Translations under genes and position numbers: made by a program
In this document: in pieces, positions 1-64,000 of the stretch
How the letters are laid out: every line of letters begins with the position of its first letter
How positions within the stretch are numbered: position 1 is the first letter of the stretch
Notes under the pieces: generated by a model
Databases searched by the model: none
What the model saw: the letters and a program-made list of their open reading frames with translations, nothing else
What the model was told of the DNA's origin: nothing
From: Candidatus Latescibacterota bacterium
Lineage (GTDB): Bacteria > Latescibacterota > UBA2968 > UBA8231
Reading direction: 5' to 3'
Assembly: GCA_965217585.1 (NCBI GenBank)
Contig: OZ244561.1
Span: 1,137,424 to 1,201,423, forward strand
Length of the DNA: 64,000 nt

Positions 1-288
1 GCGAGAGGCGCGGACGTGCTGCTGCACATGTGCCACTTCATCAACGGCGTAGTCACCGACGAACGCCTGACCAATTGCTGCTCCGGCCACCTCGATGCAG
101 CGGCCACGGCGCGGGACGCCGGCGTGAAGACGTTGGTCCTCGTTCATCTGACCGAGCAGCTGGAGACGCCCGGCGTGCGGGAGCGCGTGCTGCACGAGGT
201 GGGAGAGGTATTCGACGGGCAGGTGATCCTCGGGCAGGACCTGCTCGAGGTGCCCCTCGGGACCATCGACACGGAGCCGGTGCGATGA
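1..288 (+). CDS. MBL-fold metallo-hydrolase, C-terminal part (5' end lies outside the window)
   Basis: Frame 1 is open from nt 1. The tail ...CCSGHLDAAATARDAGVKTLVLVHL... resembles the C-terminal His region of beta-lactamase-fold hydrolases. The TGA stop at 286-288 overlaps the next ATG (ATGA). Confidence 0.5.
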   Translation, partial: ARGADVLLHMCHFINGVVTDERLTNCCSGHLDAAATARDAGVKTLVLVHLTEQLETPGVRERVLHEVGEVFDGQVILGQDLLEVPLGTIDTEPVR

Positions 289-1940
289 GCACCGAGAGGG
301 CGGGTCGCTATACACCCCGAGCGGCTGAGAGCCTGCGCCCGCCAGCGCCCGACTACGGGATCATCCTGAACAACGACGGCGGCTACCTGAAACACGCCGA
401 GTTCCCGATGTCCGTCGAGGATCTGCTGGAGCGGATCTACGGGCCCCTAACAGGGACCCAGGTCGGCGCCCTGTCGTGGTGTGTGGGGGTCGAGGAGGCA
501 CACTGGCCCTCGGACCGGCTGCCGATGATCGGCGAGGCGGAGGGCCGCCGGTACCTCTCCGTCCGCGACATGCGCCGGGCGGAGAGCCTGCGGGCGATGT
601 TCGATGGCCGCGTCGACCTGTACGGCCAGCTCGTACGCCGCGGCCACCAGATGGGGCTCGGCGTGTACGCCTCGGTGCGCATGAACGACAACCACTTCTG
701 GTCCGATGCCGAGCGCCGGGCCAAGCCGCTGCGGCCGGAGGAGATGGCAGCGACGGAGCGACCCCATCTCACGGCGTTCCGCAAGAGCCACCCGGAGTGG
801 GTGCTCGGCGCAGCCAAGGCACCGGCTTGGGCGGCCACGTCGTGGAACATGGCGGTGCCGGAGATCCGCGAGTACACCCTGCAACGCATCGCCGAGGCCT
901 GCGAGCTGGCGGACTGGGACGGCGTCGAGCTCGACTGGCAGCGCCATGCCTTCCACCTGCCCGAAGAGGACGCCTACCGTCTGCGCTACACCCTCACCGA
1001 TCTGCAGCGCGCCGTGCGCCGCCTCACCGACGCGATTGCCCAGCGGCGCGGACGGCCCTTCCACGTGATCGTGCGCGTCGGCGCCTCCCGGGAGACGAAC
1101 CGGCGCGTCGGCTACGACCTAAAGGCCTGGATCGAGGAGGGCCTGTGCGACATCGTCGTCACGGGGGCGAACTCGGGGACCGATCCGGACGTGGAGGTGG
1201 AGGCCTACGTGGAGATGATGCGAGGCAGCGAGGTGCGGCTGTATCCCGGGTTCGACAGCCACGGCGAGTGGGGGCGCGGACACCTGCTGCCCGCCGAGCA
1301 GTGGCGAGAGGCCTGGTTCCGCGGCCTAGCCACCGGCTTCTACGAGCGCGGTGCCACGGGCGTGCATCTATTCAACTGGCACAACCACGTGCACGCGGCC
1401 CGGCCGCTGCTGCAGAGCCTCGGCGCACCCGACAGCCTGCGGCGCACGGCCAAGGTGTACACCGCGGTCAAGCGCCACATCCGCGACCGGAGCGAGCTGC
1501 GCTACGGCGCCGAGCGGGACGATCGGCTGCACGGCGAGGTGCCCGTCGATCTGCTGCGCACCCTAATGGGGGGCGGTCCGCGGTTCCACATCGGCGTGTA
1601 CGAAGAGGTGTCGGAGGACGCGGCGCTGGAGCTGCAGGTCGATCTCGACCACCTGTCGCCCCGGGACCGGGTCGCCGTGGAGCTCGACGGGCAGCGGCTG
1701 GGGGACCCGGTGCGTCGCAGCCCGGCGGCCGAGGAGGCGGCGAATCCGGCGGACGTGTCCGAGAACACGTGGTTTGTCTGGCCGCTGGTGCCGGCACAGG
1801 TCGGCAAGGGCGTCCACGTCGTCGGCATCGACCTGCGCGAACGCGACCCGCGTCTGCGACCGCCGGTCGTGGTGCGGAACGTGGAGCTCCACGTCAGCTA
1901 CCGCCGCGGCGGGAACACGAGCGCCGAAGGGATTGACTGA
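285..1940 (+). CDS. Hypothetical protein, possibly a glycoside-hydrolase-like TIM barrel
   Basis: GC3-rich 551-codon ORF. ATG 285 overlaps the upstream stop. The track ORF 30..1940 has an Arg/Pro-rich 5' part that overlaps the previous gene, so ATG 285 is preferred. Motifs IILNNDGG and DWDGVELDWQRH are GH-like. No signal peptide. Confidence 0.6.
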   Translation: MSTERAGRYTPRAAESLRPPAPDYGIILNNDGGYLKHAEFPMSVEDLLERIYGPLTGTQVGALSWCVGVEEAHWPSDRLPMIGEAEGRRYLSVRDMRRAESLRAMFDGRVDLYGQLVRRGHQMGLGVYASVRMNDNHFWSDAERRAKPLRPEEMAATERPHLTAFRKSHPEWVLGAAKAPAWAATSWNMAVPEIREYTLQRIAEACELADWDGVELDWQRHAFHLPEEDAYRLRYTLTDLQRAVRRLTDAIAQRRGRPFHVIVRVGASRETNRRVGYDLKAWIEEGLCDIVVTGANSGTDPDVEVEAYVEMMRGSEVRLYPGFDSHGEWGRGHLLPAEQWREAWFRGLATGFYERGATGVHLFNWHNHVHAARPLLQSLGAPDSLRRTAKVYTAVKRHIRDRSELRYGAERDDRLHGEVPVDLLRTLMGGGPRFHIGVYEEVSEDAALELQVDLDHLSPRDRVAVELDGQRLGDPVRRSPAAEEAANPADVSENTWFVWPLVPAQVGKGVHVVGIDLRERDPRLRPPVVVRNVELHVSYRRGGNTSAEGID

Positions 1941-2059
1941 GGAACTGGCGGGCGAGCTACTGCACGCAACTCGGCACCTCCGGCTACAGCCGAGTTCCCC
2001 TCGTCGCGGTAGTGATTGATTTCGGGTGCCTCGCCCATGCTGTGCCAAGCATCGCAGAG

Positions 2060-2932
2060 TTACCGGACGGGCTCCCTAGCCCCACTTTGGACAATGGCGT
2101 TCCTCACGATCCTGAATCCCTGGAGGATGTTGTATCTCATACTCGGTACAGAGGCCGACCTCGCTGCGGAACGGGCGAACAGAGATGAGCTGTTCCTGCT
2201 GCCTCCCCGGACGGCTCGGAATTCACCCCGCCAAGGCCGGGCAGGACCGACGAAACCGTTGTGCACATATTCGCTTGGTCTGTTCGAGCACCACTCGCGG
2301 GCGTTCCCATACATGTCGAACAACCCCCAAGGGTTCGGTCTTTTCTGGCCGACCGGATGTGGGGCAGCGGCCGAATTCGCGAAAACCCAGGCGTGCTCTC
2401 CAAGCTCGTCGTCCGAGTCCCCGAAGTACCAGATCGTATCCGTACCTGCGCGGCAGGCATACTCCCACTCCTCCTCTGTGGGGAGCCGGTACAGATCGGC
2501 ACCGAGGGCCCGATTCAGTGCCGCGACAAACCCGACCGCTCGGTCCCAAGAGATGCACACCGCCGGCGCATCTGGATCGTACGGGAGGTAGTGGCCCCAA
2601 GGTGCGGTGCCCATCACCGAGACCCACTGTTTCTGGGTTATCTCGTACTGGCCCATATAGAAGCCTCTCGTCTGGAAGAGATGCGCGGGTTGCTCTCCTT
2701 CGACCTCTGTTTTGTGGGCACCAAGGACGAGCAGCCGCTTCGCCCTCTCCGGCGTCGTGCCGATCGCGTCACTGCCAGATGGAATCCAGCGAAGGGTCAT
2801 GAGCTCGCCGCCCGGGAGATAGGCAACCTCCTCCTCGCCGGGCGACGGCTGGGCGACGGTTTGCGCCTGCACCGGCAGGATCGCGGAGATTGCGGCGATC
2901 AGCGTTGACCGGGGATATGCCAATACTCGCAT
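2060..2932 (-). CDS. Formylglycine-generating-enzyme (FGE-sulfatase/SUMF1) family protein, secreted
   Basis: N-terminal signal peptide ending ...ILPVQAQ. Family motifs WEYACRAGTDT, NPWGLFDMYGNAREWC and RGGS. Confidence 0.85.
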   Translation of the reverse strand: MRVLAYPRSTLIAAISAILPVQAQTVAQPSPGEEEVAYLPGGELMTLRWIPSGSDAIGTTPERAKRLLVLGAHKTEVEGEQPAHLFQTRGFYMGQYEITQKQWVSVMGTAPWGHYLPYDPDAPAVCISWDRAVGFVAALNRALGADLYRLPTEEEWEYACRAGTDTIWYFGDSDDELGEHAWVFANSAAAPHPVGQKRPNPWGLFDMYGNAREWCSNRPSEYVHNGFVGPARPWRGEFRAVRGGSRNSSSLFARSAARSASVPSMRYNILQGFRIVRNAIVQSGAREPVR

Positions 2933-2938
2933 AGGGCT

Positions 2939-5353
2939 TCATCGCGTCGTAATGACGAAATAGGGCGTCTGGGTGCGCCAGTCCGGCCAGCGGGTGGCCC
3001 GGCCATCGTCGAAGAGAAACTCGAAGAACACCATCAGATCCCAAGCGGGATCAATGGAATCGCCGGGGATCACCGCTCGATACCCATCGCCCTCGGAGCG
3101 CATATCGACGCGGTCGAAGTCAAGAGCCTGATGGGCGATTCGGTGATAGCAGCGGACGGTGGACGGGGTGGGAGATTCGCACCGGATGCAAATCACTAAG
3201 TCGCGTCCCGCCGTAACGCAAGTCGGAGGAACGAAGGTCACCTCCGGCGGATCGAGATGGACGTCGCCGCCGGGAAACGGTCCGAAGTCGGCAGACGGAA
3301 TCTCCGGCTGTTCCACAATGAGTGCATCGATGGCAACCAAGTCGCGCTCGATCACAACCAAGTCGTCCTTCCAGTGGCCCGCGTGGCCTTTCTCGCGGAA
3401 CCCGAAGACCAAATCGTCGCAATAGGAACCCTCAGCCGCCGAAGACAGCGCCGACCAGTGGTCCCGTGCCTGGAGCAGGTGTTGTCGAACGGCGGACAGG
3501 CGACGGACCTCGCCAGCCTTGCGATGAAAGGCGAGATGGACGGCTGCCAGTTGGCGGCAGGCATGATACTCGGCCAGATGGGCGAGCAAGGTGAAGTCGA
3601 GGAGAGTATGGCGCAACTCCGGCTCCGTCGAATCTCCACCGAGGCCGGTTAGAATGCCGCGCACCTGAGCGGCTAGCTGGCGCAGGTGATGAGCCACTTG
3701 GGGCGGCGTCCATTTGCCGCAGAGTCGATTGCCCAAGGCGTCTTCCACGTACTCGTCGATGCCATAAAACCGAGTTGGATCGCTGGGCTCGACCTGCGTG
3801 TCCTCCGCCAAACTGCGGCCGGCGAAGCGCTCGGGCCAAAAGGTCCAGAGGCTGGCTGAATGCTGCAACACCACGGTGAGCAGAGGCAGGATCTGACCGC
3901 CGATGCGGTAGAGTTCTTCCACTGAGGCCGCGACGGCACCAAAGCGATGACGCAACTCCCGCTGCCAGACTTCGGAGGAAGCGTCCGGGTCATAGCCCAA
4001 GCGGCCAAATAGCATATAGAACAACCAGTGACGCCGATGCTCCTCAGCGTGACACCGAAATGCAGGATCGGTGCTAGCTGACCACGGCTGCTGCTCGTCG
4101 CGGACGCCTTTGTTCGTCAGCGGTGCCATCACCTCAAAGCCATCGCCGCCAAAGGTGCAGGAGCCAGCGAAGCGCCGCACCCATTCGGGATCGGCCCAGA
4201 GCAGCACGCGCTGGCTCCCCGCGCTCCACAGGCGGTGAATCAGCGCAAAGGAGCGAGGCTTGCGCAGCAAATCCCAGGTACCGTAGCGGCGGTAATTTTT
4301 CTGGTCGAACTGCTGAATGGCCGGCATAGGATAGGGCATGCCTAAATGCTCGCACCAGTGCTTGGTGGAGATCACCGTGTCGGGGACGAGCTCTTGGGCG
4401 AGTTCGATAGTGTCGTCGGTAAGCCCCTTGGCGCGCAGGTCCAGGCGGATGGGGCGACCGCACTCGGCAATGGCGCGAAACTGCGGCGCGTAGTACTCGG
4501 CCTGGCGATCCTCGGCAACGCCGGATTCGTAGTTCATGCGGAACTGAACCCCATCGATCCCTAGGCAAACGGCCAGCAGGCGCGCAAGCCCAGCGGCATT
4601 GTATTGTGCCAGCATCTCAGATGTAAGACCCTCCACCATAGAGTCCCCGTAGTCCTGGGCGTGCTGAGACCAGACGCCGAAAGTGAAGTGCAGGCCGCGC
4701 TGACGAGTCCACTCAGCAATGCGAATCAGCATTTCCAGATGCCGCGCACACTGCTCTGCGGTAAAACCGATGGGACGGACCTGGGGGAATTCGGGGACTT
4801 CCAACAGAAAGGGATAGGGTGGCGACAGGTAGGCAATCTGGTGGCCGAAGGTGAGACTCAGATTGTTGTAGCGGCAGCGCGCCAGCCGCTCCAAGTACTC
4901 GTCCCAGAACTTCTCGTCGTAGAACCAAGCCTCTTCGAGCCGACGGTTGCAGAGGAACAGTTGCATACTGCGCCAAGCCAAGTGCGGCGATTGGATCGCG
5001 GGAGCGATTGCCGCGAAAACGTCAACGTCCGGCGCGGCTAGCTCGACAACGCGTGCCGCTTCAAGCAAAGCGTACATCAGGCCGCGCTCGTCCCTACCGC
5101 AGATGAGGAATCCGCCAGCAGAAAGAGGATGGAGGACCAGAGATTCGGGTGCGTCGGGACAGTGCACGCCAGCGCGAGTAAGGGCCTCCTCCACGGCCGG
5201 CGATTGGCCGGCTAGGCCAATGATGAGACCGGGATCTGGCCTGGGCGCGGCAACGATCTCGACGGATTCTCCGCGCATGCCGAGGGCGTGTATTAACTCG
5301 TCTAATGCCCAGCGAGCGGCGCGGGATAGCTCTGTATCGACAACGATATTCAT
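2939..5353 (-). CDS. Large hypothetical protein (804 aa), possibly glycoside-hydrolase related
   Basis: Long GC3-rich ORF, 6 nt upstream of the FGE-family gene on the same strand. No motif I can name with confidence. Confidence 0.7.
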   Translation of the reverse strand: MNIVVDTELSRAARWALDELIHALGMRGESVEIVAAPRPDPGLIIGLAGQSPAVEEALTRAGVHCPDAPESLVLHPLSAGGFLICGRDERGLMYALLEAARVVELAAPDVDVFAAIAPAIQSPHLAWRSMQLFLCNRRLEEAWFYDEKFWDEYLERLARCRYNNLSLTFGHQIAYLSPPYPFLLEVPEFPQVRPIGFTAEQCARHLEMLIRIAEWTRQRGLHFTFGVWSQHAQDYGDSMVEGLTSEMLAQYNAAGLARLLAVCLGIDGVQFRMNYESGVAEDRQAEYYAPQFRAIAECGRPIRLDLRAKGLTDDTIELAQELVPDTVISTKHWCEHLGMPYPMPAIQQFDQKNYRRYGTWDLLRKPRSFALIHRLWSAGSQRVLLWADPEWVRRFAGSCTFGGDGFEVMAPLTNKGVRDEQQPWSASTDPAFRCHAEEHRRHWLFYMLFGRLGYDPDASSEVWQRELRHRFGAVAASVEELYRIGGQILPLLTVVLQHSASLWTFWPERFAGRSLAEDTQVEPSDPTRFYGIDEYVEDALGNRLCGKWTPPQVAHHLRQLAAQVRGILTGLGGDSTEPELRHTLLDFTLLAHLAEYHACRQLAAVHLAFHRKAGEVRRLSAVRQHLLQARDHWSALSSAAEGSYCDDLVFGFREKGHAGHWKDDLVVIERDLVAIDALIVEQPEIPSADFGPFPGGDVHLDPPEVTFVPPTCVTAGRDLVICIRCESPTPSTVRCYHRIAHQALDFDRVDMRSEGDGYRAVIPGDSIDPAWDLMVFFEFLFDDGRATRWPDWRTQTPYFVITTR

Positions 5354-5435
5354 ACGGCGATCATTTCCCTTTGTGTGTCTATATTAAAAAAAGATACTTT
5401 ACCCTTTTAAATTATCGAATATTAGATTGCTCGTC

Positions 5436-7016
5436 ATGGCGGACTCCACGTACGACGGCATCATCCTTGGAACCGGCCACAACAGCCTGATCCTGCAGGC
5501 CTACCTCTGCCGGGCCGGTCTACACGTCGTGAGCCTAGAGCGAAACATCGTAGTCGGCGGCGGACTGCGCACCGAAGAGTGGCCGGTCGGCTCCGGATTC
5601 CTGCACAACACCCACTCGTTCTACCACCGAGGTGTAACCCGGATGCCGTGGTACGCCGAACTCGAACTCGAGCGGCACGGTGCCCACTACCTCGAGCCCG
5701 AGTTGAACGTGGCCATGCTGCTCCCAGACGGGCGCTCCCTAACTTGGTGGACGGGTTTCGAGCGCACCGCCGACTCCTTTGCTCAATTCAGCCGCCGAGA
5801 CGCCGCTAGCCTGCGCCGCTGGCGCGAGGCATTCCTGCCGATCGTGACGCAAATTCTGGAGCCCGAAGCGCAGACACCCCCGCTGTCGCCCCCAGAGCGC
5901 CAGCGCCGCTTGGAAGCCACGGCCGAAGGCCGCCTGCTCCTAAAAACGAGCGCCTACTCGCCACGCGAATTCGTGCTGCGCGAGTTCGAGAGCCCAGCAG
6001 TGCAGGCCGGCCTCCTGTTCTTCAACGGCCTGCGCGAAGTCGACCCGCGCGCGCCCGGCTTCGGCCACCACATCCCGGCTCTGTTGGCCGCCCGCGGTAA
6101 GGCGCAAATGTGCGTCGGCGGCTCGGCCCGGCTGGCCGAAGCCCTCGTCGCCGCCGTCGCCGAGGCCGGGGGCGAAGTGCGCACCAACGTTGAGCTGACG
6201 CAGATCGCGGTGCAGCCTGTCGCCGGCGAGCCGGGACGAGCCGCCGGGGTCGTCACAGCCGGGGGAGAGCGGATTGACGCCCGCCACTTTATCGCCTCGG
6301 GCCTCAACCCTCAGCAGACCTTCCTCGACCTAATCGACCCCGCGCACTTGCCAGCTTCCTGGCGCGACCAAGCCGCTGCATTCCGCTACAACCTGCTGGC
6401 ACCCCTGTTCGGCCTCTACCTCAACCTCGACGAGGCCCCAGCCTACTCGGCGGCCGAGGTCAGCCCCGAGCTGGACGACGCTTTCATGGTCCTCCTCGGC
6501 CTGCAGTCGGTGACCGACTTCGACGACATGGTACGGGCTCACGAGCAGGGCCAATTGCCGCCGACGGTGATGTGGGGATCCTGTCCCAGCCGCTTCGACG
6601 CCACTCAGGCACCCAGCAATGCACACACCGCCTTCATGTGGGAGAAGGTCCCCTTCCGTCTGCGTGGTCACGCCGACAACTGGGACGCAGAGGCCACAGC
6701 CCACGGCCATCGCATGTTCGACGCCTGGGCCGATTATGCACCGAACCTACGGGATGTCGTGCGCCAGTACCTGATCCGCCCGGTCCACCACATCCCCAAG
6801 CTGCTGCCGAACATGCGCGACGGCGACCTGCTGGTGGGCTCCCTCGGCCACGGTCAGGTCGGCTACAACCGGCCCTTTTCGGGCGCTGGTCACTACCGGG
6901 GCTATCTGGCAGGTTTATACCTGTGCGGTTCGTGCTGCCATCCGTCGGGGAACATCACCGGGCTGCCAGGCTACAACGCGTGGCAGGTGATCGCCGCGGA
7001 CCTGGGGTTGGATTGA
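5436..7016 (+). CDS. FAD/NAD(P)-dependent oxidoreductase, phytoene-desaturase (CrtI-like) family
   Basis: N-terminal dinucleotide-binding motif DGIILGTGHNSL...ERNIVVGGG. About 525 aa. ATG 5436 is preferred over TTG 5427. Confidence 0.85.
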   Translation: MADSTYDGIILGTGHNSLILQAYLCRAGLHVVSLERNIVVGGGLRTEEWPVGSGFLHNTHSFYHRGVTRMPWYAELELERHGAHYLEPELNVAMLLPDGRSLTWWTGFERTADSFAQFSRRDAASLRRWREAFLPIVTQILEPEAQTPPLSPPERQRRLEATAEGRLLLKTSAYSPREFVLREFESPAVQAGLLFFNGLREVDPRAPGFGHHIPALLAARGKAQMCVGGSARLAEALVAAVAEAGGEVRTNVELTQIAVQPVAGEPGRAAGVVTAGGERIDARHFIASGLNPQQTFLDLIDPAHLPASWRDQAAAFRYNLLAPLFGLYLNLDEAPAYSAAEVSPELDDAFMVLLGLQSVTDFDDMVRAHEQGQLPPTVMWGSCPSRFDATQAPSNAHTAFMWEKVPFRLRGHADNWDAEATAHGHRMFDAWADYAPNLRDVVRQYLIRPVHHIPKLLPNMRDGDLLVGSLGHGQVGYNRPFSGAGHYRGYLAGLYLCGSCCHPSGNITGLPGYNAWQVIAADLGLD

Positions 7017-7036
7017 CCGGGCGGACGCTCGCCTTG

Positions 7037-7591
7037 CTAAAAACCGCAGGCCTTTAAAACCGGATGTTCCAAAACGGACGCGACTTCCGCCCAAGCCCGT
7101 TGGCTATTCTCTTGCTCAAGGTCTGGGTAAAATCCGAAATCGAGATATACTTTGACGGCGGGAATCCGCCCGCTTGAGGTGCCGAGAAAACTGCGCTCAT
7201 GGAATCGCTTGAGGCATGCCATCGCCACAGACATCATCGGCTTGGCAAGCCCGCGTCCCTGATAGTCCGGGAGAATCGCGACCCAATGAATCTGGCCCCA
7301 CTCCTTGCCGTTTAAATCGGGCTGCCACCACGCTGTGATGGTCCCGATCTCTTCGCCAGCGTTGGTGGTCAAGTAAAAACTTCGGTCCTCCAGCGCCCCA
7401 AAATCGCGGTTGAATTCGCGCTCAAAAAGCTGGTCGTCAACGTCGAAGTGCAGTTCTGCCGCTCGCTGAATCCGCGTCCAGATAGCCCCTTCATGCGGAC
7501 GGTAATTCCGCATGGCAAACCCTTTGGGAATGGGAAATTGTGGAATATCTTCCATATGCTCGCGGATCATTCTGACACTGTAGTTTTTCAT
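7037..7591 (-). CDS. GNAT family N-acetyltransferase
   Basis: The segment ...HWVAILPDYQGRGLAKPMM... matches the acetyl-CoA binding motif (Q/RxxGxG/A). Confidence 0.8.
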   Translation of the reverse strand: MKNYSVRMIREHMEDIPQFPIPKGFAMRNYRPHEGAIWTRIQRAAELHFDVDDQLFEREFNRDFGALEDRSFYLTTNAGEEIGTITAWWQPDLNGKEWGQIHWVAILPDYQGRGLAKPMMSVAMACLKRFHERSFLGTSSGRIPAVKVYLDFGFYPDLEQENSQRAWAEVASVLEHPVLKACGF

Positions 7592-7671
7592 CGGTGCCTG
7601 CTACTTTTTGTTCCATATTATAATGAGATCCTATCGCTAGCCTATATTTTTCCATTTCGAGGGAGGTGACC

Positions 7672-8319
7672 ATGCAAGCGAATCTTGTGACGTTGATCCG
7701 AATATTCTTGGTGTTCTTGGTAATTGGACTGTACAAAGTCAACACCATCGCCTGCGGGGTGGCGGTTTTGCTGACGATCGCCACCCTTTACATGGACGCG
7801 CTCGACGGTATCATTGCCCGCCGCCTCGGCATCGAATCCGATCTGGGCGCGATGTTCGACATCGCCGGAGATCGCATCGTAGAGAACGTCTTCTGGGTTT
7901 ATTTTGCGTCGATCGGCATGGCCAGCTTCTGGGCGGCGGCCATCGTCGTCGCCCGGAGTTTCCTCATCGACTGGCTGCGGACGCTCGCCTTTGTGGACGC
8001 GGGCAAGACCGCATTCGGCAGTAAGACCATGATGCAGAGCCGGTGGGCGAAAGCGCTCGTGAGCTCTCGCTTCAGTCGGGCGCTCTACGGCTTTACCAAG
8101 GCGGTCGTGTTTGTCTATCTGGGCGCGGTGCTGCTGATTCAGTCCGGGCAAGCCGAGTATGGTTGGTCAATCGGAGTGTCCACGGAGTTGCTGCTGCTAA
8201 TCGGGCAGGCAATCGTCTGGTTGACGGTGGTGATGTGCCTAGTGCGGGGTATCCCGGTAATATGGGACAGTCAGGACGTTCTATTTCGCAAAATGTTTCC
8301 CGGCTTATTGCGAGATTAG
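7672..8319 (+). CDS. CDP-alcohol phosphatidyltransferase family protein
   Basis: Signature DALDGIIARRLGIESDLGAMFDIAGDRI fits DG(x2)AR(x8)G(x3)D(x3)D. Multi-TM protein. RBS GGGAGG lies 6 nt upstream of ATG 7672. Confidence 0.85.
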   Translation: MQANLVTLIRIFLVFLVIGLYKVNTIACGVAVLLTIATLYMDALDGIIARRLGIESDLGAMFDIAGDRIVENVFWVYFASIGMASFWAAAIVVARSFLIDWLRTLAFVDAGKTAFGSKTMMQSRWAKALVSSRFSRALYGFTKAVVFVYLGAVLLIQSGQAEYGWSIGVSTELLLLIGQAIVWLTVVMCLVRGIPVIWDSQDVLFRKMFPGLLRD

Positions 8320-8327
8320 CCAGTACC

Positions 8328-8966
8328 GTGAAAGCCGCGATATTCGATCTAGACGGGACGCTGCTACCCGGTACCAGCGCCGAAAGGGAGTTCATCCGCT
8401 TCGCGCTGACGACCGGCCAGCAGACCGCCCCAAAGGCGGTTCGCGCGTTCCTATCTTGGGTCGTCCGCATCCCTACCCACGGCATCCAGTCCAACAAAAC
8501 TTACTTCGGCGGCGTCGAGATGAACCTGCTCGCAGAGACGGCAGAGACCTTCTGTCGCCAGCAACTAACTCGCCGCATCCCAGATCAGGCCCAGCGTCTG
8601 ATCGCCGCCCATCGCGCCGCTGGAGATTGTCTCGGCATTGTGTCGGGGGCACCGCAACTCCTGATCGCACCCCTGAAGGCCCTCCTCGATCTGGATTTCG
8701 TCGTTGGGACCAAGCTGGTCTGCAAGCAGGGACGCTTGACGGGCGACTTGGACGGCCTTCGCGTATCCGGGCCTGAGAAGATCCGCCAATCGGAAGAAGT
8801 GGCGCGCACCTACGGATTCGATCTGCGCGAATCCGCGGGCTACGGAAACGCCTTCGACGACCGCTTCTTGCTGGCGGCAGTCGCTCGTCCCGTCGTGGTC
8901 AATCCAGACCGCCAGCTAGCGCGTCTGGCTCGCAAGAAGGGCTGGCCGATCTGTATCTTCTTTTGA
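8328..8966 (+). CDS. HAD-IB family hydrolase/phosphatase
   Basis: DxDxT motif AAIFDLDGTLL sits right at the N-terminus if GTG 8328 is used. The longer track ORF (8043) overlaps the previous gene. Confidence 0.75.
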   Translation: MKAAIFDLDGTLLPGTSAEREFIRFALTTGQQTAPKAVRAFLSWVVRIPTHGIQSNKTYFGGVEMNLLAETAETFCRQQLTRRIPDQAQRLIAAHRAAGDCLGIVSGAPQLLIAPLKALLDLDFVVGTKLVCKQGRLTGDLDGLRVSGPEKIRQSEEVARTYGFDLRESAGYGNAFDDRFLLAAVARPVVVNPDRQLARLARKKGWPICIFF

Positions 8967-9001
8967 AGGACAATCTAGAACCTTGATTCCGAAGGAATAT
9001 T

Positions 9002-9889
9002 ATGGCAAACGCAAAAAGCCGATACGTCAACCCCTCCAGAGTCATGCTAGGGGAATGCACCCGCAAGGAAATTCGCGAAGCGCTGCAGAGCGGCAACCTG
9101 AAAGCCGCCATCATCCCCATCGGCGCAACCGAGCAGCACAACGAACACCTGAGCTTGGATCTGGATATTGTCCTGTCCACGTTTATCTCCCAGCAGGCCG
9201 CCTTGCAACTCTACCCACAGGTCACGGTCGCTCCATCTTGTCCGGTGGGCTACTCTCCGTACCACATGGCGCGCAAGGGTACGCTGACGTTGCGCAAGGA
9301 AACGTTGCAAGCCTACATCTTCGACGTCGCAGAAAGCCTGAAAACCCACGGCATTCGCACGATTCTGGTCGTCAACGGTCACGGCGGCAATCATGGCTTG
9401 CTGCGGGACGTGCTGCCGGCGTGGCGACGAGACTTGGGTATCACGCTGGATGAGAATTCGTACTGGATGGGACTTACGGACGAGGACCGGGAAACCATCC
9501 TCCAAGGCTATCGAGATCTGCAAGCGGGCAAGCTGGACACGGTGGCGCGACAAACGGCGCTAAACCATGCCTCAGAGGATGAGACGTCCGTGATGCTGGC
9601 GGCTTGTCCGCAACGGGTCCGCGCTTTCACCATGGAAGCGTATGACGCCGCTGGCTTGGATTACGCCCACAATCTATCGCCTGAAGTCGAGGCGTATCTC
9701 GAACCCTTTTCCAAAGAGGGTTGGCCGCAGGGCGGACCAAACCCGGAAAACCCGCGCGACCGCGCCCGCCAAGAAAACGCCTTGCTTGCCAGCGTAGAAA
9801 AAGGGGAAGCACTCATCTCCATCCACACCCAATTCATCGCCGACAAGTTGCAGCAAATGATCGCTGCAACAGAAAAGGGGCACCCCTAG
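9002..9889 (+). CDS. Creatininase (creatinine amidohydrolase) family protein
   Basis: Family motifs IIPIGATEQHNEHL and VVNGHGGN. RBS AAGGAA upstream. Confidence 0.85.
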   Translation: MANAKSRYVNPSRVMLGECTRKEIREALQSGNLKAAIIPIGATEQHNEHLSLDLDIVLSTFISQQAALQLYPQVTVAPSCPVGYSPYHMARKGTLTLRKETLQAYIFDVAESLKTHGIRTILVVNGHGGNHGLLRDVLPAWRRDLGITLDENSYWMGLTDEDRETILQGYRDLQAGKLDTVARQTALNHASEDETSVMLAACPQRVRAFTMEAYDAAGLDYAHNLSPEVEAYLEPFSKEGWPQGGPNPENPRDRARQENALLASVEKGEALISIHTQFIADKLQQMIAATEKGHP

Positions 9890-9908
9890 CCTGCGCCTGA
9901 ATGAAAAC

Positions 9909-10733
9909 TTACGCTGGATTCGAGACGGGTCCACCCGGCGGCACGCGGGAAAATTCCATTTCAAGATGAGTCTTGGGCACGTGCATGTTGCTTTCGCTTA
10001 GGGGCTGCCAAGTCCACGAGACCTGCCGCCGACTGGCGCGCTGATCGATGATCTGGCGTCGCACCAGCCCAATCCGCCATATATCGCCAGCGGCCGGGGG
10101 CAGACTTTGCGCGTCCGCCAGCCTTTTCAACCCCGCCCAAGGAAAGGCCAGTTCCACGCTCCAGCCTTGGTCGATATCATCCCGTTTGTTCAGGGTGCCT
10201 TCGACCTGCACCCCGACCTGCAACCCCGGAAAGCGCCAGTGCGAAAAAGCCCAGCGCATGGCGCGATAGTCGGAATTCGATCCCCCGCCCAAGACTTCGG
10301 GCCGCTGTACCGCCAGATCGAACTCCGGCACGTCGTAGCGACCGCCGCGCTGATAAGCCTCCTTCCAGATGTAGAACATTTCCGAGATCGCGCCCAGCGG
10401 ATTGACGGCTAGTTCGTAATATGCTCTCCGACCGACGAGGAGCACCCCCGCGTTATTGTCCTGCCGGACTAACGGCGAAGCCTCTTCCTCCGTACCCCAC
10501 ACATCGCGATCTTCCAGCCAGAAGCCCACGTATAGGTTCTGGTCGTCCCACAGCATGGCCGCCCGGGTATCGAAAAGCGATCGCTGTCCGGTGTGATCCC
10601 CAAAGCGCGGGGAGTGCTGCGCCCGAGTCCAAACTTCCTCCTGCAGATGACCGTCCACATCAATGGCATCCTCGGTCTTATGGCAGATGTAGCGCACGGT
10701 CTTCGCTGTCGAGAACGCTGTCTTATCACTCAT
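9909..10733 (-). CDS. CBM9/DOMON-like carbohydrate-binding family protein (paralogue 1)
   Basis: Motifs ...IDVDGHLQEEVW...AAMLWDDQNLYVGFWLEDRDVW... are typical of CBM9-like domains. 274 aa, no signal peptide. Confidence 0.7.
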   Translation of the reverse strand: MSDKTAFSTAKTVRYICHKTEDAIDVDGHLQEEVWTRAQHSPRFGDHTGQRSLFDTRAAMLWDDQNLYVGFWLEDRDVWGTEEEASPLVRQDNNAGVLLVGRRAYYELAVNPLGAISEMFYIWKEAYQRGGRYDVPEFDLAVQRPEVLGGGSNSDYRAMRWAFSHWRFPGLQVGVQVEGTLNKRDDIDQGWSVELAFPWAGLKRLADAQSLPPAAGDIWRIGLVRRQIIDQRASRRQVSWTWQPLSESNMHVPKTHLEMEFSRVPPGGPVSNPA

Positions 10734-11554
10734 TCCTCACCCACCACCCTTTCGGAAAAGTGTATCACACTGAAGCGATCCGGGATGTGCGAATCATAGG
10801 TCCCGTGGCTGGTCCAAGCCCACCCCGGACACACCCGCGCGTCGCCCTCCTCGATCCACTGGAAACGCGAAAAGTCCATGCGCCATATATCCCCTTCCCG
10901 AGCCGGCAGCGAGCGCCCGTCCGCCAAGTGCTGCAAGCCCTGCCAAGGAAAGGCGATTTCCGCGGTCCAGCCCCGGTCGGTGTCGCTGGAATCATTGATG
11001 GTGCCGTCCACCTGCACCGCCCATTGCAAACCCGGCATATCCCATTCGCGGAAGGCCCAGCGCCGCCCGCGCGGATGCCGGTGTCCCGACTGCGATCCTC
11101 CGAGGGTATCCACCAGCCGAGTACCCAGTAGGTCGAATTCGGGCAGCTTGGCGTACCCAGCCTCGATGTAGGCGTCCTGCCAGATGTAGAACCGCTCCAT
11201 GATGGTGCCCAAGGCATTCAGCTCGAATTCGTAATAGCCATTCTCACCGGCAATGAAGACCTCCACATCGTTTTCCTCGCAGATCATGGAATCGCGCGTG
11301 GTATAGGTCGCCCGCACATCCGGTTCTTCCAGCCAGAATCCCACGTAGAGGTACTCATCGTCCCACAGCACCGCGGCCCGGGTGTCGAAAAGGGCTGGCC
11401 GGCCCGGTTCCTCCAAGTCCTCGAAACGCGGCGATTTGGGCACCAGTTGCCACGACTCCTCGTCGAGATGGCCGTCCACCACGATCGAGCCTTTTGCTCG
11501 GTAGCTGGTATAGTGCTTCAAACCCTCTTCCGAATAGCCGTATGTACTCGTCAT
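10730..11554 (-). CDS. CBM9/DOMON-like carbohydrate-binding family protein (paralogue 2)
   Basis: Same length (274 aa) and collinear with 9909..10733 (VVDGHLDEESW...AAVLWDDEYLYVGFWLEEPDV). 4-nt overlap with the downstream paralogue. Confidence 0.7.
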   Translation of the reverse strand: MTSTYGYSEEGLKHYTSYRAKGSIVVDGHLDEESWQLVPKSPRFEDLEEPGRPALFDTRAAVLWDDEYLYVGFWLEEPDVRATYTTRDSMICEENDVEVFIAGENGYYEFELNALGTIMERFYIWQDAYIEAGYAKLPEFDLLGTRLVDTLGGSQSGHRHPRGRRWAFREWDMPGLQWAVQVDGTINDSSDTDRGWTAEIAFPWQGLQHLADGRSLPAREGDIWRMDFSRFQWIEEGDARVCPGWAWTSHGTYDSHIPDRFSVIHFSERVVGEE

Positions 11555-11609
11555 ATGCTATGCCTCCACTTTAACTTTAACTAAGAAATCCCTATCGACA
11601 ACTTCTAAC

Positions 11610-11834
11610 TTGCACATTGATGCGACGCCGTATCTGCTGGCGATTTTGCCGTCATCTAGCAGTCGGCTACTGGACGTGCCGCCGCTCGAGTTTGACACTG
11701 CTGAGAACCCGTTGCGTGATGATTCCATTCTATTGAAACTGATCCGACTGGAGACAGATGGCACAGTTGTGATCCCGGATGGCCCCGGCTTGGGTGTCGA
11801 GGTTGACGAAGAAAAACTATTCAGGTATGCTTAG
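11610..11834 (+). pseudogene. Remnant C-terminus of an enolase-superfamily (mandelate racemase/muconate lactonizing) enzyme
   Basis: Only about 70 codons remain. The end ...DGTVVIPDGPGLGVEVDEEKLFRYA is the characteristic C-terminal tail of this family. There is no upstream barrel-domain coding sequence. Confidence 0.55.
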
Positions 11835-11964
11835 CACGCGATTCCGCTGTTGGAATATATTCTACTAGCTAGTAGTCATGTGTCGGCAATTATAACACAC
11901 CTCTCGAAAAGAGCAACCCATTTGAAATCACTGGTTTACAGAACAATTCTTAACGAGGGCTGAT

Positions 11965-12231
11965 ATGACCAACAAACTCAAAAATGCTTTCGACAAAATC
12001 TCAACTCTGAGCGAAAAAGAGCAGGACGCTATCGCGGAAGCTCTCCTAGCAGTAGTAGATGATACTTGGGGGCCAGAGGACGATAAGGACGAAGCCGAAT
12101 GGGACGCCCTAGTGGGATCAAAAAAATCTCACGCTTGGTTGGACAAAATGGTAAAGCAAGTTCGGCAGGATATACAGGAAGGGAAGGTCTATGATTTTGA
12201 TCCCAGCGACTTGAACCCATCAAGTCCATGA
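11965..12231 (+). CDS. Putative type II antitoxin
   Basis: 88-aa acidic protein. Its stop overlaps the ATG of the downstream RelE/ParE-like toxin (ATGA). Low-G+C segment. Confidence 0.55.
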   Translation: MTNKLKNAFDKISTLSEKEQDAIAEALLAVVDDTWGPEDDKDEAEWDALVGSKKSHAWLDKMVKQVRQDIQEGKVYDFDPSDLNPSSP

Positions 12232-12491
12232 GATCAAAGACTCACCCCGGTTTCTGGGATGCTTATTATCAACTCCCCAAGACCATTCAAATCAAGGCGG
12301 CAGTTACCTATAAGAGATGGCGAAAAAATCCGTATCAACCGGGGCTTTCCTTTAAACCAGTAAAAGGAAAGCCCTCTGTCTATTCAGTGCGTATCGGGCG
12401 GCAGTGGAGAGCATTAGGACTCAAAGAGGGGGATACTATCACTTGGTTTTGGATCGGCCCACATTCTGAGTATGACCGACTCCTCTCTTAG
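12228..12491 (+). CDS. RelE/ParE-family type II toxin
   Basis: 87 aa. The segment ...SVYSVRIGRQWRALGLKEGDTITWFWIGPHSEYDRLL is the typical RelE/ParE C-terminal pattern. Confidence 0.75.
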   Translation: MRSKTHPGFWDAYYQLPKTIQIKAAVTYKRWRKNPYQPGLSFKPVKGKPSVYSVRIGRQWRALGLKEGDTITWFWIGPHSEYDRLLS

Positions 12492-12650
12492 CCAATCGCC
12501 AAAAAAAATACATCCATACGACACGTTACAGCTTTATTGGCGTCGTGTAGTTAGGCGCGTAGAGTCCTCGTCGAATTCGCGGCGATCGAAGTCGGCGACC
12601 GAGAAACCGCGCTCGAAAAGCTGCGGCAGAACATCCAGTAAGGAGAACAC

Positions 12651-13442
12651 ATGGCCCCACCACCATTCGAACATATCCTCTACGAAAAAAAGGGCCGCAT
12701 CGCCTATGTGACGGTGAATCGCCCGCAGGTGATGAACGCCCTGCATCCCCCGGCCCACGCCGAGCTGACCAGGGCCTGGGACGACTTCATCGCCGACGAC
12801 CAGGTCTGGGTCGCCATTCTCACCGGCGCTGGCGAGCGCGCCTTCTCGGCCGGCTCGGACCTGAAATACCGCGTCGAACAAACAGACGACGATCAGCTAC
12901 GCAACCCGGTCCACTCCCCGGCCCACATCCTCGATCGCTGCTACAAGCCGATCATCGCCGCGGTCAACGGTTATGCCGTCGGCGGCGGTCTCGAACTGGC
13001 GCTGCGCTGCGACTTGATCGTGGCGGCCGCAAGTGCCCGCTTCGGTTTGCCCGAGGCCCGACGCGGTCTGCTGGCCGATGCCGGCGGCGTGCTCAAACTG
13101 CCGCGCCGCATCCCCTACCACCTGGCCATGGGCATGATCCTGACCGGCAAGCTGTTCTCGGCGCGGGAAGCCCTAGCCATGGGCCTAGTCAACGAAGTAG
13201 CCGATGACGAACCGGTAATGGCCACGGCCGAACGCTGGGCCGCCGAGATCCTGGAGTGTGGTCCCCTCGCCGTCCAAGCCGCCAAGCAGGTAGCGCTGCA
13301 CACCATCGAGACCCCCATTTCTCAGGCGCAGTGCCAGCTAGAGGATCTGACGGCAGTGCGCCGCCTGCGGCTGTCGGAGGACTACGCCGAGGGGCCGCGG
13401 GCATTCGCCGAAAAACGCAAACCACAATGGAAGGCCAGATGA
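12651..13442 (+). CDS. Enoyl-CoA hydratase/isomerase (crotonase) family protein
   Basis: Motifs GRIAYVTVNRPQVMNAL, LTGAGERAFSAGSDLK and AAVNGYAVGGGLELAL. RBS AAGGAG. Confidence 0.9.
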   Translation: MAPPPFEHILYEKKGRIAYVTVNRPQVMNALHPPAHAELTRAWDDFIADDQVWVAILTGAGERAFSAGSDLKYRVEQTDDDQLRNPVHSPAHILDRCYKPIIAAVNGYAVGGGLELALRCDLIVAAASARFGLPEARRGLLADAGGVLKLPRRIPYHLAMGMILTGKLFSAREALAMGLVNEVADDEPVMATAERWAAEILECGPLAVQAAKQVALHTIETPISQAQCQLEDLTAVRRLRLSEDYAEGPRAFAEKRKPQWKAR

Positions 13443-13506
13443 GCAACCAGGCCAAAAGCGACGCGGGCGCGGAGATCAAGGCGTGCGAGCGGGCTGGCCG
13501 TGCCGG

Positions 13507-14859
13507 TCAGGAAGCCATCCGCATCGGCATGAGCACGGCAGCGTGCTTGTCCTCCCCTGCCTCAAAGTGAAGAGGTGCCTCACTATGGTCAAGATATATC
13601 CGCATCTCCTCCCCCCCGTCTTTCAGCGCCTCCACAATAGTTGTGAGGGAGTCGTGATTGAGGCCGGCGCGGAATAATCCTCCATCCTCGATATTTGTCA
13701 CATCGGCAGGGCAGCTCACGGAATGCTCCCAGTCCGGGAGGTCGTCGCCGTGCAGGCCGTCCGCATTTTCTCCGTTCTGGCTGAAGAACCCCTGATCCCG
13801 CGTCGTTCGCAGCACCAGTTTCCCCTCCACACCCGATACCCGCATCTCTACGCTGGGCACGTACTCCCAGCCACTTTTCACCAGTTCGTGGCGGTCTCTG
13901 AGGAACGGCTCGATCTCCTCCACGCAGGCCATTAGGTGCTCGCTGCGCACGACCGCCAGGATCGGACCGTGGGAGCCGACGGCCTCTTGGTATTTGAGGT
14001 ACGGTCCGGGAGTCGATGGAAATGTCACCCTGCAGCCGTCCGGAGTCCGCAACGTGGCAGATTCCTCCTCGATAATCAGCGTTGCCGAGTCCGTCTCCGG
14101 GACCATTTCAGCTTGCAGCGAATCGAGGATCACCGGGGCCGGCAGCGACGCCAAGCCCCTGCTCGACCAGTTGAGCAGCCGCGAGCCATCGGTCGCGACA
14201 ATCCTACCACCGGCGTCGAGACAGACGCAGTGCATAATGGGCCGCTTGGGATCGTCGCTTATGAAGCGAGCTACGTGACGCAATCCGGCCAGATCGGCCG
14301 GTCCAAGCTCGAATGTCTGTGCAGTGCTGGATTCCGCCATCGCCATGATCTCCTTTTGTAGGCGTTTCCGGGCCTTTTGCAGACGGCTCTTTACCACTCC
14401 GGTTTGGAGGTGCAGCAAGGTTGCTGTCTGCTGATAGGAATAGCCCTTGAGGTAGTGGTGGACGATCACGTCTCGGTGGGGGGCACTCAACCGTCCGATC
14501 GCCTTCCGCACCAGCGCCCTGATCTCCTGCTTCTCCTGCTCGGGCGGTGCCGCGAGGTCGAGCTGATCCAGAAGATTGAGTTGGGTGAAACGGCGGCGCT
14601 GCCACATGCGCGCTTTGTTGTCCGCGATCGAGCACAGCCAGGCGCCGAATCGCTCGGGAGCGCGCAGCTCCGCTAGCTGCTGGTACGCGGCAATGAACGC
14701 CTCCTGTAGGACGTCCTCTGCCGCCTCTTGCGCGCCCAGCCTGCGGGTGAGCCGCATCAGCAACCACGGCGTGTGTTCCTCAACGAGCAGCCCAAACGCC
14801 GCAGAGTCGCCAGCGACCGCCCTCTGCACGCAGCTTTCTCCATTCCGTTCCATGATCAC
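13507..14859 (-). CDS. ECF sigma-70 family factor fused to a DnaN-like (beta sliding clamp domains II-III) C-terminal module
   Basis: aa 1-175 carry sigma regions 2 and 4 (DVLQEAFIAAY; YSYQQTATLLHLQTGVVKSRLQKARKRL). aa ~182-450 carry RIVATDGSRL, GPYLKYQEAV and the C-terminal AAVLMPMRM, matching DnaN hallmarks as I recall them. Confidence 0.85.
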   Translation of the reverse strand: MIMERNGESCVQRAVAGDSAAFGLLVEEHTPWLLMRLTRRLGAQEAAEDVLQEAFIAAYQQLAELRAPERFGAWLCSIADNKARMWQRRRFTQLNLLDQLDLAAPPEQEKQEIRALVRKAIGRLSAPHRDVIVHHYLKGYSYQQTATLLHLQTGVVKSRLQKARKRLQKEIMAMAESSTAQTFELGPADLAGLRHVARFISDDPKRPIMHCVCLDAGGRIVATDGSRLLNWSSRGLASLPAPVILDSLQAEMVPETDSATLIIEEESATLRTPDGCRVTFPSTPGPYLKYQEAVGSHGPILAVVRSEHLMACVEEIEPFLRDRHELVKSGWEYVPSVEMRVSGVEGKLVLRTTRDQGFFSQNGENADGLHGDDLPDWEHSVSCPADVTNIEDGGLFRAGLNHDSLTTIVEALKDGGEEMRIYLDHSEAPLHFEAGEDKHAAVLMPMRMAS

Positions 14860-14991
14860 CCTTATAGTTGCTTTCAGGCGACAAAGGTATCCGAAAAAAG
14901 GAGCCGTCGGGACAAATTACGCCTGCATCTTGACCCGATATTTGCGATATGTACATTAAATCAGCATCCACACCCTACTTAGGAAGCCTTC

Positions 14992-15384
14992 ATGTCGGAG
15001 ACAACCGGCCCCCAAGCTAACCCAGCCCCCGATAATACCCACTGGGGAGTCGCCTATCTGAGGGAAGACCTCCAAGATCTACGCCAGCAGATACGGGAAG
15101 ACAGCAAAGATCTGCGCCAGCAGATCGTCGAGACCAATCGGTCGCTCGGTCAGCAGATCGCCGAAACCAACCGGCAGATCGCCGAGACTAACCGGTCGCT
15201 CGGTCAGCAGATCGCCGAGACCAATAAGCGCATTGACGAGACCAGTCGGTCGCTCGGCCAGCGCATTGACGAGACCAATAAGCGCATTGACGAGACCAAT
15301 AAGCGCATTGAATCCCGTTTCGCTTGGCTCATTACAACCATGGTGGCGCTGACGGGCATCCTCATCGCCGTGATCAAGCTCTGA
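14992..15384 (+). CDS. Tail-anchored coiled-coil repeat protein
   Basis: In-frame 7/11-residue repeats (ETNRSLGQQIA, ETNRQIA, ETNKRID ...) followed by a single C-terminal TM helix (WLITTMVALTGILIAVI). Confidence 0.6.
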   Translation: MSETTGPQANPAPDNTHWGVAYLREDLQDLRQQIREDSKDLRQQIVETNRSLGQQIAETNRQIAETNRSLGQQIAETNKRIDETSRSLGQRIDETNKRIDETNKRIESRFAWLITTMVALTGILIAVIKL

Positions 15385-15441
15385 AATGGGGGTCCATATC
15401 GGACGACGTCTGACCGAATGGGCCGACGCCAATCCGACGGG

Positions 15442-16689
15442 CTAGAAATTATACACCAAGCTCAAATCAATGAAGCTGTCGCGTCGAGTCTCGTAGTGGA
15501 TATCCGCTTTGTCGATACTGAGAAGATAGATCGACTCTAGATTCACAGACCACCGATCAGCAATACGCCGCTCCAACGCGACGGCCAGTGCGCGCGTAGC
15601 CCGGTCCACATCCCCCAGTATACTAGCGACAATTTCACTGCTCTGAACATCATTTAACGCAAGGCGCGCGGCGAAGAAGAGATCGTTTTCGGGCGTGTTG
15701 GGCGAGCGGCTTGGGGTCGCATTGCGGCCGCGCCCGTCGTAATTCCATTCGCCGAGCAGGCTGAGGTCGGCAGCCGAGCCAAAAACGGAATAGAACGTGT
15801 ATTCGCCGCCAAAAACGGCAGCAACGTAGTCTTCTTCCCGGCCGGACAGGTTGCGAGCACCAGCGCGCTGAATGGCCTCCAGCTTGAACAACCAAGAGCC
15901 GACCGTTAGCTGGGCGTCCAGTCCAAACTGGCGGATCTGCGCGTAGTACTGACCTAAGGTCGGCGCGCCGCTACGGTCCAAGAGTAGCTTCAGAGCAGGC
16001 TCCCGGCTGGTGCCGTTGAATGCACTCACACCCATATCGAGGAGTCCAAAACTGTGACTGTAGCGGGCGGCGAGATCCACGTGCCGCTCCTTGGCCGCGC
16101 TCTCGTACTCGACCTGCTCATCTTCTACCACGAGCGGAAGGCGCAAACGGCCCGCTCGGCCCGGAAAGGTGCGGGCGCGGTGATAGGGCAAAGCAAAAAA
16201 TTCCACCACACCCCAATCGCTAGACCAAGTCCCATGGACCATGGGTTGCCCCAGCTTGGCCTCTCCAGCCGGATGTTCGACCAAATCGACTTGGTTGACA
16301 ACATCGACCAAGTGCTGCGACTCGGTGACGCCCCAGAACACCTGATCGACGCCCACGCGCAGCTCCCATTCGCCGTCGCCGATTTCGCCGAATAGCAGCA
16401 GATAGGCTTCGCGCAGATCGGCATGGGTGCGGCGTGGGTCGGTGTTGTCGTAGCGAAAGAACGGAGCTAAAGTGAGGCTTCTACCCGCGGCGTCTTCAAG
16501 GTAGAGTTTAGGCACTGCAACAAAGCCGCTCGCATGGGAGTGCTGACCGGAATGAGCACCGGCTTCGGGGAACCATCGGCTTTCGGCATTCAAGCGCCCG
16601 GAAAACTCGTGGTCAATTTCGGTTCCGGCCTGTGCTTCGACGGCCAAGGCCAAAATCCAGACAGCGCCGAGGGCCGCACGGAGTAACAT
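15442..16689 (-). CDS. Putative outer-membrane beta-barrel protein
   Basis: The start at ATG 16689 gives signal peptide MLLRAALGAVWILALAVEAQA. The start overlaps the upstream stop (TGATG). Alternating beta-strand pattern and a C-terminal ...LSLVYNF. Confidence 0.7.
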   Translation of the reverse strand: MLLRAALGAVWILALAVEAQAGTEIDHEFSGRLNAESRWFPEAGAHSGQHSHASGFVAVPKLYLEDAAGRSLTLAPFFRYDNTDPRRTHADLREAYLLLFGEIGDGEWELRVGVDQVFWGVTESQHLVDVVNQVDLVEHPAGEAKLGQPMVHGTWSSDWGVVEFFALPYHRARTFPGRAGRLRLPLVVEDEQVEYESAAKERHVDLAARYSHSFGLLDMGVSAFNGTSREPALKLLLDRSGAPTLGQYYAQIRQFGLDAQLTVGSWLFKLEAIQRAGARNLSGREEDYVAAVFGGEYTFYSVFGSAADLSLLGEWNYDGRGRNATPSRSPNTPENDLFFAARLALNDVQSSEIVASILGDVDRATRALAVALERRIADRWSVNLESIYLLSIDKADIHYETRRDSFIDLSLVYNF

Positions 16690-17501
16690 CAACGCGCCCG
16701 TTTTAGTCCAGTTTTCGTAAAATCGCGGTCGTCGAGGTCTGTTTGGAATTGAAAATCCGTCCAAGTTAGAACGGTACTTTTTCCGGTCAAATGATTGACC
16801 ATCGTCATCTCGCCCGCGCGCCAGTAACGCTCTAGGTACTGTTCGTAGTTCCCTAGGGTGAGCGTCTTCAAATGGGCATCCTTGCGGTCGTAGTACTCCA
16901 CTTTCCAAACGCGGAGTTCGTCCTTGTCGCGCCAGACCACTTGGCGACTATAGCCCGATTTCTTATCGACGGAAACGCGTTCGGAGACCGTGCAGGTCAA
17001 ATCGCCACAAGGCTCGTCGCGCAGGTAGCGGTAGGTGAATTTCTCCACGGCCTGGGCGGTCAGGTCTTCATAGGCAAATTCGCTCCCCATGAAGGAGCCG
17101 GATCGGTTCGACGAACTAATGCGCTTGACTCGCTTTAGAGCAGGTAGGTAGAGCCATTGATCGTCCGCGCTTTCCCCATGCGAGTGAATGAGCAACGCCG
17201 TTCCCTGGACATCGCGCGGCTCATCAAACACAAACAGGCTCTTGTCACCATCTTCGGCGACTTCGAGCACCTTTACCCGGAGCTGGCGTCGGCTCTCTTG
17301 CCCGTGTTTGTTGCGCAGCACCATGGTTTGTTGCGCCGTGAAGTTGCCAAAACCTTGCTCGCGCGCGCGAGAATCATGAGCGATTTTCAGCCCAGTTTCC
17401 TCGGGGGTGGCATTTTCGGCATGGGTGGGTGCCGCGCCAAGACAGGTCAAAATGATCAGACAATGCGCGAAAAACGGCAGCATAGATCGCGTGAGAATCA
17501 T
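16689..17501 (-). CDS. Outer-membrane lipoprotein-sorting (LolA-like) family protein
   Basis: Has a signal peptide. Size (270 aa) and position between an RND/MMPL transporter and a barrel gene match the LolA-like family usually found there. 4-nt overlap with the transporter gene. Confidence 0.75.
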   Translation of the reverse strand: MILTRSMLPFFAHCLIILTCLGAAPTHAENATPEETGLKIAHDSRAREQGFGNFTAQQTMVLRNKHGQESRRQLRVKVLEVAEDGDKSLFVFDEPRDVQGTALLIHSHGESADDQWLYLPALKRVKRISSSNRSGSFMGSEFAYEDLTAQAVEKFTYRYLRDEPCGDLTCTVSERVSVDKKSGYSRQVVWRDKDELRVWKVEYYDRKDAHLKTLTLGNYEQYLERYWRAGEMTMVNHLTGKSTVLTWTDFQFQTDLDDRDFTKTGLKRAR

Positions 17502-19804
17502 GAATTTTTCCGGTCGATGGCAATTAGCAGCGTTGGAAGGAGTAAAAAGTCGGCGACAAGCGCGAAGAGGATCGTGATCGTGACCAAAAGACCGAGTGCC
17601 CAGCTCACCTCAAATCCCGAGGTGGCGAACACCAGAAAGCCGGCCGACAAGACCGCGGTCGTCGTCCATAACGCATGACCCACCGTGTGGAAGGCGGAGC
17701 GCACGGCCTCGGGAGCTGGCAGGCCCTCGCGGCGGGCCTTCAGATATTTGCTCAAAAAATGAATCGTATCGTCCACGACAATCCCGAAGACAACGGCGAT
17801 GACTACGGAAGAGGCAATGCCCACGTGGCCGACGAGATAGCCCCACAGGCCGAAGCTCATAATGGCAGGAATGAAATTGGGCAGCAGACTGAGAAGCCCG
17901 ATCCGCACGCTCTTGAAAATCCAAATAAGAACGAACGAAATGAGCGCCATGGCCAAGATCGTACCGCGCAACATGCTGTTGATATTTCGCAACGACAGGT
18001 GGGCAAAGACGACACTCAGGCCCGATCCTTCGTGCGCAAAAGTGGGTACATTGGCTCGGAGCCAGACCTGGGCGCGCTTATCGAGTTCACGTATATCTCG
18101 CGACCACGCATTCTTGGTCACGACGACTAGGCGCGTAGCGGATTTGGCGACATCAATGCGGTCGTTGAGATCGCTACCGAACGGAAGCGAAAGCTCGTAG
18201 AGCAACAGGTACTGCGCTGCGAGGTCCGGGTCTTCGGGCAGGCGATAGAAGGCTGGATCGTCGCCGTGCATGTTTTTGTTGAGACGTTTCATAATGTCCG
18301 AAAACGCCTGCACATGGGTCACTTCGGGCTGCTGTCGGTACCATTCGGCGAACGCATCGACCTTGCGCAAATAGTCGGGATCGGTGATGCCGCCTTCGCG
18401 CCCTGCACTCAGCGAATATTCCAGCTTGTCTAGGCCGGTCAGGTTATCAATGACATAATCCGTATCGCGCCGGAACTGGTACCGTTCATCAAAGTACTGC
18501 GCCATGTTGTCGCTTAGCTCAATGCGGGGAATGCCGAGTATCAGCACAACAACCACCAAGGTGACGGAGCCAAGCAGGAATGTACTCCGAGCGATGACAA
18601 AGTCGGCAAAGCGGTCGAAGAAGGCAGTCCCCTCAGACTGAACACGGCGCGTGCGCAATGGCAGAATCGAAAGCAATGCCGGTAGGAGCGTCATGGTATA
18701 TATGAGCGCACATAATACCCCAAACGCCACGTAGTTACCCAAGACGTGAAAAGGTGGCGAATCCGAGGCATTCAGGCTGAGGAATCCAATCGCCGTGGTG
18801 ACCGAGGTGATAAATACCGGATAGGCATTGATGCGGATCGATTCGACAATCGCCGCATTTCGGTCCAGACCACGCCTCATACCTAGTAAAACACTCGTGA
18901 CGATGTGGATTGAATCCGCGATGGCTATCACCATGACAATAATCGGCACGCCGGCGTTGGTCGGGCTGAACACCACGCCGTTCCAGCCGGCGAATCCCAT
19001 AGTGGTATTGATGACAAACACGAGTACGGCGACGATGGCCACAGTGCTGAGAACCGAGCGCAGGAGAATAATTGTGACACTTACAATGATGAGAAATACA
19101 ATAGGTGTCAGGGTCTCCATGTCGTTCTGGGTGGCATCGGAGAAAGTCCGGTTCATGACGACATCGCCGGTCATGTAATAATTGATTCCCGGGTGGTCCG
19201 CGCGGGCTTGCTCCAGAAGCGAATTGAGATAATCGGTAATTTCGACCACGGCCTGATCTGGATTTTCAGGCAGGATGAAATTGATCGCCACTCCGGTCGT
19301 GCGTCCGTCATGGGCGACCAGACGCCCGGCAATTGCAGCCGCATCCAACGCGATCCCCTCAATTCGGGCCACGTCGGCATCGCTCAGTGCATGCGCGTCC
19401 TCGACGAGCGGGGCGACAATGAGTTCATCCTCAAGTGCTTCGCTATGGGTATAGTTAGTAAGGGAGTTGACCCGACTGGAATAAGGCACGCGCCACGCAG
19501 CTTCGGTCAGCTCTTCAACCGCGCCAAGCGCCTCGCGGGTGAACACCGAACCCTCGCGCGGCGCAATGGCAATCAGGGCCGTATTGGAGACAGAGTACGT
19601 GTTCTCTAAGGCGTTGAAAGCGGCGAGTTGCGGATTGTCCTCGCTAAACAGAACGCGGTAATCGTTGGTAACGGTGATGAAGCGAACACCAGCCGTCGTA
19701 GCCAGCATGACCAGCGTTGCGAGCGCAACAACCAGCCACCGACGGCGCAAAATGGCGGCAATGTAGGTGTCCAAGCGCAAAAGAGTCGTCCCCTCGACCG
19801 TCAC
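17498..19804 (-). CDS. RND superfamily / MMPL (HpnN-like) transporter
   Basis: 768 aa with two 6-TM bundles, each preceded by a large loop. Typical RND/SSD organisation. Confidence 0.9.
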   Translation of the reverse strand: MTVEGTTLLRLDTYIAAILRRRWLVVALATLVMLATTAGVRFITVTNDYRVLFSEDNPQLAAFNALENTYSVSNTALIAIAPREGSVFTREALGAVEELTEAAWRVPYSSRVNSLTNYTHSEALEDELIVAPLVEDAHALSDADVARIEGIALDAAAIAGRLVAHDGRTTGVAINFILPENPDQAVVEITDYLNSLLEQARADHPGINYYMTGDVVMNRTFSDATQNDMETLTPIVFLIIVSVTIILLRSVLSTVAIVAVLVFVINTTMGFAGWNGVVFSPTNAGVPIIVMVIAIADSIHIVTSVLLGMRRGLDRNAAIVESIRINAYPVFITSVTTAIGFLSLNASDSPPFHVLGNYVAFGVLCALIYTMTLLPALLSILPLRTRRVQSEGTAFFDRFADFVIARSTFLLGSVTLVVVVLILGIPRIELSDNMAQYFDERYQFRRDTDYVIDNLTGLDKLEYSLSAGREGGITDPDYLRKVDAFAEWYRQQPEVTHVQAFSDIMKRLNKNMHGDDPAFYRLPEDPDLAAQYLLLYELSLPFGSDLNDRIDVAKSATRLVVVTKNAWSRDIRELDKRAQVWLRANVPTFAHEGSGLSVVFAHLSLRNINSMLRGTILAMALISFVLIWIFKSVRIGLLSLLPNFIPAIMSFGLWGYLVGHVGIASSVVIAVVFGIVVDDTIHFLSKYLKARREGLPAPEAVRSAFHTVGHALWTTTAVLSAGFLVFATSGFEVSWALGLLVTITILFALVADFLLLPTLLIAIDRKNS

Positions 19805-19908
19805 CGGCTGGGTGCGGTGATGAGGTCACCGACTCGAAGTTCCACCTGGACGATTCCCTCGCTTCCTGTTAGCGGACGGAGGAGGGCACACCACGGCGCG
19901 AGCATCGC

Positions 19909-21060
19909 TCACCAAGAGCTGGATTTTGATGTATGGACGTGGTCGGGCATCTTGTAACTCACTCCATCCTCGTCGTACACCGAGATGTCGAGAAGCTGAG
20001 AAAAATTTTCTGATCTGAGCACCTGTTTGGCCTTTAGAAGCCTCAGGAAGCGTTGTTTCCATCGGTAACTAAACAGTGTTCCCGCAGCAAAGGACTTTGG
20101 AAACTCGAACTGGTCAGCGAGTTCGTTTCCTATGAGGGCGCGCGAAAGGCGGTAGGCCAGAGTTGTCAATTTTTTCTGTTCAACAGGATCTGTTACATCC
20201 GCAACTGTCGGAATGGCCTGGATCAACATATTCGCCACGGTTACCGATTCGGGCGACGCCGGCGGCTCGCACATATAGGCGATCTTGTAAATTTTTTCCG
20301 CATCTTCTGCGTTGGTATAGAGGATGGTCTCAGGTATCCCCATGAGATAGCCGCTGTAGCGCCAAACACTGAGAACACTCGCTTTTTCTTCCTCGTTGAA
20401 ATTCGCGCCCACCAACATCGAGTAGTTCAACAGGCGCTTGGAGAAGACGGAGATGGCAAAACCAAGGTGCGCCGAGCTTATCGGTATGCCCCAAGCATCG
20501 TGATCCCAATCGTCGGATTTCGCCAGCAGGGTCCTCATTTGACTATGGACGAAGCGAATGCGCGTGGATAGCCTGTACCCATCGCCATCTCTCCGCAAGC
20601 CGCCGGGGTAAAAAATATCCATCATGTGGCGGTTATTCTGCTGGAGGCGCCTTTTGGTTGACGCTACCCGCCCGGTAATATTGAACGACTTGGCGATAAG
20701 CGTCGAAAAGCCTTCCACCAACACCCCTGTAACGAATGCGACGAGCATGAGGTCTACGTTTGCGTGGAAGGCGCGTCTCCCCGGACGAAAGGCTTCGTAG
20801 TCGAGCCAAGGAGGCTCTGCAAGATTTTTGAAGAAATCGCGCAGGGCCTGCGGCACCTGGCGCAGAACCTCATCCTGTTGCTCTATGCCAGCCCCGATGA
20901 AGCGGTGCAGGTCCTCACTCGGCAACGAGGAGAGTTCCTCCATCACCGGATCCAGCTCTGGGTCGCCAATGGAGATATGCCTAGCATAGTTGTCGGCCGC
21001 TTCTTGGTCGTAGAGGCGGGCCTGCTCATAACCCTCGGTGTATGCTGAAGGTAGTTTCAT
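19909..21060 (-). CDS. MpaB/DUF2236-family oxygenase-like protein
   Basis: The segment ...RLSTRIRFVHSQMRTLL...WGIPISSAHLGFAI... resembles DUF2236. ATG 21060 is preceded by a GGAG RBS. The longer track ORF start lacks an RBS. Confidence 0.65.
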   Translation of the reverse strand: MKLPSAYTEGYEQARLYDQEAADNYARHISIGDPELDPVMEELSSLPSEDLHRFIGAGIEQQDEVLRQVPQALRDFFKNLAEPPWLDYEAFRPGRRAFHANVDLMLVAFVTGVLVEGFSTLIAKSFNITGRVASTKRRLQQNNRHMMDIFYPGGLRRDGDGYRLSTRIRFVHSQMRTLLAKSDDWDHDAWGIPISSAHLGFAISVFSKRLLNYSMLVGANFNEEEKASVLSVWRYSGYLMGIPETILYTNAEDAEKIYKIAYMCEPPASPESVTVANMLIQAIPTVADVTDPVEQKKLTTLAYRLSRALIGNELADQFEFPKSFAAGTLFSYRWKQRFLRLLKAKQVLRSENFSQLLDISVYDEDGVSYKMPDHVHTSKSSSW

Positions 21061-21098
21061 TTTCGATCTCCTCTTTGGGTAGTGGTTGCGTTTGAAAT

Positions 21099-21464
21099 TT
21101 ATGGTCGAAGCTGGTGCTGGTGGGAGACGGCGACTTTTCCTGCACTTGGGAGCCATGCGCCAACCGCCAAGGAGTACGAACCCGTCGTCGAAGAAGAAAG
21201 TCCTCTCACTTTCACGTAGTACGTCCCGGCTTCTACGCGAGCTTCGACGAAGAAGCCAGGGGCGTTGTATAGGCCGTCGTCATTTTCTGAGAGCACTTGG
21301 CCGACGGATTGGGGTTGGCCGGCCACGCACTTATAGGTCGCGCCGTTGATCTCAACGGTTTCCCACGGGCCAGCCTCCTCGTCAAAAGCAGCTTAGGCCG
21401 TGGGCTTGTCTTGCGAGCAGGACAAGACAGAAAGTAGAGGGAGGACTACGGCGAGACGGAGCAT
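21099..21464 (-). pseudogene. Small lipoprotein with a PPC-like domain, interrupted by an in-frame TAA
   Basis: ATG 21464 gives MLRLAVVLPLLSVLSCSQDKPTA (signal peptide plus lipobox). An in-frame TAA follows at 21393-21395. The same frame then continues AAFDEEAGPWETVEINGATYKC...GTYYVKVRGLSSSTTGSYSLAV. Confidence 0.5.
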
Positions 21465-21703
21465 GGCGCATCTCCTCGAAAAAGGTGGACAAAAGGCCCC
21501 CGAAGGGGCCGGGCCTTGTCCACGTATGCGCAGAAAGATGCGACACGTTCTACTTATTCACCGAGGCGGAAGGGAGCTACCCTTCGCCGGGTCTGGGCTG
21601 TTGTATTTAGCAGAAGACCCGACGTAAGTCGGGATTCTACGCATACATGGACGCCCATAGGATACGTTATAAGAGAGCCGCCGGTCAAGCAAAGAGCAAA
21701 ATC

Positions 21704-21724
21704 GGTAGTGGTCTATTTTGAAAT
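21704..21724. repeat. Left arm of a perfect 21-bp inverted repeat
   Basis: The sequence ggtagtggtctattttgaaat is the exact reverse complement of 22087..22107. Confidence 0.9.
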
Positions 21725-21794
21725 CTTGCGGTAGGTCTTGGGACGGCACGGCTTGGGTATCGCGTTATCCAGGTGTACCGCCAAGCGTGAAAAC

Positions 21795-21992
21795 ATGAAC
21801 ATATTTGCCGCGTTATTGCTTGGGGCGGTTGTACTGTTGGTATGCGCTTGGATCTGCCACGAGACGGGCAAGAAAACGGCGGCTAAATGGCTGTTGGGCC
21901 TTGGGATCGGTGCGTTGTGGCTGTTGTGGGCCTTGGTTAAAGCGATCTTTGGGTGGATGAAAGACGCAGAGAAAAGACGCAGGAACGACTAG
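21795..21992 (+). CDS. Possible small two-TM membrane protein inside the IR-bounded segment
   Basis: 65 codons, MNIFAALLLGAVVLLVCAWI...LGLGIGALWLLWALV... No convincing RBS. Confidence 0.3.
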   Translation: MNIFAALLLGAVVLLVCAWICHETGKKTAAKWLLGLGIGALWLLWALVKAIFGWMKDAEKRRRND

Positions 21993-22086
21993 GGATCAGA
22001 CCTATACGCATGGCCGAGTTCGCCGCGATGAGGTCTTTGCTCTGTTGGTTGGGCGTATCTCAAAGATGAAGGCTAATGCGGCTTGA

Positions 22087-22107
22087 ATTTCAAAATAGAC
22101 CACTACC
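22087..22107. repeat. Right arm of a perfect 21-bp inverted repeat
   Basis: The sequence atttcaaaatagaccactacc is the exact reverse complement of 21704..21724. Confidence 0.9.
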
Positions 22108-22192
22108 CCTCTTTGGGAGTCAGCAATATACCAGCGTCCAACTTCAAAGCCACATTAATATACTATAATAAAGATTGTCAATTATCCTACTC

Positions 22193-23470
22193 TCACACGA
22201 ACTTCGGCCGGCCACAGCCGTCGTTGACCACGTAGCTGCGCGCTGGAATCGCCGCTTGCTCGGGAATGACTAAGTCGAGCGGCGAATCATTCTCAATGAC
22301 GGTACCGGCCCCCACGCGCACCCCGGCCCCCAACTTAATCGCTCCAGGCCGCACAGGACCCGCTATGATCGTGCCGATAGATACCGACACGCCGATCCGG
22401 CAATCCGGGCCGATCGCGACGATGCCGTTGATTTCGGAGTTGGCCCCAATCGCCGTGCGGTCGCCCACCTGCACCGGGCCGAAAAGCCCGGCATCCGTGC
22501 CGATAAACACGTAGTCGCCAATGGTGGGATGGCGCTGCTGCACCTTGCCGCTGAGGCCGCCCAAAGTACACGGGTACATGTGGCAGCCGCTGCCGATGAT
22601 ACCCGTCTGTCCAGTGGTTATGCCGCGATGGGGGTGGTCGAGGAAATTGGCATCGCCAATCTGCGTTTCGGGATGGATATCCGCCTGGTAGTAGCGCCCC
22701 CCCAACTCGGCAATGGCTCGCGGCAGCAAGGGCACCGGCCGCCGCTTCAGCCCGGATTCGCCTGCCACCGAGCCAGAGCGCGTTAGGGCGTGGGCAATGT
22801 CGTGGTAAAACAACACCCGCCAGCCCGGATAGGTGCTCATCACGAGCTGCATCTGGTAGTCGAAAATGAAGTCGCACTCCAGTGCGGCGAGGAAGCGGCG
22901 ATAGTGGTCGAAGTCGCGGCGGTGAATGGTCTCGTCCAAGGCGGCCCGGAAGTCGATCTTGAGCAGCCGCTCCTGGGTCAACCCGCAATTGTCGAGCAAA
23001 TAGGCGTCCCAAACGGCCGGATCCCTAAGCGCGGCAAAGCGGTTCCAGCGGGCGCGGACCTTGTAGGCGGGCAATTCCCACAGCAAACAGAAGGTATTCA
23101 TCAGAGCCTTCTCTTCAGCACCTTCGCTCTCGCCGGCCGCCGAAAGCGACTGCGCGATCATCGCGTAGAGCTGGTCGGCAATCTCGCCGATGGCCTCGTC
23201 GAGCGACGGGTTTTGGTGCCCCGGCCCCAAGGCATTGTGCGAACCAGGGGCGACACATTCGAGCAAGTTGCCCAAAACCGTCTCCAGCAGGTCGCGGTCG
23301 ACAAACCCGCGCCCGGAGCGCTGCGAGAGAATGTCCCGGTCCACCGCGTCGATGCGGAGCGCGGCGACCTCCTCCGAGGTGTAGATCGGCATCAGCCGCT
23401 CTAGCAGCCGCTCTAGCAACGCCCACTTGCGGCGTTGATACGCAGTGTCGAAAAGCGTGGAATTGTTCAT
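22193..23470 (-). CDS. Serine-O-acetyltransferase-like hexapeptide-repeat acyltransferase with a long N-terminal extension
   Basis: The C-terminal LbH region is DIHPETQIGDANFLDHPHRGITTGQTGIIGSGCHMYPCTLGG...RHPTIGDYVFIGTDAGLFGPVQVGDRTAIGANS. ATG 23470 is preceded by GGGGAG. Confidence 0.75.
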   Translation of the reverse strand: MNNSTLFDTAYQRRKWALLERLLERLMPIYTSEEVAALRIDAVDRDILSQRSGRGFVDRDLLETVLGNLLECVAPGSHNALGPGHQNPSLDEAIGEIADQLYAMIAQSLSAAGESEGAEEKALMNTFCLLWELPAYKVRARWNRFAALRDPAVWDAYLLDNCGLTQERLLKIDFRAALDETIHRRDFDHYRRFLAALECDFIFDYQMQLVMSTYPGWRVLFYHDIAHALTRSGSVAGESGLKRRPVPLLPRAIAELGGRYYQADIHPETQIGDANFLDHPHRGITTGQTGIIGSGCHMYPCTLGGLSGKVQQRHPTIGDYVFIGTDAGLFGPVQVGDRTAIGANSEINGIVAIGPDCRIGVSVSIGTIIAGPVRPGAIKLGAGVRVGAGTVIENDSPLDLVIPEQAAIPARSYVVNDGCGRPKFV

Positions 23471-23564
23471 CGTTTGCTCCCCATTCTTCCTCCTCATAAC
23501 TTTTAACAAAAATTACGGAACGCACGCCGGGTTGCAACCCGGCTCACCCCCGCAGGGAGAAATC

Positions 23565-24350
23565 ATGCATCCATTTGAATCACTGGTAGTACGCGAAGGT
23601 GCCATTGGCATCCACTGGTTTGGCCAGAGCACGTTTGGCCTCAAGGACGCGCAGGGGACCATCGTCCAAGTCGATCCCTACTATCCCCACGAGCGGCCAG
23701 CCGACCGCTTCATCCACGCCCGCCCCCCGCTCCACGAGGCGTCGCTACACACGGATTTCGTGCTCCTGACCCACGACCACGGCGACCACACGTGCGTGGA
23801 GTCCATTGCGCGCATTGCCGCTGCCTATCCAGCCGTGCAGATCGTCGGCCCGGCGGAGAGCATCCAGCGCGTCCGCAGCGCGGGCATTACTGCCGCCGCA
23901 ACCACAGTTGCCGCTGGTGACGCAGCCAAACTGGGCACCATGACGGCCCACGCGGTGTACGCCAAACCCCCGGAGGGCCTGCCCAGCGACGACATCGCTC
24001 CGCCCGATGTGACCCACCTCGGCTACGTGGTAGAGACCAGCAGCGTGCGCGTATACATCTCCGGCGATCCAGTCAACACTTTTGCCGAGCACGAAGAATT
24101 ACTCGCGCCCATCCGCGACCTCGGGCCCGACATCGGGCTGTTGACCAATCACCCCAGCGAAGGGGAATTCCCCTTCTTTGCTGGCTCGTCCAAGATGGCC
24201 TCGGTGCTCGGCCTCAAGGCCGCCGTACCGGCCCATTACGCCTGCTTTGTCAGCCGAAATTACGATCCCCAAGAATGGGCCGCCGTGCTCGATGGGGTCG
24301 AGCCGCTGATCATCCCGTACAATCAGTCCGCGGTCTATGCGGCCCGCTAG
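23565..24350 (+). CDS. MBL-fold metallo-hydrolase
   Basis: Motif VLLTHDHGDH. ATG 23565 is preceded by GGGAGA. The longer track ORF overlaps the divergent gene. Confidence 0.8.
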   Translation: MHPFESLVVREGAIGIHWFGQSTFGLKDAQGTIVQVDPYYPHERPADRFIHARPPLHEASLHTDFVLLTHDHGDHTCVESIARIAAAYPAVQIVGPAESIQRVRSAGITAAATTVAAGDAAKLGTMTAHAVYAKPPEGLPSDDIAPPDVTHLGYVVETSSVRVYISGDPVNTFAEHEELLAPIRDLGPDIGLLTNHPSEGEFPFFAGSSKMASVLGLKAAVPAHYACFVSRNYDPQEWAAVLDGVEPLIIPYNQSAVYAAR

Positions 24351-24460
24351 TGCACCGGGGGTAGGCGTGTTGATTTTATTACCCTCGTTTATTATTATGG
24401 CATTTCAATCAACGCGCCGGAGATTTCTGGCGTTCACTTCAAACGCAAGGAGTTAAGAAC

Positions 24461-25408
24461 ATGCGGCGATTCACAATCGCAGGCATTTTCGGCCTCGCCC
24501 TCGTAGGGGTGGCGAATGCCCAGTTTTTCGATCCGCCCGCTCTGGAGGATCGCAATGGCAGTCAGGGATTTTGGTTTTACATGCTCGAAGTCCCCGATCC
24601 CGGTGCTATCACCATCGACGGGCATAGCGACGACTGGGGTTGGTTCGACCCCGAATACACCTTGACCATGGACGAGTGGCGCGACGAAGGCGACCGCCCG
24701 GCCCCAGACCGCGACGACCTGTTCATCACCACCTTCATGGGCTGGAAGGGCGGCGACGACAACCGCTGGTACTGCTTCTTGGAAGCGGTTGACGACGTGC
24801 TAGCGCACGCCGGCACGAACATCGCCCGTTGGGACGGCGACATGCTACAGGTCGGCCTCGATCCGCAGGATCACGGGCGCGAGCGCAGCCCGGCTTCGGG
24901 TTACACCATGGAGTGGCTGATGGCACCGGGCGACCTCAGTCCGCCGACCAACGTCGCTTTCCGCTATACCGAGCAAGAGGCGTGGGCCGAGTACGGCGAA
25001 TCGCCGTGGATCGAAATGGCCGTGCGCGTCGATCCGCCCGAAGCTTGGGCCGCCGACCTGTGGGCCGAGGGCGGCACCACGTACTACGAGTGGAGCGTCA
25101 AGGTCCTCGCCTTCCAAGATGATACAGGTCCGTCGGCGAGCGAGGTGTGGCAGCTAGACACAGTGGCCGGTGAAGATGGCGCGGGCATGCCTTTCGCCTT
25201 TTGGTACGAAGACGGCGAAGGCCCGGATTCGAGCTTCTCGCCCAGCGAAGACGGCACCCCGGGTGGCCGCAACGACTGGACCACCCGCGGCCCCGAAGCC
25301 TCGGCGCGGCAGTACTACTCCATTGCCAAGCTGCTGCGCGTCGGCGAGTACGCCGCCGCCACAGCAGTCGAGTCATCGACTTGGGGCAAGATCAAGAACT
25401 CGTTCTAA
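24461..25408 (+). CDS. Secreted CBM9/DOMON-like protein
   Basis: Signal peptide MRRFTIAGIFGLALVGVANAQ. Motif ITIDGHSDDWGWF. RBS AAGGAG. Confidence 0.7.
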   Translation: MRRFTIAGIFGLALVGVANAQFFDPPALEDRNGSQGFWFYMLEVPDPGAITIDGHSDDWGWFDPEYTLTMDEWRDEGDRPAPDRDDLFITTFMGWKGGDDNRWYCFLEAVDDVLAHAGTNIARWDGDMLQVGLDPQDHGRERSPASGYTMEWLMAPGDLSPPTNVAFRYTEQEAWAEYGESPWIEMAVRVDPPEAWAADLWAEGGTTYYEWSVKVLAFQDDTGPSASEVWQLDTVAGEDGAGMPFAFWYEDGEGPDSSFSPSEDGTPGGRNDWTTRGPEASARQYYSIAKLLRVGEYAAATAVESSTWGKIKNSF

Positions 25409-25435
25409 ACGCAAGGCGACCGATCGGTCGTAATC

Positions 25436-25472
25436 GTAGGGGCGACCGGTCGGTCGCCCCTACGTTATTTTT
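25436..25472 (+). terminator. GC-rich hairpin (12-bp stem, 4-nt loop) plus T-run; member of a REP-like palindrome family
   Basis: The palindrome gtaggggcgacc-ggtc-ggtcgcccctac is followed by gttattttt, 28 nt after the stop of 24461..25408. Confidence 0.7.
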
Positions 25473-25485
25473 AGGGGGTTGCACC

Positions 25486-26199
25486 GTGTACAAACGGCTC
25501 TGGGCTTGGTTCGTACTGCTAATCCTGCTGCTGGGGGCTTGCGGCCGCTACTTTCACACGCCGCTCCAGCCTGCCAGCCGCCAAGCCGAGGGCATGACCG
25601 TCAACGACGACGGCTCCATCACCTACGCCCTCGACCGCCTGTCGATCAACCTCAAGCCCATGACGGACGAGGAATTAAACCGCCTCGCTCCTGGGCGAGA
25701 TCTGTCTAACAATCCCTATACCTTTGGCGAATGGACCGCCGCGGGCGACGAGTGGACGCCGCCGCGGTTTACCATTTTTCGGCTCAAGGTCAGCAACTAT
25801 CAATATCCCAAGGTCAAACTCGACCCGCTCAACGCGCGCATTACCACGGCCAACACCCGGCAGTACGAGGTACTCAGCTACGCCGAATTATACCAGTATT
25901 TTCGCTCGTATTGGCTAGGCCGCACGGGCCAAGGGCGCAAAACCTTTCAAGCTCGCACGGACGCGCTCAAGCGGACGCTGTACAGCGGGGCCTTGATCTT
26001 CAGCGGCAGCGAAGAACAGGGGTACTTGGTATTTCCCGTGCTCGACGACGATGTCCGGGCGATCCAAGTATACATAGAAAACATCATCTTGCGCTTCGAC
26101 TATGCAGACGCCCCCGTAGAGGCGATTGACCTGAGCTTCTCCTTCCAGCGCGACATCCTGCAAGGGTATGACCCCTCGGCCGCGGTGCGGCTCAACTGA
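25486..26199 (+). CDS. Lipoprotein, first gene of the discoidin/OM operon
   Basis: GTG 25486 lies 8 nt after GGGGG. The N-terminus VYKRLWAWFVLLILLLGAC has a lipobox (LLGAC). The stop overlaps the next ATG (TGATG). Confidence 0.7.
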   Translation: MYKRLWAWFVLLILLLGACGRYFHTPLQPASRQAEGMTVNDDGSITYALDRLSINLKPMTDEELNRLAPGRDLSNNPYTFGEWTAAGDEWTPPRFTIFRLKVSNYQYPKVKLDPLNARITTANTRQYEVLSYAELYQYFRSYWLGRTGQGRKTFQARTDALKRTLYSGALIFSGSEEQGYLVFPVLDDDVRAIQVYIENIILRFDYADAPVEAIDLSFSFQRDILQGYDPSAAVRLN

Positions 26200-28187
26200 T
26201 GACCGCCCGCGCGCCCAGATTCCTCGCCGGCGCCTTCCTAGCGGTGCTTGGGGGACTAGCGCCGAGCAACGCCCAAGTCGAGGTGTGGCATATCGGTAAG
26301 GGGGGGCTTGCGTGGGTCTCGCAAGCCGAGACGCAGATCGGCGCGCTAGACGTCGATGGTGCCCTACAGCCCTTGCAGCTACAGACCGGGGAAAACCTCA
26401 TTGAGCTACTCCGCGCTTCGGGCCAACGCTTTCTCAACGGCCAACCCCGCGACTTCACCCTCGGTGGCCAGCCACGCGCGTGGTCCAACGACGGCTTCTT
26501 CAACCAACTCGCTGGCCCCCTCGACCTGATCGACGGCGATCCCGCGACCTCCTCGTCGGGCGTGTTCAAGACCGCGCAGAGCCAAGCCGGGGCGACGTTC
26601 TTCTGGGATTTGGGCGCACCCTTCCCAGTCAACCGCATTCGCTTCTTTCCCGCTCCCGACGATGACGCCTTTGTCAAAGCCTTTGAACTGCGGGTCAACG
26701 ACGGCGAAAACTTCAACGACATCAATCGGCCGCAATACGAACTCTTGCGGCGGGTAGAAGTCAACCGCGAATCCACAGTCGATATCGAATTTGCCCCCTT
26801 GCAGGGCCGCTTCCTCCAGCTACGCGTGCTGTCGAAGACGGTGTTCAACATCGCGGAGTTTGAAATCTACGGGCAGGGCTTTGTGCCGGTCGCTAGCTAC
26901 GAGTCGGCTCTGCACTCCTTTGGCGGCCCGGTCAACTACGGCCGCTTGCGCGTACACACCACGCATCTCGGAACGACCGGGGCTGCGACCGCGGCCATCC
27001 AGATGCGGACCGGAGCCGACGACAGCCCGCTGGCGTACTTTCGCCGCGACCGCGACACCGGTCGCCAGCAGGAGGTGCCCGCGGCCGAATACAACACCAG
27101 CCTGCCACGGCGCGCCCTGTTCCGCCAAGACGCGGTCACCGGCGAGCTATTAGAGGAACTGGACCGAGCCAGCTATCTCAATCTGCCGATTGAGGAGCAA
27201 GGGCCGGTGCGCGATTTTGTCAAGGGCGACATCCGCGACGACGTGGACAACTGGAGCGCGTGGTCGCCGAGCACGTATATCGCCGGCACGGGTATTGTTG
27301 AGGTGCCCATAGGGCTGCCCAGCCCGCGGGAATTCATGCAGTTCCGCATCCTCTTCGACGGCGACGCTGAAAACGCCGTGCGCATCGACACCTTTCAGGT
27401 GGAGTTTTCGCCTGGGCTGGTCAGCGAGGCCGTCGGCGAGGTGGCCCTCGCCAGCGATCCCTTTCCCGCCAGCGGCCTACTCGAAGTCGCAGGGGGCATC
27501 GACACGACCTTTACCTACGACATCCGCACCGAATTCGCAGCCGGCGTGGCCGGGTATCGCGGCGTCCGCATCGAAGCATTTCCACCGCCAATATTCGAGA
27601 GTCTGCAAATGGGCGACCCCCTCGCGGCCGTAGAAGACTTTGAATGGACGGAGACCGAGAGCGGCTTCGACGTTCTCTTCGCGCCCATCGCCGCCGACAA
27701 CAACCAGCCCCTGCGGATCACCTTCCGCCTGCGGCTGCTGGTGCACAATACCCCGATCAACGCCTATCTCCTCGGCGCAGGGAGCGTCCCACCGCATCCC
27801 ATCGCCCCGGGCAATGCCAGCGAATTAGTGGGCACGAACGCGACCAACGCCTTTGTGACTCAGGCGCAGCCCGAGCTGCAACTAGCACTTTCAACGGCTA
27901 TCATCTCACCTAATGGCGACGGCCGCAACGATGCCGTCGCCATTGACCTCGTGTTGTCCCAGTTTGCCGCGGATACGGCAGTCGCCGTCGAGATCTTCGA
28001 CCTTAGCGGACGCCGGGTGCGGCAGCTAGTCTCCCAACCGCGGGCCGCCGGTTTTTACTCCGAAATCTGGGATGGCCGCGACGAACAAGGCGGTTTGGTC
28101 GCACCGGGCTTGTACCTCTGCCGCGTCGGCGTGGACGCCGACTTCGACGTGTTTGCCGCAGTAGAGCCGATAGGGGTGGCCTATTGA
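26199..28187 (+). CDS. Secreted discoidin(F5/8-C)-like protein with a FlgD-Ig/T9SS-CTD-like C-terminus (paralogue P1)
   Basis: Signal peptide ...GGLAPSNAQ. Discoidin-like LIDGDPATSS...FFWDLGAPFPVNRIRFF...IAEFEIYGQGF. NWSAWS motif. C-terminus ISPNGDGRNDAV...VEIFDLSGRRVRQL...WDGRDEQGGLVAPGLYLCRV...VGVAY. Confidence 0.8.
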   Translation: MTARAPRFLAGAFLAVLGGLAPSNAQVEVWHIGKGGLAWVSQAETQIGALDVDGALQPLQLQTGENLIELLRASGQRFLNGQPRDFTLGGQPRAWSNDGFFNQLAGPLDLIDGDPATSSSGVFKTAQSQAGATFFWDLGAPFPVNRIRFFPAPDDDAFVKAFELRVNDGENFNDINRPQYELLRRVEVNRESTVDIEFAPLQGRFLQLRVLSKTVFNIAEFEIYGQGFVPVASYESALHSFGGPVNYGRLRVHTTHLGTTGAATAAIQMRTGADDSPLAYFRRDRDTGRQQEVPAAEYNTSLPRRALFRQDAVTGELLEELDRASYLNLPIEEQGPVRDFVKGDIRDDVDNWSAWSPSTYIAGTGIVEVPIGLPSPREFMQFRILFDGDAENAVRIDTFQVEFSPGLVSEAVGEVALASDPFPASGLLEVAGGIDTTFTYDIRTEFAAGVAGYRGVRIEAFPPPIFESLQMGDPLAAVEDFEWTETESGFDVLFAPIAADNNQPLRITFRLRLLVHNTPINAYLLGAGSVPPHPIAPGNASELVGTNATNAFVTQAQPELQLALSTAIISPNGDGRNDAVAIDLVLSQFAADTAVAVEIFDLSGRRVRQLVSQPRAAGFYSEIWDGRDEQGGLVAPGLYLCRVGVDADFDVFAAVEPIGVAY

Positions 28188-28201
28188 CTGCGGTGAGCAA
28201 C

Positions 28202-30241
28202 ATGCGGTGGCTGGTGCTGATCCTCATCAGCAGCAGTCCAGTGGCGGCGCAGACGCCCTCGGCTTGGGTCATAGGGGGCACAAGCGGCGAGCCTTGGGCT
28301 GAGGCGGTGGAGCGCTGGATCGCCCTCGACGACACGGTGCGCTCCGGGGCGATTCAGCCGCGAGCGATTCCCCTAGGCCACACGGTTACTCGCCAACTCG
28401 TGCGCACCGGCATTGCCACGACCCAGCGCAACCTCTTTGGCTATCGCTGGAGTTTGCACAAGGGGCCGCGCCAGATCGAGGCCGACACCTTAGAGGTCGG
28501 GTGGCACCCGCGCCTGTGGCAGGGGGGCGGAACCAACGCCCTCGCCGCAGAGGTTATGCGCGGGCTAGTCGATGGCGACGAGCTAACCGCGGCTTTTACC
28601 CACAGGGCACGGGCCGATGGCCGCCCCAACAGCACGCAGTTCATCACGCTCGACTTGGGCGTGCCAGTGCCCATTGACAGCATCGTGTTTTTTCCGCCGC
28701 AGACCGGGCTGACCAGCGGCAACCAGCGGCAGCGCGAGCTGTTCGCCCGTGCCTATGAAGTTAGCCGGACCAACGTGCCGGTCGAATGGCTGATCTTTGA
28801 GGACGAAACCTCATCAACTGGATCGGCGGGCTACCACCCGCTCGACGAGATTCTCGCCAGCACCTTTGCCAACAACACCAGCGTCGTCTCCCTCGCACCG
28901 GAGCTGCGCTTTACCCGCTTTCTCCGCTTCAAGTTCGGAGAAGTTTCCACCACGACCTTGCTGGCCGAAATCGAGGTCTTTGGCCGCGGCTACCCCCAAG
29001 AGGCCCGCTACATCTCCGCACCCCATTCTTTCGGCCAAGCCGTGAGCCTGGGACGGGTCGCGTGGAAATTCACTCGCTATCGCCAATTGCCTTCCGGCGC
29101 GATCACCGCCGACCCCACCGCACCGGTGCAGCTAAACTTGCAGACCCGCGCTGGCTTCGACGACGATCCCAAGACGTACTTCATCTTCGACGACCTTGGC
29201 CGACTGGTGGAAGTAGATGAGAAGACTTATTTCGACTCGCCGCGGGTGGTGGAACGATTTTCCGAGGGGATCGCCGGCTTCCGGGCCAAGCGCGACGACG
29301 ACGTAAAAAACTGGAACAACTGGTCGGTCGTTTACCAAGCGTCGGGCGACGAGATCCGCTCCTCTGACGGGGCCGAGTTCCTCCAGTTTCGCTTTACCAT
29401 CACCACCGAAGACCCGCTGGCCTTTGGCGTACTCGACAGCTTGGCTTTTGCGGTCTCGCCACTGTTGGCCGACCGCGCGCTGGCGGAAATTGCCCTCGAC
29501 GGGCGCGCCGATGCGGACGGGGCCATCGAGGTGCCGCTCGGGGTCGTCCAGCGCTTTGTCTATCACATTCGCACGGTGGCTGGCACAACCGACCGCGCGG
29601 GGTTCGACGGCATCGAGTTAGAGGTCCCTCCGGCCAGCCGCTTCCTCGACCTGACTATCGACGACCAGCCAGCGGCCGAGGGCGTGGATTTTTCCCTCGC
29701 CGCCAGCGACGGGCGGTTGCGCTTTACCTTTCCCACGGCGATCAAGGAAGACAAGGCGTTTCGCGTGCGCTTTCAAGGCGCGGTCTTCCAGCCATCAGTC
29801 TTTTTGGCCAGCCGCCTTTTTAACACCTCGGCGGCGAGCTTACCGCAGTCCATTGAAGCTGGAGACGCCCACGCCGACATAGCCAGCAACAGCATCCAAG
29901 TCGTCTCCAGCGACGAGGCTTTGGGCATTCTCGGGGCGATTGGGCTATCTGCCCCCGTGGTCTCGCCCAACGGCGATGGGGTCAACGAGCAGGTCGCCAT
30001 TGGATTCGACTTGTTCGGCGTTGCTGGGGGCGCGTTGCGGGTAGAGGTGCGCGACCTGAGTGGTCGTCGCTGCGCCGCGATTTTGGACGCGCGGGCCGCC
30101 GCCGGGCCGTACGCGCTGCGGTGGGATGCGCGGGACGAGCAGGGGAAACTCGTGCCTCCAGGGCTGTACCTAATCCGCATCGAGGTCGAGGTCGATCGCG
30201 GCACCTTCGCCCGCATGCAAGCGGTCGGGGTCGCGTACTGA
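28202..30241 (+). CDS. Secreted discoidin-like protein with a FlgD-Ig/T9SS-CTD-like C-terminus (paralogue P2)
   Basis: ATG 28202 gives signal peptide MRWLVLILISSSPVAAQ. Motifs LVDGDELT...ITLDLGVPVPIDSIVFF...LAEIEVFGRGY and NWNNWS. C-terminus VSPNGDGVNEQV...VEVRDLSGRR...WDARDEQGKLVPPGLYLIRI...VGVAY. Confidence 0.8.
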   Translation: MRWLVLILISSSPVAAQTPSAWVIGGTSGEPWAEAVERWIALDDTVRSGAIQPRAIPLGHTVTRQLVRTGIATTQRNLFGYRWSLHKGPRQIEADTLEVGWHPRLWQGGGTNALAAEVMRGLVDGDELTAAFTHRARADGRPNSTQFITLDLGVPVPIDSIVFFPPQTGLTSGNQRQRELFARAYEVSRTNVPVEWLIFEDETSSTGSAGYHPLDEILASTFANNTSVVSLAPELRFTRFLRFKFGEVSTTTLLAEIEVFGRGYPQEARYISAPHSFGQAVSLGRVAWKFTRYRQLPSGAITADPTAPVQLNLQTRAGFDDDPKTYFIFDDLGRLVEVDEKTYFDSPRVVERFSEGIAGFRAKRDDDVKNWNNWSVVYQASGDEIRSSDGAEFLQFRFTITTEDPLAFGVLDSLAFAVSPLLADRALAEIALDGRADADGAIEVPLGVVQRFVYHIRTVAGTTDRAGFDGIELEVPPASRFLDLTIDDQPAAEGVDFSLAASDGRLRFTFPTAIKEDKAFRVRFQGAVFQPSVFLASRLFNTSAASLPQSIEAGDAHADIASNSIQVVSSDEALGILGAIGLSAPVVSPNGDGVNEQVAIGFDLFGVAGGALRVEVRDLSGRRCAAILDARAAAGPYALRWDARDEQGKLVPPGLYLIRIEVEVDRGTFARMQAVGVAY

Positions 30242-30251
30242 TGGAGACACT

Positions 30252-32609
30252 ATGAAAACTCTACTGCTAGCAGTTGCTTCCCTCCTGCTTATGGCCGCGG
30301 CGAGCGGCCAGAACCTGCGCTTTGCCGGGTCCGACTTTGCTTCTTGGGCCCATCCGCAGGGGCTGGTCGAGGTCTTGCCGCAAGGCATTGAGGTGAAGCG
30401 CTTTGAGCAGCGGTTCAACGCGGTGGCCAACGCCCGCGAGTTTTCCTCTAAGGCCATCGGCGACTACGGGCAGCGCTTTGTGCGCACGCCGTCCAACCAG
30501 CAGCAGGCGGACCTGGCCGGCGACCAAGACCCCAACACTTGGTGGCAGCCCGACCCGGACACCCCGGTGCAGTTGTGGTGGCTGGAGCTGGACTTGGGGC
30601 GCACCGTGGTGGCCGACAAGGTGCGCGTCCGCTTTCCCAACCGCGAGGAGGCCAAGCCCTTTAGCTTTTTCTCGGTGTACGTCAGCCCGGGCATTCCGGT
30701 CTTCGGCGGCCGGGCCAAGCGCATCGTCTATCGCCGGCTGGGTAGGCCGGTCAACAACAACACCGAATCACTAGTCGAATTTGACCTCACCACGACCGGC
30801 CTCGCCTCGGCCACGGGCGAGTACCTGAGCGCGAGCGAGGTCCTCGACTTCGACATCGTGCGCTTTGTGCGCTTTGAAGCGGCCGGCGCAACGCCCGATG
30901 CCGCGCTCGCCGAAATAGAGGTGGACGGCATTGGCTTCAACCTCTCCTCCATGGTGCAGACCGAAGATCGGACCGAGCACTGGGGAGGACGGACGTGGAC
31001 GTCCAAGCACCGCGACTGCCAAGGCTGCGGCAAGGGCAGCGGGTCCCAGGCCCTCATCGACCAAGACGTGGGATTTCGCGGGTGGAATATCGAGGGGTCA
31101 GACAAGGGCAACTGGCGCGATTCAGGCGTCTGGTCCGTCGTCGATTTCGGCAACGTCTTCCGCGTCGATCGCCTCATCTGGATGCCGATTGTGTCGGGCC
31201 GCGGCCCGTTCCTCTACGGATTCCAGCGCGACAAGCAGGGCAGTTGGCCCAGTTTCGATTTCTTCGCCTCCGACGGCACCCCCAGCAACAGCGCCGATCC
31301 AGTCGTCGAAGGCCCTTTCCACTACGACTTGCTGTCGTCCGTGGCCAACTCCGGCCGCTATCTGTTCGACTTCCAGTTCGAGCCACGCGCGTTGCGGCTG
31401 CTGATGTGGCGCGTGACGCGGCCTCAGCAGTTCCACCGCGCCGTCCAGCTCTTCGTCTTCCACAGCGAGGGCTATCCCGTGCAAATCGAGCTGGAGTCCG
31501 CAGACATTTTCCTCGGCGGCGCCCGCAGCATGCGCTTCGTCGAATGGGACGCCGACCTGCCGCCCGGAACCCGCATCGAAGTGGAAACCCAGACTGGCAA
31601 TGGCTTTCAGACCATCAAGCGCTACTTCCTAACCAACGGCAAAGAAGTAACTAAACAAGCCTACGAGGCGGCCAAGTCCCGCAACCGAGCCGACATCGTC
31701 GAGGAACGGGTGCGCGACGACACCTGGAGCGCGTATAGCCAACCCCACCGGTTCTCCGGGCAGGCATTCCTCTCGCCGTCGCCACGGCAGTGGCTGCGGG
31801 CACGGGTGCGGCTCATCAGCGACGATCCAGCGGCCTTCCCCACCCTGCGCTCGCTCACGTTTGTGGCCAACGCGCCGATAATCACGGCTGGACTAACGGG
31901 CCGCGTCTTCCCCCGCGAAGCCCCCATGGACACCTTGCAGATGTTTCGCTACACCATCGCGCCGGTGGCCTTCAACAGCCGCGACGCTGGGTTCGACCGC
32001 GCACTCATCCTCCTCCCGCCCGGCGGCGGCCGTGACGCCGCATTTATCGGCGCATCCGTAGGAGGAGCCGAGGTCGCGGCCACCGGCTTGGTGCGGGGAG
32101 ATTCTCTCTTAGTGGAACTGCCGCCGCCGCTGGTCCGGCGGGATTCGGTCGCCATCGCCTTTTCCACGCGCCTGTCCCACAGCCCCACGGTATTTAACGC
32201 GTTCGTTTTTAACTCGACCGCAGAAGATAACCTCCAAGGCGTTGTCCCCGCCGAGTTCGGCGCTGACTTGGTCTTCGTGCCCGAGGCGGTCGCCAGCGGC
32301 TCGTTCATCCGCAATGTCGAGCACACCCGCTCGATAACCCCCAACGGCGATGGCGCAAACGACCAATGCGAACTGCAATTCACCATCGTCAAGACTGAGC
32401 AAGCACCGCAAGTACAGATCTTTACCCTAGATGGCCGGCCCGTGGTCGAACTGGCTAGCCAAGGCACACCGGGGCGGCGCTTCTACTACGTCTGGGACGG
32501 ACGGAGCGCCGACCGCGCAGTGCCGCCCGGCATCTACGTCCTGCGCATTGCCATAGAAGCCGATGCCCGCGCCGACCGCGTTTACAGGCTTGTACATGTC
32601 GTTTATTAA
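30252..32609 (+). CDS. Secreted discoidin-like protein with a FlgD-Ig/T9SS-CTD-like C-terminus (paralogue P3)
   Basis: Signal peptide MKTLLLAVASLLLMAAASGQ. Motif WWLELDLGRTVVADKVRVRF...LAEIEVDGIGF. C-terminus ITPNGDGANDQC...IFTLDGRPV...WDGRSADRAVPPGIYVLRI...VHVVY. GGAG RBS. Confidence 0.8.
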   Translation: MKTLLLAVASLLLMAAASGQNLRFAGSDFASWAHPQGLVEVLPQGIEVKRFEQRFNAVANAREFSSKAIGDYGQRFVRTPSNQQQADLAGDQDPNTWWQPDPDTPVQLWWLELDLGRTVVADKVRVRFPNREEAKPFSFFSVYVSPGIPVFGGRAKRIVYRRLGRPVNNNTESLVEFDLTTTGLASATGEYLSASEVLDFDIVRFVRFEAAGATPDAALAEIEVDGIGFNLSSMVQTEDRTEHWGGRTWTSKHRDCQGCGKGSGSQALIDQDVGFRGWNIEGSDKGNWRDSGVWSVVDFGNVFRVDRLIWMPIVSGRGPFLYGFQRDKQGSWPSFDFFASDGTPSNSADPVVEGPFHYDLLSSVANSGRYLFDFQFEPRALRLLMWRVTRPQQFHRAVQLFVFHSEGYPVQIELESADIFLGGARSMRFVEWDADLPPGTRIEVETQTGNGFQTIKRYFLTNGKEVTKQAYEAAKSRNRADIVEERVRDDTWSAYSQPHRFSGQAFLSPSPRQWLRARVRLISDDPAAFPTLRSLTFVANAPIITAGLTGRVFPREAPMDTLQMFRYTIAPVAFNSRDAGFDRALILLPPGGGRDAAFIGASVGGAEVAATGLVRGDSLLVELPPPLVRRDSVAIAFSTRLSHSPTVFNAFVFNSTAEDNLQGVVPAEFGADLVFVPEAVASGSFIRNVEHTRSITPNGDGANDQCELQFTIVKTEQAPQVQIFTLDGRPVVELASQGTPGRRFYYVWDGRSADRAVPPGIYVLRIAIEADARADRVYRLVHVVY

Positions 32610-32622
32610 GAGGGAGTGCACT

Positions 32623-35268
32623 GTGAGACGTCGAATCTCCACACTACTAATTTGTCTATTCGCTTGGACGCCGCCGCAAGAGGCCAGCGCCCAACGCGCC
32701 ACTGGGTACGACAATCCCTATTACACCACAGGCGCTGAAGTCTCTCCGGCGACCCTCGTGCCCTCGGTGCGCAAGTGGTATCTGCCGCAGCGGCTGTACT
32801 CGCTGTACGACTGGCGGCAAGAGCAATACTCCAACTACGCCCGCGACCACTACGAGCGCTACACCGATGTCTTTTTGGAAGGCTCGCCGTTCTACGACGT
32901 GTACGGCGATTACATCACCCAAGGCTGGCTGGTGTACGACTGGACCGAAGACTACCCAGAAGACAACGGCAGCATCATTACCAAAAATCCGCGCTTTCGT
33001 TCGTGGTTCAACAACCTGCTCGTATCGTCGAGCCATTCCGGGGAGTTCTACTCGGCCCTGATGGTCGGCGACGGCATCCGCACGGCCCTGACCCCCCTGA
33101 CGTTTTCCAAGCCGCGCTTCGACGGCATTCAGTGGGACCTTATAACCGACAAGTACGCCCTGACCATGCTATCGTCGCGGGTCAGCAACACTGGCGAAAT
33201 TTCCTCCAGTGAAGTCGGGGGTGGCGTCCAGGCCAATACCTTCACCACCCTGATGGCCGCTAGGGGACGGGTGCAGGTCGGGGATTTTGCCGCCCTCGGC
33301 GCGACCTTTGTCAATGCGGCGCATCGCAACTCCAACCTGCCGTTTGGCGACAACTCGCTCAGCGGCTTGCTCAGCGGCCCAATGAACTCGGACTTTGTGC
33401 GCTCCATCGTCGTGCGCATTTCCGACGATTCGCCCGAAGACGGCGAGGGTGGCGCGCTGCTGTCGCGCTGGCGCATCTTCATCGATGGCGTCGAGCACAC
33501 CGGAGACATCGTCCCCGTGGTCGAAGGCGGCATTCGCCGCGGCGGCGCGATTGTGGCCAGCGGCACGGATGTCATCACCCTGACCTATAACATCGAAGAC
33601 TTCTCCCCGAGTACAGAAGACGCCATCGACGATTTCCGCGAGATCAAGCGCATTGAAATCGGCCTCGTACTGGCCAACGACTACAAGGTCGAAGTAACCT
33701 CCAACAAGCAAACCAACAACCTCGGCACGCCCGTATTCCTGCCGGTGTTGCGCGCAGCCGGCAACGTCAAGGATGGCTCGAATCAGGCATTTCACCGGTT
33801 CAGCTACGGCCTGCCGACCGGGACCCGCATGTTGGGCTTCGACCTCGCCATTGCCGACCTGCAAGGCTTTGACTTCCGGGGCGAGTTCGTCCGCAACTTT
33901 CAGTACCGCCGCTTTCCCAACGAGAACGTGGCCAAGAATCAGACGCTGGCCACCAACGAGGCCCAAGCCCTGTACGCGACCGCGCAGAAACGCAACTATC
34001 CCTATACGTTTTTCGCCGAGGTTTTCAGCATCGACTCAGATTACTCCACCCGCGCCTTTATGCCCAACGCCGAGGGACACGTGTATTACGACAACGAGCA
34101 GCGGCACCTGTACGAATTCGTCGATGACAACGACGATCAGGACGAGCTGCCGGACTGGCCGCGGCGCACGTTCGGCAGCCGCGTCAACACTCGGCAGGGG
34201 CAGAATCTGCTGACCGACGCCGCGGTCTTCCCGGGCATTGACGAGAACAACGACGACATTTCGGATTTCAACCGGAACTTCAACACCCAGCCCGACTACG
34301 CGGAGCCGTTTCTGCGCTTTGAGGTGGACCCGCCGGAATTTTTGTTTGGCATGGACATGAACAGCAACGGCGTCATCGACCGCTTCGAGGACGACGGGGA
34401 AGCCGATTACCCCTACAAGCTGGGCCGCCGGGGACTCAACACCTATGCAGCCGTCGAAATCCTGCCCCGCACGACCGTCATGGTTGGCTATCTCGACCAG
34501 CGACTGCTAGATACGGCCCGGGAAAACCAAGCTGCCTACCTGCTGCTGACCGCGAAAAAGGAATTTCCCGCAAAGGATTTCAGCGCGTGGCTGATTGCCA
34601 ATCCGCGCAAGGTCCGAGACGACATTCCCGACGATGTGCTGTTGTGGCGCGACCTGCCCGGCACGCGCGGCCGTTCGGTCTTCACCCGCGACCTTCTGCC
34701 AGCACGCGACGCCTTCGTCAATACCACGTACCTCGAAGTACACTACGACCGCTACCTGCCATTGACGGCCAAGGTCAAACACGAATTCTATCAGCAATTG
34801 GGGAATCAGCAAGACGAGTTGCGCGACCAGAGCTTCTTGGGCATCGTCGTCAAAGGCGAGTACTCCACCCACATTCGCGGCTGGACTATGGTGCCCAAGT
34901 GGAAACAGCTTTACAACAACGAGGTGCCGGCGCAGCGCAGCGCGCTCAAAATACGCGAGCTAACGGAAATTTTCTCGCTGCAAGCCGTGCGCCGCATCAA
35001 CCGCAACATGCGCTTCATCGCCGGGGCCGAGTGCGAGCTGTTCAACAATCTCCGCCCCAAGCCAGACCCCCTGCCCTCGGGCTACCTCCTCGACGGCACC
35101 ACGTGGGTACTCGCCGGCCAAGTCGCCAACGACTCCGCGTACTTGGGCTATGCCCTGACGGCCAATGTCGGCGCGCGCTGGATCCGCAACAACCTCGACG
35201 GGTCGCCGGCTTCGTCCGAGCTGCTTTCCTTCATCACGGTGTACGCGGGCTTGGGCACGGAACGCTAG
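32623..35268 (+). CDS. Large putative outer-membrane protein (~880 aa), last gene of the discoidin operon
   Basis: GTG 32623 lies 6 nt after GAGGGAG and gives signal peptide VRRRISTLLICLFAWTPPQEASAQ. Aromatic-rich beta-strand segments. An Asp/Asn-rich putative Ca-binding stretch (GIDENNDDISDFNRN...MDMNSNGVIDRFEDDGEADY). Confidence 0.7.
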   Translation: MRRRISTLLICLFAWTPPQEASAQRATGYDNPYYTTGAEVSPATLVPSVRKWYLPQRLYSLYDWRQEQYSNYARDHYERYTDVFLEGSPFYDVYGDYITQGWLVYDWTEDYPEDNGSIITKNPRFRSWFNNLLVSSSHSGEFYSALMVGDGIRTALTPLTFSKPRFDGIQWDLITDKYALTMLSSRVSNTGEISSSEVGGGVQANTFTTLMAARGRVQVGDFAALGATFVNAAHRNSNLPFGDNSLSGLLSGPMNSDFVRSIVVRISDDSPEDGEGGALLSRWRIFIDGVEHTGDIVPVVEGGIRRGGAIVASGTDVITLTYNIEDFSPSTEDAIDDFREIKRIEIGLVLANDYKVEVTSNKQTNNLGTPVFLPVLRAAGNVKDGSNQAFHRFSYGLPTGTRMLGFDLAIADLQGFDFRGEFVRNFQYRRFPNENVAKNQTLATNEAQALYATAQKRNYPYTFFAEVFSIDSDYSTRAFMPNAEGHVYYDNEQRHLYEFVDDNDDQDELPDWPRRTFGSRVNTRQGQNLLTDAAVFPGIDENNDDISDFNRNFNTQPDYAEPFLRFEVDPPEFLFGMDMNSNGVIDRFEDDGEADYPYKLGRRGLNTYAAVEILPRTTVMVGYLDQRLLDTARENQAAYLLLTAKKEFPAKDFSAWLIANPRKVRDDIPDDVLLWRDLPGTRGRSVFTRDLLPARDAFVNTTYLEVHYDRYLPLTAKVKHEFYQQLGNQQDELRDQSFLGIVVKGEYSTHIRGWTMVPKWKQLYNNEVPAQRSALKIRELTEIFSLQAVRRINRNMRFIAGAECELFNNLRPKPDPLPSGYLLDGTTWVLAGQVANDSAYLGYALTANVGARWIRNNLDGSPASSELLSFITVYAGLGTER

Positions 35269-35307
35269 GTTCGATTTCACCTGTGGTTTAAGAAAGGAGT
35301 ATGGATC

Positions 35308-36300
35308 ATGGGCAACTCGGGTAACAACCTCCTTATAGGGTTTCTGGTCTTCAGCGTTTTGTTTTTTGCGGTGGCATTGCTCGTGGGGCATGACGACGTG
35401 GACGGTGCGGACAGTTTGGCTACATCCGCTTCAGGCACGGCGCGCGGGGACCGTCTCACCCTCGAGAGTCGGCAGTTGCGGCTCGTGTCGACGGTGTGGT
35501 CGCCGTTCACCAACGCGCCAGGACAGCCGCGGTTCGCCCTCAATCTGGTCGGCGAGGCGCTCCGACGCGTGGGGATCATCGCCGAAACGGTCATCGTGGA
35601 CGAGGCCAAGTTTACTTCCTCACTGCTGAGCGGCGAGTTCGACGGGAGCGCGGCCGTGTGGAAGTACGCGGAGCGCGAACCCGTGCTGATTTACTCGCAG
35701 CCGTATGTCTGGAACCGGTTGATCCTCGTCGGGCGGCAGGGCAGCGACGTGTCCGCGACCTCGCTGGCCGACCTCGCCGGCAAACGGATCGCCCTAGTCG
35801 CCGGGTACGTGTATGGCGAGGAAGTCGAGACAACGGACGGGCTGCTCATCGTTGGCTCGACCGGCGAAGAGGACAGCGTCGCAAAACTCCTCAACGGTGA
35901 GGTGGACTACACGCTGATGGACGACTTGGTCGTCCAGTACATCCTCAGCAACTACGAAGAAGAAGCTCAAACGCGGCTGGCGTTCGGCTCGACGCCGCTG
36001 CTCACACGCTCGCTTCACCTCGCAATCCGCCGGTCGCTTCCAGACGCCGAGTCGATCATCTCGCGGTTCAACGCCGAGCTGCGCGGCATGATCGCCGACC
36101 GCACCTACCATCGCCTGTTCCACCTCGAATGGATTCAAGCGGACGTCGATGGCGACGGTCGCAGCGAGCAGGTCCCTTACAACGACCAAGTCGGCCCGCG
36201 CCCGCCGGAGCATTCCTACAAGCTCTCCGCGACGGGCAGTCCGACCGCGAGGCCCGGCACGACGCAGCGTTTCTACTTCATTCGAGCAACCCAAGGCTGA
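35308..36300 (+). CDS. Membrane-anchored family-3 solute-binding-protein-like protein
   Basis: The N-terminal TM leader is shared with 37036 and 42295. The body LRLVSTVWSPFTNAPGQP...LSGEFDGSAAVWKYAEREPVLIYSQPY...LAGKRIALVAGYVYGE resembles SBP_bac_3. No permease or ATPase is nearby. Confidence 0.7.
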   Translation: MGNSGNNLLIGFLVFSVLFFAVALLVGHDDVDGADSLATSASGTARGDRLTLESRQLRLVSTVWSPFTNAPGQPRFALNLVGEALRRVGIIAETVIVDEAKFTSSLLSGEFDGSAAVWKYAEREPVLIYSQPYVWNRLILVGRQGSDVSATSLADLAGKRIALVAGYVYGEEVETTDGLLIVGSTGEEDSVAKLLNGEVDYTLMDDLVVQYILSNYEEEAQTRLAFGSTPLLTRSLHLAIRRSLPDAESIISRFNAELRGMIADRTYHRLFHLEWIQADVDGDGRSEQVPYNDQVGPRPPEHSYKLSATGSPTARPGTTQRFYFIRATQG

Positions 36301-36316
36301 TGCGGGACTGACCCAG

Positions 36317-37039
36317 ATGTTTGTGCCAGTGTCGATGTCCCTGCTGTTTTCGTTTCTCTTCGCCCTGCCCGTGACCTGGGTGTATCGCTGGACTCGGCCC
36401 CGCAAGAAATACAGCCAGGCCTTTGCCCAGACCCTCCTCGTCGTGCCCATTGCGATTGCCCTCGTCGTGTTTCTCGTCAAGGACAGTGTCGCCCTCGCCT
36501 TCAGTCTCGCGGGCATTGTCGCTGCGGTTCGCTTTCGCACGTCGTTGAACGAACCCATGGATGCCACCTATATGTTCATCGTCATTGGCATCGGGTTGGC
36601 GGCCGGTATCCAGTACGGTTCAGTGGCGATCCTGGCATCGGTGGCTTTCAATACCGTTGCACTTGGCGTCTGGCGCATGAACTGGGGAGCAGAGCCTGCG
36701 GTCCTATCCGGGTTCAAGTTGGTGCGTTCGGCCAAGGAGGGGTCGTTGACCGGTGTGAGCGGCGCACAGGCGGGTAAAGCTCCCAAACCGTATAATGCCA
36801 GGCTCAGGGTACACACGACGCAGATCAAGGCGGCGCAGCAGGCCGCTGTTGCGCTCCTGCCGACCTATGCCAAGCGCTGGCAGCAGGTGCGGACTGTAAA
36901 ACAGAAAGACGGCACTGCGATAGTCGAGTTTGACGTTCGGCTGAAGAAAAAAACGGATCCGGCCGCTTTCACCGCAGCGCTTGAAAAAAGCGCTGAGGGG
37001 CATACCCGCAAAGTGGAGTTGGAAGGTATGGGTAAATGA
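36317..37039 (+). CDS. DUF4956-like membrane protein (copy A, N-terminally shorter)
   Basis: The segment FVPVSMSLLFSFLFALPVTWVYRWTRPRKKY...ALAFSLAGIVAAVRFRTSLNEPMDATYMFIVIGIGLAAGI matches my recollection of the DUF4956 core. Paralogue of 41282..42298. Confidence 0.7.
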   Translation: MFVPVSMSLLFSFLFALPVTWVYRWTRPRKKYSQAFAQTLLVVPIAIALVVFLVKDSVALAFSLAGIVAAVRFRTSLNEPMDATYMFIVIGIGLAAGIQYGSVAILASVAFNTVALGVWRMNWGAEPAVLSGFKLVRSAKEGSLTGVSGAQAGKAPKPYNARLRVHTTQIKAAQQAAVALLPTYAKRWQQVRTVKQKDGTAIVEFDVRLKKKTDPAAFTAALEKSAEGHTRKVELEGMGK

Positions 37040-38052
37040 GCAGCCGGGGTAACAACTTCCTGATAGGGTTTCTGGTCTTCAGCGTTCTGCTTTTTGCGGT
37101 GGCATTGCTCGTGCGGCAGGACGCGGCGATCGATTCCGACGTGGACGTGCAGCATCATAGCACAGCAGGGATCGCACATGCGAAGGAGGACGAGGCAATC
37201 GATTCCAACGTGGATGCCGCGGACAGTTTGGCATCCACATCCGCTTCAGGCACGGCGCGCGGGGACCATCTCACTCTCGCGAGTTACGACCTCGAAAAGC
37301 CGGCGCGGTATTTCAAGCTGCCGAAGCGGTTGCGGGAGATTTCCGGCTTGGCCATGCTCGCCGAGAACCGACTCCTCGCGCACGATGACGAAAGGGGCGT
37401 GGTAGTAGAGATCGATTATCGCGATGGTTCGATTGTAAAGGCATTCGCACTCGGCGGTCGGCGCGGTCCGGTCGCCGACGACTTCGAGGGCATCGCCGCG
37501 GCTGCCGGTCGCATATACCTTGTCTCGAGCTCAGGACGGTTGTACGAGTTTGGCGAAGGTGCCGACGGGGAGGCCGTTCTCTACAATCTGTATGCAACCG
37601 GCATTGGACGAGATTACGAAATAGAGGGACTCGCCTACGACCCGGACCAACGAGTGCTGTTGCTCGTCAGCAAAAACCCCAAAAACCCCGGGCAGGCGGG
37701 CCTGATAGCGATATATCGCTGGTCCGTCGATACCAAACAGCTCGTCGAGGATGGCCGTATCCTCCTAGAGGCCTCCGCGCTGGCGCGCCGCATTGGCAGC
37801 AAACGATTCCAACCTTCGGGCATCGAGCGGCACCCGGTATCGGGAAACTACTTTCTCGTGGCTGCCCGCCAGCGCGCCGTTGCCGAGATTACCCCACAGG
37901 GACAGATTCTCGCCGTAGCCGAACTGGCACCCGGTCGGCATCCGCAGGCCGAGGGCATTTCCTTTGCTTCCGACAATACCTTGATCATAGCCGACGAAGG
38001 GGCGGGGAAGCGCGCACGCCTGAGCTTCTACCCCGTTGCAAAGGGCCGCTAG
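37036..38052 (+). CDS. YjiK/SdiA-regulated-like beta-propeller protein, membrane-anchored (copy A)
   Basis: TM leader, then repeated blade motifs EISGLA, DFEGIAA, IEGLAYD, PSGIERHP and AEGISF. ATGA overlap with the upstream gene. Confidence 0.75.
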   Translation: MSSRGNNFLIGFLVFSVLLFAVALLVRQDAAIDSDVDVQHHSTAGIAHAKEDEAIDSNVDAADSLASTSASGTARGDHLTLASYDLEKPARYFKLPKRLREISGLAMLAENRLLAHDDERGVVVEIDYRDGSIVKAFALGGRRGPVADDFEGIAAAAGRIYLVSSSGRLYEFGEGADGEAVLYNLYATGIGRDYEIEGLAYDPDQRVLLLVSKNPKNPGQAGLIAIYRWSVDTKQLVEDGRILLEASALARRIGSKRFQPSGIERHPVSGNYFLVAARQRAVAEITPQGQILAVAELAPGRHPQAEGISFASDNTLIIADEGAGKRARLSFYPVAKGR

Positions 38053-38135
38053 CGGCGCGCAAAAGAGCGACAATCTGCCGGCGCATTGGATGGGCAGGAC
38101 GTACAGTTGACAACCCCAAAAGCGAAGGAGTTTCC

Positions 38136-40847
38136 ATGATGACGCCTCCGAAGCGGCGCGCCATGTTTCTCCCGTTGGTGCTCGTTCTTTCCGTTCCGGC
38201 GGCATCGGCGTCCCAGGAAGACCCACCGGCTCCCGGGTCCATGATCCGCCGCTCCATTCCGCCTCCGGGCGCGACGACCCACCTGGTGATTCCCGGGGAG
38301 CGGTTCCGGACCTCCTCGTTTCGGCGCTGGTTCTACGGCAGCAACTACCGCGACCTCTGGACCACGCCGGTCGAGGTTCAGGTCCTTGACCTCGATCGGG
38401 TGGGAGGGGGCCTGACGCCGCTTCGCACCGGCGGCTTCGGACAGTCCATCTCGCTCCACTTCACCGGGCAGGATGGCCGCCGCTATACGGTCCGTTCGCT
38501 AGACAAGGACGCCACCCGACGGGTACCGGACATCGTCAGGAAAACGGTCGTGGGCGAAGTCCTTCAGGACCTGATCAGCGCGATGCTGCCCACCGGGGCG
38601 CTCGTGGTCGATCCCCTGATGGAAGCTACCGGCATCCTCCATTCCAGGCACGCGCTGGTTGTGATTCCGGATGATCCCCGGCTCGGAGAGTACCGCGCTT
38701 CCTTTGCGGGCTTGATAGGACTGTTGCAGGAGCATCCTTCCGAAGGCCCGGACGATACCGCCGGCTTCGCCGATTCCCGGAAGGTGAGCGGAACCGACAA
38801 GCTGTGGGACGACCTCGAAGACGGCCCCTGTGACCGTGTCGATGCCCGAGCCTTTCTCAAGGCGCGACTCATGGACTTTCTCATCGGCGACAAGGACCGT
38901 CATCACGGCCAGTGGCGATGGGCGCGGTTCCCCGACGGGGATTGCCATACCTGGCTCCCGATACCCGAGGATCGCGACCAAGCCTTCATTGATTTCGACG
39001 GGTTTGCGATGGCGTTAGCGCGCCGAGCGATACCTATCCAGATCCGGTTCGAGGACAGCTATCCAAATCTGGTTGGCCTGACCATGACCGGTTGGGAGTT
39101 GGATCGCGAGTTCCTGGCCGAACTCGACCGGACGGCGTGGGATGCGGTGGTAGCGGAATTTCGTGAGGACCTGCCGGATCCCGTCATCGAAGATGCAGTC
39201 CGCCGCCTCCCCCTGCCGTACTACGAAGGCGTCGGCGAAGCTCTTGCCAAGACCCTCAAGTCGCGGCGCGACGCGCTGCCTGATTTTGCCGACCGATACT
39301 ACGAGTTGATCACTCGCCAGGCCGAAATCCGGGCGACCGACCGGGACGAGGACCTCCACTGCGAGCACCTGCAGAACGGTGATCTCGTCGTCCGTATCGG
39401 TCTCGCCGAAGGACCCGGGGGAGAAAGAACGGCGCCCTGGTTCGAGCGGACGTTCCACGCCGAAGAAACGCGGGAGGTCCGCATAGCCCTCCGGGGGGGA
39501 GACGACAGCGCGGAGGTATCGGGGACGAACGGACGGATTTCCGTTCGCATCGATGGTGGCGGCGGGGATGACACCTTCGTCAACGCGTCCGGGGTTGGCG
39601 CTTCCAGAACGGCGTTCTACGACTCTCGCGGGAAGAATCGGTTTGTCGAGGGCAACGGAGCGCGAACCGACGAGCGTCCCTACCGACGCCCGCCCGCCAC
39701 CCACACGCCCAATGCCAAGTACGCGCTGGATTGGGGCATGCAGGCGTCAACCATCCCGATCGTCGAGGTGGATCGGGATCTGGGTGCGTTCCTCAGCATG
39801 TCTCACAGCCGGCAGTATTTCGGCTATCGCCGAGACCCGTTCGCTGCACGGCATTCCTTCAGCCTCGGGTTCGCCAGCAGCGGTCTCAAGCCCATTGCCT
39901 CCTATAGCGGCACCTTTCGCCGCCTTCTCCGCGATCTCGACGCCACCGTTCACCTCGAGTACTCCGGTGTCGAGACGGTCCGTTTCACCGGCTTCGGTAA
40001 CGACACGCAGCTTCTGGGTTCGTCCGACTTCTACAAGGTGGAACAGAAAATCTTTGTTTTCTCGCCCGCCATCGAGTTTCGCAGGGAACAGCGTCATGGA
40101 GAGGCGCACGCTGGGGGGACAAAACCACGGCGCTCGGAAACAGCGATCAGTCTGGGGCCCATCGTCAAGTACTCCAGCACGCCACTGGCTGCCAACCAGG
40201 ACAAATACATCGCTTCTCTGGATCACCCGGTGTACGGCATGGGTTCCTTCGGCCAGGTAGGAGCGCAGGGACGGGTCGAGTACGACACCCGCAACAATCC
40301 GGCGTACCCCACGAGCGGTCTCCTGGTCCGAGGCACCGGAGCCATCTACCCCGGCACCTGGGATGCAAAGTCGGCCTTTGGCACCGCAGAGGGAGCGGTG
40401 CATGCCTACCTGACGGCTCGTATTCCGACCACCCCCACCCTGGCCCTGAGAGCGGGCGGGAAGAAGGTATGGGGGACCTTCCCCTTCCACGAGAGCGCCT
40501 TCCTCGGCGGGCCCGGCTTTGCCGGTGTCGGCACCTCTGGCGGTCAGGTCCGCGGTGTTCGCAAGGACCGGTTTGCGGGAGACGCCTCGGTGTATGCAAA
40601 TGCCGAACTGCGCTTCGCGGTTGCCGCCTTCCGGCTCTTGATGCCGGGAGAGTTCGGCGTGTTTCTTGGCGCTGATACCGGCCGGGTATTCTTCGCCGGG
40701 GACCGGGCCGACGTCGGCAAATGGCACACCGGCGTCGGGGGTGGATTCTGGCTGTCGTTCCTCCAACGCCGACAGTCCGTGAGCGTTGCGGTCATGGAGG
40801 GCGCTGAAATGACGGGACTGTACGTGCGCGCCGGTTTCCTGTTCTAG
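38136..40847 (+). CDS. 903-aa protein: atypical-kinase-like N-domain plus Omp85/surface-antigen-like C-terminal barrel (copy A)
   Basis: Has a signal peptide and RBS AAGGAG. N-domain motifs TGGFGQSISLHF...YTVRSLDKD, DFLIGDKDRHHGQWRW and WLPIPEDRDQAFIDFDG. C-terminus FHESAFLGGPG...RGVRKDRFAGDASVYANAELRF...YVRAGFLF is typical of Omp85-family barrels. Confidence 0.8.
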   Translation: MMTPPKRRAMFLPLVLVLSVPAASASQEDPPAPGSMIRRSIPPPGATTHLVIPGERFRTSSFRRWFYGSNYRDLWTTPVEVQVLDLDRVGGGLTPLRTGGFGQSISLHFTGQDGRRYTVRSLDKDATRRVPDIVRKTVVGEVLQDLISAMLPTGALVVDPLMEATGILHSRHALVVIPDDPRLGEYRASFAGLIGLLQEHPSEGPDDTAGFADSRKVSGTDKLWDDLEDGPCDRVDARAFLKARLMDFLIGDKDRHHGQWRWARFPDGDCHTWLPIPEDRDQAFIDFDGFAMALARRAIPIQIRFEDSYPNLVGLTMTGWELDREFLAELDRTAWDAVVAEFREDLPDPVIEDAVRRLPLPYYEGVGEALAKTLKSRRDALPDFADRYYELITRQAEIRATDRDEDLHCEHLQNGDLVVRIGLAEGPGGERTAPWFERTFHAEETREVRIALRGGDDSAEVSGTNGRISVRIDGGGGDDTFVNASGVGASRTAFYDSRGKNRFVEGNGARTDERPYRRPPATHTPNAKYALDWGMQASTIPIVEVDRDLGAFLSMSHSRQYFGYRRDPFAARHSFSLGFASSGLKPIASYSGTFRRLLRDLDATVHLEYSGVETVRFTGFGNDTQLLGSSDFYKVEQKIFVFSPAIEFRREQRHGEAHAGGTKPRRSETAISLGPIVKYSSTPLAANQDKYIASLDHPVYGMGSFGQVGAQGRVEYDTRNNPAYPTSGLLVRGTGAIYPGTWDAKSAFGTAEGAVHAYLTARIPTTPTLALRAGGKKVWGTFPFHESAFLGGPGFAGVGTSGGQVRGVRKDRFAGDASVYANAELRFAVAAFRLLMPGEFGVFLGADTGRVFFAGDRADVGKWHTGVGGGFWLSFLQRRQSVSVAVMEGAEMTGLYVRAGFLF

Positions 40848-40850
40848 CCG

Positions 40851-41030
40851 AGGGAAGCGGCGAGGCCCATGTTCAACAACAGCCTCGTGCGCCTCGCAGG
40901 GTATTACTTCGCGTGGTACCTCGGCCTGTGCCGCTACCGCATCAGCACCCTCAAGAGACAGGACGACAACAAGCAGAGCAATCGCCCGGCGACGCAGCCA
41001 TGGACGGATGAAGCGCGCGATTCGGTTCAT
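40851..41030 (-). pseudogene. Relic 5' end (signal-peptide region) of a third Omp85-like paralogue
   Basis: MNRIARFIRPWLRRRAIALLVVVLSLEGADAVAAQ aligns with the copy-B N-terminus MNRNEHLSSPWLRRRATALLVAALHLGGADAVVAK, with matching DNA runs. Similarity fades and ends at the stop codon of copy A. Confidence 0.5.
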
Positions 41031-41281
41031 AAAATCGGATGCTCGTTTTTGCCCTGTTTTTGACGGGCGTGCTCATTCAGCGCGTCAAGGGCTTGTTCCC
41101 ATACCCCGCGTTTAAGCTATAGTACAAACACAGCTCTTTTAACTCAACAGCTTCTAATTAATTGCACACAATTGCGCTTCAATTTTTTGGTGTATATCTT
41201 AGCCGACCGCGGAGCGTTCTGTTCGCATCTGTGATCCCGACGCGACCTGCATTGCGGAAACAGTGGTAAAAGGAACTGATA

Positions 41282-42298
41282 ATGCTCGACAAAATAACTG
41301 AGGGGCTCGACAAAATAACAGATAGGCTCGACAACGTAATCGTCCGTCTCGTGGCTTACTATATTGCCATATCCCTTTTTTTTGCGAGCATTTTGTTGTT
41401 GTTGCCAGACATCTCGATTTACATAACCAAGGGAGAGATGAGTTCCATATTAGCCATTTTGTCATCCCCGCAATTCGGGGCAGAGTTCGGGCGCTTACTG
41501 GAAGAGTCCAGGGTCTCCGGGGCCGATCCGAAGCTGGAACCGGAAGAGATCGAGCGCTTACTGGAAAAGTCCGGTGGCTTCCACCTCTCGACGTTCGTGC
41601 CGATTTCGATGGCACTGCTGTTTTCGTTTTTCTATGCCCTGCCCGTGACTTGGGTGTATCGCTGGACCCGGCCCCGCAAGAAATACAACCCAGACCTTGT
41701 CCATACCCTCCTCGTCGTGCCCATTGCGATTTCCCTCGTCGTTTTTCTCGTCAAGGACAGTATCGCGCTCGCCTTCAGTCTCGCGGGCATTGTCGCCGCA
41801 GTTCAGTTCCGCGCGACATTGAGGGACCCCCTAGATGCCACCTACATGTTCATCGTCATTGGCATCGGATTGTCGGCTGGTATCGGTATCGGTCAAGTGG
41901 CTATTTTGGCCTCGGTGGCTTTCAATGCCGTTGTTTTGGGCATCTGGCGCATGAACTACGGGGCGAAGCCTGCTGCCCTGTCCGGGTTCAGGCTGGTGCG
42001 TCCCGCCAAGTCGTTGCCCGGTGTGAGCGGCACCCAGGCGGGTAAAATCCCCAAATCGTATAATGCCAAGCTCAGGGTACATACGGCGCAGGTCGAGGCG
42101 GCACAGCAGGCCGCTGTTGCGCTCTTGGCGACCTATGCCAAGCGGTGGCGACAGGTGCGGATTGTGCAGCAGGAGGACAGCACTGCGATCGTCGAATTTG
42201 ACGTGCGGCTGAAGAAAACCGCAGATCCGGCCGCCTTCACTAGAGAGCTTGAAAAAAGTACAGAGGGCCATACCGTCAAAGTGGAGCTGGAATTATGA
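41282..42298 (+). CDS. DUF4956-like membrane protein (copy B, full length)
   Basis: 338 aa. Carries an extra N-terminal ~100 aa with a TM helix, then the same core as copy A (ALPVTWVYRWTRPRKKY...ALAFSLAGIVAAVQFR...). Confidence 0.8.
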   Translation: MLDKITEGLDKITDRLDNVIVRLVAYYIAISLFFASILLLLPDISIYITKGEMSSILAILSSPQFGAEFGRLLEESRVSGADPKLEPEEIERLLEKSGGFHLSTFVPISMALLFSFFYALPVTWVYRWTRPRKKYNPDLVHTLLVVPIAISLVVFLVKDSIALAFSLAGIVAAVQFRATLRDPLDATYMFIVIGIGLSAGIGIGQVAILASVAFNAVVLGIWRMNYGAKPAALSGFRLVRPAKSLPGVSGTQAGKIPKSYNAKLRVHTAQVEAAQQAAVALLATYAKRWRQVRIVQQEDSTAIVEFDVRLKKTADPAAFTRELEKSTEGHTVKVELEL

Positions 42299-43260
42299 GT
42301 GCCCCGAGTAACAACCTCCTGAGCGGGTTTTTGGTCTTCAGCGTTTTGATTTTTATAGCGTCATTGCTCGTGCGGGAGGACGCGGCAATCGAACCCGTCG
42401 TGGACACCGCAGCCGACACCGCGGACAGTTTGGCATCTACATCCTCATTCGCTCTAAGCACGCCGCACGAGGACAACCTTACCCTCGCGAGTTACGACCT
42501 CAAAAAACCAGCGCGGCGTTTCAAGCTGCCGAAGCAGTGGCGGGAGATCTCCGGCTTGACCATGCTTGGAGAGAACCGACTCCTCGCGCACGATGACGAA
42601 AGGGGCGTAGTATTCGAGATAGACTATCGCGATGGTTCGATTGTAAAGGCGTTTGCACTCAGCGATCAGCTCGATCCGGTCGCCGACGACTTCGAAGGCA
42701 TCGCCGCGGCTGAAGGCCGCGTGTACCTCGTTTCGAGTTCAGGGCGGTTATACGAGTTTGTCGAAGGCTCCGATGGAGAGACTGTTCTCTACAATCTATA
42801 TACAACCGGAATTGGACGAGACCACGAAATAGAGGGACTCGCCTACGACCCGGACCAACGGGTGCTATTGCTCATCAGCAAAAACCCCAAGAACCCCGGG
42901 CAGACAGGCCTAGTAACGATATGTCGCTGGTCCCTCGATACCAAGCAGCTCGTCGAGGGTGGCCATATCCTCATACCAGCCGTCGCGCTCTCGAGCCGCA
43001 CCGACAGCAAGCGATTCCAACCTTCGGGCATCGAGCGGCACCCGGTATCGGGAAACTACTTTGTCGTGGCGGCCCGCCAGGGCGCCATTGCCGAGATTAC
43101 CCCAAAGGGACAGGTCCTCGCCGTCGCGGATCTTGCGGCTGATCGGCATCCACAGACCGAGGGCATTGCGTTTACTTCCGACAATACACTGATCGTATCC
43201 GACGAAGGGGTGAGCAAGCGCGCGACCCTGACTTTTTACTCCGTTTCAAAGGGCCGGTAA
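42295..43260 (+). CDS. YjiK/SdiA-regulated-like beta-propeller protein, membrane-anchored (copy B)
   Basis: Collinear with 37036..38052 (NRLLAHDDERGVVFEIDYRDGSIVKAFAL, RFQPSGIERHPVSGNYF). ATGA overlap with the upstream gene. Confidence 0.8.
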   Translation: MSAPSNNLLSGFLVFSVLIFIASLLVREDAAIEPVVDTAADTADSLASTSSFALSTPHEDNLTLASYDLKKPARRFKLPKQWREISGLTMLGENRLLAHDDERGVVFEIDYRDGSIVKAFALSDQLDPVADDFEGIAAAEGRVYLVSSSGRLYEFVEGSDGETVLYNLYTTGIGRDHEIEGLAYDPDQRVLLLISKNPKNPGQTGLVTICRWSLDTKQLVEGGHILIPAVALSSRTDSKRFQPSGIERHPVSGNYFVVAARQGAIAEITPKGQVLAVADLAADRHPQTEGIAFTSDNTLIVSDEGVSKRATLTFYSVSKGR

Positions 43261-43316
43261 TTGCAGGCTTGTCCCGGCGGACGGAATCTTTGTGGCCACC
43301 CAGGCGTTACTTGGGA

Positions 43317-44471
43317 ATGAACTATCCCCAAAAAGCGACGCGCCGGCGCGGTTTAGCGCTGGGGATCGTCTTGCTCTTGGCGCTGGTCGTGGTCGTAGCA
43401 GGTTGCCGGGCGGGGCACCTGCAAGGGGAGAACTACGGTGCCGACGACGAGCCGTACATCCGGCGGGATGTCCCGTCGGATGCGATCGCGACCAGCGGTC
43501 GGGTCGCGTATCGAGTCATCTTGGTCGGAGACACTGGGGAGCCGGTGCCGGACGATCCCACCCTTGCCGCAATCGGGCGCTGGGCGGCTCCGCAGGAGCG
43601 GGCCGCGGTCGTGCTACTGGGGGACAACCTCTACCCGTCGGGGCTTGCAGCCGATGACCGCGCTAGGGGTGAAGCCATTTTGCGCCAGCAGCTCGCGGCG
43701 ACCTCGGCGCTGCGGATTTTCGTGCCGGGCAACCACGATTGGGGCTCTTCACCGCAAGACTGGACGGGAGCGCACGTCGTCGCGCAGCAGGAATTCGTGC
43801 TTGCGTGGCCAGAGGGCGACGTGGACTTCCTACCCCGCGATGGATGCGCCGGCCCAGTCGTGCGCGAGTTGCTCAAGCCTGGGGATGGGCTGGAGCAGGG
43901 GGTCGCGGTCGTCGCCATTGACTGGATGCCTTGGTTCTCACCGGTCGCCGACACTAGCAGGTGCCCGGACGGGGATTTCGGGGCGCGGATCGACGCGGCC
44001 TTCTCGGCCCTAAAGAGGCATTTCGTGATCGTGGTGAGCCACTTTCCGCTGCGCTCGGGCGGCATCCGCGCCGGCTTCAGCCGCGGGTTCATCATCGACT
44101 TCTTCATAGACTTCTATCACCTGCTGCGACCGCGACCGCCCCTCAATCTGTACAATCCGCAATACATGGTCCTCGCAAAGCAGGTGAAGGACGCGTTAGC
44201 AAGACACCGGCCCCTCGTCTATGCCGCGGGACACGATCACAGCCTACAGCTCTTCGAGGCGGACGAAGTCGCTCGGATGCACATCGTGAGCGGGGCGGGT
44301 TCGGCCGGCAAAGTGTCGCCCGTAACCGCCGTGGCCGGGACGATCTTCGCCCACGCCGTCCCGGGATTCGCGGTACTCGATTTCGCAATCCACGACGGAG
44401 TTGACACCCCAGTCGTACGCATCGTGAGAACTGGGCAGGAAGTGCCCGTGTTCCAGATGCGCATTCCGTAG
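43317..44471 (+). CDS. Calcineurin-like metallophosphoesterase, lipoprotein
   Basis: Lipobox VVVAGC. Motifs VILVGDTGE, LLGDNLYPSG, VPGNHDW and AAGHDHS. Confidence 0.8.
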   Translation: MNYPQKATRRRGLALGIVLLLALVVVVAGCRAGHLQGENYGADDEPYIRRDVPSDAIATSGRVAYRVILVGDTGEPVPDDPTLAAIGRWAAPQERAAVVLLGDNLYPSGLAADDRARGEAILRQQLAATSALRIFVPGNHDWGSSPQDWTGAHVVAQQEFVLAWPEGDVDFLPRDGCAGPVVRELLKPGDGLEQGVAVVAIDWMPWFSPVADTSRCPDGDFGARIDAAFSALKRHFVIVVSHFPLRSGGIRAGFSRGFIIDFFIDFYHLLRPRPPLNLYNPQYMVLAKQVKDALARHRPLVYAAGHDHSLQLFEADEVARMHIVSGAGSAGKVSPVTAVAGTIFAHAVPGFAVLDFAIHDGVDTPVVRIVRTGQEVPVFQMRIP

Positions 44472-44508
44472 CGTGATTTCGCGTGACCGGACAATCCGAA
44501 CCGGGTTT

Positions 44509-47154
44509 CTAAAACATGAATCCGCCGCGCAGGTATATGCCGGTCAAATCCTCGCCCTCCATCATCGCCGCGCTCAACGTCGCCCGACGCTTGAGAAACG
44601 AGATCCAAAGCCCGCCGCCGCTGCCAATGTGCCAGCCATCGGCCTCCTCCGAGTCGGCGTCGAAGAATACCCGCCCCGCATCGACGGCGGCGAATGCGCC
44701 AAGTTCACCCGGAGACGGGAACCGGATTCGAGTCAGCCGCACCCGGAACTCACCGTTCCCGTAGAGGGCGGACTCGCCAGCGAAGCGGTCCTCGCGGAAG
44801 CCCCGCAGGTTGTCGGGGCCGCCGACCGCGGCGGCTTCGTGGAACGGAAACGCGCCGCGGATGGTTTTGCCGCCCACGCGCAGGGCGAGAGTGGGCAGAG
44901 TGGGAACGTTGGCTGACAGGTACGCAGATGCGTCGCCGGCAACGTAGCCGAAGGTCGATTCGACGTCCCACAGCTTTGGGTAGAGTTCGCCGCTGAGCCT
45001 GAACCGCACGCCCCGCCGGGCATGGCCCGAATTGTCTCGGGCATCGTAAACGAGTTCCCCGCCGACGCCGATCTGCCCGAAGGCCTCCGTCCCGTACAGG
45101 GGCGTCTCATAGGTGGCGATGAACTTCCCCTTGTTGTCGTGCAAAGGGGTGTCGGTAAACTTGACGAGCGGCCCGCCGGTCAGAGTCCACATCCCCTGCG
45201 ACCGATCAGAGACCCAAAGGAGCGTGGGCGCGAAGAGGAACTGCGCCTGCTCCACCTCGTAGAACGACTCGGCACGCAGGATCTCAACGTCGTTTCCGAA
45301 GCCGTTGAAGCGAATCACGTTGAAGCTGGAGTATTCCATCTGAAGCAGACCGTCTAGGTCCCGCAGTAGATGCCGGAACTTCCCAGAATAGGCAACAAGG
45401 GGTTTGGTTCTCGCGCTAGCGGTGACTCCGAGGTCGAACGAGTGTTGCGACGCATACGGCTTCTTCCGATAGCCATGGTATATCCGGGTGTAGAACAGCC
45501 CGGCGTAGGCACCGAGGTCTGGGCTGTAGCTGACGATCGGCAGCGAAACCGTCTCCCAGCCCCAGTCGATGACGTACCTGTCCGTAACCGCCCTCGAGGG
45601 AGCCGGCCGCTTGTACGGCCGCTCGTCGATCAGGGCCTTGTGCGCGTCGAAGCGGTTCTCACCGCGAGCGTCGTAGAATCGCGTCATCCACCGTCCAGCC
45701 CGCGACCGGTTCGCGTAGGTATCGCCGCCGCTGCCGCCATCGACGCGGGCCCTGATCTTAGCCCGCTCTCCGAGGAGGACGATCTCATCGTCCCCGCCGT
45801 GTAGGTAGATCCTGACTTCCTTTGTCTCATGGGGATACAGGGTGCGGCGGAAGTACGGGGCGCTCTGCGTCCCCGCCAAGCGGATGCGAACCTCTAACTC
45901 GCCGTTCTCTCGATGTTCCAATTCGAGGTACTCGTCCTCGTCCGTCCCCTTGATCTCAACCTCTCTGCTAATAAACTCGTAGTACCGTGCTGCGAACTCG
46001 CCGAGATGGTCGCGGCGCGTCTTCAGCGCCCGGGTGAGGAAATCCCCCACCTGCTCGTAGTACGGGTCCGGCAATCGCCGGACGGCGTCCTCAATCACCG
46101 GGTCCGGCAGTTCGGCCTGCACCGTGGTGGCCACGGAGTCCCACGCGCTCCACTCCAACTCGGCCAGTAGCTCGCGGTCGAGTTCCCAGCCGTTGCGGGG
46201 GAGTCCTCGGTGGTCCGGGTACTGCTCTTGAAAGCGGACGTATTTGGGCTCGATCCAGCGCACCAGCTTCATGAGTAGGCCGTCGAAATCGATGAAGGCT
46301 TGGTCCCGGTCTTCGGGGATGGGTAACCACGTGTAGCAGTCTCCGACCGGAAATCGCGCCCAGCGCCATTGGCCCGAGTGCCGATCCTTGTCGCCGACGA
46401 GAAAATCGACGAGTCGCGCCTTGAGATAAGCGCGCGCATCAACTCGTTCGCAGGGCGTCTTTTCGAGGCGCTTGTATAGCTTGTCCGTGCCGCTCACCTT
46501 GCGGGATCCGGCAAATCCCGGCTCATCGTCGGCCGCTTCGGACGGATGTTCCTGCAAGGTGCCGATCAGCCCGGCAAACTCTTGGCGATACTCTCCCAAC
46601 CGCGGATCGTCGGGGATTACTACCAGCCGGTGCGACGCGTGCAGTATGCCCGTTGCTTCCATCAGCGCATCCACCACCAGCCCCCCCGTCGGCAGCAGGG
46701 CACTCATGAGATCTTGAATCACATCCTCGACGACGGTATCCTTGAGTTCCTCCATCAGCCGCTTGGATGGATCCTTGTCGAGGGAGCGCACCGTGTAACG
46801 GCGGCCGTCCTGGCCCACAAAATGCAGCGAAATGGACTGGCCAAAGCCGCCCGTGCGCATGGGCGACAATCCGCCGCCCACCGCATCGAGATCGAGGATC
46901 GGCACCTCGATCGGCGTCGTCCAGATCTGGCGATAGTTGCTACCGTAGATCCACCGCTGCAAACGACCTGCTTTGAATCGCTCACCCGGTACCACCACGT
47001 GCATCGTGTCGCCCTTCTCCGGGATAGAGCGATGAATTAGCTGGCCGGCCTTTGCCACTACCGCATCAGCACCCCCAAGATGCAGGGCAGCAACAAGCAG
47101 CGCCGTCGCCCGGCGACGTAGCCAAGGACTGCTCAGATGCTCGTTTCGGTTCAT
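44509..47154 (-). CDS. ~880-aa protein: atypical-kinase-like N-domain plus Omp85-like C-terminal barrel (copy B)
   Basis: Full-length paralogue of 38136..40847 (TGGFGQSISLHFVGQDGRRYTVRSLDKD; VDFLVGDKDRHSGQWRW; WLPIPEDRDQAFIDFDG; C-terminus ...IYLRGGFMF). ATG 47154 is preceded by GGAGGG. Confidence 0.8.
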   Translation of the reverse strand: MNRNEHLSSPWLRRRATALLVAALHLGGADAVVAKAGQLIHRSIPEKGDTMHVVVPGERFKAGRLQRWIYGSNYRQIWTTPIEVPILDLDAVGGGLSPMRTGGFGQSISLHFVGQDGRRYTVRSLDKDPSKRLMEELKDTVVEDVIQDLMSALLPTGGLVVDALMEATGILHASHRLVVIPDDPRLGEYRQEFAGLIGTLQEHPSEAADDEPGFAGSRKVSGTDKLYKRLEKTPCERVDARAYLKARLVDFLVGDKDRHSGQWRWARFPVGDCYTWLPIPEDRDQAFIDFDGLLMKLVRWIEPKYVRFQEQYPDHRGLPRNGWELDRELLAELEWSAWDSVATTVQAELPDPVIEDAVRRLPDPYYEQVGDFLTRALKTRRDHLGEFAARYYEFISREVEIKGTDEDEYLELEHRENGELEVRIRLAGTQSAPYFRRTLYPHETKEVRIYLHGGDDEIVLLGERAKIRARVDGGSGGDTYANRSRAGRWMTRFYDARGENRFDAHKALIDERPYKRPAPSRAVTDRYVIDWGWETVSLPIVSYSPDLGAYAGLFYTRIYHGYRKKPYASQHSFDLGVTASARTKPLVAYSGKFRHLLRDLDGLLQMEYSSFNVIRFNGFGNDVEILRAESFYEVEQAQFLFAPTLLWVSDRSQGMWTLTGGPLVKFTDTPLHDNKGKFIATYETPLYGTEAFGQIGVGGELVYDARDNSGHARRGVRFRLSGELYPKLWDVESTFGYVAGDASAYLSANVPTLPTLALRVGGKTIRGAFPFHEAAAVGGPDNLRGFREDRFAGESALYGNGEFRVRLTRIRFPSPGELGAFAAVDAGRVFFDADSEEADGWHIGSGGGLWISFLKRRATLSAAMMEGEDLTGIYLRGGFMF

Positions 47155-47211
47155 CTCTTTATCACCCTCCATGGCTAAACAACGGACAGCAAAGTACGGG
47201 ATAGATAGCTC

Positions 47212-48570
47212 CTATTCAAACGCTTTCTCCAAGGCCGCTGGAAACACGTGTATTTGATTTGCATACGCCTCGCGCAACTCGGCCAATAGCACATCCATGG
47301 CCTCGGTTTCGGCCTGTTGTCTCAGGACCGTGCGAATGCTCTCCCGCACAAAAGCAAAATCCGCTACCTGGCCGGCGGCGCGGGTAAACTGGTCGAGGTG
47401 CTGGTCGTAAAAGGCCCGCACGGCCTCGTCGCCGATTTCTCCGACCTGTGCGGCCTCGGCTTGGTAGAGCCGCTTGACCAACAAGGCGTCTCGTTCCCTT
47501 GCGACGCTGGCGCGGATATCCGCATCGTCGTCAATCCCCAGTTTGCGGGCTTCCGCTACCATGATCTGCTTGCCAGCGAGGTTATCTACGGCCTTGTACA
47601 GGCGCGCACTGTCGAGTTCGGCCGGATGCGGCGCGCGGCCCTGCTCGACTAAGGCGAGGTACTCCCGCGCCATGAGCTGGCCACCGCGCCAAGTGAGCAG
47701 CGGCGCGTCCCCTTCATCCCACCGAGTCGATTGCTGCGGAACGGCGAGCAACTCGGCAAAAACCTCCGCGTCCAGCGCGAGCTGATACCGCTGGCGCAGA
47801 GTGCCGACGTAGCGCTCCATATCGTCGGCCCGGCTCTGCACGCGGACCTTTTTCTCCACCCACTCGCGGACCGCGGCAAAATCGACGGGGCGTCGTTCCC
47901 CAAGCCTGAAGACGTGGTAGCCACTCGCGGTCTGCACGGGGTCGGGATACACGCTGCCGACGGGCATGGTAGCGAGCGGCACCTTCAGCCCCTCGTACAC
48001 CTCGCCGATCTTGAACCAGCCGACCCAACCGCCGGGGCCAAAGCGCTGCTGGATGTTCTGCAGAGAATAGGGCCGCACCAGCGACTCAAAAGGCGTCCCT
48101 TCGCCAAGCAGCTCGAGGACGAGGCGGGCCTCTTCTTCGGTGGCGCAGACAATGTGCTGACTGAGCACTTCTACGTCGTACTGCTGTTGGGCAAAGAACG
48201 CCCGCAGGTCCGCGTCCGAAAACGAATACGACGCCTGTACGGCCTCTAGCTCGTAGAGCTTGTTCATCAGCGCCTTGCGCTCGCTCTTGGCCACGGCTTG
48301 GGCGATGTCCGGGTCGCGGTCGTACCCGCGCCGGAGGGCCTCGGCAATGAGCAATTCCCGCGCGATGACGCCATCGAGCAGTTCCTGCTTGCCCTGCTGA
48401 TTCAGCTCCTCGACGTGGCTGTAGCCGGTCTCCCGCAGCTTTTGCGCCATCGCCTCAAACTGCCGCACCGAAACGACCTTGTCGCCGATGTGCAGAACCG
48501 TCTCTTCCGCGCCTAGAGCCGCGCTGCCCAAGACGAGGAATGCTAAGGTGCTAACTAGCGAATATTTCAC
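47212..48570 (-). CDS. SurA/PrsA-like parvulin-type peptidyl-prolyl isomerase
   Basis: GTG 48570 (RBS AAGGAAG) gives signal peptide VKYSLVSTLAFLVLGSAALGA. The parvulin core is VLSQHIVCATEEEA...GGWVGWFKIGE...TASGYHVFRLGERR. Confidence 0.8.
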   Translation of the reverse strand: MKYSLVSTLAFLVLGSAALGAEETVLHIGDKVVSVRQFEAMAQKLRETGYSHVEELNQQGKQELLDGVIARELLIAEALRRGYDRDPDIAQAVAKSERKALMNKLYELEAVQASYSFSDADLRAFFAQQQYDVEVLSQHIVCATEEEARLVLELLGEGTPFESLVRPYSLQNIQQRFGPGGWVGWFKIGEVYEGLKVPLATMPVGSVYPDPVQTASGYHVFRLGERRPVDFAAVREWVEKKVRVQSRADDMERYVGTLRQRYQLALDAEVFAELLAVPQQSTRWDEGDAPLLTWRGGQLMAREYLALVEQGRAPHPAELDSARLYKAVDNLAGKQIMVAEARKLGIDDDADIRASVARERDALLVKRLYQAEAAQVGEIGDEAVRAFYDQHLDQFTRAAGQVADFAFVRESIRTVLRQQAETEAMDVLLAELREAYANQIHVFPAALEKAFE

Positions 48571-48819
48571 TGTCCCTACTTCCTTTTTTGGCTTACTTCC
48601 CGAATCACAATGCATTGATCGGCTTCCACGTCCACCAATGTTTGCACGCGCCGCTGGGTCAATCTGCGTGTGATCACCTAAACCGAGCATCAGGGACACG
48701 TCGCTGGACCCCATGTAGCCGTAGCTGCAGCGGATCTCCCGCGTCTGCACCAAGTAGCCAGCCACGGCGCGGACACTCTCGATCAACAGCGCCGGCCCAC
48801 AGCGGCAAGGTGCGCGGCA

Positions 48820-50007
48820 TCAGCGGCCAGCCTGCGCGGCGATTTGCTCGGCGGCCGCGAGGTTGCGGCGGAGCTTGGGGTGGTCGGGCTGGTGGCGCAA
48901 GCCGTGGCGGAAGGAGGCAATGGCGCGTTCGTACTGCTTGCGCAACATTTGGACATTTCCCAAACCCAAGTGCGCGAGGGCGTACGTGGAATCGGCCTGC
49001 AATGCTTGGCGAAACCTCTGCTCGGCCGCATCCAGTTCCCCACGGCGGAAGTGGATGTTGCCGAGGTTGTGGTGCGCGGGCGCGAAAGCAGGGTCGCGGT
49101 CGAGTGCTTGGAGGTAGCGAATGCGCGCTTCTCGCTGCTGGCCGCGCTGTCCGTACACAACGGCCAAGTCGTGGTAGGCCCCGGCGTCGTCTGGATGCGT
49201 CGCCAAGGTGTTTTTCAGCATGGCGATCCGGTCTTCCTCCTCGTCGAGCCGCTTGTACAGCGCGAGCTGGCGTCGCCCCGCTTCCTTCTGTCCAGAGCGC
49301 AGCAAGGTGTTGCCGAGGTTGAAGCGGGCTTGGGCAAACAGCGAATCTAGCTGCACGGCGCGGCGGAATTGGGCCATGGCGGGGCCGTAGTCGCGCCGGA
49401 GGTAATAACTGCGCCCCAAGCCATTGCGAAATTGGGCCGAAGTCGTGTCCGCAGCTACGGCGCTACTAAAGGCTTGCTCGGCGGCCGCATAGTCGTTTTG
49501 CTTGAGATAGGCTTCGCCGAGGTTGAACCACGCCTCCCCGTACCTAAGCACGGCGGCAATCGCCCGCTGATAGGCGGCAATCGCGGCTGGGTAGCGTCCC
49601 TCGCGGGCATGTAGCAACCCCAGCACCATGTGCGCCCGGGCGCGGTCGGGCTGCTCCCGCACCGTCTGTTCGAGCAAGGCCAAGGCATCGTCGTAGCGGT
49701 CGAGGCGCGTCAGCAGGATCGCCAACTCGGTCCGCGTCTTGGCGTGGCTCGGCGCTAGGGCAATGGCCTGCTCGTACGCGCGAACGGCCGCGGGCAGGGC
49801 CTCATTTCTCGCATGCGCCTCGGCCAACTTGCGGTAGAGCACCGCCGATGTTGCGTTCTGGTCAACGGCGCGTTGGTAGTGGGCGGCGGCTTCTCCGTAG
49901 TGGCCAGCGCGCATCGAGCGGTCGCCGTGTACTTCGTGTGCCGGGTCGGGTGCTTCCGCACAGCCGACAATCGCCAGCAGGAGCAGAGAGGGTCTGTACC
50001 AAGACAT
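48820..50007 (-). CDS. TPR-repeat lipoprotein
   Basis: ATG 50007 gives MSWYRPSLLLLAIVGC (lipobox). Multiple 34-residue TPR units (AxxYxxAlxxdP pattern). Confidence 0.8.
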   Translation of the reverse strand: MSWYRPSLLLLAIVGCAEAPDPAHEVHGDRSMRAGHYGEAAAHYQRAVDQNATSAVLYRKLAEAHARNEALPAAVRAYEQAIALAPSHAKTRTELAILLTRLDRYDDALALLEQTVREQPDRARAHMVLGLLHAREGRYPAAIAAYQRAIAAVLRYGEAWFNLGEAYLKQNDYAAAEQAFSSAVAADTTSAQFRNGLGRSYYLRRDYGPAMAQFRRAVQLDSLFAQARFNLGNTLLRSGQKEAGRRQLALYKRLDEEEDRIAMLKNTLATHPDDAGAYHDLAVVYGQRGQQREARIRYLQALDRDPAFAPAHHNLGNIHFRRGELDAAEQRFRQALQADSTYALAHLGLGNVQMLRKQYERAIASFRHGLRHQPDHPKLRRNLAAAEQIAAQAGR

Positions 50008-50025
50008 GTAAAAAGTATAGACCGC

Positions 50026-50055
50026 GTAGGGGGCGGTTTGCAAACCGCCCCCTAC
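50026..50055. repeat. REP-like GC-rich palindrome (GTAGGGG...CCCCTAC family)
   Basis: The sequence gtagggggcggtttgcaaaccgccccctac is a perfect 30-nt palindrome. It lies between divergent gene starts, so it is not acting as a terminator. Confidence 0.6.
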
Positions 50056-50115
50056 CTTACAACAAACCAATCCCTACCCTTCACAACAAACCACCTCTAC
50101 CCACAGGATCAATTC

Positions 50116-51405
50116 ATGAAACGCAGAGCATTCTTCAAAGGAATCGCCGCAGCCGCAGCCGCAGCCCCGCTCCTTCCCGACGTGGCCGCCGGACTTACCG
50201 AGCGACTCGGCACCCTCGGCCAAGACGTAGCGGCCGCCAGCAACGAGCGCGCCCTGTGGCAGCGGCTGCGGCGAGAGTTTCGTCTGCACCCAGGGCTAGT
50301 GCATCTCAACTGCGGCAGTATTGGGGCGACGCCTCGCGTGGTAACTGACGCCCTGACCTCATACCTCGCCGAACTGGAGGGCAATCCACTGGCCAACACC
50401 TGGGGCGGCCTCGGCAGCGAGATGGAAACAGTGCGGGCCAAGGGGGCGGAGTTCATCGGGGCCGAGCTAGACGAAATCGCGCTGACGCGCAATACAACCG
50501 AAGGCATGAACCACGTAGCCAGCGGCCTCGACCTCCAGCCGGGCGACGAGGTGCTGACGACAAATCACGAGCACGGCGGCGGCATGGTCTGCTGGCAGCA
50601 CTTGGCGCGCACTCGCGGCGTCGTAGTTCGCTACATCAAAATGCCCAATCCCGTGCGCGATGCCGCCGAGATCCTGCAACTAGTAGAGGATCACCTAACG
50701 CCGCGCACCCGCGTGTGCAGCTTCTGTCACATCGATACCATCACCGGACTGCAAATGCCACTAACAGCCATCGCCGCCCTCACCCAACCCCGCGACATCC
50801 TGCTGGTCTGCGACGGCGCGCAGGCCCCGGGCATGATCGACGTCGACGTCAAAGCCCTCGGCGTAGACACCTATGCCTCCAGCAGCCACAAGTGGATGCT
50901 CGCTCCCAAGGGCACGGGACTGCTCTACATCCGCAGGGAAGTGCAAGATCGCGTCCGGCCCGTGTTCACCTATTCCGGTTACAACGCCTATTCCGCCTCG
51001 TCCGGCACCCGCAACGTGCCGCAGATCGTCGCACACGGGGTGGCGATGGAATTCCACAACACCATCGGCCGCCCGCGCATCGAAGCGCGCTGCCGCCAGC
51101 TCTGCGCCTACGCGCGCCAGCGCCTAGCGGAAATCCCCCAACTCACACCGATCACCCCACCCCAGCACGAGCTGTCCTCGGGCATCGCCAGCTTCTCGCT
51201 CACCAGCGGCAGCCACAGCGAAGTCGTCGCCGCGCTGCAAAAGCGCGACATCTTCCTCAAACCAGCACAGGGCACGTACGCCTACGTGGAGGACGCCGGC
51301 GTGCCAAAGGAAAACTACAACGCCATCCGCATCTCCACGCACATCTTCAACGACGAGACCGACATCGACCGCGCTGTCGAGGCGTTGCAGCAAGTCCTCG
51401 GCTGA
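50116..51405 (+). CDS. Class-V aminotransferase-fold PLP enzyme (cysteine desulfurase / isopenicillin-N-epimerase-like) with a Tat signal
   Basis: The N-terminus MKRRAFFKGIAAAAAAAPLL has a twin-arginine motif. The PLP-lysine region is SSHKWMLAPKGTGLLY. Confidence 0.85.
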   Translation: MKRRAFFKGIAAAAAAAPLLPDVAAGLTERLGTLGQDVAAASNERALWQRLRREFRLHPGLVHLNCGSIGATPRVVTDALTSYLAELEGNPLANTWGGLGSEMETVRAKGAEFIGAELDEIALTRNTTEGMNHVASGLDLQPGDEVLTTNHEHGGGMVCWQHLARTRGVVVRYIKMPNPVRDAAEILQLVEDHLTPRTRVCSFCHIDTITGLQMPLTAIAALTQPRDILLVCDGAQAPGMIDVDVKALGVDTYASSSHKWMLAPKGTGLLYIRREVQDRVRPVFTYSGYNAYSASSGTRNVPQIVAHGVAMEFHNTIGRPRIEARCRQLCAYARQRLAEIPQLTPITPPQHELSSGIASFSLTSGSHSEVVAALQKRDIFLKPAQGTYAYVEDAGVPKENYNAIRISTHIFNDETDIDRAVEALQQVLG

Positions 51406-51436
51406 TAGACCCACCCCTCTTTGACCTTCCTTCCCC

Positions 51437-51464
51437 GTAGGGGCGACCGGCCGGTCGCCCCTAC
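51437..51464. repeat. REP-like GC-rich palindrome, near-identical to 25436..25463
   Basis: The sequence gtaggggcgaccggccggtcgcccctac differs by 1 nt from the 25436 copy. It lies 32 nt after the stop of 50116..51405. Confidence 0.65.
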
Positions 51465-51550
51465 GTCTTTGAACGAAATGGCGACCTAATCCGTATAAAT
51501 AGATGTGAACAATCTCAGGGCCGCAGGCTAAAACTCGTCTGGATTCTCCT

Positions 51551-52078
51551 ATGGGCTGGAGCGACGAAGCATTGATGGAAAACCTCCGCCGAGGAGATAT
51601 GCAGGCGTTTGACGAACTCTACACGCGCCATCGCCAGCCCCTTTTCAATTTTATCTTGCGGCTCTTGCAGGACGCGGCCTTGGCAGAAGATGTGTTTCAG
51701 GAGACCTACATGCGCGTATTGGAAAACGCCGACCGCTTCAAGCCTCGGGGCAAATTTTCGACCTATCTCTATACCATAGCCCACAACCTGTGCATGGACG
51801 AACTGCGCCGCCAAAGCACGAGCATTCCAGCCGAGCAAATGGCCGTGCCATCAGCTCGTAGCCCCCACGACCATCTGCTCAAGCGAGAAGACGAAGAAGC
51901 CGCACACCAACTGCTCGCGGCCCTGCAACCCCACTTGCGCGCCATAGTCGTCCTCCGCGTCCTACACGATTACTCGCAGGAAGAGACCGCGAAAATCGTC
52001 GGCGTACCCGTCGGAACCGTCAAAAGCCGTTTGCACCACGCCCTAAAACAATTGCGCCAAATGGCACCGAACCCATGA
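51551..52078 (+). CDS. ECF-type RNA polymerase sigma-70 factor
   Basis: Region 2 is DVFQETYMRVLEN...YLYTIAHNLCMDELRR. Region 4 is YSQEETAKIVGVPVGTVKSRLHHALKQLR. Confidence 0.9.
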   Translation: MGWSDEALMENLRRGDMQAFDELYTRHRQPLFNFILRLLQDAALAEDVFQETYMRVLENADRFKPRGKFSTYLYTIAHNLCMDELRRQSTSIPAEQMAVPSARSPHDHLLKREDEEAAHQLLAALQPHLRAIVVLRVLHDYSQEETAKIVGVPVGTVKSRLHHALKQLRQMAPNP

Positions 52079-52425
52079 ACCAAGACCGCCGCACCATACA
52101 AGAGATTCGAGCGCTGTTGGGCTCTGTACCCGAAGTGCAGCTGCCGCCTAGACTAGACGAGGAAGTGCGGTCTAAAGCCGTGAGTTGGGCCAGAAAAAGG
52201 CGGGCCGAGGAAGCGCGACTCCACATCCCCCTTTACGGTAAAATCGCCCTAGGACTAGTCGCCTTGGAATTGTTCGCCCTGCTCTACGCCGTAGGCCCAA
52301 GGCTCGACATTGACCAGATCATACGAGCCTCTGTCCTCGGCTTAGTCGGCTTGAACATCGCCGCGCTGTTGACGAGCCCGATTATTCTTTTACACCGCCA
52401 AAGAAGGGAGCTATCCCATGAATGA
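52075..52425 (+). CDS. Putative membrane anti-sigma factor
   Basis: ATGA overlap with the sigma-factor gene. Short cytoplasmic N-terminus followed by two TM helices. No ZAS motif seen. Confidence 0.5.
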   Translation: MNQDRRTIQEIRALLGSVPEVQLPPRLDEEVRSKAVSWARKRRAEEARLHIPLYGKIALGLVALELFALLYAVGPRLDIDQIIRASVLGLVGLNIAALLTSPIILLHRQRRELSHE

Positions 52426-53329
52426 ACGCCTGAAAGATACTCTGCATCGATGGCTGCCCAAGCTGACCATCTTGAGCGTGCTGGTTCTTCTCACATCTTC
52501 CCTGATCAACGAATACTACGTGGATCCAAGGTACGACGCCGCTGCAAAAGAAGATCTCGACAAACGGCACCAGCACCTTCAGGAATACAAGGAGAAAAAG
52601 GAGGCAAAGGCAGTCGCGCTTAAAGCCGCCCTAGAGCGGATCGTGGGCCTCATAGATACACTCGACGGTAACGTGCAGACTCAAGAGACTCTGAGTAAAG
52701 CAGTGGCCCAAGAAGAAGCCATCGGCGAGGTGTGGGTGACCAATGCCCAGGGCCTCATTGTGTATTACGGCCGGCATATCCCCCCGGTGCGCAATGTCGC
52801 AGATTTTCCCCTTGGGTCCCTGACTAAGATATTGAATATGGTCCCCGAAGATGTGATTTCACCCATACAGCGGACCGCTATCCTATTGCCTACGATAATC
52901 GGGGGTCATTGGTCTAGGGTCTCGCCTTCATTTTCCTCTTTAAGTGTCGGCATCGACATGATCCCAAAGCACCTAATCATTTCAACGGAAGAACCCATTT
53001 CAAGATACGGCGGTGAGCTTGTAGAAATGAACCGCGTCAAGGATGGCTTAATCGCCGCGACGGTCTCGCGGTCGCAGTATAACCCTCCGCTTCAGGAGAG
53101 AAGCGAGGAAAGCGAAAGACTCAGTCTTTTGCTCAATACGACCGGAATTGCGGCCCTAGCCGGCTTTATCCTCTTCTGGCTCTCCATCCCTGCGTGGATG
53201 GCCTTGGACGCCCAAAAGAGACGGGAAAGAGCCACGGTTTGGGGCATCTTCGGTCTCTTGGGCAATATGATCGCCTTGGTCGTCTATTTGCTAGTGCGCG
53301 AAGATGAGCCGCCGTCTGAAAATTCCTAG
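52418..53329 (+). CDS. Membrane protein of unknown function with a PLDc_N-like C-terminal TM pair
   Basis: 8-nt overlap with the upstream gene. N-terminal TM helix. C-terminal ...WGIFGLLGNMIALVVYLLVRE. Confidence 0.6.
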   Translation: MNERLKDTLHRWLPKLTILSVLVLLTSSLINEYYVDPRYDAAAKEDLDKRHQHLQEYKEKKEAKAVALKAALERIVGLIDTLDGNVQTQETLSKAVAQEEAIGEVWVTNAQGLIVYYGRHIPPVRNVADFPLGSLTKILNMVPEDVISPIQRTAILLPTIIGGHWSRVSPSFSSLSVGIDMIPKHLIISTEEPISRYGGELVEMNRVKDGLIAATVSRSQYNPPLQERSEESERLSLLLNTTGIAALAGFILFWLSIPAWMALDAQKRRERATVWGIFGLLGNMIALVVYLLVREDEPPSENS

Positions 53330-53399
53330 CGAGCCAACGCGGCAGTCACCAAGAATTTGTCACGCCTAAAGGCGCGGTGAAGCAGACGGCTGCTAAGCC

Positions 53400-54398
53400 T
53401 CAGCGCCGGTTCCCCCCCTCGGGTCCGATCTCGCCCGTACCCACCCCAACGCCCGTGAGCACCTCGCTGTAGCCGGGATAGGTGACGGCGTATTGGAATC
53501 CCTCGTTGGTGCCCGCCGCGCCAAAGCGGCCCTGCTTGTCGAGCGCGACGAAGTTGAGGTGCAACTCCTCGACCGGACGCGGGTCGAGCGCGATGATGCG
53601 GCGGATGGTCTCGACGCAGGCTTCCTCCGGGTGCAGCCCCTGGCGCATGTACTCGACCGCGAGGAAAGTGGCGCAGTAGCGCATGACATTTTCGCCCAAA
53701 CCAGTGGCCCCGGCCGCGCCCACGCCCCCAGCGACGTACAAGCCGCTGCCGATGATCGGCGAGTCGCCGACGCGGCCCGGCAGCTTGTAGCCCCAGCCAC
53801 TGGTCGAGCAGCCGCCAGCGATCCGCCCCTCACCGTCGAGTCCAAGTAGAGCGATAGTATCGTGATTGTCGGCCGCGCCCTGCTTTTCCCGCCATTCCTC
53901 CCACGCCTTGCGCCTTTCTTCCGTCAGCAAATCGACGCTGGCAAAACCCTGCTCCAGCGCGAACTGCCGCGCACCTTCGCCGACGAGCATGACGTGCTTG
54001 GTCTCGTCCATCACCCGGCGCGCCACCGAGATCGGGTGCAGGATTCCCTCGATAGCGGCGACGCTGCCGGCGCGTTGCCCCTCGCCGTCCATAATGCAGG
54101 CGTCGAGTTGCACCACGCCCCGGGCGTTGGGTATGCCCCCCAATCCCACGGATGCATTGGAGGCGTCGGCTTCGGCGACGTGGATGCCGCGCTCGACCGC
54201 GTCGAGGACCGAGCCGCCCTGTTCGGCGATCCGCAGCGATTGTTCGTTGGCGGCTTTGCCAAAGGGCCACGTAGAAATAAAGAGGGGACGAGCAGTGTTC
54301 ATGGGAATGTCCTTTTCCGCGCGCGCCGTCCCGGCGAGGGCTAGGCCGCCGGCGGCTAGTGCGGTCTCGCGCATGAAGCGACGGCGACTCAGCGGCAT
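53400..54398 (-). CDS. Ntn-hydrolase asparaginase-2 family (glycosylasparaginase / isoaspartyl peptidase-like), Tat signal
   Basis: Tat motif MPLSRRRFMRETALAAGGLALAG. The autoprocessing region is HDTIALLGLDGEGRIAGGCSTSGWGYKLPGRVGDSPIIGSGLY. Confidence 0.85.
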   Translation of the reverse strand: MPLSRRRFMRETALAAGGLALAGTARAEKDIPMNTARPLFISTWPFGKAANEQSLRIAEQGGSVLDAVERGIHVAEADASNASVGLGGIPNARGVVQLDACIMDGEGQRAGSVAAIEGILHPISVARRVMDETKHVMLVGEGARQFALEQGFASVDLLTEERRKAWEEWREKQGAADNHDTIALLGLDGEGRIAGGCSTSGWGYKLPGRVGDSPIIGSGLYVAGGVGAAGATGLGENVMRYCATFLAVEYMRQGLHPEEACVETIRRIIALDPRPVEELHLNFVALDKQGRFGAAGTNEGFQYAVTYPGYSEVLTGVGVGTGEIGPEGGNRR

Positions 54399-54401
54399 GG
54401 C

Positions 54402-54911
54402 CTAATCCTCGTCGGCACCCTCATGGTGTTCATCGCCATCCTCGTCGGCACCGTCATGGTGACCATCGCCATCCTCGTCATTATCATCGTCGTCCTCCTT
54501 ATAGGCGATGGCGGCGATCTCGACGCGAAAGTCGAAGACGATCTGCGCCCCGCCGGTGCAGGCCCGCGCCGGGAATTGCTCTTTAAAGTGGGAAGCGTAT
54601 GCCTTGTTCATCTCGTGATAATCTTCAATGTCCGCAAGCCAGACGGTGACGTTGACCAAATCATCGTACGCATAGCCGTGTTCTTCAAGTATCCGCCCGA
54701 TATTTTCCATGATCTGGTGGGTCTCGGCCGCGACCGACTCCTTGACGTCGGCACCATCGGCCGTGCGGGCGATCTGGCCGCTGATGAAGAGAAAGTCGTC
54801 GGCTTGGCGGGCCGGGCTGAAGGGCAGCTTCTTGAGCGGCACGGCCTCTTGGGCAAAGACTGGCGAGACGGCGAGCGCACACGCGAGCGCGGCGCGGATA
54901 CAGCTTTTCAT
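54402..54911 (-). CDS. RidA/YjgF family protein with a signal peptide and an acidic His-rich C-terminal tail
   Basis: Signal peptide MKSCIRAALACALAVSPVFAQ. The RidA core is LFISGQIA...NVTVWLADIEDYHEMNKAY...ARACTGGAQI. The tail is ...DGDGHHDGADEDGDEHHEGADED. Confidence 0.8.
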   Translation of the reverse strand: MKSCIRAALACALAVSPVFAQEAVPLKKLPFSPARQADDFLFISGQIARTADGADVKESVAAETHQIMENIGRILEEHGYAYDDLVNVTVWLADIEDYHEMNKAYASHFKEQFPARACTGGAQIVFDFRVEIAAIAYKEDDDDNDEDGDGHHDGADEDGDEHHEGADED

Positions 54912-55043
54912 AAGGTATCTCCTGGTGTCGAGTTAGACCTGTTAATAAGCTCAATGGGACATGCGGCGACAACCGGCGCGGGTCGCCGATGCGAGCCGGG
55001 CCAGCATTCTTTCTACTTGAAATAACGACGTTACTGTATTTTA

Positions 55044-55072
55044 TTGACAGAGATATGGTCCGCGCTTACTTT
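55044..55072 (+). promoter_or_regulatory. Possible sigma-70 promoter at the left edge of the low-G+C island
   Basis: TTGACA (55044-55049), 17-nt spacer, TACTTT (55067-55072), about 50 nt upstream of ATG 55124. Pattern match only. Confidence 0.25.
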
Positions 55073-55123
55073 TATGCTGCACAGAATTTCACCGTTATCA
55101 CCCCGATTAAGGAGCTCTCAATT

Positions 55124-55327
55124 ATGACTGAATCGACCTCCCTCGACCACGGCGAGCGCATCGGCCGCCTCGAAGGTATCATCGAACAAATTAACGAGCG
55201 CCTCAACAGCATAACCCGTCGCCTCGATAGCCTAGAAAGCAACCACCGTCGAGACTTTCGCTGGCTCATCGGCCTTCAGTTGGCTACTTGGGGCACGATA
55301 GTAGGTTTGAAACTATTTGGTGGATAG
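55124..55327 (+). CDS. Small tail-anchored coiled-coil protein
   Basis: RBS AAGGAG. 67 aa with a coiled-coil segment IGRLEGIIEQINERLNSITRRLDSLESN and a C-terminal TM helix. Same architecture as 14992..15384. Confidence 0.5.
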   Translation: MTESTSLDHGERIGRLEGIIEQINERLNSITRRLDSLESNHRRDFRWLIGLQLATWGTIVGLKLFGG

Positions 55328-55339
55328 CCGCCACATCAT

Positions 55340-55933
55340 TTGAAACCTGACGATTGCAAGTTGTTAAAGACGCTTAAAGATATAGCCCGCGTCCAGATGG
55401 GCCTTTCCTTTCGTTCTCGCATTGAGCCGGAAGCGGATGGGACTGTTGCAGTCATTCAGATGCGCGACTTGACCGAGGATAATAAATTGAGCCACCGCAA
55501 TCTGATCACTATTAAAATGAGCGGCCTCGGCGACCGCCATTTGGTCAAACGCAGAGATTTGATTTTTCGCTCCAGAGGGCAGACCACTACGGCGGCAATT
55601 ATTGATACGGAAATAGGTCCGGCGATTGTCGCAGCCCCTCTATTGAGAGTCCGAGTTACGAGCAAACACGTCCTACCGGAGTACCTGTGCTGGTTCGTCA
55701 ACCAGCCGCTAGCGCAGGCGTTTTTGCACAGCAGAGCTACCGGGACGGCGATGACTGTGATTGGCAAGTCCGCCCTCGATGATTTGGAAGTGCCCCTGCC
55801 CGATCTTGAAACTCAAGAGCAAATCGTCGCCCTGGCCGATTTGTCAAATCAAGAGCAGAGGCTGATGAGGGAGTTGGCGGAGAAGAAGGAAAAACTAGTC
55901 AACGGGATTCAGATGCGATTGGCAACTAAATAG
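55340..55933 (+). CDS. hsdS: Type I restriction-modification specificity subunit, half-size (single TRD)
   Basis: A TRD-like body followed by the conserved helix LPDLETQEQIVALADLSNQEQRLMRELAEKKEKLVNGIQ. Lies 12 nt upstream of hsdM. The start (TTG 55340) is uncertain. Confidence 0.7.
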   Translation: MKPDDCKLLKTLKDIARVQMGLSFRSRIEPEADGTVAVIQMRDLTEDNKLSHRNLITIKMSGLGDRHLVKRRDLIFRSRGQTTTAAIIDTEIGPAIVAAPLLRVRVTSKHVLPEYLCWFVNQPLAQAFLHSRATGTAMTVIGKSALDDLEVPLPDLETQEQIVALADLSNQEQRLMRELAEKKEKLVNGIQMRLATK

Positions 55934-55945
55934 GAGCAGCAAGAT

Positions 55946-57496
55946 ATGAGCGATCAGATCCAACAGAAAGACATCAACAGCGCCGCTTGGGCGGCCTGCG
56001 ACACCTTTCGCGGGGTAATGGATGCGGCTGGATACAAAGATTACATCCTCGTGATGCTATTCCTCAAATACATCTCCGATGTCTGGAAAGACCACTACGA
56101 GGAATATCAAGAAAGATACGGCGACAACGATGAGCGCATCCGGCGCAGGCTGCAAAACGAGCGCTTTGTCCTGCCAGAAGACAGCAGCTTTTACGACCTC
56201 TATAAACAGCGCTCGGAAGCCAACATTGGCGAACTCATCAATATCGCGCTGGAGGCGATTGAAACGGAGAACAAAGAGAAACTGGAAGATGTTTTCCGCA
56301 ATATAGATTTCAACAGCGAGGCCAATCTCGGCAAAACCAGAGACCGCAATCGCCGCCTGAAAATGCTGCTGGAAGATTTCAATAAACCCGAATTGAACAT
56401 GAGCCCCAGCCGCGTTTCAGAAGACGTCATCGGCAACACCTACATCTACCTAATCGAGCGTTTCGCCTCCGACGCGGGCAAAAAAGCCGGCGAGTTCTAT
56501 ACGCCGCACAAGGTGTCGGAGCTGGTGGCGCGACTGTGCGCTCCCAAGCCCGGAGCCCGCATCTGCGATCCCGCCTGCGGTTCTGCGGGGCTGCTGATTG
56601 AAGCGGCCCGGCTGGTGGGCGGCAGGGACTATGCCCTGTACGGCATGGAGGTGAACGGCAGCACTTGGGCACTGGCGCGGATGAACATGTTTCTGCACGG
56701 TGCCGACTCCGCCCGCATCGAATGGTGCAACACCCTTACCTCCCCGGCACTGGTGGAAAACAACCAACTGATAAAGTTCAACAACGTGGTCGCCAATCCG
56801 CCGTTTTCGCTCGACAAGTGGGGCGCAGAAGACGCCGATGCGGACCCGTACAACCGCTTTTGGCGCGGGGTGCCGCCCAAATCCAAGGGGGACTATGCTT
56901 TTATCAGTCACATGGTGGAAGCGGCTTTGGAAAAAGAGGGGCGGGTTGCGGTGGTGGCTCCGCACGGGGTTTTGTTTCGGGGCGCTGCTGAAGGGCGCAT
57001 TCGCCAGCAGCTCATTGAAGAAAACTTGCTCGATGCCGTCATCGGCTTGCCCGGCAATCTGTTCCCCACAACCTCGATACCGGTGGCCGTTTTGGTCTTT
57101 GACCGCTCGCGTGAACAAGGAGGCGCGAACGAGAACCGCAAAGACGTTCTGTTTGTCGATGCAAGCCGCGAATATCAGGCGGGTAAGAATCAAAACACCT
57201 TGCTAGACGAGCACCTCGAAAAGATCACCGCTGCTTATGAAAAACGCGAAGATGTGGAAAAATACGCCCACCTCGCCACCCTTGAGGAAATCGCGGAAAA
57301 TGACTTCAACCTGAACATTCCGCGCTACGTGGACACCTTTGAGGAAGAGGAGGAGATTGATATTGATGCGGTGGGAAGAGAGATCGACCAGTTGGAAAAG
57401 GAATTGAGTGTGGTGCGTGGGGAAATGGGGAGGTTGTTGCAGGGGATTGATCGGGGGGAAGGTTTAGGACAGATTGATAGGATCTCGACCCTATGA
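55946..57496 (+). CDS. hsdM: Type I restriction-modification N6-adenine DNA methyltransferase subunit
   Basis: HsdM_N-like N-terminus. Motif I is DPACGSAGLL. Motif IV is VVANPPFSLDKW. Confidence 0.95.
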   Translation: MSDQIQQKDINSAAWAACDTFRGVMDAAGYKDYILVMLFLKYISDVWKDHYEEYQERYGDNDERIRRRLQNERFVLPEDSSFYDLYKQRSEANIGELINIALEAIETENKEKLEDVFRNIDFNSEANLGKTRDRNRRLKMLLEDFNKPELNMSPSRVSEDVIGNTYIYLIERFASDAGKKAGEFYTPHKVSELVARLCAPKPGARICDPACGSAGLLIEAARLVGGRDYALYGMEVNGSTWALARMNMFLHGADSARIEWCNTLTSPALVENNQLIKFNNVVANPPFSLDKWGAEDADADPYNRFWRGVPPKSKGDYAFISHMVEAALEKEGRVAVVAPHGVLFRGAAEGRIRQQLIEENLLDAVIGLPGNLFPTTSIPVAVLVFDRSREQGGANENRKDVLFVDASREYQAGKNQNTLLDEHLEKITAAYEKREDVEKYAHLATLEEIAENDFNLNIPRYVDTFEEEEEIDIDAVGREIDQLEKELSVVRGEMGRLLQGIDRGEGLGQIDRISTL

Positions 57497-57771
57497 GCTT
57501 GCGCTTTGAGTGGGATATCAATAAGGCAACTGCTAACGTGGCAAAGCACAATGTGAGTTTTGCAGAAGCAGCCACTGTATTTCGCGATCCAATTGCTGCT
57601 ATTTTCGATGATGAAGCTCACTCAAACGAGAAACGTAGAGAATTCATCATTGGACATTCCGATAAGAACCATTTGCTTTTAGTATGCTTCTCTGAGCGAG
57701 ACGATGCCATCCGCATTATCAGTGCTCGGCAAGCAACAAGGAGGGAACGCCAAGATTATGAAGAATACTGA
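57493..57771 (+). CDS. brnT: BrnT-family type II toxin
   Basis: The segment FEWDINKATANVAKHNVSFAEAATVF...RIISARQATRRERQDYE is the BrnT signature as I recall it. ATGA overlap with the hsdM stop. Confidence 0.85.
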   Translation: MSLRFEWDINKATANVAKHNVSFAEAATVFRDPIAAIFDDEAHSNEKRREFIIGHSDKNHLLLVCFSERDDAIRIISARQATRRERQDYEEY

Positions 57772-57997
57772 ATCCGTTAAACAGACCGCTGGCGCAGCGG
57801 ATGAGATGCGAGATGAATACCAGTTCGACTACAGTAAGGCGAAGCCCAACCGCTTTGCGGACAAAATTGGACGCGAGCAGTTGATGGTCGTTCTCGATCA
57901 AGACGTCGCGGCTGTATTCAAGACTCCTGAATCTGTTAACCAAGTACTGCGAGCGATTATCACCTCAATGCCAATCGCGGAAAAAGGAGATAGCTAA
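57758..57997 (+). CDS. brnA: BrnA-family antitoxin
   Basis: Overlaps the brnT 3' end. The sequence is ...DEYQFDYSKAKPNRFA...VVLDQDVAAVFKTPESVNQVLRAII. The start at ATG 57758 follows AAGGAGGGA. Confidence 0.75.
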   Translation: MKNTESVKQTAGAADEMRDEYQFDYSKAKPNRFADKIGREQLMVVLDQDVAAVFKTPESVNQVLRAIITSMPIAEKGDS

Positions 57998-58009
57998 AAA
58001 AATAAAAGC

Positions 58010-58402
58010 ATGAGACGACGAGAAGCCCGCCTCATTTTGGGTGTAGCTGAGGACGCCACCACAGAGGCGATAAAGTCGGCGTTTCGCCGCTATGCCCTCA
58101 AGCATCACCCCGACCGCAACCCGAACAACCCGGTTGCCGAAGAGGCATTTAAGAAGGGTGCTCATGCCTATCGCTTGCTGACGGGACAGGAGGGGACCGA
58201 TCTGGATGAATTGTTAGAGCAGTTTGACGATATAGAGCAGGCCCTCGACCAAATGAAGCAGTCCTTTGACGAATTTGGAAAAAATATGTCAGAAGGACTC
58301 GACCGGATCGAAACCAAGATGTCCCGCATGTTTAAGTGGACCATCTTCTTGATGATTTTCACGACCCTATCGTTGGTTCTTCTCATTCTGCTCGATTTCT
58401 GA
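58010..58402 (+). CDS. J-domain (DnaJ-like) protein with a C-terminal TM anchor
   Basis: The J-domain is ILGVAEDATTEAIKSAFRRYALKHHPDRNPNNP, with the HPD motif. The C-terminal helix is WTIFLMIFTTLSLVLLILLDF. Confidence 0.75.
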   Translation: MRRREARLILGVAEDATTEAIKSAFRRYALKHHPDRNPNNPVAEEAFKKGAHAYRLLTGQEGTDLDELLEQFDDIEQALDQMKQSFDEFGKNMSEGLDRIETKMSRMFKWTIFLMIFTTLSLVLLILLDF

Positions 58403-58538
58403 TTTTGGTCTTCGCTGTTCTGTGTCAGAAGCATAAAAAGAAAGGGATCCTCAGACGACGCAGATAATCCGTCAGTCCCGTGAAAGGGGGGCGAGAGGCC
58501 GGACTTGGGCAGGTACAGATAGCAGGAGGAGTAACGGC

Positions 58539-59333
58539 ATGGGCAAGAAACCCTCAAAAAATCTTACCATCCGCAATAGCACGGCGGAGTTTCTGATCTT
58601 CACCCGTCAGTCCGGCAGGGGAGGAATTGAGGTTCGCTATGAGGATGAGACTATCTGGCTGACGCAGAAACTGATGGCGGAGTTGTTTAGCACGGCAAAA
58701 TCCACCATCAGCGAACATTTGGGCAATATCTACGCCTCTGGAGAACTGACTAAAAACTCAACTGTTCGGAAATTCCGAACAGTTCAAAGGGAAGGAAATC
58801 GCGATGTTGAACGAGATCTGGATTACAACAGGGACGCGCCGACCACCCGCGAGTTTTTCGCCAGAGTGCAAAACAAGCTGCATTATGCCATTCACGGCCA
58901 TACTGCGGCGGAATTGATCCAACAGCGAGCCGATGGAAAAAAGAAAAACATGGGATTGACCAGTTGGGAAAACAGTCCCGACGGCAAAATCCTGAAGTCT
59001 GATGTGTCTGTCGCCAAAAACTACCTATCGAAAGAAGAGCTGGAATCTCTTGGGCGGATCGTCAACGCCTATATTGACCTCGCCGAAGACCGGGCACAGC
59101 GCAAAATTCCGATGACGATGGAGGACTGGTCAAAACGGCTCGATATATTTCTCGAAGCTTTTGACCGTCAGATACTGCAAGACAGCGGACGAGTCAGTGC
59201 CGAGATTGCCAAGACCCATGCCGAAAGCGAGTTTGAGAAATACCGGGTTGTTCAGGATCGTTTGTTTGAATCTGATTTTGATAGAGAAACCAAGAGACTG
59301 GAACAGCAACTGAGCCGAAAAGACGGGGGGTAA
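58539..59333 (+). CDS. RhuM-family protein, apparently with an internal in-frame deletion
   Basis: The N-terminus NSTAEFLIFTRQSG...IEVRYEDETIWLTQKLMAELF and the C-terminal half TREFFARVQNKLHYAIHGHTAAELI...MGLTSW match RhuM. The central block normally between ...YNLD and IDYD... is missing. Confidence 0.75.
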   Translation: MGKKPSKNLTIRNSTAEFLIFTRQSGRGGIEVRYEDETIWLTQKLMAELFSTAKSTISEHLGNIYASGELTKNSTVRKFRTVQREGNRDVERDLDYNRDAPTTREFFARVQNKLHYAIHGHTAAELIQQRADGKKKNMGLTSWENSPDGKILKSDVSVAKNYLSKEELESLGRIVNAYIDLAEDRAQRKIPMTMEDWSKRLDIFLEAFDRQILQDSGRVSAEIAKTHAESEFEKYRVVQDRLFESDFDRETKRLEQQLSRKDGG

Positions 59334-59336
59334 GGG

Positions 59337-59423
59337 ATGAGTAGGAAGACGGCGAAAGAAGATGCGTTGCCGAAGAGGTGGCGAGAAGTGAGTTTTCAAA
59401 GAGACAATTTTATTGGAAATTAG
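59337..59423 (+). pseudogene. hsdS: 28-codon relic of an hsdS 5' end
   Basis: MSRKTAKEDALPKRWREVSFQRDNFIGN* contains the conserved HsdS N-terminal LPxxW(x)xV(x)L/F motif (compare 60362: VLPKEWRSVRL). Stop at 59421-59423. Confidence 0.45.
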
Positions 59424-59454
59424 CATAGATACACTCAGCGGAAAGGACAGAGAC

Positions 59455-59883
59455 ATGAGCAAGAGACCTTCAGAAAATCCTGCCGGGATTGTCCATGAGC
59501 CCAATGTCTTATACCGTCGAAAAGAGAGACTTACCTGGGGCCATATTATCCCCAACTACTACTCGTGGCCGATGGACAATATCCCGACCGTCACTACCCG
59601 CAAGCGCGGCGATGAGGCCATCACCTACGACACAACCAAGTTGGATTCGATATATGAGCCTATGATCTGTCGGAATACGATCATACGGACTGAGATTATC
59701 TCTAAGGCCAGAGTCTCAGATGATCGTGCGGACAGGCTTGTACAACTATTGCAGTCATGGATAGACGAGGGGGATGAAGAAGAACAGCGAGAAACGCTTG
59801 AATATCTCATTCACGCTTTGGATGAAGATCGGCTATCCAACCGCAAGCTGTTCCCAAAGGAACTGAAAGGAAAGAGTTGGTAA
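59455..59883 (+). CDS. Putative antitoxin partner of the PIN toxin (start uncertain)
   Basis: The C-terminal ...RLVQLLQSWIDEGDEEEQRETLEYLIHALDEDRLSNRKLFPKE resembles antitoxins paired with PIN toxins. The stop overlaps the PIN start. Alternative in-frame starts are 59572 and 59662. Confidence 0.5.
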   Translation: MSKRPSENPAGIVHEPNVLYRRKERLTWGHIIPNYYSWPMDNIPTVTTRKRGDEAITYDTTKLDSIYEPMICRNTIIRTEIISKARVSDDRADRLVQLLQSWIDEGDEEEQRETLEYLIHALDEDRLSNRKLFPKELKGKSW

Positions 59884-60326
59884 GCCAGACCGTACTACTC
59901 GATAGTGGCCCCCTCGGTCTACTAACCAATCCAAATGTATCGGAATCGGCCACACAATGTGTAAAATGGCTTCAAAAGGTGGCAACTAGCGGCGCGACAG
60001 TGATGGTGCCAGAGATAGCCGATTACGAGATTCGGCGTGAGTTACTTAGAGCAAGAAAGACCGAAGGTATTAGGCGGCTTGACAATCTCATTTCTCAAAC
60101 CGATTACTTAGCGATCACGACTACTGCTATGCGCCAAGCCGCTGATTACTGGGCTGAGGCTCGTCAGCAAGGTCGAGCAACGGCAGATGATAAAGCACTT
60201 GATGGCGACGTGATCTTAGCAGCGCAAGCGGTAACACTAGATCGAGCAAATGTAGTTATCGCAACGACGAACGTAAAGCACCTGTCTCGTTTCACTCAAG
60301 CGATGCTTTGGTCCGATATCGGTTAG
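59877..60326 (+). CDS. PIN-domain (VapC-like) toxin
   Basis: VLLDSGPLGLL (first acidic residue), VPEIADYEIRREL, LDGDVILAAQA and VIATTNVKHLSRF. TTG start overlapping the upstream stop. Confidence 0.8.
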   Translation: MVSQTVLLDSGPLGLLTNPNVSESATQCVKWLQKVATSGATVMVPEIADYEIRRELLRARKTEGIRRLDNLISQTDYLAITTTAMRQAADYWAEARQQGRATADDKALDGDVILAAQAVTLDRANVVIATTNVKHLSRFTQAMLWSDIG

Positions 60327-60361
60327 AAATTTTGAACAGTTCAAAAGGGATTTTGTAGAAG

Positions 60362-61162
60362 ATGATAAAAAATGACGTATTGCCGAAGGAATGGCGGTCT
60401 GTGAGGCTAGCGGATGCTTGTGAGGTCATTGTTAGCTCTGTTGACAAAAAGACCGTCGATGGGGAATTACCCGTCCAATTATGCAATTACACAGATGTTT
60501 ATTACCACAACGATATTGGTTGTGATATTGACTTCATGGCTGCTACAGCTAAACCTTTAGAGATAGAAAAATTTTTGCTTATTGAAGGTGATGTAATCAT
60601 TACCAAAGATTCTGAAACACCTGATGACATTGGTGTTCCTTCCTATGTTAAAGAAACCATCGATAATCTGTTATGCGGCTATTATTTAGCAATTCTTCGA
60701 CCAAATAAGCAAACGATAGGAAAATATGTTTGTTATGCCTTGACTTCTCCGAGAGTAAAATATGATTTTTATAGATTTGCTAATGGAATTACACGCTTTG
60801 GACTTACAACAGAATCCTATAAAAAAATTAAGATACCACTCCCTCCACTATATGAACAGAAAGCCATTGCGTCTTTACTGGAAACATGGGATACGGCGAT
60901 AGAGAAAACCGAATCACTGATCGCGGCGAAGGAGAAGCAATTTAAGTGGCTGCTGAAAACTCTTATTAGCGACCAACAGGATAATCCTGAATGGCGAAAG
61001 GTGAAGCTGGAGGAATTAGGTGCAATTCATTCTGGCGGAACGCCATCAACTCAAGATAGCAGCAATTGGAATGGAGATATTTTTTGGCTCACTCCATACC
61101 GCACTCAAAAACGTGGCCTGATGCAGAAATTGCTGACGGGAAAATGGCGAATAAGGAATTAA
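60362..61162 (+). CDS. hsdS: Type I R-M specificity subunit with most of TRD2 deleted
   Basis: N-terminus VLPKEWRSVRLADA. TRD1, then central helix LPPLYEQKAIASLLETWDTAIEKTESLIAAKEKQFKWLLKTLIS. TRD2 begins (WRKVKLEELGAIHSGGTPST...GDIFWLTP) but jumps after ~35 aa to the distal conserved end (RGLMQKLLTGKWRI). Confidence 0.8.
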   Translation: MIKNDVLPKEWRSVRLADACEVIVSSVDKKTVDGELPVQLCNYTDVYYHNDIGCDIDFMAATAKPLEIEKFLLIEGDVIITKDSETPDDIGVPSYVKETIDNLLCGYYLAILRPNKQTIGKYVCYALTSPRVKYDFYRFANGITRFGLTTESYKKIKIPLPPLYEQKAIASLLETWDTAIEKTESLIAAKEKQFKWLLKTLISDQQDNPEWRKVKLEELGAIHSGGTPSTQDSSNWNGDIFWLTPYRTQKRGLMQKLLTGKWRIRN

Positions 61163-61179
61163 AGCACAGGGTGATGAGT

Positions 61180-64000
61180 ATGGCTAAACTACAACGAAAT
61201 TATTCACAGAAGACATTAAAAATTCTGTTCGGTTTGAGTGGAAATCAATGCGCTCATCCAAAGTGTACGAATAATGTGATCGAGCCGGCCACTGAGAAAT
61301 CTGACGCTGCTGTCATTGCTCAAATATGCCACATTTATGCGATTAGTGACGATGGCCCAAGAGGTAAGGCTGGAATTACCAATGAAGAATTGAATTCTCC
61401 AGAGAATCTAATTTTACTTTGTCCGACTCATCATACGGTAGTGGATAATCAATATGAAACCTATCCGGCTGAAATGCTCAAACAGTGGAAGCAGGATCAC
61501 GAATCTAAAGTGGTGAAGAATCGGCTCTCCGCCAGCCTAGATAATGTCTCTTCAAATATGTTTCATCATTCTTATTTTCCAACGGAGCTTGTTGACCAGA
61601 AAATTAAGGATGAGACCGATATACTCCGTAAATCTCGTTTTTTTGAAGATTTTGACAGGATTGGCTTTTCATTAACACTCGCAAGAAAGCTGATAGAAGG
61701 TGAACTTTCGGGAGGAACGGATTCGGTAAGAAGTCAAGCATTAGCTTGGTGTGTGCGAATTCTGTCACGTACTAAAGAATTGGATAAAGCAGAAAAGTAT
61801 CTCGAGTACGCGAAGAAATTAGGAACTTGTCAGGAAATAGATATAGCAGACGCCTTTATATCGTCACAGAAAGGCGATAGAAAAGCTGCTCTAAGTTCTC
61901 TGGCTAATATCGACTCACCGATGTCTCGGTCCGCAGCGCTTATGATCGTTGCAAACCACGATGGCCCACAGGGAGCTCTTAACTGGTTAAAGACAGTCAA
62001 TATAGACGCCACTGATCTGGACCCTGATGGTAAACGCTTCCTATTGGGATGTCAGCTTGAGCTCTCCGATTGGGAAACAGCTCAGAAAAGTCTTGATGCG
62101 TTGACTGATGACGATTTACGCGCTGCCCCTGTTCTCCATCACATCGTAGCAATTACACACCTCCTTAAAGCAGTGCCTGTAGAATTGCGAGCCATTGTGC
62201 GTGATCAACCACCGTTTGAGGCGGCGGCTTTCCCTCTTGACTCGGGTCCTAATGGGATTGAAGCACGCCAGTTAGCGCACCGTATCTTTATCGACGCTGC
62301 GGAGGTTGCACGTCAACTAGACTGTCCCCTTGCAGAAAACATTGACGATGAGTATGCACTTTGGCTTGAACTTAAAGATCCCGATCCCGATAAATGCGCT
62401 GAAGGAAGAAGGCGTCTGGAGTCCAAACTTCGCGATCTCAAGACCTATCTACGTCTTGTTCGTTTTGGTCTTCAATTCGGAATAAAATTGGATAATAAGG
62501 TGGTCGAACAGGAAATAGAACGACAAATTGCCCTTAACGGAAAAATTACCTATGACACCGCAATTGCTCGCTTTGCTCTAGTTCAAACACAACAGACACC
62601 GGAGGATGCCGCAAACTATATAGCTCAGTACCACGACGAATTTGCCGACTACATAGATAAGAAAATTATATTGTCTTTCCAAATTGAACTTTTTTTAAGA
62701 ACAGGACAGCTTAATAAGGCAAATGAGTGCTTGGATACTCTTACAAGAGAGGGCCTTTCTGAGGCCGAGAAAAATAGACTCCAGATAATAATTGCTCAAG
62801 CAGAAGGAGCTTCTCCGGTTGAGGCTCTCAAGAAACAGTTCAAGAAAACGAGCTCTCTAAGTGATTTGGGAATTCTCGTTGACGAACTCGAAACTAGAAA
62901 TGACTGGAACGAAATTTGCGAGTATGGCAATATTCTGTTTGAGAGAACCCACGAATTACGCGACGCAGAGCGGTTGGCAATCGCTTTACACAATACACAG
63001 AAGCTGGAACGACTTGTAGAGTTTATAGAATCGAATAAGACACTTTTGTCAGAGTCCAAGCGACTCCAACTGATCCATTGCTGGTCTTTATATAATGAGG
63101 GTGAACTACTAGAGGCTAGCTCTGAATTGACTAAACTGGACGATGATTGGGATAATGAGAACTACCGTACATTACAGATTAATCTTGCAGTCTCTCTAGG
63201 AGACTGGAACTCTCTTTCTGCTTTTATCGCTAAAGAATGCAATGAGAAAGACAAGAGGAACGCTAAGGAATTAATAACCGCTGCTCGACTGGCCCTTCAT
63301 TTGGGCTCTATCCCCCATGCAGAAGAGTTGATATTTGCAGCGGCAGAGAGGGGGAAAGATGATGCCAATGTATTAGGATCGGCTTACTTTCTTGCAGCAA
63401 GTGCCGGTCTAGAAGATGACCCGGAGGTCGCTCAGTGGATTCAGAAAGCCACCGTACTTTCTGGCGAGGATGGCCCACTCCAGATGATGACACTGAGTAA
63501 TTTATTGGACAAAAAACCCGAGTGGGATCGCCAAGCATCTGAGATATGGGAGATGTTGATCCGTAATGAGCTTCCGATGTTTCTTGCAGCTCAATCCCTC
63601 AATAAGTCCCTTAGCGATTTGATGCTTTTTCCCGCTTTGGCTAACCCGTCGGAGAGCGATCCACGGTGCAGAGGTATTATTCCCGCATATAGCGGCCAGC
63701 GGCAATCGCTATCCTTCGATACTGATAGGCAGATTGGAATAGATGCAACCGCATTACTCACCTTGAGCTTTCTGAATCTGCTCGATGAGGCCCTGGACGC
63801 TTTTGATACAGTCCATATACCGCATTCAACTCTTGGTTGGCTTTTTGATGAGAAAAAGAGGGTTGCATTTCATCAGCCAAGTCGGATTAGAGACGCGGCT
63901 CAGATAAGTCGTTTGCTGACCAACGATGTATTAGAGAAACTCTCTCCGAGTACTGTGCCCAATAGTGATTTGTCCGTCCAAGTTGGAGAAGAGCTAGCAC
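61180..64000 (+). CDS. Giant HNH-nuclease-domain protein with a long helical-repeat body (3' end outside the window; not in the supplied ORF track)
   Basis: My own translation from ATG 61180 is open for 940 codons to the window end. The N-terminus is MAKLQRNYSQKTLKILFGLSGNQCAHPKCTNNVIEPATEKSDAAVIAQICHIYAISDDGPRGKAGITNEELNSPENLILLCPTHHTVVD, which fits CxxxxC...H...N...CxxHH, an HNH beta-beta-alpha-Me motif. The rest is alpha-helical and TPR-like. No Walker A seen. Confidence 0.85.
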   Translation, partial: MAKLQRNYSQKTLKILFGLSGNQCAHPKCTNNVIEPATEKSDAAVIAQICHIYAISDDGPRGKAGITNEELNSPENLILLCPTHHTVVDNQYETYPAEMLKQWKQDHESKVVKNRLSASLDNVSSNMFHHSYFPTELVDQKIKDETDILRKSRFFEDFDRIGFSLTLARKLIEGELSGGTDSVRSQALAWCVRILSRTKELDKAEKYLEYAKKLGTCQEIDIADAFISSQKGDRKAALSSLANIDSPMSRSAALMIVANHDGPQGALNWLKTVNIDATDLDPDGKRFLLGCQLELSDWETAQKSLDALTDDDLRAAPVLHHIVAITHLLKAVPVELRAIVRDQPPFEAAAFPLDSGPNGIEARQLAHRIFIDAAEVARQLDCPLAENIDDEYALWLELKDPDPDKCAEGRRRLESKLRDLKTYLRLVRFGLQFGIKLDNKVVEQEIERQIALNGKITYDTAIARFALVQTQQTPEDAANYIAQYHDEFADYIDKKIILSFQIELFLRTGQLNKANECLDTLTREGLSEAEKNRLQIIIAQAEGASPVEALKKQFKKTSSLSDLGILVDELETRNDWNEICEYGNILFERTHELRDAERLAIALHNTQKLERLVEFIESNKTLLSESKRLQLIHCWSLYNEGELLEASSELTKLDDDWDNENYRTLQINLAVSLGDWNSLSAFIAKECNEKDKRNAKELITAARLALHLGSIPHAEELIFAAAERGKDDANVLGSAYFLAASAGLEDDPEVAQWIQKATVLSGEDGPLQMMTLSNLLDKKPEWDRQASEIWEMLIRNELPMFLAAQSLNKSLSDLMLFPALANPSESDPRCRGIIPAYSGQRQSLSFDTDRQIGIDATALLTLSFLNLLDEALDAFDTVHIPHSTLGWLFDEKKRVAFHQPSRIRDAAQISRLLTNDVLEKLSPSTVPNSDLSVQVGEELA

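Follow-up and report, generated by a model that had tools for sequence, protein, structure and literature searches.

Two Omp85-type proteins of a Latescibacterota bacterium with a predicted protein-kinase-like domain, encoded beside extracytoplasmic phosphoesterases

In this study, we undertook a computational analysis of a 64,000-nucleotide stretch of contig OZ244561.1 from a Candidatus Latescibacterota bacterium (the window), in which two paralogous genes encode proteins A and B, 54% identical over their full length in a pairwise comparison (Table 1). They lie among genes for DUF4956 inner-membrane proteins, phytase-like beta-propellers and a metallophosphoesterase lipoprotein. The stop codon of DUF4956 copy a, for which a contig with an identical protein has a 240-residue gene call, overlaps the start of propeller copy a by 4 bp, and the metallophosphoesterase gene is convergent with the gene for protein B. 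Searches of the window for ppk1, PAP2, HD-PycTM and His_Phos_1 genes found none, and a promoter and terminator scan of 35.0-47.6 kb returned nothing informative.

Table 1. Genes, predicted domains and motifs of the locus, in window coordinates
Feature	Position	Strand	Details
DUF4956 inner-membrane protein, copy a	36317..37039	+	PF16316, E 2.3e-12; 240 aa
Membrane-anchored beta-propeller (SdiA-regulated/phytase-like), copy a	37036..38052	+	PF13449, PF06977
Protein A	38136-40847	+	903 aa
Sec-type signal peptide of A	38136..38210	+	aa 1-25, ...PAASA/SQ; read from sequence
Predicted PKL fold domain of A	38268..39320	+	aa ~45-395; AF2 pLDDT 94.9; top Foldseek matches are kinases
Gly-rich loop TGGFGQS	38427..38447	+	aa 98-104; family consensus GGGxQT
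RSLDKD	38493..38510	+	aa 120-125, inside YTVRSLDKD (aa 117-125); R120 and K124 both in 127/127
D145	38568..38570	+	inside model helix aa 138-149, the next long helix after K124
Putative catalytic loop DFLIGDKDRHHGQWRW	38874..38921	+	aa 247-262; aligned to CtkA ADTLLGNFDRHNGNWGF
Putative metal-binding element WLPIPEDRDQAFIDFDG	38952..39002	+	aa 273-289; D279, D281 and G289 invariant
All-beta linker (beta-sandwich) of A	39321..39680	+	aa ~396-515; model secondary structure of strands only
Omp85-type barrel of A	39738..40847	+	aa ~535-903; ends ...GFLF; PF01103, 25.1 bits
DUF4956 protein, copy b	41282..42298	+	PF16316, E 3.8e-12
Beta-propeller (SdiA-regulated/phytase-like), copy b	42295..43260	+	PF13449, E 1.9e-10
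Metallophosphoesterase lipoprotein	43269..44471	+	PF00149, E 2.9e-7; lipobox VVAGC; GDNLY, GNHD, GHDH
Protein B (paralogue of A)	44509-47172	-	887 aa; PF01103, 29.3 bits; motifs common with A
Predicted kinase-like domain of B	about 45958-47010	-	same architecture as A

Protein A consists of a signal peptide, a kinase-like domain, a beta-sandwich and an Omp85 barrel that lacks POTRA domains. The barrel assignment exceeds the PF01103 gathering cutoff of 24 bits in both A (25.1 bits) and B (29.3 bits), and the barrel of A also matches NF047779 (E 8.5e-19). A search of PDB sequences with the barrel alone gave no match, and BamA barrel chains were the only PDB sequences matched by the whole-protein family profile. 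Of 127 homologues, 110 end in an aromatic residue and 106 have a hydrophobic N-terminal region, so that the signal peptide and Omp85 barrel proposed in an earlier reading of the sequence alone (hereafter the sequence-only reading) are borne out. The order of domains in that reading also stands, with the refinement that the beta-sandwich sits between the N-terminal domain and the barrel. The sandwich contains one RTX-like GGxGxD turn (IDGGGGDDTF, 39549-39578) and has weak profile matches to a collagen adhesin and to designed Ig domains. No POTRA model matched A or B and, because residues 396-515 are all-beta and the barrel begins at about residue 535, there is no space for a beta-alpha-alpha-beta-beta POTRA unit. 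Patatin models also failed to match either protein, whose N-terminal domain is instead predicted to be kinase-like.

That prediction comes from an AF2 model of residues 40-530 of protein A (mean pLDDT 94.9, pTM 0.94), for which the best 50 Foldseek matches in the PDB were all (50/50) protein-kinase-like folds. The top match was Helicobacter pylori CtkA (3akk; E 3.5e-6, probability 1.0), followed by Fam20C (5yh0, E 4.4e-4), Rio2, PI4K-II alpha (4yc4, E 1.3e-3; 5eut, E 5.3e-3), YihE, COQ8A and others. The TM-scores of the model against kinases were modest, at most 0.51, with a value of 0.50 for 3akk when normalised to CtkA. [quoted passage not shown] The kinase fold suggested in the sequence-only reading is therefore favoured by structure prediction and Foldseek; the contrary outcome, a non-kinase fold with unconserved residues, did not emerge, as kinase folds fill the top 50 matches and the residues concerned are near-invariant.

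The motifs on which the kinase proposal was based span 38427-38999, equivalent to residues 98-288 of A, and all were found at those positions in A and again in B. Their conservation was determined in 127 homologues of about 40% identity, chosen without bias and for the most part full-length, and checked separately in 80 homologues. R120, K124, R244, D252, R255, D279, D281 and G289 occur in 127/127 homologues, and D145 and D254 in 125/127 each, while position 259 holds Q in 116 homologues and N in the other 11, an interchange that mirrors the canonical kinase Asn. The catalytic-type residues are thus invariant or nearly so, and, as judged from the sequences, the conservation of the motifs is far above chance. 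In the N-lobe, the Gly-rich segment (G100 in 122/127 and Q103 in 116/127 homologues) is placed by the model between strands of residues 93-99 and 106-111, like a kinase P-loop. R120 lies inside the third model strand (residues 116-121) with K124 three residues beyond it, and these two are candidates for the phosphate-binding beta3 Lys, with D145 a candidate for the acidic residue on an alphaC-equivalent helix. All of these N-lobe elements (R120, K124, D145 and GGGxQT) are on the expected secondary structure in the model; the alignment to CtkA reaches the C-lobe only.

Within the C-lobe, both a profile search and hhalign align the family's GDxDRHxxQW onto the CtkA catalytic loop GNFDRHNGNW, in agreement with the earlier assignment of a GDRHxxN-like loop. 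D254 is accordingly a putative catalytic base and Q259 a putative Asn-equivalent metal ligand, and D254-R-H-x-x-Q259, set against D-R-H-N-G-N of CtkA, provides the Asp base and downstream Asn-equivalent expected of a PKL loop. D279, which comes after a model beta-hairpin of residues 260-277 (strands 260-267 and 270-277), aligns in the profile search with the Asp of CtkA 'APIFD' and would be the metal-binding equivalent of the DFG Asp; hhalign, too, pairs it with the metal-binding Asp of CtkA. The segment proposed earlier as the metal-binding element was thus correct, although the Asp is probably D279 of the DRD triplet and not that of the later 'DFDG'.

Sequence similarity of the N-terminal domain to any kinase family is marginal by comparison. 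Pfam, NCBIfam and PDB sequence searches with the domain gave nothing significant, and when 80 family members were scanned against Pfam (E <= 10), no kinase family recurred: PF07804 (HipA_C) matched 0/80, PF00454 (PI3_PI4_kinase) matched neither A and B nor the 80 members, and CotH (PF08757) matched a single member at E 0.0088, below threshold. The proposed kinship is therefore partly upheld, in that the loop is of the DRHxxN type of PI3/4K and HipA, whereas membership of the CotH, PI3/4K or HipA_C families is not supported by the Pfam models. The family profile retrieved CtkA from the PDB sequences at E 0.075, and profile-profile comparison with a CtkA-family alignment gave an hhalign E of 1.1e-4 and a probability of 56% over 151 columns. 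The search with a CtkA fragment had returned mainly short fragments without the N-lobe, and the hhalign comparison therefore covers the C-lobe only and is of modest strength.

The lack of a matching Pfam kinase model, the hhalign probability of 56% and TM-scores no higher than 0.51 are what would be expected if the motifs resembled those of kinases by chance and the domain were not kinase-like. We find this explanation barely plausible, given that the best 50 structural matches are all kinases, with a Foldseek probability of 1.0 for the top ones, that the motifs map to those strands and helices of the model where a kinase would have them, and that the catalytic loop is matched to CtkA independently by sequence profiles. 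The modelling instead predicts with high confidence that the exported N-terminal half of A and B is folded like a protein kinase, and its catalytic motifs are all in place.

A kinase fold need not be catalytic, and the domain could instead be a pseudokinase or a scaffold for ligand binding that stands in for POTRA and transfers no phosphate, binding, for example, a client protein or a phosphorylated polymer on behalf of the Omp85 barrel. Pseudokinases usually lose some catalytic-type residues. It is atypical of them that K124, D254, Q/N259 and D279 are invariant or nearly so across several phyla, and we consider a scaffold rather improbable, even though POTRA is absent with the kinase-like domain in its position, Gln replaces the canonical Asn in 116/127 members, and the periplasm is held to be without ATP. 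Non-catalytic PKL scaffolds are also on record (10.64898/2026.09.18.752743).

The kinase-like Omp85 family comprises about 3000 clusters at 50% identity from Gemmatimonadota, Ignavibacteria, Chlorobi, Latescibacterota and others. It is common in free-living soil, sediment and freshwater lineages, and the close relatives of the window are from metagenome-assembled genomes of Latescibacterota, Poribacteria and Gemmatimonadota. To judge from these taxa, Gemmatimonas, Ignavibacterium, Melioribacter or Chlorobium probably include cultured members. The N-terminal domain of the family is without a Pfam or NCBIfam model, and a search of the literature on Omp85-kinase architecture, DUF4956 and periplasmic or exported polyphosphate found no account of it.

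The neighbourhood of the family was compared in its best 80 loci, drawn from several phyla. A phytase-like propeller gene adjoins the family gene in 27 to 28 of these, a DUF4956 gene in 20 to 26, PPK1 in 22 (Pfam E 2.5e-58), a metallophosphoesterase in at least 16, PAP2 in six and PPX/GppA in three. The adjacency to PPK1 was seen only in Gemmatimonadota and Ignavibacteria, and membership of one Pho-type regulon, not of one pathway, could account for it. An MFS/TLC-like transporter gene, weakly similar to ATP/ADP translocases (E 3.7e-4), follows immediately downstream in three loci. In the window, PF00149 is on a separate adjacent gene (43269-44471) and not on the same polypeptide as the barrel; elsewhere, metallophosphoesterase lipoprotein, kinase-like domain and Omp85 barrel are fused in single chains (P0201, 1335 residues, and L077:6363-10505) with all motifs intact. 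An AF2 model of DUF4956 copy b (pLDDT 76.5) is a helical membrane bundle with an ACT-like C-terminal domain, and its only structural matches, made through the C-terminal part, were to ACT/ferredoxin-like folds, including the C-terminal domain of MgtC. We had considered DUF4956 as a VTC-like polyphosphate channel; the model had no VTC match and so lends this no structural support.

Several of these neighbours would suit an outer-membrane lipid or LPS kinase whose PI4K-II-like or HipA-like domain, kept on the periplasmic side of the membrane, phosphorylates a lipid head group (that of lipid A, inositol lipids or sphingolipids, for example) with periplasmic ATP or another nucleotide as donor, the PAP2 and metallophosphoesterase neighbours taking the phosphate off and polyphosphate having no part. 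The structural matches include PI4K-II alpha (4yc4, 5eut), PAP2 lipid-phosphatase genes adjoin in six loci, the TLC-like transporter is directly downstream in three (weak match, E 3.7e-4) and a membrane tether suits a lipid substrate. However, a periplasmic source of ATP is not established, the PAP2 and TLC-like genes occur at a minority of loci, the adjacency of PPK1, PPX and DUF4956 is unaccounted for, and the nearest structural match, CtkA, is a protein kinase. We judge a lipid kinase unlikely on balance.

In PlpD, another Omp85 protein, the enzyme domain at the N-terminus is located in the periplasm (PMC11116518). By analogy with that patatin domain, the kinase-like domain would lie in the periplasm, close up to the inner surface of the outer membrane. 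Alternatively, it might be a passenger displayed or secreted through or beside the barrel in a type V-like manner, with host or environmental targets, as the secreted kinases CtkA and Fam20C are among the best structural matches and the near relatives in Latescibacterota, Poribacteria and Gemmatimonadota may be host-associated. This we regard as distinctly improbable: free-living lineages from soil, sediment and freshwater widely carry the family, the analogous domain of PlpD stays periplasmic (PMC11116518), the partners (a membrane-anchored propeller and a lipoprotein phosphoesterase) face the periplasm, and, where the phosphoesterase is fused upstream, its lipobox would anchor the N-terminus in a membrane.

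Our preferred reading, which we think somewhat likelier to be right than wrong, is that A and B are exported outer-membrane PKL proteins whose periplasmic domain is an active phosphotransferase, acting with a phosphoesterase partner in a phosphate or polyphosphate pathway. The N-terminal ~350 residues would form the PKL domain, with a predicted loop of the HipA/CtkA/PI3-4K type (D-R-H-x-x-Q/N) and a predicted metal-binding D-R-D, and we infer that this domain and the phosphoesterase next to it or fused to it may act jointly on a substrate in the envelope. The most speculative step concerns the phosphoryl donor. Because ATP is generally believed to be absent from the periplasm, the donor may be polyphosphate, possibly a product of PPK1 that DUF4956 helps to pass outward. 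We know of no PKL enzyme that uses polyphosphate as donor. A polyphosphate-fed envelope phosphotransfer module is the leading inference, as yet unproven. Its supply would parallel, by analogy, the gene set of CotH kinase, polyphosphate polymerase and DUF4956 in Gram-positive bacteria. The fullest version, in which an ATP-independent, outer-membrane-tethered periplasmic phosphotransferase draws on PPK1 polyphosphate via DUF4956 as a diderm counterpart of the CotH module, with the metallophosphoesterase and propeller as opposing or processing hydrolases, is doubtful.

To our knowledge, no bacterial kinase-fold enzyme that is periplasmic or anchored in the outer membrane is known. Here, a family of about 3000 clusters without a Pfam or NCBIfam model joins a near-invariant kinase motif set to an Omp85 barrel, and its genes have a conserved neighbourhood of extracytoplasmic phosphoesterases, often with ppk1 and ppx nearby. 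If the domain is active, the Omp85 scaffold, which already serves in lipase activity and in the insertion and secretion of proteins, would gain a new function. What donates phosphoryl groups outside the cytoplasm would become a directly testable question, and the family would offer a first functional clue to DUF4956 and to the 'Metallo' Omp85 proteins, so far unexplained. Should polyphosphate prove to be the donor, this module and the CotH module would represent two ways to power phosphorylation beyond the cytoplasm.

Among known Omp85 proteins, PlpD (patatin, POTRA and barrel) likewise has an enzyme domain N-terminal to the barrel, but that domain is a lipase where ours is predicted to be kinase-like, and our family has no POTRA. 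The survey of Heinz & Lithgow 2014 lists no kinase-bearing group among its 10 Omp85 subfamilies; its 'Metallo' subfamily carries PF00149 (PMC4104836), the same domain that adjoins the kinase-like Omp85 genes and is fused to them in P0201 and L077. Based on P0201, some 'Metallo' proteins probably hold an unrecognised kinase-like domain between PF00149 and the barrel.

Among kinases, CtkA (JHP0940) and HipA_C (PF07804) share with the family a G-[ND]-x-D-R-H-x-x-[NQ]-W loop followed about 20 residues on by a metal-binding Asp, and the helical C-lobe of CtkA past the active site also aligns by hhalign. The family differs in mostly having Gln for Asn, in the DRD triplet as its metal-binding element, and in an extra insert of ~90 residues between N-lobe and catalytic loop relative to CtkA. 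CtkA is secreted as a small soluble protein and HipA is a toxin of the cytoplasm, whereas the family protein is exported and continues into an outer-membrane barrel. Type II PI4K (PF00454) resembles the family in its DRHxxN-type loop, in the structural matches 4yc4 and 5eut and in its membrane association; it works in another compartment, and PF00454 has no match in the family. A bacterial PIK-like PKL family that is rich in Bacteroidota and structurally nearest to lipid kinases, SEAE1, was described in a 2026 preprint (10.64898/2026.09.18.752743). Compared by description, its reported catalytic residues D216, N221, D241 and D243 are spaced 5/20/2, just like D254, Q259, D279 and D281 here, and it also has a PAP2 neighbour (10.64898/2026.09.18.752743). 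In contrast to A and B, SEAE1 is described as intracellular and non-secreted, lacks an Omp85 barrel and has 76 residues from Lys to Asp where there are 130 here. Fam20C and CotH have other catalytic motifs and no barrel fusion, but are likewise PKL folds that work in a secretory or extracytoplasmic compartment. CotH in particular belongs, with a polyphosphate polymerase and DUF4956, to an accessory gene set of Gram-positive pel loci (10.1101/768473), a co-occurrence that has its likeness in the association of the present family with DUF4956 and PPK1.

The kinase-like motif order that the sequence-only reading had noticed in the N-domain of proteins A and B, the two Omp85-barrel paralogues of the window (54% identical over their full length), lies where it had been placed in protein A, whose numbering is used throughout: TGGFGQS at residues 98–104 (from 38427, the start of that finding), YTVRSLDKD at 117–125, DFLIGDKDRHHGQWRW at 247–262 and WLPIPEDRDQAFIDFDG at 273–289. 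All four motifs were also found in B. Both proteins have, as had been read, a signal-peptide-like N-terminal segment (...SVPAASA/SQ in A) and a C-terminal Omp85 barrel (PF01103, 25.1 and 29.3 bits, gathering score 24; NF047779, E 8.5e-19 and 2.3e-24, for A and B, respectively), and each ends in an aromatic residue (...GFLF in A, ...GFMF in B). Their initial ~560 residues had no match in Pfam, NCBIfam or PDB sequences, and the N-domain fell outside every current Pfam kinase family in Pfam searches.

Structure prediction upheld the kinase-like reading of the N-domain. An AlphaFold2 model of residues 40–530 (132-sequence alignment) had a mean pLDDT of 94.9 and a pTM of 0.94, and all of its best 50 Foldseek matches in the PDB were kinase-fold proteins, including the H. 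pylori kinase CtkA (3akk; E 3.5e-6, probability 1.0, TM 0.50 normalised to CtkA), Fam20C (5yh0; E 4.4e-4), Rio2 (4gyi), PI4K-II alpha (4yc4 and 5eut), YihE, COQ8A, antibiotic kinases and eukaryotic protein kinases. The modelled order of secondary-structure elements appears canonical for a kinase: strands at 93–99 and 106–111 flank the Gly-rich loop, strand 3 (116–121) includes R120 with K124 three residues beyond, D145 is on a long helix (138–149), and a helix at 237–249 leads into the loop G251-D-x-D254-R-H-x-x-Q259, followed by a beta-hairpin (260–277) and D279-R-D281. Without any use of structure, a profile built from 80 N-domains found CtkA among PDB sequences at E 0.075, aligning 'lDlllGDwDRHkdQWrW' with CtkA 'ADTLLGNFDRHNGNWGF' and D279 with the Asp of CtkA 'APIFD'; this Asp and the one in the DRH of CtkA are reportedly the catalytic and metal-binding residues of that kinase. 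Profile-profile comparison with a CtkA-family alignment, whose members carry PF07804 (HipA_C), gave E 1.1e-4 and a probability of 56% over 151 columns that include the catalytic loop. Structural support is therefore strong and sequence support weak yet consistent, and the N-domain is predicted to be a protein-kinase-like (PKL) fold with a HipA/CtkA/PI3-4K-type catalytic loop.

The named motif residues proved invariant or nearly so across homologues. A HMMER search of all 1.84 billion cluster representatives with residues 31–560 returned 3007 representatives at E <= 1e-3, of which 1381 reached E <= 1e-30. Most of them are ~860 aa long, a length that points to the same architecture as in A and B. 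When 127 of these homologues (~40% identity) were aligned, W75, R120, K124, R244, D252, R255, D279, D281 and G289 were present in every sequence, R72 in 126, and D145 and D254 in 125 each; position 259 was Q in 116 and N in 11. Kinases carry a metal-binding Asn at the equivalent place, and the Q/N exchange there is in itself telling. The conservation picture was unchanged in a second alignment, of the 80 N-domains from GTDB species genomes, a set recruited by the motif GDxDR[HG]x[DGN]QW and biased for it. An N-terminal hydrophobic region in 106 of the 127 homologues, and a C-terminal F, Y or W in 110, make the family overall look like exported outer-membrane proteins.

The architecture of A and B has no POTRA domain, which is unusual among Omp85 proteins. 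The N-domain could accordingly be pictured as a non-catalytic scaffold in place of POTRA, a reading that, beside the near-invariant motifs, we consider quite improbable. The all-beta domain that precedes the barrel, a beta-sandwich linker, weakly resembles Ig-like adhesin domains in profile searches. It has one RTX-like GGxGxD turn, the single calcium-binding-type nonapeptide GGGGDDTFV (family consensus GGxGDD; G475 and D479 >90% conserved). By default, Omp85 N-terminal domains lie in the periplasm, and in PlpD, another Omp85 protein, the N-terminal enzyme domain has been located experimentally in the periplasm (PMC11116518). By analogy, those of the kinase-Omp85 family would be periplasmic, and a surface-exposed passenger seems very unlikely.

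Features of the window and of protein A
Feature	Position	Strand	Length	Remark
Three successive large secreted proteins	26199-32609		662, 685, 785 aa	C-terminal FlgD_ig / CHU_C type IX-secretion sorting domains; rest unannotated
ORF with signal peptide	32563-35268		901 aa	directly upstream of cassette
Duplicated cassette	35308-47172			DUF4956 + propeller + kinase-Omp85
SBP_bac_3-like protein	35308-36300
DUF4956, copy 1	36317-37039
Propeller, copy 1	37036-38052			membrane-anchored, SdiA-regulated/phytase-like; 4-bp overlap with DUF4956 gene; protein A next
Protein A	38136-40847	+	903 aa
Kinase-like domain of A	aa ~45-395			AlphaFold2 model
All-beta domain of A	aa ~396-515			AlphaFold2 model
RTX-like nonapeptide of A	39549-39578
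Omp85 barrel of A	aa ~535-903
DUF4956, copy 2	41282-42298
Propeller, copy 2	42295-43260			metallophosphoesterase gene next
Metallophosphoesterase lipoprotein	43269-44471			lipobox VVAGC; GDNLY, GNHD, GHDH
Protein B	44509-47172	-	887 aa	convergent with metallophosphoesterase gene
HsdM, type I restriction-modification methylase	55946-57496			in low-GC stretch
Low-GC stretch	56000-64000			GC ~0.60 before, 0.42-0.50 within

A 7.26-Mb contig of an ENA metagenome encodes a protein identical to A, and the gene order there matches that of the window. The membrane anchor at the N-terminus, M..NN(F/L)L(I/S)GFLVFSVL.F...LLV, is nearly identical in the two propellers and the SBP_bac_3-like protein; together with the twofold cassette, this suggests duplication and recombination inside the locus. 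The 901-aa ORF had no Pfam or NCBIfam match; it is 93% conserved in a near-identical Latescibacteria locus (L003) and was not seen beside other family members in the fetched loci. The low-GC stretch may be a horizontally acquired island.

Flanking ORFs were clustered for 80 homologue loci from GTDB species genomes, spanning Gemmatimonadota, Latescibacterota, Poribacteria, Vicinamibacteria, Ignavibacteria, Chlorobi, Calditrichaceae, Rhodothermales and Bacteroidota; the counts are minima because many loci are short contigs. Mostly directly upstream on the same strand were DUF4956 (at least 20–26 loci), the phytase-like propeller (at least 27–28) and a metallophosphoesterase (at least 16). PPK1, with each of the four PPK Pfam domains (best E 2.5e-58), was encoded in at least 22 loci of Gemmatimonadota and Ignavibacteria (L010, L011, L017, L018, L020-L023, L028, L032, L037, L039, L041, L048, L054, L056-L058, L064, L068, L070 and L080), a frequency within 8 kb far above the rough expectation (well under 1%) for a gene with about one copy per genome. 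PPX/GppA exopolyphosphatase (at least three loci) lies between PPK1 and kinase-Omp85 genes in L039, L048 and L068. Also found were PAP2 phosphatase (at least six), His_Phos_1 (at least five), a second metallophosphoesterase (at least three) and, in at least nine (L033, L049, L052, L056, L057, L062, L064, L075 and L077), an HD-domain protein with a fused PycTM membrane domain of the Pycsar effector type, often alongside a small His_Phos_1 (SixA-like) phosphatase adjoining ppk1.

In the 1335-aa homologue P0201 and in L077:6363-10505, and possibly in L032:3590-7315, a lipoprotein signal, PF00149, the kinase-like domain and the Omp85 barrel form a single chain with the catalytic motifs of both enzymes intact, which ties phosphoesterase and kinase-like domain to one process. 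The ten subfamilies of the Heinz & Lithgow 2014 Omp85/TpsB survey include the patatin-bearing PlpD and a PF00149 'Metallo' group, and none is kinase-bearing (PMC4104836). The fusion proteins are probably members of this unexplained 'Metallo' subfamily, and suggest that at least some of its proteins contain this kinase-like domain, unrecognised so far.

The predictions show an exported kinase-fold domain, its motif set complete and (nearly) invariant, fused to an outer-membrane barrel and genetically coupled to extracytoplasmic phosphoesterases and DUF4956, often with ppk1 and ppx adjacent. We infer that the N-domain may be an active phosphotransferase, anchored to the outer membrane on the periplasmic side, and that it would act together with the phosphoesterases on a substrate of the envelope, in a pathway related to phosphate/polyphosphate; that it is instead an outer-membrane lipid or LPS kinase appears improbable. 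To our knowledge, ATP is not known in the periplasm. In three Gemmatimonadales loci (L044:6137-8362, L078:3277-5505 and L079:5532-7640), a 741-aa MFS-type transporter with HEAT repeats and a weak, below-cutoff match to TLC ATP/ADP translocase (E 3.7e-4) lies directly downstream of kinase-Omp85, a possible lead on periplasmic nucleotide supply. Our leading hypothesis for the phosphotransferase, held with low confidence, is that polyphosphate is donor or ligand and that DUF4956 connects the cytoplasmic polymerase with the extracytoplasmic enzyme. Against it, ppk1 was not found in the window and the AlphaFold2 model of DUF4956 copy 2 (pLDDT 76.5) gave no structural support for a channel. In that model, a helix at the N-terminus is followed by a helical membrane bundle and then, at the C-terminus, by a beta-alpha-beta-beta-alpha-beta domain of ACT/ferredoxin-like type. 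Among the PDB matches of the model is the MgtC C-terminal domain (2lqj), which suggests an MgtC-like architecture for the family of both copies.

No description of a kinase-like domain joined to Omp85 was found in the literature searched, and none of the three families of a September 2026 preprint on structure-based PKL mining is tied to such a barrel (10.64898/2026.09.18.752743). One of them, SEAE1, compared by description only, shares the Asp/Asn/Asp-x-Asp spacing of the kinase-Omp85 family but is described as intracellular, unlike the exported family here (10.64898/2026.09.18.752743). Gram-positive pel loci have a conserved accessory set of CotH kinase, polyphosphate polymerase and DUF4956 (10.1101/768473), and the set here is kinase-like domain, PPK1 and DUF4956, a likeness that is suggestive. 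The predicted arrangement joins a PKL fold to an Omp85 scaffold, both of known kinds, in a large family without a model in the searched libraries.
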